From Sutterella seckii (lineage in GTDB: Bacteria > Pseudomonadota > Gammaproteobacteria > Burkholderiales > Burkholderiaceae_F), in assembly GCF_009183815.1 (NCBI RefSeq), contig NZ_WEHX01000011.1, positions 1 to 30,000 of the forward strand: 30,000 nt of DNA, written 5' to 3'. Positions within the stretch are counted from its first letter, which is position 1, and every line of letters begins with the position of its first letter. Position numbers and translations under genes: made by a program. Below the pieces are notes generated by a model. It did not search any database. It saw nothing but the letters and a program-made list of their open reading frames with translations, and was not told the origin of the DNA. Of this stretch, positions 1-30,000 are shown one piece after another.

Positions 1-185
1 ATAAACTGCCAATTTTTAGACTGTAAACAACCGAATTTATGTGTTGGGTCCGGATTTTCCGGTTGCAGTCATAAAAATTGGCACTTGCTCAGACCTTCCC
101 TAGAAAAAATTCCGGGATGCTTTCAGAAAAAAACATGCCGGGCAAGCAGCACCCGGGGCCGGTTCCCTGCTTTGTCAAAACAAAG

Positions 186-623
186 CTAGTCCGCGGCCGT
201 ACGCATGCCGGCCGCGCACTTTCTGAGGAGCTTCTCGAGCGCGTCGGCTTCCTCATCCGTGAGGCCGGCGCAGATGTCGTCGGTAAGCTTCTCGGAAATC
301 TCCATCATCATGGGCTTGAGCGCCCTGCCCTTTGGCGTGAGGCAGATGACGCTCGCGCGGGCATCGTCGGGACAAACCTGCTTCACAATGTAGCCCTGCT
401 TCTCGAGGCGGTCCGCCATGACGCTCGTCGTCGACTTCGTGCGGCGGATTTTCTGCGCAATCGCCGTGAGGCTCTGACCTTCCTCGGCAAAGAGCACCAT
501 GAAGATGTCGCCGCAGCTCGTCGTCAGCTCATCGAGCCCTTCGGCCTTCATGCGCTGAAGGAGATTCCTGCGTCCTTCTTCATGAATGCGGGCGGCAAGG
601 GAAAGAATGGCTCTCTGATGCAT
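186..623 (-). CDS. MarR-family transcriptional regulator
   Basis: ORF 186..680(-). The ATG at 621-623 gives 145 aa, a typical MarR length. The winged-HTH core 'QSLTAIAQKIRRTKSTTSVMADRLEKQGYIVK...DARASVICLTPKG' fits the MarR pattern. GTG at 680 is an alternative start. Confidence 0.8.
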   Translation of the reverse strand: MHQRAILSLAARIHEEGRRNLLQRMKAEGLDELTTSCGDIFMVLFAEEGQSLTAIAQKIRRTKSTTSVMADRLEKQGYIVKQVCPDDARASVICLTPKGRALKPMMMEISEKLTDDICAGLTDEEADALEKLLRKCAAGMRTAAD

Positions 624-827
624 TTCTAAAAATATCCTTCGAAGGAACACTGCGGCGCGGAGTGCTTCCCGCCCAATCACGAAATCAATCTTCCTTTATA
701 GCAAAAAGAATTCCGAATTCGTGTGAGACTTTTCCCGGGCTTGAGGCTTTGCGGCCTCGGCGGGCAGGGAAACGAAAGGAAATCGTCTGCGCCCGCCGGG
801 AAGATCCGCGCTCAGCTTTAAAGCGGA

Positions 828-1373
828 TTAATAGTTTTCCGCACGGACCTGCTGATAGGACTGCGGATGCGCGCAGACCGGGCAGACTTCAGGCGCCTTT
901 TTGCCCATCACGAGGTGGCCGCAGACGCGGCACTGCCACATCACTTCCTCGCTCTTCTCGAAGACCTGCTGCATCTCGATGTTTTTGAGGAGCTTGAGGA
1001 ACCGCGCCTCGTGGGCCTTTTCAATCGCGCCAACGGCACGGAACTGGTAGGCGAGCGCGGGGAAGCCGTCGGCCTCGGCCTGCTTCGCAAAGGTCTCGTA
1101 CATGTCGCTCCACTCGTAGTTCTCGCCCTCGGCCGCTGCCTTGAGGTTTTCCGTCGTCGTGCCGACGCCGTCGTTCAGATGCTTGAACCAGAGCTTCGCA
1201 TGCTGCTTCTCGTTTTCCGCCGTTTCCTCAAAGATCTCGGCGATCTGCTGGAAGCCTTCCTTGCGGGCGACGGCCGCAAAGTACGTGTACTTGTTGCGGG
1301 CCATGGACTCGCCGGCGAAGGCGGCTTCGAGGTTCTTTTCGGTCTGGGTGCCGGAGAATTTCGTCTTGGTCAT
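828..1373 (-). CDS. rbr: Rubrerythrin (diiron ferritin-like domain plus C-terminal rubredoxin)
   Basis: ORF 828..1577(-) trimmed to the ATG at 1371-1373 (181 aa, '[32 protein letters not shown]'). It has E-x-x-H diiron motifs ('[10 protein letters not shown]', 'IEKAHEARF') and terminal CxxC...CxxC ('CRVCGH...CPVCAH'). Confidence 0.9.
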
Positions 1374-1616
1374 TCGGGGTCTCGTAGATGAATGATTGAG
1401 AACCGCCGACCGTCTGGAGACGGAGAGCGGTTTTTCCTGGGATCTGCGGTCGAAGCGGACTTGAAGTCTCTTTTTTCGGACCGCAGCCGAATGATAGATG
1501 CAAACTGGCGTCCGATCACAGGACGGAAACGGCAGTTTATTGCCGGACCGAAGCCATGAATGGACGATATTGAGCATCTCCCCGATGAACTAGGCCTGCG
1601 GGCACTGGCCGGCCGC

Positions 1617-2504
1617 TTATTCCTCCTTCGCCCCGTCCTCTTCGTCGTGCTGGTGGTTGAACTTCTTCCGGTACTCCGTGGGCGAGCAGCCGACGTGCCT
1701 GAGGAAAAGCTTCGAGAAGTGGTAGGTGTTCTCGTAGCCTACCTTCCAGGCGATCTGATTCAGGCTTTCCGAGGTCGTCGTGAGCGCGAACTTCGCTTCC
1801 GTAATGCGCCGCTGAATCACGTAGTTGATGGGCGAGATCCCGTATTCCTTCGCAAACTCATGCGCGATGTAGCTTACGCTCGCGCGGAACTTCTTCGAAA
1901 GCGACTCAAGCGTGATCTTTTCCTTGTAGTTCTCGTTGAGATACACGAGCACTTCGCGGATCAAGAGGTTCCTTAATTTCTTGTCTTTCGAGAATTGATT
2001 GGCGAGCCGGAAGTTCTCGTAAAAGAGGACGGTAAGCACCGTCGCAAAGGCATTGGCCACTTCCGGAACAAGGACGCTTTCGGCAGAGAGAAGCGCATCC
2101 ATTTCGCGGAAGATGGCGCCGATCGTGGCGGCGCCCTCCGTCACCTTCGCAACGGGGAGCATGCCCGGAAGCAGCACATGGTCGAGCTCGTCGCGCTCGC
2201 GGAATTTGAAGCCGTAGACCGCGCAGGTGTACGTGGTCGCCGGATCCGAATCATCCGAAGCGACCATATGAAAGTTTCCCTTCTCGAGCGCAATGATGTC
2301 GCCCGCATGCGCCGTGTACTTGTTGGCATTGACCATGAGCTGCACGGTGCCCTTCTCGACCCACACGAGCTCGGTTTCGTTGTCGTGCATGTGGTAGCCC
2401 GACGCCCAGTGCGGGTCGTCGCTCAGCACGTAGCGGGATATTTTCGGAAGCTTGTCTCCCTCGAAGTGCAGGTGTTCTGATGGTTCGAAGTACTTTTGAA
2501 ACAT
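1617..2504 (-). CDS. AraC-family transcriptional regulator (cupin sensor plus double HTH); positional analogue of E. coli ydiP
   Basis: ORF 1617..2618(-) trimmed to the ATG at 2502-2504 (295 aa). The N-terminal part is cupin-like ('GYHMHDNETELVWVEKGTVQL'). The C-terminal part has AraC HTHs ('LESLSKKFRASVSYIAHEFAKEYGISP', 'IAWKVGYENTYHFSKLFLRHVGCSPTEYRK'). It lies 50 nt downstream of the ydiM-like gene on the same strand. Confidence 0.85.
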   Translation of the reverse strand: MFQKYFEPSEHLHFEGDKLPKISRYVLSDDPHWASGYHMHDNETELVWVEKGTVQLMVNANKYTAHAGDIIALEKGNFHMVASDDSDPATTYTCAVYGFKFRERDELDHVLLPGMLPVAKVTEGAATIGAIFREMDALLSAESVLVPEVANAFATVLTVLFYENFRLANQFSKDKKLRNLLIREVLVYLNENYKEKITLESLSKKFRASVSYIAHEFAKEYGISPINYVIQRRITEAKFALTTTSESLNQIAWKVGYENTYHFSKLFLRHVGCSPTEYRKKFNHQHDEEDGAKEE

Positions 2505-2553
2505 ATCGATATCCTGTCTGAAAGAGAGAGTGTGAAGCTCCGAAGATTGAGCG

Positions 2554-3772
2554 TCAGGCGGCCTCGCTTTCAATGAGCGCTTCCGCCCGGCGGCTTCGCC
2601 AGGCAATGAAGCAGGCAAGCACGACGCCGACTGCGGCTATGACGACATCAAAGCGGAAGATGGAGAGAATGGAATCGTTTCTCGCAATCCAGGCCGTGAT
2701 CAGCGGAATCGTGAAGTTGGAAATGCTGCCCGCACTATAGTAGATGCCCGTGGCTTTCCCCTTGGCAGACGGAAACTGAGCGGCCAGAAGCGTGAGGCCG
2801 AGCTGCAGGACGCCGCCCGCCGCAAAGAATCCGAAGACGAAGGCGAAAATCGTGACAAAGAGTGAAGTGGGCCAGAGCGTCACGACAAGAAACGAGAGGA
2901 AGCTCATGAACGTGCAGATGAGGAGCATCTCGCGGGGCTTCAGGAACGTCTTGAGGGCGAGCGACGAGAGAAAGACGCCGCAGATCGAGCCCGTCGTATA
3001 GATGGAAAGAAGCTGGAGCGACGATTCGAAATTCATGCCGGCAACCTGTTCGCCGTACTGCGCGAGCCACTGGCTCACGAGGTAGAAGGTCGCCATGGCG
3101 ACGTAGCCGAAAAGCGTATAGCTCACGAAATCGGGGATCGCAATGCTTTCGGACCCATCCTTCGCGTCGTCATTCTTCCCGCCCGCGGCATGGGCCCTCT
3201 TCCGGAGCCCCGCCGGCTGCGAGGGGCGCCATGCGGAAGAGAATGATGAAGTTGACGGCGAGCACTGCCGCCGCAGCGATGAAGGACCAGCCGTACCAGA
3301 GGTTCAAAGCAGCAAGAACGCTCACGACGAGCGGCAGCACGAACTGGCCGGAGGCCACGAAGGCCTTGATGAGAATGACCGCAAGCCCGGGCGAGTCGGG
3401 AAAGAGCTCCATGAGCTTCGGGTAGGTGCCGGCGTCGAGAAGGCTGTTGGCGCAGCCCGCGAGGAAGCCGAAAACGTAGGCAATCGTGAGGTCGCGCGTG
3501 AAGAGATGCCCGATGAAGAAGGCCATGTAGACGGCGATGCCCCCGAGCACGAAGGGCTTTCTGCCCCAGCGGTCAGAGAGCGTTCCCGCGATGTAGAGAA
3601 GCGCGAAGCGGCCGAGGCCGAGAGATGAAATGACCACCGAAACGCCCGCCGCATCGGTACTCCACTGCACCTCGAGCGAATGCATGTTGAGGCTGATGAT
3701 CAGCACGCCGATGCCGTGCACCATGTAGTTGAGGTACAGGCAAAAAGCGGTGAAGTACCGGCTGACTGGCAT
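2554..3772 (-). pseudogene. ydiM: YdiM-like MFS transporter, split into two frames by a 1-nt frameshift (or sequence error)
   Basis: ORFs 3170..3772(-) and 2554..3126(-) are the N- and C-terminal halves of one 12-TM MFS protein. Both match remembered E. coli YdiM ('LNYMVHGIGVLIISLNM', 'AYVFGFLAGCANSLLDAGTYP', 'SYTLFGYVAMATFYLVSQWLAQYG', 'AKGKATGIYYSAGSI.NFTIPLITA'). They are also paralogous to the intact MFS at 11195..12442. The C-terminal frame stays open upstream through the N-terminal frame stop at 3170-3172. Removing one C from the CCCC run at 3208-3211 joins the two halves. Confidence 0.7.
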
Positions 3773-4249
3773 TCCTTACTCCCTAATTCATCCTTGGAGA
3801 TTTCCTGGGGGGCCTCTCTTTCCATCGGATGCAGGAAGCGCTCGCGTCTTCAGAATTCCGGTCGAACGAAGCAGAATAGTTATGAAGGAGAAATACGCAT
3901 GCTCTAAGTCAGACGCATCTCGTCCCAGCCAGATAATTCTCGGGAATTAAGCCCTTTCCCAACACCTCCGACCTTGCAAATCCGAAAAATTATTCTGCAC
4001 AAAAATACCTACTTCGGAATGCATGAAAAATGTTGCCGGCTCGCCATTAATGAGTGATAAAAATTAGGGAAAATGAATTAGTTAAAAAGAACGACCTGAA
4101 GCCTCTCCGGGCGTTTCCCGGAAATGGTGCGCGATTATCGTGCAGGGACCCGGGACAATTCGGCTTTACGCCCCAAGCAGTCTGCACAACCCATGCATGG
4201 GCTTTGCATCCGGCGCCTTTTTTTGCTCCCGGGCGAATCGGAACCATAG

Positions 4250-4304
4250 AAAAAAACAGGCACCCGATGCGCCTCAAAGGAGTGAAAAGACGCAGCGGGT
4301 GCCT
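4250..4304 (-). terminator. Probable rho-independent terminator downstream of fadK
   Basis: On the minus strand a 9-bp stem (4296-4304 pairs with 4258-4266, extended by 4291-4294/4268-4271) is followed by G plus a T7 run (plus-strand A7 at 4250-4256). It lies about 75 nt past the fadK stop codon. Confidence 0.45.
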
Positions 4305-4379
4305 CAGACGATCCCGGAAGCATTCCGGTTTCAGGAGAGAAAAGAATCGGTACTTATTTGCTCGGAGCGGCGCTCCCGC

Positions 4380-6044
4380 TCAGTCGGAAGCCATGCCTTT
4401 ACTGAGGCGCGCAATGATGTCGCGCTTTAATTCAAACTTGCGCACCTTGCCCGAGGCGGTGCGCGGGAGTTCCGGGACGACGACGAGATATTCCGGGAAC
4501 TTGTATTTGGCGACGCGGCGGGCGTCGAAGAAGGCGACGATGTCCCGGAGCGCGAGCTTCAGGGCGCCGGGCTTTTCCACCACATAGGCGCAGGTGCGCT
4601 CGCCCAAACGGTCGTCGGGCATCGCCACCACTGCCGCCGCTTTGATCGACGGATGCTCCATCAGGATGTCCTCGACCTCGCGGCTCGAGATGTTCTCGCC
4701 GCCCCGCACGATGATGTCCTTCCGGCGGCCGGTGATCTTGATGTAGCTTCCGGTATCGTCCGTGCGGCAGAGGTCGCCCGAGTAGTACCAGCCGTCGGCG
4801 TCGAGCGCCCGGGCGGTGATTTCGGGCTCGCCCAGGTACCCCACGAACACATTGGGGCCGCGCGAAGCCTCCTCGCCCTCTGCTCCCGCCGGCACCTCAT
4901 GGTGCTCGGCGTCGACCACGCGGATTTCAACCCCCGGCACGGCGCAGCCGTCGGTAAGTTCCGTGTGCGCGCGCGTGTCGTCGGGCTTCACGACCGAATG
5001 GGGAGAACTTTCGGTGGAGCCGTAAACCGAGAAGAGCCGGATGCCTAATGTCCTGCATTCGCTGAAGATTTTGGGCGGGATCGTCGTTCCGCCGCAGAGG
5101 AAGAAGCGAAGCGACGAAAGATCGCGCGGCTCCTTCCTGATTTCGGCAAGGATGTCGTAGACGAAGGGCGTGGCGCCGAGAACGCAGGTAATCCGCTCGC
5201 CCTCGATGAGGTCGAGGCATGCGTCCGCCTTGAAGATGTCGAGGAGCACGGATTCGCCGCCGAGAATGAAGGGCAGCGTCACGCCGTGAAGAAACCCCGT
5301 GGCGTGCCCCAGCGGCGCGGGCATGAGGAAGCTGTCGAGCCAGGAAAGCCCGAGCCTCGCGGCATAGGCGCGCTCGCTCGCGAGAATGTTGTTGTGGGTG
5401 AGCATGACGCCCTTCGGGAGTCCCTCGGTCCCGGAGGTAAAGAGCACGGCGGCGAGATCGTCGCCCGAGGTCTTCGCCTCCTCGTCGAGCGGTTCGCTCT
5501 TTTCGAGGATTTCCGAGAGGACTGCAACCTTTTCGTCGCCCCCGAGCCCCTCAGGGAGGCCTTCGAGCTTGTCGACCGCGACCACGGCCGCGAGCTGCGG
5601 GAGCGTCTTCGCGAGCCGCGCCATCATTTCAACGGGCTTCACTTTCTTGAAGGCGGTGGGCGTGAAGACCGCGCGGATCTCGCACTTTTCAAGCGCCCAG
5701 GAGAGCTCCGCCTCGCGCCACGAGGGAAGAATCGGCACCGTCACGGCGCCGAGCTTGAGGCAGGCAATGTAGGCCGCCGTGAATTCGCACCAGCCCGGAA
5801 GATCAATCGCCACGCCGTCGCCCCGGCCGATCCCCTTTGCCTTAAGCCAAGCGGCAAGGCGGGACGCCTGGTCGTCAAACTCCCGGTAGGTGAATGCCGC
5901 GCCGTGGTTGTCGCGGACCGCGCGGCGGTCCGGGCAAGCCAGAACCGCGTGCCGCCACCAGTCGGCAAGCGAGGCGTCGCCCCAGAATCCTTCCTTGCGG
6001 TAAAGCTCGCGCCTTTCCGGGCTGATGTGATACTGAGCATGCAT
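4380..6044 (-). CDS. fadK: Acyl-CoA synthetase (AMP-forming), FadK/YdiD-like
   Basis: ORF 4380..6122(-) trimmed to the ATG at 6042-6044 (554 aa). Long runs match remembered E. coli FadK: 'WGDASLAD.W', 'LAAVLFTSGTEGLPKGVMLTHNNILASERAY', 'MPAPLGHATGFLHGVT.PF', 'YGSTESSPH', 'GWYYSGDLCR', 'ITGR.KDIIVRGGENISSREVEDIL', 'LPRT.SGK'. Confidence 0.9.
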   Translation of the reverse strand: MHAQYHISPERRELYRKEGFWGDASLADWWRHAVLACPDRRAVRDNHGAAFTYREFDDQASRLAAWLKAKGIGRGDGVAIDLPGWCEFTAAYIACLKLGAVTVPILPSWREAELSWALEKCEIRAVFTPTAFKKVKPVEMMARLAKTLPQLAAVVAVDKLEGLPEGLGGDEKVAVLSEILEKSEPLDEEAKTSGDDLAAVLFTSGTEGLPKGVMLTHNNILASERAYAARLGLSWLDSFLMPAPLGHATGFLHGVTLPFILGGESVLLDIFKADACLDLIEGERITCVLGATPFVYDILAEIRKEPRDLSSLRFFLCGGTTIPPKIFSECRTLGIRLFSVYGSTESSPHSVVKPDDTRAHTELTDGCAVPGVEIRVVDAEHHEVPAGAEGEEASRGPNVFVGYLGEPEITARALDADGWYYSGDLCRTDDTGSYIKITGRRKDIIVRGGENISSREVEDILMEHPSIKAAAVVAMPDDRLGERTCAYVVEKPGALKLALRDIVAFFDARRVAKYKFPEYLVVVPELPRTASGKVRKFELKRDIIARLSKGMASD

Positions 6045-6202
6045 GACCGGACTCTCTTCTTGATGCGTATGAGGGTTGAGAATGAAATATCGGGAGGGGA
6101 AAAAGAGGAGAGACCTCCTCAAAAGCGCTGCCGCAGGCAGGGTTTTCGAAGGACTGTCTCTCCTTGATCAGGGCAGGGAATGAATCGTCGCTGCTTTCGG
6201 CA

Positions 6203-6514
6203 TCAGCCGAAGCGGAACTCAACCCCGAAGGTGCCCTGCGGGAATTCCCACTTCTTCAGAATGGTTTCGCCGCAAAGCACGCGGCAGGTGCCGCATTCGA
6301 GACAGCCCGCGCAGTCGAACTGCAGGTTCCCTTCGGCGTCCTCCTTGTAGAGGTTCGCCGGGCAGGCCTTGACGAGCTTTCTGAATTCGCGCCGATCCTC
6401 TTCGGTGACGATGTCCTTCAACACAATGTGCGCGTTCCCTTCGTCGACGAAGAATTTGTCCGTCGAGAGCTTCGCGTCGACATTGACCGGAGCCGTTTCT
6501 TTCTCTTGCGTCAT
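6203..6514 (-). CDS. ydiT: FixX/YdiT ferredoxin-like protein
   Basis: 103 aa with 'ACPANLYK' and 'FDCAGCLECGTCRVLCG'. Its start overlaps the ydiS stop in an ATGA arrangement (6511-6514). Confidence 0.9.
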   Translation of the reverse strand: MTQEKETAPVNVDAKLSTDKFFVDEGNAHIVLKDIVTEEDRREFRKLVKACPANLYKEDAEGNLQFDCAGCLECGTCRVLCGETILKKWEFPQGTFGVEFRFG

Positions 6515-7806
6515 AGCGCTTTCCCCCAGCCGTAGCCGTCCTTGATGAGATTCCAGGCGCCCGCCTGCTTGACGTGCTTCCAGAGCATGGAGCGCACGGG
6601 CGGCACGGGGCTCCCGTCGATGCGGAAGAGGTCGCGCATGATGCCGGCGACGAGTTCCGGATAAACCGTAAAGAGCCGCGGATTTTCAATGAGATGCGGC
6701 ACGTCCTGGTACTGCTTCATGTCGCGGATGACGAAGCTCTTTTCGAGTTCCGTCTGGTAGGAGGCGAGGCCCGCAGCGGAGAAGTCGCCCTTTTCCTTGG
6801 CGGCGATGACCGCCCGGCCCGCGAGTTCGCCCGACGTCACGGCAAGGTCCATGCCGCGAACGATGAAGCCTAAGTTGATGCAGAGGCCCGCAGCGTCGCC
6901 CGTGATCATCACGCCGTCGCCGGCGAGCTTCTTCGGGACCATCGCGTAGCCGCCTTCGGGAACCATGTGCCCGGAGTATTCGACGATCTTTCCGCCCTCA
7001 ATGAGAGGCTTCACGGAAGGATGGTTCTTGAGGTCCTCGAGCATCTGCGGAACGGTCTTTCCGGCCTTTTCGATTTCGCCGAGACCGCAGACGATGCCGA
7101 GGGACACCGTGTCCTCGTTCGTGTAGATGATGCCGCCGCCCATGAGGCCGTCGGAGCAGGAGCCCGCGAAGAGCCAGGCGACGCCTTCGTCGCCCGTGAG
7201 GCCGAAGCGGTCCTCAATCACCTTCTTCGGAAGCTCGATCACTTCCTTCGCGCTCACCGCGTACTGATGCGGCGTGTATTCGGGGAGCATGCCGATCGAC
7301 TTCGCGAGGAGCGAATTGACGCCGTCGGCGAGAATCACGACGTTCGCCTCAAGCTCGTCCTCGCCCGCCTGCACGCCCGTGATGCGGCCCGATTCATCCT
7401 GAAGGAGGCGGTCGACGCGGATGCCGGGAATGAACTGGGCGCCCGCTTCCTCGGCCTTCGACGCAAGCCACTGGTCGAACTTGCCGCGGAGCACCGTATA
7501 GGACTCGGCTTCAGGGGTTTTGGGAGCTGCAGAGTGATAGTCGAGCGTAACCGTATCTTCCTCCGTCATGAAGGAGATTTTCTCGCGGGTCACGCGGCGC
7601 TCGACCGGGGCTTCCTTGGCAAAGCCCGGGATCACGCGCTCGAGGCTGTGCGCATAGAGGCGCCCGCCCGTCATGTTCTTGCTGCCGGGGTAGTTGCCGC
7701 GCTCAATGACGAGAACATCGAGCCCGGCTTTGGCCATGACGTAGGCGGCGGTGGAGCCGGCGATGCCGGCGCCGACCACGATGGCGTCAAATTTTTCTTC
7801 GGACAT
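6511..7806 (-). CDS. ydiS: FixC/YdiS FAD-dependent ETF-quinone-oxidoreductase-like flavoprotein
   Basis: ORF 6511..7860(-) trimmed to the ATG at 7804-7806 (431 aa). It has the 'FDAIVVGAGIAGS' dinucleotide fold, plus 'GGRLYAHSLE', 'VILADGVNS' and 'GDAAGLCINLGF.VRGMDLA', matching remembered YdiS/FixC. Confidence 0.9.
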   Translation of the reverse strand: MSEEKFDAIVVGAGIAGSTAAYVMAKAGLDVLVIERGNYPGSKNMTGGRLYAHSLERVIPGFAKEAPVERRVTREKISFMTEEDTVTLDYHSAAPKTPEAESYTVLRGKFDQWLASKAEEAGAQFIPGIRVDRLLQDESGRITGVQAGEDELEANVVILADGVNSLLAKSIGMLPEYTPHQYAVSAKEVIELPKKVIEDRFGLTGDEGVAWLFAGSCSDGLMGGGIIYTNEDTVSLGIVCGLGEIEKAGKTVPQMLEDLKNHPSVKPLIEGGKIVEYSGHMVPEGGYAMVPKKLAGDGVMITGDAAGLCINLGFIVRGMDLAVTSGELAGRAVIAAKEKGDFSAAGLASYQTELEKSFVIRDMKQYQDVPHLIENPRLFTVYPELVAGIMRDLFRIDGSPVPPVRSMLWKHVKQAGAWNLIKDGYGWGKAL

Positions 7807-7928
7807 GGTTCTTCTGGAGGGGACCCGGGGTACTGCGGCGGGCTGAGCCGAAAGGAGCAATGTGCCCGAGCCCGCCGCACGTTTGGGCCCTACTCGAGGG
7901 AAAGGAGGAGTAAAGGGGAAAAGCGGCT

Positions 7929-7968
7929 GCGTCCGGCCGGATCCGAGGAGAAAGCCCCGGCCGGACGC
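7929..7968 (-). other. Intercistronic GC-rich stem-loop between ydiR and ydiS (attenuator or mRNA-stability element)
   Basis: A perfect 12-bp stem, gcgtccggccgg (7929-7940) pairing with ccggccggacgc (7957-7968), encloses a 16-nt loop. It sits 20 nt past the ydiR stop. On the minus strand it is followed by a T/C-rich stretch (agccgcttttcccctttactcc). Confidence 0.5.
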
Positions 7969-7987
7969 TCTACTTCAGTGAGACGCC

Positions 7988-8916
7988 TCAGGAGAGCGCC
8001 TTGGTGAGTTCGGGGAGAACCTTGTAGATGTCGCCCACGATGCCGTAGTCGCAGTAGTTGAAGATCGGCGCGTTCTTGTCCTTGTTGACCGCAATGATCG
8101 TGCCGCAGTCGTTGACGCCGACCATGTGCTGAATCTGACCGGAGATGCCGAGCGCAACGTAGACGTCGCCCTTGAGGAGCACGCCCGAAACGCCGATGTA
8201 GCGTTCGCGCTCCATCCAGTGTTCGCCTTCGGCGATCGGACGCGAGCACCCGACTTCGGCGCCGATCGCCTTCGCGAGCGCGTCGGCAAGCGCGAGATCC
8301 GCTTCCTTGGCGATGCCGCGGCCGACGCCGACACGCGCTTCGCCTTCGTGAGGTCGACGGCGCTCTGGGCCTTGGCGCGGCGTTCCTTCACCACGAGGGC
8401 GTTGGCGGGCGCGACGTAGGCAACCTTCGTGACGGCGAGGTCGGCGGAGGATTCGGCAGCTTCAGGCGCAAAGACGCCGCCCGAAACCGTGACCACCGCA
8501 TTGGCGGAGAGAACCTTTTCGGTGCCGACCGCGAGGCCGCCGTAGGTGCAGAACGTAACGCGCAGGCCGTCGGCGGCAGGATTCAGGGAAAGCGCGTCGT
8601 TGACGAGGGCGGCGCCGAGCTTCTGAGAAAGCGCGGCGGCAAAGGCCTTGGAGCGCTTCGTCACGTCGAGAAGAACGAGATTGCCTTCGCCCGCAATGAC
8701 GGCGGCGAGGCTCGCGGCGTAGTTTTCAACGCAGCTCTCGGCGGCGACGTCGAGGTTGTAGACCGCATCCGGGCCGGAGGCGCGCAACGCCTGGACGCCC
8801 GCTTCGGAAACGACGACGGCATTCACCTTCGCGCCCGTCTTCTTCGCGCCGGTAATGAGATCGGCATAACGGTCAGCCGCATCAGCGAAGACCCAAACAG
8901 TATTGATCTGCTTCAT
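7988..8916 (-). pseudogene. ydiR: FixB/YdiR electron-transfer flavoprotein alpha subunit, interrupted by a 1-nt deletion (or sequence error)
   Basis: ORF 7975..8916(-) is EtfA-like up to '...[11 protein letters not shown]', then becomes an Arg/Ser-rich out-of-frame tail. The authentic C-terminus ('[13 protein letters not shown]...[31 protein letters not shown]...[11 protein letters not shown]...[25 protein letters not shown]') is in the frame of ORF 7988..8215(-). That frame is open upstream to the junction at about 8330-8334. Remembered E. coli YdiR reads 'KAKRVVGVGRG' there, which implies GTGGTC became GTGTC. Confidence 0.8.
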
Positions 8917-8943
8917 GATGTTTTTCTCCTGCGATGCGCTGGA

Positions 8944-9708
8944 TTAGTTGAAAAGGCCCTTGATCTTCTGAGCGAACTCGGCGACGACTTCAGGCGAATC
9001 GCCTTCGACGACGTCGTGAGCGCGCTGCTTCGTCGGCGGAACGACGACCGATTCGAGCTCTGCGACCGGAGCCGGAGCGCTCCAGGAGACATCGGCCGCG
9101 CCGAGCGCCTTCGTGGGCTTCCTGCCGGCGCCGAGAATGGCCTTCATGGTCGGGATGCGCGGCGTATTGATGTCGCTCGTCACGCAGACGGCTGCGGGGA
9201 GCGGGAGCTCGATCACCTCGACTTCGTTTTCAAGCGAACGTTCAACGAGAACCTTGTCGCCCGCCTTTTCAATCTTGCTCACGGCATTGACGCAGGGGAT
9301 GCCGAGAAGGCCCGCGGTGAGAAGACCCACCTGCTGGGCGTAAAGGTCGCCCGAGCCTTCGCCGAAGACGAGGAGATCAAAGCCGGTCGTCTTCACGGCA
9401 GCGGCGATCGCGGAGGCCGTGACGTCGGGGAGCGCCCCTTCAAAGGCCGCGTCCTTCACGAGAACGAGTTCGGAGGGACCGCGGGAAAGGACGTCCTTTC
9501 TGAGCTTCGTATTCTCAAGATACTTGCCGCCCACGGAGAGGGCGGTGACCGTGTCGCCGTCGGCGGCGAGGACAACGCCGGCTTCGATGCCGTTCAGGTC
9601 GAACTGACTGATCTTCGCTTCGGCGCGATCAAAATTCAGCTTGCTGTCGGGCGTCACGACGATGTCTTGCTCTTCCGGCACAACCTTGAAGCAAGTAACG
9701 ATATGCAT
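8944..9708 (-). CDS. ydiQ: FixA/YdiQ electron-transfer flavoprotein beta subunit
   Basis: ORF 8944..9738(-) trimmed to the ATG at 9706-9708 (254 aa). Matching runs: 'IVTCFKVVPEEQDIVVTP', 'AKISQFDLN.IEA', 'RKDVLSRGP', 'FGEGSGDLYAQQVGLL', 'CVTSDIN.PRIP.MKAILGAG.KP'. It ends 27 nt upstream of ydiR, which has an AGGAG Shine-Dalgarno. Confidence 0.9.
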   Translation of the reverse strand: MHIVTCFKVVPEEQDIVVTPDSKLNFDRAEAKISQFDLNGIEAGVVLAADGDTVTALSVGGKYLENTKLRKDVLSRGPSELVLVKDAAFEGALPDVTASAIAAAVKTTGFDLLVFGEGSGDLYAQQVGLLTAGLLGIPCVNAVSKIEKAGDKVLVERSLENEVEVIELPLPAAVCVTSDINTPRIPTMKAILGAGRKPTKALGAADVSWSAPAPVAELESVVVPPTKQRAHDVVEGDSPEVVAEFAQKIKGLFN

Positions 9709-11194
9709 AATGACTCCTTCGTTATTTGATGTGTGCATGAGGGCCGGCTGGGTATATATCTGAAAATATGTCAGAGACCTTTTCAGCGGTCATGCGGAAT
9801 ATCAGGAATAAAGATCTGGAATGAGCGCTTTTATTCGTTCTTTCGAATTAAGTCCCTCAAGCTGTGCACATATTGCCGGCTTAATTAAAAAGCCGCGAGA
9901 TGGTTACTTGCTTTTCATTTAAATAATTATGCAGAGCCCGGCGGGGTCCATATATAACCCTGGGCCGATAAATCTTTCCTCAGCCCTTATTCCGCATGGG
10001 ATTAAGGCGCTTTTTCGAGGGGCATGCTGAAGGTCTCCTTTGTCTGCCAGATCGTTCAGAAGACTTTCGCCGCTATTCGGCGCCTCAAAAAGCCCGGCGA
10101 ATCGCCCCGGGAGATCAGATGAATCGATGATTATTCATAAAATTCATGTCATTGCCATCCATGCGGAGGACTCCTCACCCTCCCCGGCGACGCCATTCCG
10201 AGGCGTCCGCATCCCCTGCATTTCCGGTTCCGGGAAGCGCCCGCAGCAAGATTGATCACCCTGCCTGCAGGATTATTGAAGGCCCGCGGGAGCCTTTCGG
10301 GATGCGTACGGCAAGGAGATTTCAGAACACAATTCAATGTTTTATAAGAAATAATTGATCTGCTCCGCGAGGAAGCCCACTGAGATTTCCGCTTCCCGGC
10401 CCATGTGCGGCGCTCTTTTGGAAAGCTTTCTCTGCTTTTCCGGATGCCGCTATCGACCCCGGAACGCTTTTTTCCCCGCTCCCCGGACAATGAGATGCAG
10501 CTTTGTTGAAAACACCCTTTTCGAGGGCAGGGAGGCTCGCCCGGATTCTCCGGCGGCGGCTCCCCTTATATATAGGGCGGCGCCCGGACCGCATCTTCTT
10601 GAGCGGCCCTTCAGGCGCCGTCATCAACGATCATTCTCTATTTTTCAATGAATTAGGCCAATGTGAGCGATCGCTCGCCTCTGCGCGGAAAGCGCACCGG
10701 CCGGCGTCCGCGCCCCTGGTTCAGCACCCTCATTTCCGCCCTTCCGGAAGCCCCTCAAAAAGGCCTTCCGACCCAGCTTCCGGGGTCGGGGAAAGCGAAA
10801 AATTCTGCAGCCCATGCAGGATTGTCCCGGCGGAGAAGCAAAAAACCACTGTTCAGTCATCCGGGCTTTTTGAGTTTCCCGAAAGCATTTTCCCCAATCA
10901 TCAGAGAGATATCGCTTTTAGGCACCAAACGAAAAGCGTCGGGTCCCTGCATCATTCTTGAGAATTAAAACACCAAATTGCATTCGTTTTCATTCGCCCG
11001 CTTTCGATAATGACTCTCGTCCAATGGAACTAAATCGATAGTTGCAGACAGCAAAATAAATCAGTCAAGTTCCTGCCGGAGAAAGTTTCTAATTCAGAAA
11101 TATTTTTATTTCTCCTGACAGCTGCTTCACGATTAAAAGCAAATATTAAAAAAGATTTTTTAATGCCTGCAGCTTTCTCAACCGGAGAAAACCC

Positions 11195-12442
11195 ATGAGT
11201 CAATCACCAGCCGGGCCGTCGAAAGGCACGTCCTTCATGCTCGCAGCGATAGGCATTTACCTGAGCTACTTCCTGCACGGCGCGAGCGTCATCGCGCTTG
11301 CGCAGAACATGACTTCTCTTGCCGAGAAGTTCGCCACCGACAGCGCAGGCATCGCCTACCTGATTTCGGGCATCGGCCTCGGCCGCCTCGTCACGATCCT
11401 CTTCTTCGGCGCGCTCTCGGACAAGTTCGGCCGCCGCGCGATGATTCTCCTCGGAATCATCCTCTACATGATCTTCTTCTTCGGGATCCCCTACAGCCCC
11501 AACCTGATGGTCGCCTTCTGCCTCGCCTTTGCGGTGGGCGCAGCCAACTCCGCGATCGACACGGGCGGCTATCCGGCCCTGATTGAATGCTTCCCGAAGG
11601 CCTCGAGCTCGGCCGTGATTCTGCTCAAAGCCATGGTTTCCTTCGGCCAGATGCTCTATCCGATGGCGGTGAGCTTCCTCATGGTCTCGAGCCTCTGGTA
11701 CGGCTACGCCTTCATTGTGCCCGGCATCATCTTCGTCCTCATCACGCTTCTCGTCCTCAAGTGCCGCTTCCCGAGCCAGGCCGTCGACGCCGCGGTCCTC
11801 AAGGATCTGCCGCAGATGCGCCAGCAGCCCTCCTACTGGGGCGAAGGCCTCATGGCCGTGATCTTCGGCGTCGCCGCATTCTCGACCTTCTACGTGATTG
11901 CCGTCTGGATGCCGCGCTACGCCATGGCCTTCGGCGGGATGTCGGAATCGGAATCCCTCACGACGATCTCCTACTACAGCATCGGTTCGCTCGTCTGCGT
12001 CTTCGCTTTCGCCTACCTCCTGAAGTCGAAGGTCCGTCCGGTCTGGGCAATGGTTCTCAACAGCCTCATCGCCTGCATCGCCTCGCTCGTTCTCTTCCTC
12101 TACCCGACGCCGCTCATCTGCAAGGCGGGCGCCTTCCTGATCGGCTTCTCCGCCGCGGGCGGCATCCTGCAGCTCGGCGTTGCGGTGATGGCTGAGTTCT
12201 TCCCGAAGAGCAAGGCGAAGGTGACCTCGGTCTACATGATGATGGGAGGCCTCGCAAACTTCGTGATCCCGCTCGCCACCGGCTACCTCTCGCAGATCAG
12301 CATCAAGTACATCATCCTCCTCGATTTTGGCCTGGCTGTTCTCACGCTCCTCACGTCGCTCTACCTCTTCCGCCGCTACTACGCGATCTTCTCGATCCCG
12401 GCGAAGGACGTCCGCTTCGGCGAAGCGCGCTTCATCAAATAA
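11195..12442 (+). CDS. ydiN: YdiN-like MFS transporter
   Basis: 415 aa with GGAG 8 nt upstream of the ATG. Long runs match remembered E. coli YdiN: 'YFLHG.SVI.LAQNM.SLAEKF.TD.AGIAYLISGIGLGRL', 'GGYPAL.ECFPKAS.SAVIL.KAMVSFGQM', 'FGVAAFSTFYVI.VWMP.YAMAF.GMSE', 'GFSAAGGILQLGV.VM.EFFPKSKAKVTS.YMMMGGLANFVIPL.TGYLS'. Confidence 0.9.
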   Translation: MSQSPAGPSKGTSFMLAAIGIYLSYFLHGASVIALAQNMTSLAEKFATDSAGIAYLISGIGLGRLVTILFFGALSDKFGRRAMILLGIILYMIFFFGIPYSPNLMVAFCLAFAVGAANSAIDTGGYPALIECFPKASSSAVILLKAMVSFGQMLYPMAVSFLMVSSLWYGYAFIVPGIIFVLITLLVLKCRFPSQAVDAAVLKDLPQMRQQPSYWGEGLMAVIFGVAAFSTFYVIAVWMPRYAMAFGGMSESESLTTISYYSIGSLVCVFAFAYLLKSKVRPVWAMVLNSLIACIASLVLFLYPTPLICKAGAFLIGFSAAGGILQLGVAVMAEFFPKSKAKVTSVYMMMGGLANFVIPLATGYLSQISIKYIILLDFGLAVLTLLTSLYLFRRYYAIFSIPAKDVRFGEARFIK

Positions 12443-12615
12443 ACCGTTTTCCTTAATCAACCCAACAGGCTTTTGCGGAAAGAGAGGGGAACCTTCCCCG
12501 CTCTTCCCCGGGAGCCAGAAATCCCCGGGCGCTCCGCCTCCTCGACCCGATTCCAGGGGCCGGACACCCGATCTCCAAATCTTCCGCATTTCCTAGATAT
12601 TTGAAGGAGTCAAAA

Positions 12616-13479
12616 ATGGAAGTCACCGCTAAGTACGAGCTCATCGGCCTCATGGCTTACCCGATCCGTCACAGCCTCTCGCCGACGATGCAGAACCGCG
12701 CTCTCGACAAGCTCGGCCTTCCCTACTGCTACATGGCCTTCGAGGTCGACAACGCCTCCTTCCCGGATGCCATCAAGGGCCTTCGCGCTCTGAAGATGCG
12801 CGGCTCGGGCGTCTCGATGCCGAACAAGCAGCTCGCCATCCAGTTCATGGACGAACTCGCCCCGGCCGCCAAGCTCGCCGGCGCCATCAACACGATCGTG
12901 AACGACAACGGCTACCTGAAGGGCTACAACACCGACGGCACGGGCCACATCCGCGCCATTAAGGAAACCGGCTTCGACGTCAAGGGCAAGACCATGGTCC
13001 TCGTCGGTGCGGGCGGCGCCGCCACCGCCATCGGCGCCCAGGCTGCCGTTGAAGGCTTCAAGGAAATCAAGCTCTTCAACCGCAAGGACGAATTCTGGGA
13101 AGGCGCCCACGCCTTTACGAAGCGCGTGAACGACAACTCCGACTGCCGCGTCACGGTCTGCGACCTCGACGATGAGAAGCTCTTCGGCGACGCCATCGCC
13201 GGCGCCGACGTTCTCACGAACGCCACCAAGGTCGGCATGAAGCCGCTCCACGAGCTCTCCGTCATCAAGGACGTCTCGATGCTCCGCCCGGACCTCCTCG
13301 TTTCCGAATGCGTCTACAACCCGCACATCACGAAGCTCCTCGAGCAGGCTCAGGCTGCGGGCTGCAAGACCGTCGACGGCTACGGCATGCTCCTCTGGCA
13401 GGGCTATGAACAGTTCAAGCTCTGGACCGGCGAAGACTTCCCGATCGAATACATCCGCGAATCGATGGGCTTCAAGTAA
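12616..13479 (+). CDS. ydiB: Quinate/shikimate dehydrogenase (NAD(P)-dependent), YdiB type
   Basis: ORF 12601..13479 trimmed to the ATG at 12616, which has GAAGGAG at 12603-12609. 287 aa. Matching runs: '[21 protein letters not shown]', '[10 protein letters not shown]', '[27 protein letters not shown]', 'GKTMVL.GAGGA.TAIGAQ', 'ECVYNPH.TKLL', '[19 protein letters not shown]'. These are nearly collinear with remembered E. coli YdiB. Confidence 0.92.
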
Positions 13480-13587
13480 TCCGCCGACTCTCCTGCCGGG
13501 CGGCAACTTCTCCAGCTCCGCCCGGCGGGGAGCGCGGTTTCCCGCCAAGCATCGTATTCTTAGTTTCTCCTCTCTCCGGATTCAGAA

Positions 13588-14346
13588 ATGCAGACTGTTC
13601 AGATTAAAAACGTTACCCTGGGCGAAGGCGCCCCGAAGATCATCGTCTCCCTGATGGCGAAGGACATTGCCGCCGTCAAGAGCGAAGCCCTCGCCTACCG
13701 CTCCGCCGACTTCGACATCCTCGAATGGCGCGGCGACCACTTCACGGCCATCGCCGACACGGCCGCGGCGCTTGACGCCCTGCGCGAACTCCGCGCGGTC
13801 TTCCCCGACAAGCCCATCCTCTTCACGTTCCGCAGCAAGAAGGAAGGCGGCGAACAGGAAATCGCTCCCGAAGCCTACATTGCGCTCAACATCGCCATGG
13901 CTGAAAGCGGCCTCGTCGACGCGATCGACCTCGAGCTCTTCACGGGCGACGCCCTCGTCTCCCAGACCATCGCCCGCGCGCATGCGAAGGGCGTGAAGGT
14001 CATCATGTCGAACCACGACTTCCACAAGACCCCGGCGAAGGAAGAGATCGTCAAGCGCCTCACGAAGATGCAGGAACTCGGCGCCGACGTGCCCAAGATC
14101 GCGCTCATGCCCGAATCCAAGGCCGACGTCCTCACGGTTCTCGCCGCCACCCTCGAAGTTTCCGAGAAGATTGCCGACCGTCCGATCATCACGATGTCGA
14201 TGTCTAAGACCGGCGTCATCTCCCGCCTCGCCGGCGAAGTCTTCGGTTCCGCCGCCACCTTCGGCGCCGTCCAGAAGGCCTCCGCCCCCGGCCAGATCTC
14301 CGTGACCGACCTCCGCACGGTCCTCTCGATCATTCACGCGGCTTAA
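13588..14346 (+). CDS. aroD: 3-dehydroquinate dehydratase, type I (cytoplasmic)
   Basis: 252 aa. Matching runs: '[14 protein letters not shown]', 'ADFDILEWR', 'FTFRS.KEGGEQ', 'IDLELFTGD', 'SNHDFHKTP' (catalytic His), 'PKIALMP' (Schiff-base Lys), '[46 protein letters not shown]'. There is no signal peptide. Confidence 0.93.
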
Positions 14347-14599
14347 TTTCAGCCCGCCCCGCGCTCCCCGGCGTTCTTGTCGCCGGGACGCGGACCGCGC
14401 CCGCAGGAGGGAAGTTCTTCCCCGCGGGCCCGCCTGATCGATTTTTGAAAACCTCCAGCACTCTGCAGCGCCCTCAAAAGCGCCGCAGCCGGGTCCCCTC
14501 GCGCCCGAAAAAGGCCGGGACGGATCCGAACACCCAAAATTTTCGAGCAAAGCGTCCGCAGGGTTCTCCCGGTGCGGGCAGCTCAATCCGGAGAATTCC

Positions 14600-16192
14600 A
14601 TGCAGATTGCAAAACCCAAGCGCATCAACGGCCGCGTGCCCGTCATGTCCGCCGAAGAGGCCGTGACCTACATTCCTGATGAAGCCACGCTCTGCGTTCT
14701 CGGCGCCGGCGGCGGCATTCTTGAAGCGACGAAGCTCATCGAAGCCCTCGCCGAACGCTACAAGACCACGCAGACCCCGAAGAACCTCGGCATCATCAGC
14801 CCGACGGGCCTCGGCGACCGCGCCGAGCGCGGCATCAGCCCGATCGCTCAGGAAGGCCTCGTCAAGTGGGCGCTCTGCGGCCACTGGGGACAGTCGCCCC
14901 GCATTTCCGAGCTCGCCGAGCAGAACAAGATCTCTGCCTGGAACTATCCGCAGGGCGTCCTCACGCAGATGCTCCGCGCATCGGCCGCCCACCAACCCGG
15001 CATCATCTCGGAAATCGGCCTCGGCACCTTCGTCGATCCGCGCAACCAGGGCGGCAAATTGAACGACGTGACGAAGGAAGACCTGATCAAGCTCGTCAAC
15101 ATCGAAGACAAGGAATACCTCTACTACAAGTCGGTTCCGCCCAATGTCGCCTTCATCCGCGCCACGACCTGCGACAGCGAAGGCTATGCGACCTTTGAGG
15201 ACGAGGTGATGTACCTCGACGCCCTCGTCATCGCCGAAGCCGTTCACAACAACGGCGGCATCGTGATGATGCAGGTTCAGAAGATGGTGAAGAAGGCGAT
15301 CCTTCATCCGAAGAACGTCCGCATCCCGGGCTACCTCGTCGACATCGTCGTCGTCGACCCGCAGCAGACGCAGCTCTACGGCGGCGCGCCGGTGAACCGC
15401 TTCATCTCGGGCGACTTCACGCTCGACGATTCCGAACGCGTCAAGATTCCGCTCAACCAGCGCAAGGTCGTCGCCCGCCGCGCTCTCTATGAAATGAAGA
15501 AGCAGGCGATCGGCAACGTCGGCGTCGGCATTGCCGACGGCATCGGCCTCGTCGCCCGCGAGGAAGGCTGCGACGAAGACTTCGTCCTCACCGTTGAGAC
15601 GGGCCCGATCGGCGGCATCACGACGCAGGGCGTCGCCTTCGGCGCGAACGTCAACACCCGCGCCATTCTCGACATGACCGCGCAGTTCGACTTCTACCAC
15701 GGCGGCGGCCTCGACGTCTGCTACCTCTCCTTTGCCGAAGTCGACAAGGAAGGCAACGTCAACGTCCACAAGTTCAACGGCAAGATCATGGGCACGGGCG
15801 GCTTCATCGACATCAGCGCCACCTCGAAGAAGATCGTCTTCTGCGGCACGCTCACCGCGGGCGGCCTCAGGACCGAAGTCGGCGACGGCAAGCTCACGAT
15901 CACCCAGGAAGGGCGCGTCACGAAGTTCGTCGACCATCTCCCGGAAATCACGTTCTCGGGCAAGGTCGCCCTCGAACGCGGCCTCGACGTCCGCTACGTC
16001 ACCGAACGCGCGGTCTTCACGCTCAAGGCTGACGGCCTCCACCTCGTCGAAGTTGCTCCGGGCGTCGACATCGAGCGCGACATCGTCGCGAAGATGGGCT
16101 TCAAGCCCGTGATCGACAAGAATCTGAAGCAAATGGACGCCTGCATCTTCACCGATGCCGTCATGGGCTTCAAGCTCCCCGACGCTGAATAA
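14600..16192 (+). CDS. ydiF: Family I acyl-CoA:carboxylate CoA-transferase (fused alpha/beta), YdiF type
   Basis: 530 aa with GGAG 7 nt upstream. Runs match remembered E. coli YdiF: 'RINGRVPV', 'IPDEATLCVLGAGGGILEAT', 'GLVKWALCGHWGQSPRIS', 'TTCDSEGYATFEDEVMYLDALVIA', 'VHNNGGIVMMQVQKMVKKA', 'FNGKIMGTGGFIDISATSKKI.FCGTLTAG'. Confidence 0.93.
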   Translation: MQIAKPKRINGRVPVMSAEEAVTYIPDEATLCVLGAGGGILEATKLIEALAERYKTTQTPKNLGIISPTGLGDRAERGISPIAQEGLVKWALCGHWGQSPRISELAEQNKISAWNYPQGVLTQMLRASAAHQPGIISEIGLGTFVDPRNQGGKLNDVTKEDLIKLVNIEDKEYLYYKSVPPNVAFIRATTCDSEGYATFEDEVMYLDALVIAEAVHNNGGIVMMQVQKMVKKAILHPKNVRIPGYLVDIVVVDPQQTQLYGGAPVNRFISGDFTLDDSERVKIPLNQRKVVARRALYEMKKQAIGNVGVGIADGIGLVAREEGCDEDFVLTVETGPIGGITTQGVAFGANVNTRAILDMTAQFDFYHGGGLDVCYLSFAEVDKEGNVNVHKFNGKIMGTGGFIDISATSKKIVFCGTLTAGGLRTEVGDGKLTITQEGRVTKFVDHLPEITFSGKVALERGLDVRYVTERAVFTLKADGLHLVEVAPGVDIERDIVAKMGFKPVIDKNLKQMDACIFTDAVMGFKLPDAE

Positions 16193-16239
16193 CCCCTTTC
16201 CAAATTCCCAAACCTTTCCCACTTCAAGGAAAAGAGAAA

Positions 16240-17394
16240 ATGGCTATCGATTTTTCGCTCACCGAAGAGCAGGAGCTGCTCCTTGCCTCCATCCGCGAAC
16301 TCATCACGACCGAGTTCCCTGAAGAGTACTGGCGCACCCACGACGAAACGAGCACCTACCCGCGCGAATTCATGAAGGCGCTCGCCGAAAACGGCATCTC
16401 GATGCTCGGCGTCCCTGAAGAATTCGGCGGCATCCCCGCCGACTACGTGACGCAGATGCTCGCCCTCATGGAAGTCGCCAAGTGCGGCGCCCCGGCGTTC
16501 CTCCTCACGAACGGCCAGTGCATCCACTCGATGCTCCGCTTCGGCTCGCCCGAGCAGCTGAAGAAAACCGCTGAAAGCACGGCTGCCACGGGCGACCCCG
16601 CCTACTCGCTCGCCCTCACGGAACCGGGCGCCGGCAGCGACAGCAACGCCACCGCCACGACCTTCACGCGCCGCGACGGCAAGATCTACCTCAACGGCCA
16701 GAAGACCTTCATCACGGGCGCTGCCGAATATCCGTACATGCTCGTCATCGCCCGCGATCCCGAGCAGCAGGATCCGAAGAAGGCCTTCTCCCTCTTCTGG
16801 GTCGACGCGAAGAAGCCCGGCATCAAGGTGAATCCCCTTCACAAGATCGGCTGGCACCTCGTGAGCACCTGCGAGGTGTACCTCGACAACGTCGAGGTTG
16901 AGGAATCCGACATGGTGGGCGAGGAAGGCAAAGGCTTCCTCAACGTCATGTACAACTTCGAAATGGAGCGCCTCATCAACGCCGCCCGCTGCACGGGCTT
17001 TGCGGAATGCGCCTTCGAGGACGCCGCCCGCTACGCCAACCAGCGCATCGCGTTCGGTCAGCCGATCGGCTTCAACCAGATGATCCAGGAAAAGCTCGCC
17101 CTCATGGCCGTCAAGTGCAAGAACATGCGCAACATGGTTCTGCAGACTGCCTGGCAGGCGGACCGCAAGGAGTCGCTGCGCGTGACGTCGTCGCTCGCGA
17201 AGCTCTACTGCGCCCGCACGGCGCTTGAAGTGATCGACGATGCGATCCAGATCATGGGCGGCCTCGGCTACACGAACGACGCCCGCGTCTCCCGCCTCTG
17301 GCGCGACGTCCGCTGCGAACGCATCGGCGGCGGCACGGACGAAATCATGATCTACATCGCCGGCCGTCAGATCCTGAAGGCCTACCGCGAATAA
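16240..17394 (+). CDS. ydiO: Acyl-CoA dehydrogenase family protein (putative enoyl-CoA reductase), YdiO type
   Basis: 384 aa. Matching runs: 'DFSLTEEQELLLASIRELITT', 'GISMLGVPEEFGGIPADYVTQMLALMEV', 'LTEPGAGSD', 'FLNVMYNFEMERLINAAR', 'RCERIGGGTDEIMIY'. The protein is CaiA-like overall. Confidence 0.93.
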   Translation: MAIDFSLTEEQELLLASIRELITTEFPEEYWRTHDETSTYPREFMKALAENGISMLGVPEEFGGIPADYVTQMLALMEVAKCGAPAFLLTNGQCIHSMLRFGSPEQLKKTAESTAATGDPAYSLALTEPGAGSDSNATATTFTRRDGKIYLNGQKTFITGAAEYPYMLVIARDPEQQDPKKAFSLFWVDAKKPGIKVNPLHKIGWHLVSTCEVYLDNVEVEESDMVGEEGKGFLNVMYNFEMERLINAARCTGFAECAFEDAARYANQRIAFGQPIGFNQMIQEKLALMAVKCKNMRNMVLQTAWQADRKESLRVTSSLAKLYCARTALEVIDDAIQIMGGLGYTNDARVSRLWRDVRCERIGGGTDEIMIYIAGRQILKAYRE

Positions 17395-17429
17395 TCCTGA
17401 TGTTCTGAACCTTCAGAACTGCGCTTTGC

Positions 17430-17468
17430 GCTCCGGAATCGTCCTGACAACGGTTCCGGAGCGTTTTT
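17430..17468 (+). terminator. Rho-independent terminator after ydiO
   Basis: Stem gctccggaa (17430-17438) pairs with ttccggagc (17454-17462) and is followed by gTTTTT (17463-17468). Confidence 0.6.
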
Positions 17469-17660
17469 CATTTAGGAAGCGGCAGTATTGACAGATTCCG
17501 GACTTCAGTTCGACACTGAGCTCTAAAGTAAATTCCTTAATCCGGAATAACTATTTCCATTTCTAAATGCAACTTCAGGGTTTTTACCAGTATTCAGACG
17601 GTAAGATGTCTTCATTCGTTCTTTGTCGAACATTTCCCCATTTTTGAAGGTTCATCCGCA

Positions 17661-18077
17661 ATGTCCCGTCTTTTCACGAACTCCGCCCTTTCCACCTCCT
17701 TCGGCCTCCTCTTTCTCCGCATCGCGCTTGCAGGGAGCCTCCTCACGCACGGCATCGCCAAAATCGAGAATTTCTCGGCGCTATCCAACTCCTTCCCGGA
17801 TCCCTTCGGGACGGAGCATCTGACAGCGCTTCTTCTTGCCATCTTCGCCGAAGTCGTCTGCTCGATCTTCGTCCTCATCGGTCTCTGGACGCGCGCCGCG
17901 CTCATTCCGCTCATCTGCACCTTCCTCACGATTGCCTTCGTGGTGCTCGCCGGAAAGGACTTCGGCGCTCGCGAAATGCCGCTCCTCTATCTCTTCGGCT
18001 TCGCGACGCTCTTCTTCACGGGCGCGGGCAGCTTCTCGCTCTCTGGGCTCACCAGGGCTGCTGCCAGGAAAGCCTGA
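17661..18077 (+). CDS. DoxX-family integral membrane protein
   Basis: 138 aa with four hydrophobic segments. The N-terminal 'FGLLFLRIALAGSLLTHGIAK' is typical of DoxX/DoxD-like proteins. Confidence 0.75.
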   Translation: MSRLFTNSALSTSFGLLFLRIALAGSLLTHGIAKIENFSALSNSFPDPFGTEHLTALLLAIFAEVVCSIFVLIGLWTRAALIPLICTFLTIAFVVLAGKDFGAREMPLLYLFGFATLFFTGAGSFSLSGLTRAAARKA

Positions 18078-18097
18078 TTTCCTCCCGCGTAATACGC

Positions 18098-18150
18098 AAG
18101 AGAAGCGCCGCAGGTTCTCATTCCTGCGGCGCTTCTCTTCTTTTGGTTTT
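18098..18150 (+). terminator. Rho-independent terminator after the DoxX gene
   Basis: A perfect 17-bp stem (18098-18114 aagagaagcgccgcagg pairing with 18123-18139 cctgcggcgcttctctt) encloses an 8-nt loop. It is followed by cttttggtttt. Confidence 0.8.
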
Positions 18151-18215
18151 CAGGAAGCAGCCTCATCCTATGCCGGGTTTGAGGCGGGTTCCTTTCAAGC
18201 GACCTCTGAGCGCAA

Positions 18216-20066
18216 TCAGCGGTCGTGGGTCTCGCTCTTCGCCTTCACGGGCTTGTAGCCGTCGGGCTCAATGAGAGCGGTGTCGAAGCCCGCAACGCGC
18301 TTCTTCCCGTCCATCGTGTAGAGCCAGATGTCGTAGGTTGCGCCCGGAATCATGTTCTGAGCGATTTCCTTGGCCTTGAAGGTGAGGACCATGTCCTTCC
18401 TGCCGTCGCCGTTCATGTCCTTAACCTCGTGCTTCACGGGCTTCGCGAGCGCGCTCACGACGCCCGTGGTGCCGATCGAGGAGCGGCCGACGCCCGCGTG
18501 GGTGCGCGAGAGATCGATCTTCGAGGCGTCGAGCTTCGCATCCGAATAGAGCACCACGTCGACCGTCTTCTCGGACTTCGGATTGATCGTGTCGGCAAGC
18601 ACCGCGACTTCGTGCGGCATGAGCTTTCTCGCCTCTTCCCCGACCGCATACTGGGCCTTGTCGAAGACTTCGGCATTGAAGGCGTGGAGATAGGCGCGAG
18701 CCTTTTCTTCGGAGAACCCAAGGAGCGCTGCGGCCTGAGTCTTCGCGGCGGCAGCATCCTTCATCCAGGCCTTCTCAAGGCCGTTCACGAACTTCGTGTT
18801 GTCCTTAAAGGCGTCGCGGTTGTAGTCGACGATGTTGGCGAGCTCGACGAAGCGGAAGGACTGCCAGTCGGGGTCGAAGCTGAAGAGTTCCGGCGTGCCC
18901 TTGAAGTGCTCGGCCGTTGCCTTATCCCAGCTCATGAAGGCAGCCGCCTTCGCGGGAGCTGCGAGCGGGAAGAAGGGAACATAGGGCGTTTCGCAGGGGC
19001 GCGCCATCGTGCGGTAGCCCGTGATGAGAAGCGGGTTCTTATCGAGCACGTAGACGCCCGATTCATGCGTGGTCGGACGGCAGAGGCCGATGCCCTGATG
19101 GTGGTACCAGCCCGGATCGTCGCCGATCTGCGGTTCATGCGTGCGAAGGAGATTCTCGACCTCCTCGACGCCCATCTTCTTCGCCTGAGTGGTGCTGTAC
19201 GGGAACTTTTCCGGATCCGTGATGTCCTGACCGATCAGCTTCTTCCAGGCGAGGTTGTTGCGCGAAAGGCTGTAGCCCGCAGCGCGGCGCTCTGCGGGCG
19301 CGACGGCCACGCGGAAGTTGAAGTCGTTGTAGACGCCGGGAACGGCGGGCTTGTAGCGGCCGTTCTTAATCGCGCGCTCAATCATGCCGGGCGCCACGAT
19401 GACGTTTTCCGTATCGGTGGCGTCGACGTGATTCATCATGAAATTGTTCGGGATGTAGACGACCTCATTGTCCTTCACGCGGCGAGCAACCCAGGTGTTG
19501 CCCTGATGAATGGCGATCTGCCAGGCTTCCTTGCTGTCCGCGACCGTGTAGGTGCGGCCTTCGGAGAAGTAGCCGTACTTCCCGAGAAGATCGATCGCAA
19601 TGTCGATGGCGTGGCGGGCGCTCGTAGCGCGCTCGGCCATCAGGCGGCGGATGCCGTAGCCGATGCCGCCGTCCTTGGTCGGCATGACGTCGTCCTCGTA
19701 GATGCCGGTGCAGGCGTTCGTCACGATCACGACGCCGTTCTCATTGACGAAGCCGTCCGAGAAGGAGGCGCCGTTCGGGTCGAAGGTCTGGGACCAGTAA
19801 AAGCCGAAGGTGTGCTTCACCTGCGGGATCGAGGCGGCAGCGGGCTCGAACTTGATCATTTCGCCATCCGCATGGTCCTGCGGCGGCACCCAGTACTGCG
19901 GATTCAGAATGCGTCCGCCGTTGTCTTCGTTGTGGCCGATGATGATCGTGCCCGTCTTGCTCGCGTCCTTGCCGACGATGACGGTCGAGCAGCCGATCGC
20001 ATTGAAGGTGAGCGCGCTCAGCGCGATGCCGACGGCTGCGGCGACTGCCTTGAACTTCATGGACAT
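18216..20066 (-). CDS. Secreted peptidase family C69 (dipeptidase A-like Ntn hydrolase) with a C-terminal extra domain
   Basis: ORF 18216..20081(-). The ATG at 20064-20066 has GGAGAG 8 nt upstream. The signal peptide 'MSMKFKAVAAAVGIALSALTFNAIG' is followed by the nucleophile Cys in 'CSTVIVGKDASKTG'. It also has 'GHNEDN' and 'GYGIRRL', typical of C69. The C-terminal roughly 120 aa ('DMNGDGRKDMVLTF') look like an FG-GAP/Ca-binding-type add-on. Confidence 0.85.
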   Translation of the reverse strand: MSMKFKAVAAAVGIALSALTFNAIGCSTVIVGKDASKTGTIIIGHNEDNGGRILNPQYWVPPQDHADGEMIKFEPAAASIPQVKHTFGFYWSQTFDPNGASFSDGFVNENGVVIVTNACTGIYEDDVMPTKDGGIGYGIRRLMAERATSARHAIDIAIDLLGKYGYFSEGRTYTVADSKEAWQIAIHQGNTWVARRVKDNEVVYIPNNFMMNHVDATDTENVIVAPGMIERAIKNGRYKPAVPGVYNDFNFRVAVAPAERRAAGYSLSRNNLAWKKLIGQDITDPEKFPYSTTQAKKMGVEEVENLLRTHEPQIGDDPGWYHHQGIGLCRPTTHESGVYVLDKNPLLITGYRTMARPCETPYVPFFPLAAPAKAAAFMSWDKATAEHFKGTPELFSFDPDWQSFRFVELANIVDYNRDAFKDNTKFVNGLEKAWMKDAAAAKTQAAALLGFSEEKARAYLHAFNAEVFDKAQYAVGEEARKLMPHEVAVLADTINPKSEKTVDVVLYSDAKLDASKIDLSRTHAGVGRSSIGTTGVVSALAKPVKHEVKDMNGDGRKDMVLTFKAKEIAQNMIPGATYDIWLYTMDGKKRVAGFDTALIEPDGYKPVKAKSETHDR

Positions 20067-20614
20067 AGTAATTCTCTCCATTTGGTGGTATTTCTGTTTT
20101 CAGCTCTTTTGGACGCTTTCAAAGCGCCTCCCGGCTGTGGAGAGGAGTTTAAGACATTTACCCTAGATCTCTATTCGGAAAAGTCCCAACTTCAGTTCAT
20201 GCTCACGGCGTGATTTTTGTGGTTCATAGGTTTACAGCCGCTTCCTGGAAAATCTAAAGCACAACTTCTTATTGTTTTATATGGAATAAGTGTTAGTAAA
20301 TGGCCAATGCAACAAATATTCTCATGAGGAATAATCACTATTCCTGACATTCCGACGGTTTAAAGATCGACCAGTGCGCGGATCCGAACAGGTTTGCTTC
20401 CGGCAGATCCCGCCCGCTTCTTGATTTTTGTATTTCGCTTTCAATGAAGGAAGCCTCCCTCGGGCGAGGCATGCATACCGCATCTCTTATGTCAGCGGGC
20501 GAAAGCACTGCAATGGCAGCCCTCTGATTACAAACGCTTTAATTCCGCTCGTACACCTGTGGTAATTTCGAGGAACCGATCCTTTTCTCTTATCTTTCTT
20601 CTCCCGACGAACTC

Positions 20615-22765
20615 ATGCAGTTTCGCAAAGCGCTCACTGCCGCCACGGCCGCCGTAGCCATCATTCCCATCGTCGTGCTTGCCGCCTTCGAGTGGCGGAA
20701 CGTCCTCAGCGAAATGGATGCGCTCGAAAAGAGGCAGAGAATGACGGCCGAGCGCATTGCAGAAGCGATCAATGCGAGACTCTCCTCTGCTCTCGAACTC
20801 ATGCTCCTCGCAGCCTCGGAACTGCCGGAACTATCCTCTGCCGAAGCAAGAAACAGGACTCTTGCCCATATCGCCCGCGCCGAGCCGGCGTTTCTCAATC
20901 TGCATTTCGACACGCCCGAAGGCATCTCAAGCGGCTTCCATCCGCTTCTCAATCCGGCGGGCGTTCCCAACAACGGCGTTGATCACCGCGGGCGCAGGCA
21001 CTGGAAGGAACGGCGAACCGATGCGCCTTACTGGATCTCAGCGAGCTTTGAGGCAACCGGCGCTGCCGATGAACGCATCGTCAACATCGGCGCTCAGGCG
21101 AGAACCCGGTCCGGTGAACTGGCCGGCTTCGCCGTCTGCGCGCTCGACCTCAAGAAGTTTGCTGCGATCGCCGCTGAGTACGAAAATCCCGGCGACGCAA
21201 TCTGGATTACCGACAGTAAAGGCGGAATTCTCTATGCTTCCCGCGGGATTGAGGCAGCGCCCATCAGTGCTTTTGAGGCGCTCATTCCGGAGGGAAGCCC
21301 GACCGCTCCCGGACCGATTCCATTCAAGGCCTCTCAGGGCCAGAAAGTCCTCGAGGGGTGGTTTGCCGAAACCGGCCTCAGCGGAGACTGGCGCGTGATG
21401 GCTGCCAAACCCAATGCGCTCCGCCAGATGGAACTCACCGGAATTGTTCTCCGGAGCCTCTTCCTCATTCTCTTTGTTCTTGGAGCCTCCGGTTTAGCGG
21501 GCATGCTAGCCCGACGACCGATTGAAAAGGCGCTCTTCAAGCTTCAAAGCCAGGTAGCGGCGGCGAGACCCGAGCCGCTCCCTGACGAGCGCATACATTC
21601 GCTCTCCGAGTTCGAAGCGCTTCAGGCTGAATTCGGCCGCCTGATGAAGCGGCTCTCCATCGCCCGCGAGGAAATCGAGTCGGTCAACCGCCATCTCGCC
21701 GACGAAGTCGCCCGACAGACACAAGCGCTCCGAACCCAGATGGAAATGCTCTCCAGAATTTTTGAGAGCCTTGCTGACGGGCTTCTTCTGCTCGACCAGG
21801 AGGGCGCCATTGTCTGGGCCAATCAACGCGCGGAGCGCCTCTTCACAGCATCCGCTTCCGGAAAGATCCTCGGCTCAGCTGCCGGAACGCTTTTTGCCCA
21901 ATGCCTGCAGTCGGGCAATGCGTCTCCTGCCCCGGAGGCCGTGCTCTCCGGCGGCACGCACCGGTTTCAGCTCAGATCCTCTTCCGGCGAACGGTTTCTC
22001 GACGTAACGGCCTTTCCCATTGAGGGAGGCGACCGCTTCGCACGCGGCATTCTCCTTCATGACGCTACGGACGCCGCCAGAATGGAAAGCCTCAAAGAGA
22101 ATCTCATCGGCGTTGTGGCGCATGAGCTCAAAACGCCGCTCGCGGCCATTGCGCTCTCAGCAGAAACGCTGGCCCGTCAGGATGCCGGCTGGAGCGAAGA
22201 ATTCCAGAACGATCTTCTTCAGGGAATGCGCCGGGAAGTCGGGGCGCTCCAGCAGCTGATTTCCGACTGGCTCGATGTGGCGCGCATTGACGGCGGCACC
22301 TTCATCATTCAAAAGCGGATCGTGCAGCTGAAGCCCATCATCCTGCGCGCGCAGAAGCGCGTCCGGGCGCTCGGACCGGCTCAGATCCGAATCACGATTG
22401 AGCCGGACGCAGAGTGCGTCAACGTTGACCCGGACCGGTTCCTCCAGCTTCTCACAAATCTCCTCTCAAACAGCGTCCGCTACCGGGCCCTGGAGCGCGA
22501 GTGCATCATTGACGTTCATGCGGAAAAGAAGCACTCCGAGCTTCTCCTCTCCGTCACTGACAACGGCATCGGCATTCCCGAAGGCGAGGAAAGGAGAATC
22601 TTCGACCGCTTTTATCAGGTCAACATGGGAATGCGCCGAAGAAGCGGCGGCACCGGTCTCGGCCTCGTCATTTCGCTTGCGATCGTTCGCGCTCACGGCG
22701 GAACGATTGAAGTCGCGAGCACGCCCGGCGTCGGCAGCACGTTCACTGTCAGAATTCCCTATTGA
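20615..22765 (+). CDS. Sensor histidine kinase (TM, periplasmic Cache-like domain, TM, HAMP/coiled-coil, PAS, HisKA, HATPase)
   Basis: 716 aa. TM1 is 'AATAAVAIIPIVVLAAF', followed by a periplasmic segment of about 250 aa. TM2 is 'GIVLRSLFLILFVLGASGLAGML'. PAS is 'IFESLADGLLLLDQEGAIVWANQRAERLF'. The H-box is 'VAHELKTPL'. The N/G boxes are 'LLSNSVRY', 'DNGIGIP' and 'GGTGLGLVISLAIVRAHGG'. Confidence 0.9.
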   Translation: MQFRKALTAATAAVAIIPIVVLAAFEWRNVLSEMDALEKRQRMTAERIAEAINARLSSALELMLLAASELPELSSAEARNRTLAHIARAEPAFLNLHFDTPEGISSGFHPLLNPAGVPNNGVDHRGRRHWKERRTDAPYWISASFEATGAADERIVNIGAQARTRSGELAGFAVCALDLKKFAAIAAEYENPGDAIWITDSKGGILYASRGIEAAPISAFEALIPEGSPTAPGPIPFKASQGQKVLEGWFAETGLSGDWRVMAAKPNALRQMELTGIVLRSLFLILFVLGASGLAGMLARRPIEKALFKLQSQVAAARPEPLPDERIHSLSEFEALQAEFGRLMKRLSIAREEIESVNRHLADEVARQTQALRTQMEMLSRIFESLADGLLLLDQEGAIVWANQRAERLFTASASGKILGSAAGTLFAQCLQSGNASPAPEAVLSGGTHRFQLRSSSGERFLDVTAFPIEGGDRFARGILLHDATDAARMESLKENLIGVVAHELKTPLAAIALSAETLARQDAGWSEEFQNDLLQGMRREVGALQQLISDWLDVARIDGGTFIIQKRIVQLKPIILRAQKRVRALGPAQIRITIEPDAECVNVDPDRFLQLLTNLLSNSVRYRALERECIIDVHAEKKHSELLLSVTDNGIGIPEGEERRIFDRFYQVNMGMRRRSGGTGLGLVISLAIVRAHGGTIEVASTPGVGSTFTVRIPY

Positions 22766-23557
22766 ATGGATTCACGCCCATCCTCCCTGCCGCATTTCTC
22801 AAAATCAGCCATGACAACTTCCAGTCCCGACGCCGCCCGCCCGCTCATTCTCATCATCGACGACGAAAGCAGAATCCGCCGTCTCGTCGCAGCGAATCTC
22901 GAAACGCTCGGCTACGACACGGCCCAGGCCGCTGACGGCGAAATCGGGTTTGACATCTGGAAGCGCCTTGAACCGAAGCCGCAGCTCATCGTGCTCGACC
23001 TGATGATGCCCGGCATGGACGGCTTCGCCTTCCTTCAGAAGATTCGGGAGGAAAGCGAGGTGCCCGTCATTCTGCTCACGGCCCGTTCGGAACTCTCCGA
23101 CAAAACCAAATGCCTGAGCGCCGGTGCCGACGACTACCTTGTGAAGCCCTTTGCCATGGAGGAGCTTGCCGCGCGCATTGCGGCAGTATTGAGAAGAACT
23201 TCCGTCAGGGCCTCTGCGGCGGCAGGTGCGCCCCGCGCGGAAGAATTCGTCAACGGTCCGCTCATCCTGGTCCCGGAAAAACGCGAATGCCGGTGGGGAG
23301 CCGCTCCTATACGGCTTTCCGACACGGAATTCCGGCTCCTTCTGGCGCTCGTGAAGCACCCGGGCGCCGTCATTGCGCATGACGCCCTGATCCGGGAGGT
23401 CTGGGGCGCCGAACACCTCGGCGAACTTTCGCTCCTTCGCGTCGCCTTCGCCCGCATCCGCCGAAAACTCTCGGAAGCCGGCGCCGACGGCTCCGTCATC
23501 TCTTCCTACTCCGGCGTGGGCTACGTCATCACCGACCTCTCGGAATCCTTTGATTGA
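22766..23557 (+). CDS. OmpR/PhoB-family response regulator
   Basis: REC domain motifs are 'LILIIDDE', 'DLMMPGMDG', 'ILLTAR' and 'GADDYLVKPF'. Winged-helix motifs are 'LSDTEFRLLLALVKHPG', 'LRVAFARIRRKL' and 'GVGYVI'. The ATG at 22766 abuts the kinase stop (TGAATG), which suggests translational coupling. The ATG at 22811 is an alternative start that gives a shorter N-terminus. Confidence 0.85.
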   Translation: MDSRPSSLPHFSKSAMTTSSPDAARPLILIIDDESRIRRLVAANLETLGYDTAQAADGEIGFDIWKRLEPKPQLIVLDLMMPGMDGFAFLQKIREESEVPVILLTARSELSDKTKCLSAGADDYLVKPFAMEELAARIAAVLRRTSVRASAAAGAPRAEEFVNGPLILVPEKRECRWGAAPIRLSDTEFRLLLALVKHPGAVIAHDALIREVWGAEHLGELSLLRVAFARIRRKLSEAGADGSVISSYSGVGYVITDLSESFD

Positions 23558-23681
23558 AATCTTTTTGCAACCTTCGTCGACGCCATTGATGCGGGTATGA
23601 AATCTTCTCCTTCTAAGCTTTCCAATAACTCACGGGAGCCCTGACCGGCTCCCTTTTGAAAGATCAGAAGGAGACGAAAAA

Positions 23682-25219
23682 ATGAACCGCAGTCCCGCCG
23701 CCAGTTTCTTACCCGTTCCGCCGGAGCCGCTCTCGGCGCCGCCGCTCTCGCGCCTTTTGCCGCGCAATCCGCGCACGCCGCGCCGGCCGACCGCAAATGG
23801 GATGAAGAAGTCGACGTGATCGTGGTCGGCACGGGCATCGCCGGGACGATTGCCGCCATTGCCGCAGCTGAAAAAGGCTCCAAAGTCCTGATGCTCGAGA
23901 AAATGTCCTTCCCCGGCGGCACGTCTCTCGTGTCCGGTCTCGACTTTGCCTGCGTCGGCTCTCCGCTTCAGAAGGAAAAAGGCGTCAAGGACGCTCCCGA
24001 ACTCCTCGCCGGCGACATGGCGAAGGTTTCGGGCGGCTTCGGAAGCTATGAACGCGCTCTCCTGATGGCAAAGACCACCGCCCGCGTGGAATCTTTCCTC
24101 ACCGCTCACGGCGTCAAGTGGGACGGGCGTCTCCTCAAGCTCGGCGGCCACAGCGTTGCGCGCGGCCTTTCCGCACAAGGGGGCGGCGCCGGCATGCTTT
24201 CCGCGCTCTGGAACTGGATGAAGGCGCATTCAGACATTCAGATCCGCACGAAGTGCCGCGCCGAGGAAGTGCTTTTCAATGAAAAGGGTGAAGCCTCCGG
24301 CCTCCGGGTTCGCGAAGGCTATGTGTTCTCGCGCAATGCAGACGACGACTGGGCGAATGCAACCGGCGTCATGAAGACGATCCGCGCCCGCCAGGCGGTG
24401 GTTTTCGCAACCGGCGGCTATGCCCAGGACAAGGCCTTCCGCTCGTCCGAGGTTCCCTTCCTCGCGGGCGTTGTATCGACCACCAATGCGGGCGCCACGG
24501 CCGGTTCCCTGAAGACGCTCGAAGCGGCCGGCGCTCAGGCCGTGCAGCTTTCGCTTTTCCGCTTTGCCTATCCGCTCCCGACCGAAGACATGATCTGGGG
24601 CATGCTCATTGACCCGGCCACCGGACGCCGCTTCATGAGCGAAGGCGAAACGCGCAATACGCTCGCGAGCGCCGTCCTTCAGCATCGTCTGCGCAACGGG
24701 GACCGCAAGCCCTTCATCGTCTGGGACGAAAAGGCGCTCAAAAAATTCCACAACATGAAGCGTCTCGAGCAGAGTCTTGCCGACAAGAACGGCATCGACG
24801 GCGCGATTCTCAAATTCGCATCGCTCGATGAACTTGCGAAGCACTACAGCACCGACGGCAAGGCGCTCCAGGAAAGCCTCGTCAAGTACAACGAGCTGAT
24901 TGCCGGCGGCAGGGACACGGAGTTCAATAAGCCCATGGAGCGCTCCGGGCGCAAGGTGGAGCCGCTTTCCGCGGAAGGCCCCTTCTACACGATGGTCGTG
25001 ACGCCCCGCCTCAACTACACGCCGGGCGGCATCCGCACCAATGAAAAGGCTCAGGCAATCCGCCTTCGCGACGGCGCGCCGATTCCGAGACTCTATGTTG
25101 CGGGCGAAGCTTCGGGCGGCCTTCACGGGCAGGAGCGCCTCACGGCCTGCTCCATGCCGGACTGCTCATCCTTCGGCCTGATTGCAGGGGAAAACGCGGC
25201 TGCTGAAACGCGCATCTGA
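23682..25219 (+). pseudogene. Tat-signal FAD-dependent flavin reductase (flavocytochrome-c fumarate-reductase / FAD_binding_2 family); the start codon and signal peptide are separated from the body by a 1-nt frameshift
   Basis: ORF 23816..25219 begins at a GTG inside the GxGxxG fold 'DVIVVGTGIAGT'. It contains 'LEKMSFPGGTS', 'ATGGYA' and 'RLYVAGEASGGLHGQERL'. The same frame upstream (23660-23815) has no start codon but encodes a twin-arginine signal, 'SRRQFLTRSAGAALGAAALAPFAAQSAHA/AP'. The only good start is the ATG at 23682 (GGAG about 8 nt upstream), which is one base out of frame. Adding one C to the CCC run at 23694-23696 gives 'MNRSPRRQFL...'. Confidence 0.75.
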
Positions 25220-25299
25220 GCGACTGCCGGTTACGTCCCCACAAGAAAACGTCCGCTTCTTCCTCACGCCTGGAGCCTGAGGGAGAAACGGCCGGCGTG

Positions 25300-25349
25300 A
25301 AGCCTCTTCCAGGACAACTCTGCCATTCCTGGAAGAGGCTTTTTTTTTA
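25300..25349 (+). terminator. Rho-independent terminator after the Tat flavin reductase gene
   Basis: A perfect 15-bp stem (25300-25314 aagcctcttccagga pairing with 25327-25341 tcctggaagaggctt) encloses a 12-nt loop. The run of 8 T at 25341-25348 begins with the last stem base. Confidence 0.85.
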
Positions 25350-25507
25350 TCTGCCATCTCATCCAGATCAGCCGCTCAGAGAGCGACAAAATGTGCAATA
25401 GTCCGACATTGTTGACATTCAGGAGGCCGGACGGGCCTTTTATCATGGAAGCTTCAGCCGTCAAAATTCTCGAAAATCCCAAGCGTCTTCGTTAGATTCG
25501 CGATCAG

Positions 25508-26773
25508 ATGGTCGTGCGCGACGTATCGCTCGACAGCGACGACACGGTTTATCCCGCGCTTACCGCGCTGATTGCCCGGACGCTCGAAGAGACCGGACTC
25601 GTAGAAGACATGGCCCAGGCGCTCGGATACAACCCGGCGCTCACGCTCCATCTCCTCAATGCCGCTGTCGGCTCGACCGCCTCCTCTCTCCTCACGGAGA
25701 GCTTCAGACGGAAGGACCTCTCCGACCTCACCGACCGGGCCGTCGTCTCGCGTCCGAGCAAGCTTTTCGGTTCGGGTGCTCTGAGCGAAATGGAGATGAA
25801 CGACCTCTTCCGCGAAATCAGCCGTAGCCCCAACCTCCTCCCGCGCTTCAACGTTGCCCGCATCCGGCGCTCGGGCGCGAAGCGCCTCGCCGTTTCCATC
25901 GGCATGGAACCGATCGTCCGCTGCAGCCCGAGCTTCGCGAAATCTTCGATTTCCATTTTGGACTTCACTGAGCCCTATGACCCCAGGATTCTGGGCGGCT
26001 TCCCGTCGAAAGCAAATTATCCGGACTGTGCCAAGGCGGCGTTCGAAGCCGTTCAATGCCTCCTTGACCGCACGGGCGCCCTGAAGGAAGGCTACGACGT
26101 CACCGTAGTCGACTGGATTACCTCGCTTTCCGACTTCCGGTCGCTTGCCAAGCTCGAAAAGAAAGGCTTCAAGTTCTTTGCTCAATCGATCATCGATCTT
26201 GAACCTGCTGAAGGAATCGCCCGGAAGCTCGTGAAAAAGGATGCGGACGATAATCCGGAATGGAAGAAGACGGGCAGCTCCGCTGAAACCATTTCCGGTC
26301 TGGAACTCCCTCGTTTTGAGAAACCGGTCTCGGCCGTGTTTCTGCATGAAAAATCCTATGAAGACGCAGCGGCCGAAGACCTCGAATGGATACTGAACGA
26401 CGGGGGCCTCACGCAGGAAGAATTTCAAAAGAAAAGAGAAATCTGCGGCTTCCAGGCGTTCTTTACCAACAATGCCGGGCTCGATCTCATGAATGTCGAG
26501 GGAATCTGGTACCAGAACTTCGACGCGATCCCGCATGATGCAAAGACCATCGCCGACTGCATGGACGCTTACAACGGCACCAGCTTTGAGGGCGCTTCGC
26601 CTCAGGGACGGTTCTTCATGACGTACGTCGTCATCGCGGTCATTGACGCGCTGTACGCGAAATATCTGAAGAAGGTCGGCGTCGACGACGAATACGACGA
26701 GATTGACGGCTACCCGGACAACTTCATCGCCTCGCTTGTGAGGCTCCAGACGCTCGGCGTCGTGCAGGACTAG
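25508..26773 (+). CDS. Hypothetical protein; weak by-eye resemblance to IS4/IS1634-family DDE transposases, possibly a degenerate remnant
   Basis: 421-aa ORF with protein-like composition and a GC-rich third codon position, unlike the Arg-rich antisense ORF 25454..26962. Loose transposase-like landmarks are 'ILDFTEPY...GFPSKANYPDC', 'VTVVDWITS...KKGFKFFAQ' and 'IWYQNFDAIPHDAK...FFMTYVVIAVIDALYAKYL'. The frame continues upstream to an ATG at 25391, apart from one in-frame TAG at 25493-25495. I found no terminal inverted repeats. The family call is low confidence. Confidence 0.45.
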   Translation: MVVRDVSLDSDDTVYPALTALIARTLEETGLVEDMAQALGYNPALTLHLLNAAVGSTASSLLTESFRRKDLSDLTDRAVVSRPSKLFGSGALSEMEMNDLFREISRSPNLLPRFNVARIRRSGAKRLAVSIGMEPIVRCSPSFAKSSISILDFTEPYDPRILGGFPSKANYPDCAKAAFEAVQCLLDRTGALKEGYDVTVVDWITSLSDFRSLAKLEKKGFKFFAQSIIDLEPAEGIARKLVKKDADDNPEWKKTGSSAETISGLELPRFEKPVSAVFLHEKSYEDAAAEDLEWILNDGGLTQEEFQKKREICGFQAFFTNNAGLDLMNVEGIWYQNFDAIPHDAKTIADCMDAYNGTSFEGASPQGRFFMTYVVIAVIDALYAKYLKKVGVDDEYDEIDGYPDNFIASLVRLQTLGVVQD

Positions 26774-27000
26774 GGTGCAGCCGAAATGCGCTTTGCCGCG
26801 CCCGAGCATGAACTTCAGGCGTGCCGCGATGCCGCCCGCGGAGGACCTCCTCGAGTCGGCGCAGAAGGCCTGGGACGGGACCTCCGTCAATCCGGTGCTC
26901 GCACGCATCCGCGCTGCATCGAAGTCGTAAGTTCGCGAAAGCGCCCTTCCGCTTTCCATCATCCGGAGCAGGAATCCGCAGCCTGATTCCCGCCCAATAA

Positions 27001-27035
27001 AGAGCCGCCGGGACCCTGAAAGTTCCGGCGGCTCT
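27001..27035 (-). terminator. Probable terminator hairpin downstream of the FMN/FAD reductase gene
   Basis: An 11-bp stem, agagccgccgg (27001-27011) pairing with ccggcggctct (27025-27035). On the minus strand it is followed by TTATTGGG. A second GC hairpin, ggcggcgc...gcgccgcc, lies at about 27052-27077. Confidence 0.5.
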
Positions 27036-27112
27036 CTTTCGCTTCATCCCCGGCGGCGCTCCAGACGCTGCGCCGCCTTAGGAAAGAAACGATCGGTTAA
27101 GACCCAGGGAAA

Positions 27113-28912
27113 TTACTTCCCGGCCTTGATGGCTTCCGCGATGCTGTCGGCAGCAACGCGGCCCGACGTAAGGGCCCAGCCCACGTTGGCGCCGGCAGGC
27201 GAGTCGTCGCCCATCACGCCGCCCACGATTTCACCCGCACCGTAGAGGTTCGGGATGACCGAACCGTCCTTCTTCACGAGGTTGAGCTTGTCGTCCGTGC
27301 AGACGCCGCCCATCGTGGTCGCAAAGCGCGGCTTCTGCTCGACGATGTAGTAGGGGCCTTCGGCCGAAATTTCAGCCTTCATGTACTGAACCGGACGGTC
27401 GAAGTCCGCATCCTTCTTGGCCTTGACGAACCCGTTGTACTTGGCAACGGTCGCCTTCAGGTTTTCGGCATTGATGCCCGCCAATTTCGCGACGCCTTCG
27501 ATCGTATCGGCCTTCACGAAGAGCGGCGGGGTCTTGCCGCCGTTGGCGAGATACTTGTCGGCATCCTCATGCGAAACGCCCGTTTCGGGGAGGCGCTTGT
27601 AGAAGCCTTCCCAGGACTTCTGGTCCATGAAGACGTAGGCCTGGCCGTTGGGGTTCTTGAGCATCGGCTCGAGAATGTGGCGGTTCGACGCCTTTTCATT
27701 CACGAAACGGACGCCATTCACGTTGACGAGAATGCCCGCCTGGTCAAAGGCGCCGACATTGGCGTAAATCGTGGACTTGGCCTTGCCCGGAGCGACTTCG
27801 ATGCCGTTCGGATAGCGCTTGCCGTACTGGAGGAGCTGGGTCTTGACGCCCAACTTCTCGGCCATCTGGAGGCCGTCGCCCGTCGAGGAAACCGGACCGT
27901 AGTAGAGGACCTTCTGCATTTCGGGCGTGAGGAGCGACTTGTTGTTGCCGTAGCCGCCCGTCGTGAGAAGGGTCTTCTTCGCCTTGATGGTGTAGGTCGT
28001 GCCGCTGTTGAGGTCCACAGCCTTCACGCCCGTGACCTTGCCGTCCTCGACGATGAGGTCTTCAACGCGGGTGTTGTAGAAGACCTTGGCGCCGTTCTGG
28101 GCGATCACTTCGCGCAGGTGCTGCGCCATGGTGCCCGCGCCCCCCTGGAATTCAAGCGCGCGGCGGTGCGAATACTCGGCGAGGTAGGGAAGATCGTTCG
28201 GAATGAACTTGACGCCCACCTTTTCATTCAACCAGTCGATCGTGGGGCCGACGTTCTTTGCGTAGAGCGTGAGCTTCGAGAGATCGTTCTTGCCGGCGCC
28301 GTTCTTCAGGAAGTCCTTCACCATCGAATCGACGGAGTCGTCCTTGGAGCCGAAGGCCTTCTGGAGCTTCGAACCCTGGGCGACGACCTGGCCGCCCGAA
28401 ATCGAAGCCGCACCGCCGATGAAGGGCATCTTCTCGACGAGGATCACGTTGAGGCCGTTCATGCGGCTGCGGATGGTCGCAGACATGCCCGCGCCGCCGC
28501 CGCCCACGATGACGACGTCAGTGGCGAGGTCTTCGTTTTTGGCAACTTTCTTAAGCACCACCGGAACGAGCGCTTCCGGATCGGCGCCCGCCTGCTTCAC
28601 GCAGTCGGCAACGGCCTTCCTGATGGCGTCCGAAGTAATCGTGGCGCCCGAGACCCCGTCAACCTTCGGCGACTGGGCGTCGACGATCTTCTGCGGGAGC
28701 TGGTCGACGGCGAGCGTGCCGATGCCCTGGGTTTCGGTCTGCTTCACGACCTTGACGGCGGAAATCTTGTCGGCCGTGAAGGTCACTTCAACGGTGACGG
28801 CGCCGTGAATGCCGGGGGCGGAAGCCGTGTAGGTTCCCGCCTTGAAGGTGGCGGCGGAAGCGGCGGTCGCAAAGAGCGCGGCAACCGCAAGAGCAGCAAA
28901 AGTCTTCTTCAT
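27113..28912 (-). CDS. Exported FMN_bind + FAD_binding_2 flavin reductase (UrdA / fumarate-reductase-like, probably covalently FMN-modified)
   Basis: 599 aa with Sec signal 'MKKTFAALAVAALFATAASA/A'. The FMN_bind domain carries the ApbE flavinylation motif 'DGVSGATITS' (SGAT at 28640-28651). The FAD fold is 'VVIVGGGGAGMSA', with C-terminal 'NLYGAGEIVGGVMG'. GAGGAA lies about 9 nt upstream of the ATG. Confidence 0.9.
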   Translation of the reverse strand: MKKTFAALAVAALFATAASAATFKAGTYTASAPGIHGAVTVEVTFTADKISAVKVVKQTETQGIGTLAVDQLPQKIVDAQSPKVDGVSGATITSDAIRKAVADCVKQAGADPEALVPVVLKKVAKNEDLATDVVIVGGGGAGMSATIRSRMNGLNVILVEKMPFIGGAASISGGQVVAQGSKLQKAFGSKDDSVDSMVKDFLKNGAGKNDLSKLTLYAKNVGPTIDWLNEKVGVKFIPNDLPYLAEYSHRRALEFQGGAGTMAQHLREVIAQNGAKVFYNTRVEDLIVEDGKVTGVKAVDLNSGTTYTIKAKKTLLTTGGYGNNKSLLTPEMQKVLYYGPVSSTGDGLQMAEKLGVKTQLLQYGKRYPNGIEVAPGKAKSTIYANVGAFDQAGILVNVNGVRFVNEKASNRHILEPMLKNPNGQAYVFMDQKSWEGFYKRLPETGVSHEDADKYLANGGKTPPLFVKADTIEGVAKLAGINAENLKATVAKYNGFVKAKKDADFDRPVQYMKAEISAEGPYYIVEQKPRFATTMGGVCTDDKLNLVKKDGSVIPNLYGAGEIVGGVMGDDSPAGANVGWALTSGRVAADSIAEAIKAGK

Positions 28913-28991
28913 GGGTGAAATTCCTCGTGGAATCAGTCAATCAAAAAACAAATTTATTCTAGGCAATCATTGAGCATGAGACGCATCCGCA

Positions 28992-29912
28992 TTACGGATT
29001 CATCGCGCGATGGAGCGTTTCGAGCACCGAGAGGCATTCCTCGGCCGGAATCTGGCCGGGCGCGCTCGCCTTTCCGCCCACGGACGCAAAGGTGAGGTCG
29101 GAGCCGAAGCCTTCCCCCGTAATGCGCGTAAGCACGCCCCACTTTCCCATCGCCATCGTGAGCATCGGACGGTCGCTGTAGTAGTGGCGCATCTTCGCGG
29201 TCGCGGTCATCACGGTGAGCGCGTCTTCAGGCGAGAACGCCATGACGGCGAGCTTCAGAATGTCGGCGCCGAATTCCTGCTCGAGGAGGAGCCTCCTGAT
29301 GATTTCGCCTTCATCAGGCGTGAACTTGAATTCATGGGCGCTGATGATGACTTTGATGCCTTTGGCGTGCGCCGCCTTGACGAGGGAGCGGATCATGTCC
29401 GCATCGCGGAAGAGCTCAAGGTCAATGATGTCGGCTTTGCCGGACTCAATGACGGCGCGGTAAACCTCGCCGTAGTACTTGTCTTCGGCAATGAAGGGGC
29501 CGCCGTCGGTGCCGTTTCTGAGCGTGACGAGGACGATCTTGTCGCCCGCCGCCTGATAGGCCTTCCGGGTCACCTCGGCAAACTCAGCCGGAGCGAGTTT
29601 TCCGAGATAATCGATGCGGACCTCGACCATGTCGAGGGCCTTCATGCCGGCAAACTTCTCGAGCGTCTGATAGAGGTCGGCAGCATTCTTGCTCGTCGTC
29701 GGGGCGATCAGCTTCGGGCGCCCTTCGCCGATCCGGCGGCCCTTGACCTCGAGGGGCTTCACGGCGCCGACGCCCCAGCCGGGAGCGCGGTTTTCCGTAT
29801 CGATCGGGCGCATCTTCTCGCCGAAATGGTCCGAAACGCTCGCTTCCGCAACCGGAACCACAACCGCTGCAGCGGCTCCGAGCGCGGAACCGAACAGATG
29901 ACGACGCTGCAT
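28992..29912 (-). CDS. Exported type I 3-dehydroquinate dehydratase paralogue (AroD-like with a twin-arginine-type signal peptide)
   Basis: ORF 28992..29960(-) trimmed to the ATG at 29910-29912, which has AAGGAAAGGAGA upstream. The N-terminus 'MQRRHLFGSALGAAAAVVVPVAEA/S' has an RR-x-[LF][LF] motif, a hydrophobic core and an AxA cleavage site. The mature part aligns with aroD at 13588-14346: 'IDLELF', 'SAHEFKFTP', 'ILKLAVM', '[41 protein letters not shown]'. Confidence 0.85.
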   Translation of the reverse strand: MQRRHLFGSALGAAAAVVVPVAEASVSDHFGEKMRPIDTENRAPGWGVGAVKPLEVKGRRIGEGRPKLIAPTTSKNAADLYQTLEKFAGMKALDMVEVRIDYLGKLAPAEFAEVTRKAYQAAGDKIVLVTLRNGTDGGPFIAEDKYYGEVYRAVIESGKADIIDLELFRDADMIRSLVKAAHAKGIKVIISAHEFKFTPDEGEIIRRLLLEQEFGADILKLAVMAFSPEDALTVMTATAKMRHYYSDRPMLTMAMGKWGVLTRITGEGFGSDLTFASVGGKASAPGQIPAEECLSVLETLHRAMNP

Positions 29913-30000
29913 TCTCAATCTCCTTTCCTTTGATTTTTCGTGCCGTCGCCGGACATTCAAGGCCGGTCTGAAGCCTTTGAATCTTTTGCCCGGGACATGC

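Follow-up and report, generated by a model that had tools for sequence, protein, structure and literature searches.

A ydi-type locus of Sutterella seckii linking shikimate enzymes with CoA and ETF genes, and its possible role in hydroaromatic-acid metabolism

In Escherichia coli, respiration of carnitine to gamma-butyrobetaine is carried out by the caiTABCDE/fixABCX genes, which supply a transporter, a priming ligase, a CoA-transferase, an enoyl-creating dehydratase, an acyl-CoA-dehydrogenase-type reductase, and ETF with FixCX. Caffeyl-CoA reduction by CarABCDE of Acetobacterium woodii likewise involves a ligase, a CoA-transferase, an acyl-CoA-dehydrogenase-type reductase and ETF, and an alpha,beta-unsaturated aromatic-derived acid is reduced as the electron sink. 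The Car system operates by electron bifurcation with ferredoxin. In the cyclohexanecarboxyl-CoA pathway of Streptomyces and Alicyclobacillus, a shikimoyl-CoA synthetase converts shikimate to shikimoyl-CoA and FAD enzymes act on the thioester, according to a reference cited in PMC13304725.

The ydi locus of E. coli K-12 (ydiM, ydiN-ydiB-aroD-ydiF-ydiO, ydiP, and ydiQRST-fadK) is prevailingly annotated as anaerobic fatty-acid beta-oxidation (PMC3967523). Joint up-regulation of ydiN, ydiB, and aroD was reported for a carbon-limited strain that overproduces shikimate, and deletion of ydiN or ydiB reportedly disturbed shikimate metabolism (PMC2672614, PMC4585142, PMC8788726). In addition, the genes with significantly raised expression in a strain that accumulates shikimate included ydiQ, ydiR, ydiS, and ydiT (PMC4015609). 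This transcriptome evidence for a role in shikimate metabolism is correlative. Sutterella wadsworthensis grows by reducing the shikimate enoate to hydroshikimate, a reaction that was not assigned to an enzyme in that study (10.1101/2022.12.26.521950).

The ydi locus of Sutterella seckii

The window analysed here is a 30,000-nucleotide stretch of contig NZ_WEHX01000011.1 from the gut betaproteobacterium S. seckii, a relative of the shikimate-respiring S. wadsworthensis. A tblastn comparison with E. coli K-12 located orthologues of all 12 ydi-locus genes within positions 1617–17394 (50–84% protein identity), and the Pfam domains of every protein were consistent with its assignment. The orthologues form two divergent units: relative to E. 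coli K-12, ydiQRST-fadK is inverted and ydiM-ydiP has moved after fadK. The genes and the two units named in an earlier note on this DNA were all recovered by tblastn, Pfam, and NCBIfam at the positions it gave or just outside. Its range of 4380–17394 contains ten of the genes, while the ydiM-like and ydiP-like genes lie beyond it. The window comes from a Sutterella-like genome and has a G+C content of 60%, and megablast of the window against 5,426 E. coli genomes gave no matches.

The plus-strand unit begins with ydiN (11195..12442), encoding an MFS transporter 69% identical to E. coli YdiN. It is followed by ydiB (12616..13479), an NAD-type quinate/shikimate dehydrogenase (75% identity; 547 bits to the NCBIfam YdiB equivalog, cut-off 349) with the catalytic residues Lys71, Asn92, and Asp107 conserved, and by aroD (13588..14346), a type I 3-dehydroquinate dehydratase (71% identity; Pfam DHquinase_I, 246 bits; NCBIfam, 254 bits, cut-off 139) that retains Glu86, His143, Lys170, and Arg213. 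The ydiF gene (14600..16192) encodes a fused family I CoA-transferase that is 83% identical to E. coli YdiF, scores 1014 bits against the solved structure of that protein (2AHU), and conserves the catalytic Glu333. The last gene, ydiO (16240..17394), encodes an acyl-CoA dehydrogenase-family enzyme with 84% identity to YdiO and 47% to CaiA; it scores 720 bits with NCBIfam PRK12341 (cut-off 537) and 436 bits with the CaiA model, under the cut-off of 540. At 17428..17464 on the plus strand lies a hairpin whose 15-bp stem has 9 G-C pairs, with a T run after it. This terminator-like element probably marks the end of the ydiN-to-ydiO unit, and no comparable site was present on the plus strand between ydiN and ydiO.

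The minus-strand unit starts with ydiQ (8944..9708), an EtfB-like subunit with 61% identity to YdiQ and 55% to FixA (NCBIfam PRK12342, 375 bits, cut-off 338). The EtfA-like ydiR (7988..8916) matches E. coli in two frames (43% and 72% identity) and is 45% identical to FixB. When ydiR was translated in three frames and aligned to L002 and L095–L100, one G of a GG pair proved to be missing near position 8331, a 1-nt deletion. Six further contigs of the species, one of them 99.976% identical, carry a whole ydiR (309 aa) without the deletion, so it reflects either a private mutation or an error of assembly. Downstream are ydiS (6511..7806), a flavoprotein resembling FixC and ETF-quinone oxidoreductase (65% to YdiS, 59% to FixC; NCBIfam PRK10015, 688 bits, cut-off 466), and ydiT (6203..6514), a FixX-like ferredoxin-type protein (61% to YdiT, 57% to FixX) whose start overlaps the ydiS stop. 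The AMP-forming acyl-CoA ligase gene fadK (4380..6044) is 62% identical to E. coli FadK and only 29% identical to CaiC; its product scores 822 bits with NCBIfam PRK06087 (cut-off 736). On the same strand, a ydiM-like MFS transporter gene (2554..3772) is divided between two reading frames (two HSPs, 64% and 56% identity to E. coli YdiM). Among the six same-species contigs, this gene is also split in L095 and L098, whole in L096, L099, and L100, and missing from L097. A ydiP-like AraC-family regulator (1617..2504, minus strand) is 50% identical to E. coli YdiP and carries the Pfam domains AraC_binding, Cupin_2, and HTH_18.

The two units are separated by a 1.49-kb divergent intergenic region (9709..11194) between ydiQ and ydiN, which presumably contains both promoters. 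An Rfam search of this region gave no matches, conservation with S. wadsworthensis was not found, and ORFs within it were without support.

Linkage of shikimate genes to CoA and ETF genes across genomes

A neighbourhood survey of ydiB-aroD with the ydiF-ydiO set, as the earlier note had proposed, found the association widely. Among metagenome loci with at least 4.5 kb upstream of ydiO, 65 of 65 had ydiB, aroD, and ydiF with it, and the set is kept in ~50 Enterobacterales species and in S. wadsworthensis. Every inspected YdiO orthologue of at least 74% identity was linked to a type I dehydroquinase, a pattern that spans four gene arrangements and three levels of G+C content. The order is colinear in Enterobacterales and divergent in Sutterella, and two metagenome loci of 42% G+C are arranged as MFS-ydiF-ydiO-etfB-etfA-ydiB-aroD-fixC-fixX and MFS-ydiF-ydiO-etfB-etfA-aroD-fixC-fixX-ligase. 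In both, aroD, with or without ydiB, lies between etfA and fixC with gaps of −4 to 140 bp, and the catalytic residues are intact. As a negative control, five YdiO-like genes at 60–69% identity were inspected, and none (0/5) had a dehydroquinase or shikimate dehydrogenase nearby; genes in this identity range are solitary or belong to Cai-like modules, in which the CoA-transferase is of family III. The linkage disappears exactly where YdiO identity falls under ~70%.

Neighbour-joining trees of YdiF, YdiO, YdiB, and YdiS broadly agreed with one another, the pattern expected of genes that evolve jointly as a unit. In these trees Sutterella forms one clade whose sister group is Enterobacterales; the aroD tree was too poorly resolved for this placement. 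The retention in Sutterella is therefore one event rather than an independent recurrence, and the four proteobacterial gene orders probably derive from one ancestral cluster. The earlier note had argued for one pathway from this retention, which is weak evidence by itself because it traces to one lineage; the linkage across many genomes makes the argument much stronger. It had also regarded a single transfer with no recurrence as contrary to its proposal. One event accounts for the Sutterella copy. The YdiF homologues of Firmicutes provide an independent recurrence of the linkage.

Among 29 more distant YdiF-homologue loci (57–64% identity, mostly Firmicutes), 21 had a shikimate-pathway-type gene. 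Most of these contain an operon of ydiF, a MaoC enoyl-CoA hydratase, an ApbA reductase, a VOC protein, and a type II dehydroquinase that is not homologous to AroD. In some, YdiB, type I AroD, or shikimate kinase is also close by: ydiB is immediately upstream of the YdiF homologue in Priestia, and the Anaerostipes locus includes ydiB-MFS-aroD. In seven Firmicutes loci, AraC genes 31–39% identical to the ydiP-like regulator are divergent and upstream of the ydiF homologue. The Firmicutes hydratase and the acyl-CoA-dehydrogenase-type enzyme of the ydi locus share 2-enoyl-CoA as substrate, in agreement with the thioester predicted below.

This linkage bears on the prevailing annotation. Conceivably, ydiF-ydiO-ydiQRST-fadK serves the anaerobic beta-oxidation of short- or medium-chain fatty acids, or its reverse, and ydiN-ydiB-aroD is an unrelated, hitch-hiking shikimate unit that reached Sutterella on the same DNA segment, as the single Sutterella clade would allow. 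YdiF resembles FadX of Staphylococcus aureus (NCBIfam, 387 bits, under the cut-off of 750). It accepts short acyl-CoAs and acetate, which counts against a hydroaromatic pathway. The same is true of FadK, which was reported to be most active on C6–C8 fatty acids (PMC9329746). However, hitch-hiking agrees poorly with the placement of aroD within the stretch of etf and fix genes in two further arrangements, the 65/65 count and its loss at lower YdiO identity, and the non-homologous dehydroquinase linked to YdiF in Firmicutes. Searches of the ydi locus with Pfam and NCBIfam detected none of the beta-oxidation hydratase, dehydrogenase, and thiolase, and a 2022 review found no evidence for YdiQR or FadK acting in fatty-acid degradation and no control of fadK by FadR or CRP (PMC9329746). 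We consider the fatty-acid explanation very unlikely. Since the shikimate enzymes travel with the CoA/ETF genes, the probable substrates for the products of the orphan ydi genes are shikimate-type acids from plants, not fatty acids. In E. coli the dehydroquinase of biosynthesis is AroD, so biosynthesis may explain part of the retention of aroD. The comparative evidence supports the view that the twelve ydi genes act as one functional unit, with the CoA-transferase tied to hydroaromatic acids.

A proposed route for hydroaromatic acids

With about even confidence, we propose from these gene sets that a single cytoplasmic pathway, built like the Cai/Fix system, is encoded by the ydi locus and handles plant-type hydroaromatic acids, namely quinate, 3-dehydroquinate (DHQ), 3-dehydroshikimate (DHS), and shikimate. 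YdiN, and possibly also YdiM, would transport the acid across the membrane. YdiB and AroD would convert quinate or DHQ to the ring-unsaturated DHS and shikimate, AroD being the dehydratase counterpart of CaiD for carnitine. The chemistry that begins with CoA activation, and the way the electrons flow, are inferred as follows. FadK would form the first CoA thioester, and YdiF would then move CoA from product to incoming substrate. YdiO would reduce the C1=C2 bond of the cyclohex-1-ene-1-carbonyl-CoA, a 2-enoyl-CoA, with electrons delivered via YdiQR (ETF) and the FixCX-like YdiST, probably from the menaquinol pool. The product would be a dihydroshikimate-type acid, serving as an electron sink. 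If this is correct, the orphan ydi genes, which are shared with E. coli, gain a role in the use of plant-derived hydroaromatic acids.

The logic of the proposed pathway is that of cai/fix, with all six kinds of component in common, and they differ in several parts. The CoA-transferase is family I (YdiF) in ydi and family III (CaiB) in cai, and no match to CaiB was found; the transporters are MFS and BCCT, respectively. The crotonase CaiD is confined to cai, whereas dehydration in ydi is proposed to occur on the free acid. The relationship to the Car system is distant, with 166 bits between YdiO and CarC (6FAH chain C), and CarABCDE lacks a FixCX-type membrane or quinone link, a dehydroquinase, and a shikimate dehydrogenase. 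The Streptomyces/Alicyclobacillus pathway, compared by its description alone as cited in PMC13304725, is biosynthetic and multi-step and operates without ETF or FixCX.

The latter pathway is the model for a different route, in which the ring is repeatedly dehydrated and reduced after CoA activation, with YdiO as an FAD-dependent dehydratase and/or reductase. Such a route would account for the gut cyclohexanecarboxylate formed from shikimate and quinate. Shikimoyl-CoA synthetase with an FAD-dependent dehydratase has a precedent in Skyrud et al. (2020), as cited in PMC13304725, and the second-best NCBIfam family of FadK is a cyclohexanecarboxylate-CoA ligase (439 bits, under the cut-off). Nevertheless, the ydi locus holds one acyl-CoA-dehydrogenase-type enzyme and, by Pfam and NCBIfam, no CoA-ester dehydratase, and ETF and FixCX are unneeded by a pure dehydratase. 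S. wadsworthensis cultures yield hydroshikimate, the product of a single reduction (10.1101/2022.12.26.521950). This multi-step route is highly improbable in our estimation.

The pathway might also run in the oxidative direction, with YdiO dehydrogenating a saturated alicyclic acyl-CoA, such as dihydroshikimoyl-CoA made from what other gut bacteria produce. Electrons would then pass via ETF and YdiST to quinone, and shikimate or DHS would proceed via YdiB and AroD, either to the synthesis of aromatic amino acids or into additional catabolic steps. An acyl-CoA dehydrogenase that works with ETF and ETF-quinone oxidoreductase is normally oxidative, and YdiS weakly matches the ubiquinone-binding and 4Fe-4S profiles of ETF-quinone oxidoreductase. 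Shikimate kinase genes beside the YdiF homologues of Brevibacillus and Anaerostipes suggest flow into the shikimate pathway, and on shikimate, ydiN and ydiB deletions in E. coli reportedly lead to phenotypes resembling aromatic auxotrophy (PMC2672614). On the other hand, CaiA and FixABCX, the most similar paralogues of known function, work reductively under anaerobic conditions, and binding of FNR to the ydiP/ydiQ intergenic region (PMC1802558) points to anaerobic use. S. wadsworthensis was shown to reduce shikimate rather than oxidise the product, which did not support growth (10.1101/2022.12.26.521950). We regard the oxidative direction as rather unlikely.

An exported dehydroquinase with a periplasmic flavin reductase

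The window contains a second candidate for the same chemistry, which had passed unnoticed in the earlier note. Outside the ydi set, a type I dehydroquinase paralogue is encoded at 28992..29912 on the minus strand (Pfam DHquinase_I, 190 bits; 41% identity to E. coli AroD). Its N-terminus (MQRRHLF...AEA) is a twin-arginine-type leader, predicting export, and a family of ~306-aa homologues exists. Directly downstream, at 27113..28912 on the minus strand, is a gene for a putative periplasmic flavin reductase with the Pfam domains FMN_bind and FAD_binding_2. Eggerthella lenta uses a shikimate-induced flavin reductase for shikimate (10.1101/2022.12.26.521950). As in the ydi proposal, respiratory reductases of the FAD_binding_2/FMN_bind type reduce the shikimate enoate as a respiratory electron acceptor, but they take the free acid, without CoA, as substrate outside the cytoplasm and are unrelated to YdiF, YdiO, and YdiQRST. 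The exported dehydroquinase and the flavin reductase could explain shikimate respiration in Sutterella without the ydi genes. Their pairing is conserved in two further loci, L093 and L094, where the AroD-type proteins are 49% and 76% identical, respectively.

Gene content and organization of the ydi locus

According to ORF detection, Pfam and NCBIfam scans, and tblastn searches with E. coli K-12 proteins, no gene of the E. coli ydi region lacks an orthologue in the window. The minus strand carries ydiQ (8944–9708), ydiR (7988–8916), ydiS (6511–7806), ydiT (6203–6514) and fadK (4380–6044), as well as a ydiM-like MFS gene (2554–3772) and a ydiP-like AraC gene (1617–2504). The plus-strand unit diverges from ydiQ across 1.49 kb and comprises ydiN (11195–12442), ydiB (12616–13479), aroD (13588–14346), ydiF (14600–16192) and ydiO (16240–17394). 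The gene set described in the earlier note was thus correct, with the MFS and AraC genes lying just outside the range it had given. Gene content is complete relative to the E. coli ydi locus but the colinear order is absent, as ydiQRST-fadK is inverted and ydiM and ydiP are relocated. The divergent gene order of Sutterella wadsworthensis is identical to that of the window. Since megablast returned no DNA-level match to the locus in 5,426 E. coli genomes, the comparison with E. coli was made on proteins, whose identities range from 50% (YdiP) to 83–84% (YdiF and YdiO). The G+C content of the window is 60%.

A strong hairpin with a T-run (17428–17464) is located 3′ of ydiO, and this terminator was the only regulatory signal used. 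A sigma-70 promoter scan gave fewer sites than shuffled controls and was uninformative for this organism, and Rfam indicated no RNA family in the whole window. The ydiQ/ydiN intergenic region (9709–11194) is unusually long, with a G+C-rich core at approximately 10150–10900. It is not conserved with S. wadsworthensis, its repeats are at chance level and its ORFs look non-coding. With no credible ORF and no Rfam match, it yielded no sign of a hidden gene or element.

The protein assignments were examined with curated equivalog or subfamily models of NCBIfam. YdiB (547 bits against a cut-off of 349), AroD (254/139), YdiO (720/537), YdiQ (375/338), YdiS (688/466) and FadK (822/736) all scored above the cut-off. 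AroD, YdiB and YdiF all retain their catalytic residues, including the catalytic glutamate of YdiF, which we take to be E333 in the numbering of the structure paper. YdiF is a fused family I CoA-transferase with 83% identity to E. coli YdiF and a score of 1014 bits to PDB 2AHU, while no close solved structure was found for YdiO. A quinate/shikimate dehydrogenase and a dehydroquinase with catalytic residues adjoin a transporter gene in this locus. The classical aerobic qui/qsu pathways differ in what follows: theirs is a dehydroshikimate dehydratase/protocatechuate branch, of which Pfam and NCBIfam detected no domain among the locus proteins, whereas CoA and electron-transfer flavoprotein (ETF) enzymes stand downstream here.

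The species of the window is represented by six further contigs, recovered from metagenomes or MAGs. One of them, a 3.27-Mb contig, is 99.976% identical to the window over 16.4 kb with a single gap, a 1-nt deletion (GG to G) near position 8331 that splits ydiR into two frames. Because none of these six contigs has a broken ydiR, the frameshift is probably an assembly error, or else a private mutation; being private to this assembly, it was rejected as a sign of a decaying locus. The ydiM-like gene is split in three of the seven contigs (the window and two others) and intact in three of the six sisters. In contig L097, fadK-ydiM-ydiP is gone and DUF3670/SNF2-helicase genes occupy that place, and in L096 and L100 a DUF8276-DUF3670-SNF2 insertion adjoins ydiP. 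The core that is always kept in the contigs of the species is ydiN-ydiB-aroD-ydiF-ydiO plus ydiQRST.

Linkage of dehydroquinase genes to ydiO and ydiF

Among species-representative genomes, the best match of YdiF was S. wadsworthensis DSM 14016 (92%), followed by approximately 50 Enterobacterales species (79–84%) and then a gap down to approximately 60% in Firmicutes. Neighbour-joining trees were built for YdiF, YdiO, YdiB and YdiS, and in these the Sutterella pair grouped as a single clade, sister to all Enterobacterales; for aroD, the resolution of the tree was too poor to assign a position. Judging from these trees, the retention of the ydi genes in Sutterella amounts to one event and by itself proves little. 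The earlier note had taken the retained ydiB-aroD linkage in a compositionally very different genome as an argument for one pathway. Retention in Sutterella lends that argument little weight; the wider sampling of gene neighbourhoods, a survey that the earlier note had called for, lends it much more.

Wherever a gut or other metagenome contig extends 4.5 kb or more beyond the 5′ end of ydiO, that gene is accompanied by ydiB, aroD and ydiF (65/65 loci). The metagenome scan with the YdiO alignment returned only relatives of at least 84% identity, so it served the linkage count and yielded no new gene orders. Two further orders were found at loci of 42% G+C in Logan/ENA metagenome records, where the YdiO homologues are 74–78% identical. 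The first is MFS-ydiF-ydiO-etfB-etfA-ydiB-aroD-fixC-fixX-HAD and the second is MFS-ydiF-ydiO-etfB-etfA-aroD-fixC-fixX-ligase. In both, the dehydroquinase gene lies within the run of electron-transfer genes, the gaps between genes measure −4 to 140 bp, and no active site is disrupted.

For comparison, five YdiO-like genes of 60–69% identity were collected: two from Desulfovibrio-type loci, one each from Moorella and an uncultured organism, and a paralogue from E. albertii. Each is either solitary or part of a Cai-like module that also encodes ETF, FixCX, a ligase and a family III CoA-transferase, and none of the five has a dehydroquinase or shikimate dehydrogenase gene nearby. The dehydroquinase link is therefore specific to the YdiO/YdiF clade and not to the module type. 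Such modules show a Cai-like design that was apparently reused for several different acids. Four loci (L088–L091), which come from uncultured bacteria, Desulfovibrio, Moorella and a paralogous locus of E. albertii, encode a family III CoA-transferase, an MFS transporter, a YdiO/CaiA-like acyl-CoA dehydrogenase and EtfBA; L088 and L089 additionally encode FixCX, a metallo-beta-lactamase-fold protein and an AMP ligase.

The association recurs in Firmicutes. When 29 distant loci with YdiF homologues (57–64% identity) were clustered by their neighbouring genes, most displayed a compact operon of the YdiF homologue, a MaoC-type enoyl-CoA hydratase, an ApbA/PanE-type reductase, a VOC/glyoxalase-fold protein and a type II dehydroquinase (PF01220, 153 bits), seen in L053–L079, for instance in L066 (9968–13892) and L054 (9102–13940). 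The operon is often accompanied by a TRAP transporter and a regulator of AraC or LysR type, the AraC regulator being divergent and 31–39% identical to YdiP of the window. A YdiB homologue is encoded immediately upstream in Priestia megaterium, ydiB-MFS-aroD is added in Anaerostipes, and a shikimate kinase-family gene (PF01202, 147 bits) is present in Brevibacillus and Anaerostipes. At least one gene of shikimate-pathway type occurs in 21 of the 29 loci; the other eight comprise two contigs of very short length, a single locus from Brevibacillus and a distinct five-locus sub-branch with a different MaoC protein. By a rough estimate, a dehydroquinase gene falls in a random 20-kb stretch less than about 1% of the time. 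As type II dehydroquinases are not homologous to AroD, the activity was recruited separately in Firmicutes. From its gene content, the operon looks like a CoA-dependent quinate/shikimate degradation route that has not been described before.

Proposed CoA-dependent pathway and its alternatives

The linkage bears on the current annotation of these genes. About eight E. coli genes (ydiF, ydiO, ydiQRST, fadK and ydiP) have had no physiological role for decades and serve metabolic engineering on an assumed fatty-acid function. This reading, under which the genes have long been classed with anaerobic fatty-acid oxidation, rests on proximity to fadK, and the label is still used in comparative genomics papers (PMC3967523). 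A 2022 review stated that experimental evidence on YdiQR is lacking and that fadK is without FadR or CRP control (PMC9329746). FadK of the window matches its own curated family best, and its second-best family, cyclohexanecarboxylate-CoA ligase, may be a mild hint at alicyclic substrates. With ydiB and aroD present at all 65 loci, we consider a fatty-acid module with hitch-hiking neighbours improbable. The twelve genes are likely to be a single hydroaromatic-acid unit that works via CoA thioesters, a view that is well supported and that the earlier note had proposed. A hydroaromatic substrate, if confirmed, would reassign the E. coli ydi genes.

In E. coli, the ydiN, ydiB and aroD genes are reported to be jointly up-regulated in a shikimate-overproducing strain under carbon limitation, and shikimate metabolism is perturbed when ydiN or ydiB is deleted (PMC2672614, PMC4585142, PMC8788726). 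In a shikimate-accumulating aroK aroL strain, ydiQ, ydiR, ydiS and ydiT are among a few dozen significantly up-regulated genes, a correlative observation (PMC4015609). FNR binds the ydiP/ydiQ intergenic region (PMC1802558). In the openly accessible literature, we found nothing tying ydiF or ydiO to hydroaromatic acids, and nothing on a gut-bacterial CoA-level shikimate/quinate pathway or a Sutterella shikimate reductase.

Among the known systems of close design is the E. coli carnitine system, Cai/Fix. YdiO is 47% identical to CaiA and scored 436 bits against the CaiA equivalog cut-off of 540; it is a paralogue and not an orthologue. YdiQ, YdiR, YdiS and YdiT are 55, 45, 59 and 57% identical to FixA, FixB, FixC and FixX, respectively; the FixA subfamily model was passed (304/219) and those of FixC (589/610) and FixX (125/166) were narrowly missed. 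In blastp searches, no locus protein matched CaiB (family III CoA-transferase), CaiD (crotonase) or CaiT (BCCT antiporter), roles that would fall here to the family I transferase, AroD and the MFS transporter. With counterparts similar to CaiA and FixABCX but no CaiB similarity, crotonase or BCCT antiporter, the locus would be Cai/Fix-like in its working and is not a member of Cai/Fix. YdiO matches CarC of the caffeyl-CoA reductase system CarABCDE only distantly (166 bits).

The partner of YdiF differs by lineage, being either an acyl-CoA-dehydrogenase-family enzyme with ETF and FixCX or an enoyl-CoA hydratase. Both enzyme types act on 2-enoyl-CoA thioesters. As the earlier note had reasoned, 3-dehydroshikimate (DHS) and shikimate are cyclohex-1-ene-1-carboxylates, so their CoA esters are 2-enoyl-CoAs. 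DHS is what the dehydroquinase forms, and YdiB would convert it to shikimate. The most economical model is a Cai/Fix-like cycle in which YdiN would take up the acid, YdiB and AroD (in place of the dehydratase CaiD) would form the unsaturated acid, FadK would prime and YdiF recycle CoA, and YdiO would reduce the thioester with electrons delivered via YdiQR and YdiST.

If one mechanism is to be named, the best is that YdiO reduces the ring double bond and so serves as an electron sink, though we would put the case for it at roughly even. Circumstantial support for an anaerobic sink of this kind comes from shikimate respiration in S. wadsworthensis, which, like E. lenta, gains growth by reducing the enoate of shikimate to hydroshikimate (Little et al., 10.1101/2022.12.26.521950). 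RNA-seq in that study was limited to E. lenta and H. filiformis, and thus no Sutterella enzyme was assigned. An oxidative or salvage direction, in which YdiO would dehydrogenate a saturated alicyclic acyl-CoA, is unlikely. For CoA-level shikimate chemistry as such there is a precedent in cyclohexanecarboxyl-CoA biosynthesis, where a shikimoyl-CoA synthetase and an FAD-dependent dehydratase are known (cited in PMC13304725). A multi-step route to cyclohexanecarboxylate in the window, to which this precedent and the second-best family of FadK would lend themselves, is very unlikely.

If their substrate is hydroaromatic, the ydi enzymes would be candidates for the shikimate respiration that has been measured in Sutterella. 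They would also be a molecular handle on how quinate and shikimate in the diet (sources being coffee, fruit and chlorogenic acids) are turned by gut bacteria into reduced alicyclic acids available to the host. On the comparative evidence, several orphan E. coli genes and the unassigned gut respiration are now directly testable by enzyme and knockout work.

Exported dehydroquinase and flavin reductase

A competing candidate lies elsewhere in the window. The minus strand at 28992–29912 encodes an exported paralogue of type I dehydroquinase, which bears a twin-arginine-type leader, and a secreted flavin reductase with FMN_bind and FAD_binding_2 domains is encoded directly downstream (27113–28912, minus). 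A second FAD_binding_2 reductase is at 23816–25219, with a two-component system nearby. Exported dehydroquinases of approximately 306 amino acids form a family. Their pairing with the FMN/FAD reductase is conserved on two other metagenome contigs (L093 and L094, each at 6001–8818), whose dehydroquinases are 49% and 76% identical; at a third locus, different FAD reductases and a c-type cytochrome take the place of this reductase. The pair is not beside the ydi locus in S. wadsworthensis DSM 14016. By domain content, it looks like a periplasmic version of the logic of a dehydroquinase followed by an ene-reductase, and it is plausible as a candidate periplasmic reductase unit for 3-dehydroquinate (DHQ), DHS or shikimate. 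It could by itself explain the shikimate respiration of Sutterella.

A broader reading, which we offer tentatively and hold somewhat doubtful, is that the ydi genes of E. coli and its relatives conduct a cytoplasmic, CoA-dependent shikimate/quinate respiration driven by ETF and FixCX, and that YdiF-type CoA-transferases define a new hydroaromatic thioester branch. Proteobacteria would reduce the ring with YdiO, Firmicutes would hydrate and degrade it with MaoC, ApbA, VOC and type II dehydroquinase proteins, and Sutterella would own two parallel routes to the same substrates, the cytoplasmic CoA route and the periplasmic one of exported dehydroquinase and flavin reductase. The machinery is not new in kind: a familiar modular design would here serve a substrate class that had not been linked to it before.

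Between the two flavin reductase genes, a 421-aa ORF (25508–26773, plus) has protein-like composition with no Pfam match and is missing from the corresponding place in loci L092–L094. The flanks of the ydi locus (186–680, 828–1577 and 17661–20081) include a rubrerythrin, a MarR-family regulator, a DoxX membrane protein and a gene that, judged by eye only, resembles a C69-type dipeptidase. These flanking genes and the many flavin reductases fit an anaerobic Sutterella-like host.

Follow-up and report, generated by a model that had tools for sequence, protein, structure and literature searches.

The adjacent genes aroDx and flavR of the gut bacterium Sutterella seckii may constitute the distal half of a respiratory module of the Sutterellaceae that is periplasmic, induced by its substrate and devoted to hydroaromatic acids of the quinate/shikimate family, a reading on which we are evenly divided. 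It builds on the domain identities of the two proteins, their conserved catalytic residues, their export signals and the linkage of the genes across lineages; we infer which substrates are used, in which direction the electrons flow and that the module is induced. The operon is the best current gene candidate for the respiration of quinate/shikimate-type acids by Sutterella.

Organization of the aroDx-flavR locus

Within the window, i.e., the whole stretch of 30,000 nucleotides that was analysed, aroDx and flavR are located side by side on one strand and are separated by a gap of 79 nt. The components of the locus are as follows.

28992..29912, minus strand: aroDx, type I 3-dehydroquinate dehydratase paralogue of 306 aa, predicted to be exported (profiles, predicted model, alignment)
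28913..28991, minus strand: intergenic spacer between aroDx and flavR, 79 nt, with GAGGAA ahead of the flavR ATG (sequence)
27113..28912, minus strand: flavR, exported FMN_bind and FAD_binding_2 flavoprotein reductase of 599 aa (Pfam, nearest structures, orthologues)
27001..27076, minus strand: two GC-rich hairpins 3' of flavR (sequence)

No terminator-like site was predicted in the spacer, and the two genes are probably co-transcribed. The first hairpin downstream of flavR has a 14-bp stem (27001-27035) and the second was read from the sequence; together they are the probable end of the operon. Both are included in the stretch from 26984 to 30000, which is common to the window and its sister strains. 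Three further genes commonly accompany aroDx and flavR and encode a TtrS-like kinase that senses the periplasm, a LuxR regulator and a second FAD protein, exported by Tat; in S. seckii they are located immediately past base 30000. In the sister contig L014, this FAD protein has 489 aa. The best NCBIfam match of the module kinase is TtrS, the sensor of tetrathionate respiration (145 bits). The upstream extension of the window was based on L014, L015, L017-L019 and L025. L003/L028, despite 96% nucleotide identity, was rejected for this extension, as it diverges at window base 29774 and lacks the 5' end of aroDx, indicating a chimeric or rearranged contig. For an orphan ORF located in the 1.76-kb insertion, searches of Pfam, NCBIfam, PHROGs and PADLOC gave no match.

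AroDx has the sequence features and predicted fold of a type I dehydroquinase

The aroDx open reading frame starts with ATG, preceded by AGGAG 7 nt upstream, and the following features were assigned within it.

29841..29912, minus strand: twin-arginine signal peptide of AroDx, residues 1-24, with predicted cleavage after AEA (sequence, family alignment)
29757..29840, minus strand: family-specific N-terminal extension of mature AroDx, residues 25-52 (alignment)
29334..29336, minus strand: codon of His193, the catalytic histidine, corresponding to Salmonella H143 (alignment)
29253..29255, minus strand: codon of Lys220, the Schiff-base lysine, corresponding to Salmonella K170 (alignment to solved AroD structures)

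AroDx matches Pfam DHquinase_I (PF01487) with 190 bits (cutoff 22) and NCBIfam TIGR01093 (aroD) with 188 bits (cutoff 139). Its AlphaFold model (pLDDT 92) superimposes on Salmonella AroD 3m7w with a TM score of 0.96 and an rmsd of 1.3 A, which suggests that the (beta/alpha)8 fold of AroD is kept. The equivalents of Salmonella E46, R48, R82, H143, K170, M205, R213, F225, S232 and Q236 are all retained, those involved in substrate binding being E97, R99, R132, R263, S283 and Q287 (Salmonella E46, R48, R82, R213, S232 and Q236, respectively), and both Lys220 and His193 are invariant in the 48 of 48 sequences aligned. Judged by HMM score, active-site residues and predicted fold, AroDx is a true, intact type I dehydroquinase, sharing fold, catalytic Lys/His and substrate-binding residues with AroD of E. 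coli and Salmonella (PDB 3m7w, 1qfe). AroD, however, is a cytoplasmic, biosynthetic enzyme, whereas AroDx possesses a Tat signal, an extension of about 28 residues at the N-terminus of the mature protein and an operon link to respiratory flavoproteins. Glu86 of AroD, the acidic partner of the catalytic His, is replaced by Asp in the Sutterella branch (Asp136 in the window; Asp in 30 and Glu in 11 of 41 family members), by which the acidic character is retained with a shorter side chain. Residue 192, beside the catalytic His193, is Ala in the AroDx of the window and Asp in 39 of the 41 family members. Further family-specific changes near the active site are Asn142 to Asp, Asp144 to Glu, Lys147 to Phe or Trp and Ala222 to Asp, and a one-residue insertion occurs in the lid loop ahead of the ASAPGQ motif. 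The N-terminal extension contains a motif, P36-x-D38-x-x-N41-x3-G45-W46, that is invariant or nearly so in the family with Tat signals and missing from cytoplasmic and Sec-type dehydroquinases; the model is of low confidence in this region (pLDDT 49-77).

The AroDx N-terminus, MQRRHLFGSALGAAAAVVVPVAEA followed by S, contains RRHLF, which satisfies the TatP regular expression RR.[FGAVML][LITMVF], as well as a hydrophobic window of KD 2.3 and an A-x-A cleavage site. R3, R4 and A24 do not vary among the aligned family members (32/32 in one alignment, 41/41 in another), the regular expression is satisfied by 37 of 42 full-length members, and the hydrophobic region drifts in sequence while its hydrophobicity stays. 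The Tat signal is conserved in the way that real signal peptides are, and export of AroDx through this pathway is predicted. An earlier note on this DNA had described an AroD-like protein with characteristic motifs and a twin-arginine signal, followed 79 nt downstream on the same strand by a 599-aa protein with a Sec signal, an FMN_bind domain with SGAT and an FAD domain. All of these elements were found in the translations, and the canonical cytoplasmic aroD copy that it placed at 13588-14346 (plus strand) is likewise real (246 bits).

FlavR has the architecture of UrdA with a different active site

The features assigned within flavR are the following.

28853..28912, minus strand: Sec-type signal peptide of FlavR, residues 1-20, with cleavage between ASA and A (sequence)
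28640..28642, minus strand: codon of Thr91 (motif DGVSGAT), the residue of the FMN_bind domain predicted to be flavinylated by ApbE (motif)

The signal peptide, MKKTFAALAVAALFATAASA followed by A, has a strong hydrophobic core and is devoid of an RR motif, a pattern common to all orthologues examined. The FMN_bind domain (PF04205) spans residues 34-106 (64 bits) and includes the motif DGVSGAT, and FAD_binding_2 (PF00890) spans residues 132-568 (195 bits). The [ST]GA[ST] motif is kept in all flavR orthologues, and Thr91 is the residue that, from established knowledge of ApbE targets, we take to be flavinylated. The nearest solved structures are UrdA 6t85 (E 4e-50) and Fcc3 (E 5e-49), and TIGR01813 is matched with 267 bits, below its cutoff of 285. 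As in UrdA and Fcc3 (PDB 6t85, 1qjd), an exported FMN_bind (or haem) domain is combined with a catalytic FAD_binding_2 domain, and Fcc3 His365 corresponds to Tyr in FlavR, as it does in UrdA. By alignment, however, the Fcc3 carboxylate clamp of His504 and Arg545 is not kept in FlavR: His504/His505 correspond to Ala-Thr, and the HGxNRLGG motif of Arg545 reads MGDDSPAGAN, where the GDDSP stretch has no Arg. Both equivalents are present in the short Tat-exported FAD protein. Similarly, the proton-donor Arg (Fcc3 Arg402, UrdA Arg411) is not conserved among flavR orthologues, the position reading N-R-H in Sutterella and N-H-N or N-N-A in orthologues of the Parasutterella group. The designation of FlavR as UrdA-like in the earlier note therefore applies to the domain architecture and not to the active site, in which none of the positions of His504, Arg545 and the catalytic Arg is conserved. 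As the canonical clamp and the proton-donor Arg are missing, the chemistry of FlavR cannot be read from homology. Sub-threshold NCBIfam similarity was observed to 3-ketosteroid and 4-oxocyclohexanecarboxylate desaturases, which are enzymes acting on cyclohexanone rings. We considered that the missing clamp might indicate a ketone-activated substrate (3-dehydroshikimate) rather than a carboxylate (shikimate), and dropped this deduction because, according to Little et al. (bioRxiv 10.1101/2022.12.26.521950), clades of cinnamate reductases without both arginines still reduce enoates.

The gene pair is conserved across the Sutterellaceae

A survey of co-occurrence, which the earlier note had proposed, placed a flavR orthologue directly downstream of aroDx in 70 of 84 assessable loci, corresponding to 11 of 15 AroDx lineages. 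The orthologues following aroDx share 50-99% identity; in Parasutterella and Turicimonas, AroDx and FlavR are each about 50% identical to their counterparts, so that both have diverged in step. Despite the reshuffling of gene order between lineages, the gene set of the module persists. In S. wadsworthensis, the orthologous operon occupies positions 3826-10820 of L004. Four of the 15 AroDx lineages have no adjacent flavR, and at one locus (L024) a flavR orthologue occurs without adjacent AroDx. A genome in which about 35-60 of roughly 2,500 genes encode reductases would provide a reductase neighbour by chance in about 2% of cases, and because the pairing recurs in 11 of 15 lineages it is far beyond chance. 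In some lineages only, Tat-exported AP_endonuc_2 proteins are encoded inside or beside the module, within the operon in L081, L084, L085, L087, L093, L094 and L096. The only NCBIfam match of these proteins is a weak one to QuiC, a 3-dehydroshikimate dehydratase (E 1e-9, 4e-6). The gene for this TIM-barrel protein is missing from most Sutterella loci, including that of the S. seckii strain. At another locus (L020), a cluster of an ammonia-lyase and a flavin reductase of the Shewanella type adjoins AroDx. The dehydratase-reductase pair put forward in the earlier note is thus indeed coupled across genera, but the unit exceeds two genes, since the kinase, the regulator and the second Tat-exported FAD protein belong to it as well, as does the QuiC-like TIM barrel in some lineages.

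Comparison with known systems

The closest parallels in organization are the operons SO_3056-3058 and SO_3299-3301 of Shewanella oneidensis, which encode a trimethylammonia-lyase and a flavocytochrome c (bioRxiv 10.64898/2026.04.22.720169). There, an exported lyase turns a non-acceptor into an alpha,beta-unsaturated acid, which the flavocytochrome of the same operon uses as terminal electron acceptor, and the authors of that study noted lyase-flavocytochrome clusters in Sutterella and Turicimonas as well. The earlier statement that no pair of this kind has been characterised accordingly needs to be qualified. As in these operons, the locus described here combines the gene for a predicted exported enzyme that would make the acceptor with that for an exported FAD_binding_2 reductase, the two being adjacent on the same strand and their linkage conserved. 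In contrast to the MIO ammonia-lyase of Shewanella (PF00221), AroDx is a shikimate-pathway dehydratase of the Schiff-base type (PF01487); electrons would enter FlavR through FMN_bind instead of a multihaem cytochrome, and a carbocyclic hydroaromatic acid is presumed to be the substrate. The Shewanella operons provide a precedent for the logic proposed here, and it is the version with a dehydratase and an FMN_bind reductase that differs.

With respect to physiology, Little et al. (bioRxiv 10.1101/2022.12.26.521950) describe shikimate respiration in Eggerthella lenta and S. wadsworthensis, the latter growing by the reduction of shikimate to hydroshikimate with formate as the donor. No Sutterella gene is assigned in that work, its RNA-seq covers no Sutterella, a shikimate-induced reductase is identified only in E. 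lenta, and in the accessible text we found no mention of a dehydroquinase partner. This respiration resembles the process envisaged here in the bacterial family (Sutterellaceae) and in the conversion of the enoate shikimate to hydroshikimate with a benefit for growth. The published phenotype alone does not explain AroDx, since the reduction of shikimate needs no dehydratase. Formation of 3-dehydroshikimate from 3-dehydroquinate outside the cytoplasm, as proposed here, has a counterpart in acetic acid bacteria, which employ a PQQ quinate dehydrogenase and a 3-dehydroquinate dehydratase. Their pathway, however, is aerobic and oxidative and has no flavin reductase partner, and the Gluconobacter dehydratase studied is of type II (aroQ). 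Our searches of the literature for an exported type I dehydroquinase and for a Sutterella gene for a 3-dehydroshikimate/shikimate reductase yielded neither.

Alternative explanations

AroDx could in principle be a biosynthetic dehydroquinase with an odd N-terminus and a reductase neighbour acquired by chance. Sutterella genomes harbour 33-51 flavin reductase genes, so that chance neighbours do occur, and the aroD of the ydi island is missing from the sister strains, in which another dehydroquinase must therefore serve biosynthesis. Nevertheless, neither the RR pair nor the A-x-A site varies within the family, in contrast to the drifting hydrophobic core, and the same reductase orthologue is adjacent in most lineages despite rearrangements, which makes coincidence very improbable. 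The ydi island has a further bearing: a second, cytoplasmic quinate/shikimate locus in the window had earlier been thought to strengthen the substrate guess. We could not maintain this argument, as this locus is a ydi island resembling that of E. coli (69% nucleotide identity) and is missing from sister strains retaining the aroDx/flavR module, and it thus adds little. AroDx might also have been recruited for another beta-hydroxy-ketone, the module then respiring a compound outside the shikimate pathway. The changes near the active site, the lid-loop insertion and the conserved N-terminal extension would agree with such a shift, and sequence predicts substrates poorly in this superfamily of flavin reductases; however, all residues of Salmonella AroD that contact 3-dehydroquinate are kept and AroDx scores above the curated equivalog-domain cutoff, so that we regard a different substrate class as unlikely.

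Other possibilities concern the reactions of the flavoproteins. Hydroxyls might be stripped from quinate- or shikimate-derived rings by alternating dehydrations and C=C reductions that consume two electrons per cycle, with AroDx as the dehydratase, joined in some lineages by the Tat-exported QuiC/IolE-like TIM barrel, and with the two flavoproteins as the reductases. The different active-site make-up of the two exported flavoproteins, the AP_endonuc_2 gene within seven of the operons and the sub-threshold similarity of FlavR to cyclohexanone-ring desaturases would fit this stepwise reductive dehydroxylation. On the other hand, hydroshikimate, the result of a single reduction, is the only S. 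wadsworthensis product reported by Little et al., the TIM-barrel gene is absent from the S. seckii locus and most others, and the chemistry is one that we infer; we therefore do not expect it to apply, but keep it in mind. Its full form, a cascade in which two dehydratases of different fold and two flavoproteins remove the ring hydroxyls of dietary quinate and shikimate by repeated dehydrate-reduce cycles with energy gained at each reduction, appears distinctly unlikely; if true, it would provide the missing microbial route linking quinate/shikimate with the reduced ring acids from which hippurate is formed by the host. Finally, the flavoproteins could act as KstD- or ChcC-like dehydrogenases that, with AroDx, aromatise hydroaromatic acids in the periplasm (3-dehydroquinate via 3-dehydroshikimate to protocatechuate or gallate) and feed the electrons into the chain. 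Ring desaturases do occur within the FAD_binding_2 family according to NCBIfam matches, and a QuiC-like protein is nearby in some lineages. Such an oxidative role is nonetheless improbable, as Sutterella, according to Little et al., runs such enzymes as reductases with formate as the donor, the FMN_bind and FAD proteins characterised to date are reductases, and a TtrS-like sensor suits the sensing of an acceptor.

Proposed mechanism and implications

In the preferred reading, that of a respiratory module for quinate/shikimate-family acids, AroDx would be exported in its folded state via the Tat pathway and, in the periplasm, presumably convert 3-dehydroquinate to 3-dehydroshikimate via the Schiff base at Lys220, by which a non-accepting ring would become a conjugated enone/enoate. 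FlavR would leave the cytoplasm via Sec and carry its FMN on Thr91; the FMN domain would receive electrons from the quinol pool, and the FAD site would reduce the C=C bond in the ring of 3-dehydroshikimate, shikimate or both. The second Tat-exported FAD protein, encoded upstream past base 30000, might take the other of these two acceptors or a following step. The TtrS-like kinase, with its periplasmic solute-binding sensor, and the LuxR-type regulator may switch on the operon when the acceptor is present. Both the TtrS-like sensor and the shikimate respiration reported for S. wadsworthensis are consistent with respiration on a ring of the shikimate type.

The plant acids quinate and shikimate are abundant in the diet, and the genes by which gut bacteria process them are poorly mapped. 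If the proposed role is true, a clade of flavin reductases whose active site is non-canonical would be defined, and aroDx and flavR would provide a marker gene pair for quinate/shikimate-type respiration in metagenomes. In addition, an exported enzyme of the shikimate pathway would join the toolkit of anaerobic respiration, and the principle of acceptor formation by an exported lyase would be widened from ammonia-lyases to include dehydratases.

A type I dehydroquinase with a predicted twin-arginine signal

Two neighbouring genes form the core of the locus:

28992-29912, minus strand: aroDx, an open reading frame of 306 aa with an ATG start and AGGAG ahead of it
27113-28912, minus strand: flavR, 599 aa, with a Sec-type signal, an FMN_bind domain carrying the flavinylation motif DGVSGAT, and an FAD_binding_2 domain

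AroDx scored 190 bits against Pfam DHquinase_I and 188 bits against the NCBIfam aroD equivalog-domain model (cutoff 139). When aligned to solved AroD structures, it keeps all residues of known importance: the Schiff-base lysine is K220 (K170 in Salmonella), the catalytic histidine is H193 (H143), and E97, R99, R132, R263, S283 and Q287 correspond to Salmonella E46, R48, R82, R213, S232 and Q236; the position of Glu86 is occupied by Asp in the Sutterella branch and by Glu in that of Parasutterella. The AlphaFold model of the mature protein (mean pLDDT 92) superposes on Salmonella AroD with a TM score of 0.96 and an rmsd of 1.3 Å. Residue 192, beside the catalytic His (29337-29339, minus strand), is Ala in the window; it is Asp in 39 of 41 AroDx family members, including the near-identical metagenomic contig L003, and Asn in cytoplasmic enzymes.

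The AroDx N-terminus (MQRRHLFGSALGAAAAVVVPVAEA/S, the slash marking the cleavage site) matches the TatP regular expression, as expected from the twin-arginine signal proposed in the earlier note. No aligned family member departs from the RR pair or from Ala at -1, and the sequence of the hydrophobic core drifts freely, as would be expected for a functional signal peptide. The mature protein begins with an extension of about 28 residues not present in cytoplasmic dehydroquinases; it contains an invariant P-x-D-x-x-N-x3-G-W motif and is modeled by AlphaFold with low confidence.

FlavR and the aroDx-flavR junction

Only 79 nt separate aroDx from flavR; no terminator-like site was found in this gap, and two GC-rich hairpins lie 3' of the flavR stop codon. 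Thus, the earlier note, which had described an AroD-like protein with a predicted Tat signal 79 nt upstream of a Sec/FMN_bind/FAD protein, was right in every particular. Its designation of the reductase as UrdA-like holds in part. UrdA and flavocytochrome c3 (Fcc3) are the closest solved structures, but, judged by alignment, FlavR lacks the residues which define their chemistry: His504/His505 of Fcc3 are replaced by Ala-Thr, the HGxNRLGG motif bearing Arg545 reads MGDDSPAGAN, and, opposite the proton-donor Arg, the alignment shows N-R-H in Sutterella and N-H-N or N-N-A in orthologs of the Parasutterella group. These departures are conserved within the flavR ortholog group.

Conservation of the gene pair and its neighbors

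The window derives from a member of the genus Sutterella. Its AroDx shares 95-100% identity with homologs on uncultured Sutterella contigs, 76% with that of S. wadsworthensis DSM 14016 and 72% with that of S. parvirubra; more distant members (about 50%) carry annotations to Parasutterella and Turicimonas muris. In total, 101 loci with a Tat-signal AroDx were collected through a single scan each of genomes and metagenomes and through targeted look-ups, and clustering AroDx at 90% identity gave 15 clusters. The earlier note had proposed a survey of co-occurrence with FMN_bind reductases, and the outcome favors its pairing: a flavR ortholog at least 45% identical, on the same strand and starting no more than 700 nt downstream, is present at 70 of the 84 loci with enough sequence to judge and in 11 of the 15 clusters. 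These genomes carry 33-51 flavin reductase genes each, so that a reductase neighbor would be expected by chance about 2% of the time, and the same ortholog each time would not. The two proteins also diverge in parallel, each to roughly 50% identity in the Parasutterella-like group.

Same-species contigs (about 95% DNA identity) were used to infer the region past base 30000, where three genes lie directly upstream of aroDx:

beyond 30000, aroDx strand: histidine kinase with a periplasmic solute-binding (Phosphonate-bd) sensor
beyond 30000, aroDx strand: LuxR/GerE response regulator
beyond 30000, aroDx strand: FAD_binding_2 protein, 489 aa, with a twin-arginine signal and without FMN_bind

Among curated models, the kinase scored best against that of TtrS, a sensor for tetrathionate respiration (145 bits, under cutoff). 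The gene set is kept together across lineages although its order varies, being kinase-regulator-FAD-aroDx-flavR in the window species, kinase, regulator and FAD genes divergent from aroDx-flavR in S. wadsworthensis, and aroDx-flavR-(TIM barrel)-kinase-regulator-FAD in the Parasutterella-like group.

Three lineages (L001/L002/L059, L020 and the L021 group) have AroDx without an adjacent flavR ortholog, and locus L024 has a flavR ortholog without AroDx. At locus L007, flavR is replaced by a cytochrome c3 and another FAD protein, with kinase, regulator and short FAD protein retained. At L020 (2224-5977), genes for an aromatic ammonia-lyase, a cytochrome c3 and a Tat-signal FAD_binding_2 protein adjoin the AroDx gene, matching the exported lyase plus flavocytochrome clusters reported in Shewanella, Sutterella and Turicimonas. 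On the 2.7-Mb contig L023, a group II intron reverse transcriptase (RVT_1 + GIIM) and a HipA toxin pair (5160-6401) lie just upstream of aroDx-flavR, at the usual site of the kinase, regulator and short FAD genes. In L003/L028, a MAG contig 96% identical to the window, homology ends near 8046 (window base 29774), and aroDx, without a signal peptide, runs on into unrelated sequence, probably through an assembly chimera or rearrangement.

The ydi island and the convergent operon

A separate part of the window resembles E. coli:

2195-17773: ydi island (genes at about 2554-17394), comprising MFS, fadK-like AMP-ligase, ETF-QO-like and ETF alpha/beta genes, then ydiN-ydiB-aroD-ydiF-ydiO
about 4380-17394: ydi-like region, collinear with E. 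coli ydiN-ydiB-aroD-ydiF-ydiO, 69% nucleotide identity

Positions 12601-16400 are collinear with E. coli at 69% DNA identity, and the AMP-ligase and ETF genes lie on the strand opposite to ydiN-ydiB-aroD-ydiF-ydiO. Two neighboring ORFs of 190 and 200 aa at 2554-3772 (minus strand), each matching MFS_1, suggest a single transporter gene interrupted by a frameshift or stop codon. The island is strain-variable and was probably acquired horizontally: window bases 2195-17773 are missing in the sister-strain contig L014 and 996-18007 in L017, and both keep the aroDx module. Consequently, this second quinate/shikimate locus, which the earlier note had taken to strengthen its substrate guess, lends that guess little support.

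Downstream of flavR, a 1,764-bp strain-specific insertion (25220-26983), absent from five sister-strain contigs and without clear terminal repeats, separates flavR from a neighboring FAD protein gene that converges on it. It contains an orphan ORF of 421 aa (25508-26773, plus strand) without a match in Pfam, NCBIfam, PHROGs or PADLOC. The neighboring Tat-signal FAD_binding_2 gene (23682-25219, plus strand), which encodes 512 aa in sister strains, is one base short (CCC to CC) directly after ATG AAC. This puts the start codon and Tat signal out of frame and leaves an open frame from GTG 23816 only, which points to a pseudogene or to an error in sequencing. It is preceded by a second two-component system (20615-23557, plus strand; PAS kinase and OmpR-type regulator), so that two differently regulated reductase operons converge tail to tail.

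Candidate substrates and proposed mechanism

We found no description of an exported type I dehydroquinase or of an aroDx-flavR pair in the literature. The comparison with acetic acid bacteria drawn earlier is a loose one, as the dehydratase acting outside the cytoplasm there is a type II enzyme of an oxidative pathway. Type I dehydroquinases with Sec-type signals form a clade of their own in Stenotrophomonas rhizophila, Pantoea and Erwinia (L011; L012, 7001-7912; L013, 7001-7885). Their genes lie in a conserved neighborhood with those of UbiD, UbiX, DUF554 and a NosD-like protein, plus an OprB porin in Stenotrophomonas, and this set may represent another extracytoplasmic hydroaromatic pathway.

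Seven Parasutterella-like loci carry a Tat-signal AP_endonuc_2 TIM-barrel gene between flavR and the kinase, and such a gene lies nearby at L007 and L010. The sole NCBIfam match of these proteins is QuiC, a 3-dehydroshikimate dehydratase, at weak scores far under cutoff (E 1e-9 and 4e-6), and is thus a hint on substrate class and not an assignment. Little et al. (bioRxiv 10.1101/2022.12.26.521950) show that hydroshikimate is formed from shikimate, by reduction of its enoate, in both S. wadsworthensis and E. lenta, and that growth is stimulated in a formate-dependent manner. The RNA-seq described there covers E. lenta and H. filiformis only and thus links no Sutterella gene to shikimate. Shikimate reduction, the sole phenotype reported so far, requires no dehydratase. 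The short Tat FAD protein, unlike FlavR, retains the clamp His and Arg, and we considered a division into one enone and one enoate reductase. This was dropped, since Little et al. showed that enoates are still reduced by cinnamate reductase clades in which both arginines are missing, and hence no substrate conclusion is drawn from the FlavR active site.

The most likely mechanism, on which our confidence is evenly balanced, is that the module makes its own electron acceptor. The Tat pathway would export AroDx, which would turn periplasmic 3-dehydroquinate into 3-dehydroshikimate and so create a reducible C=C bond. FlavR and/or the short FAD protein, drawing electrons from the quinol pool, would then reduce the double bond in the ring of 3-dehydroshikimate and of shikimate, and the TtrS-like system would induce the genes. 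By analogy, a direct precedent for this logic is provided by Shewanella oneidensis, where exported trimethylammonia-lyases yield thiourocanate or methyl-urocanate for flavocytochromes of the same operon (2026 preprint, bioRxiv 10.64898/2026.04.22.720169); its authors also noted lyase plus flavocytochrome clusters in Sutterella and Turicimonas. In the system proposed here, a Schiff-base dehydratase would take the place of the ammonia-lyase.
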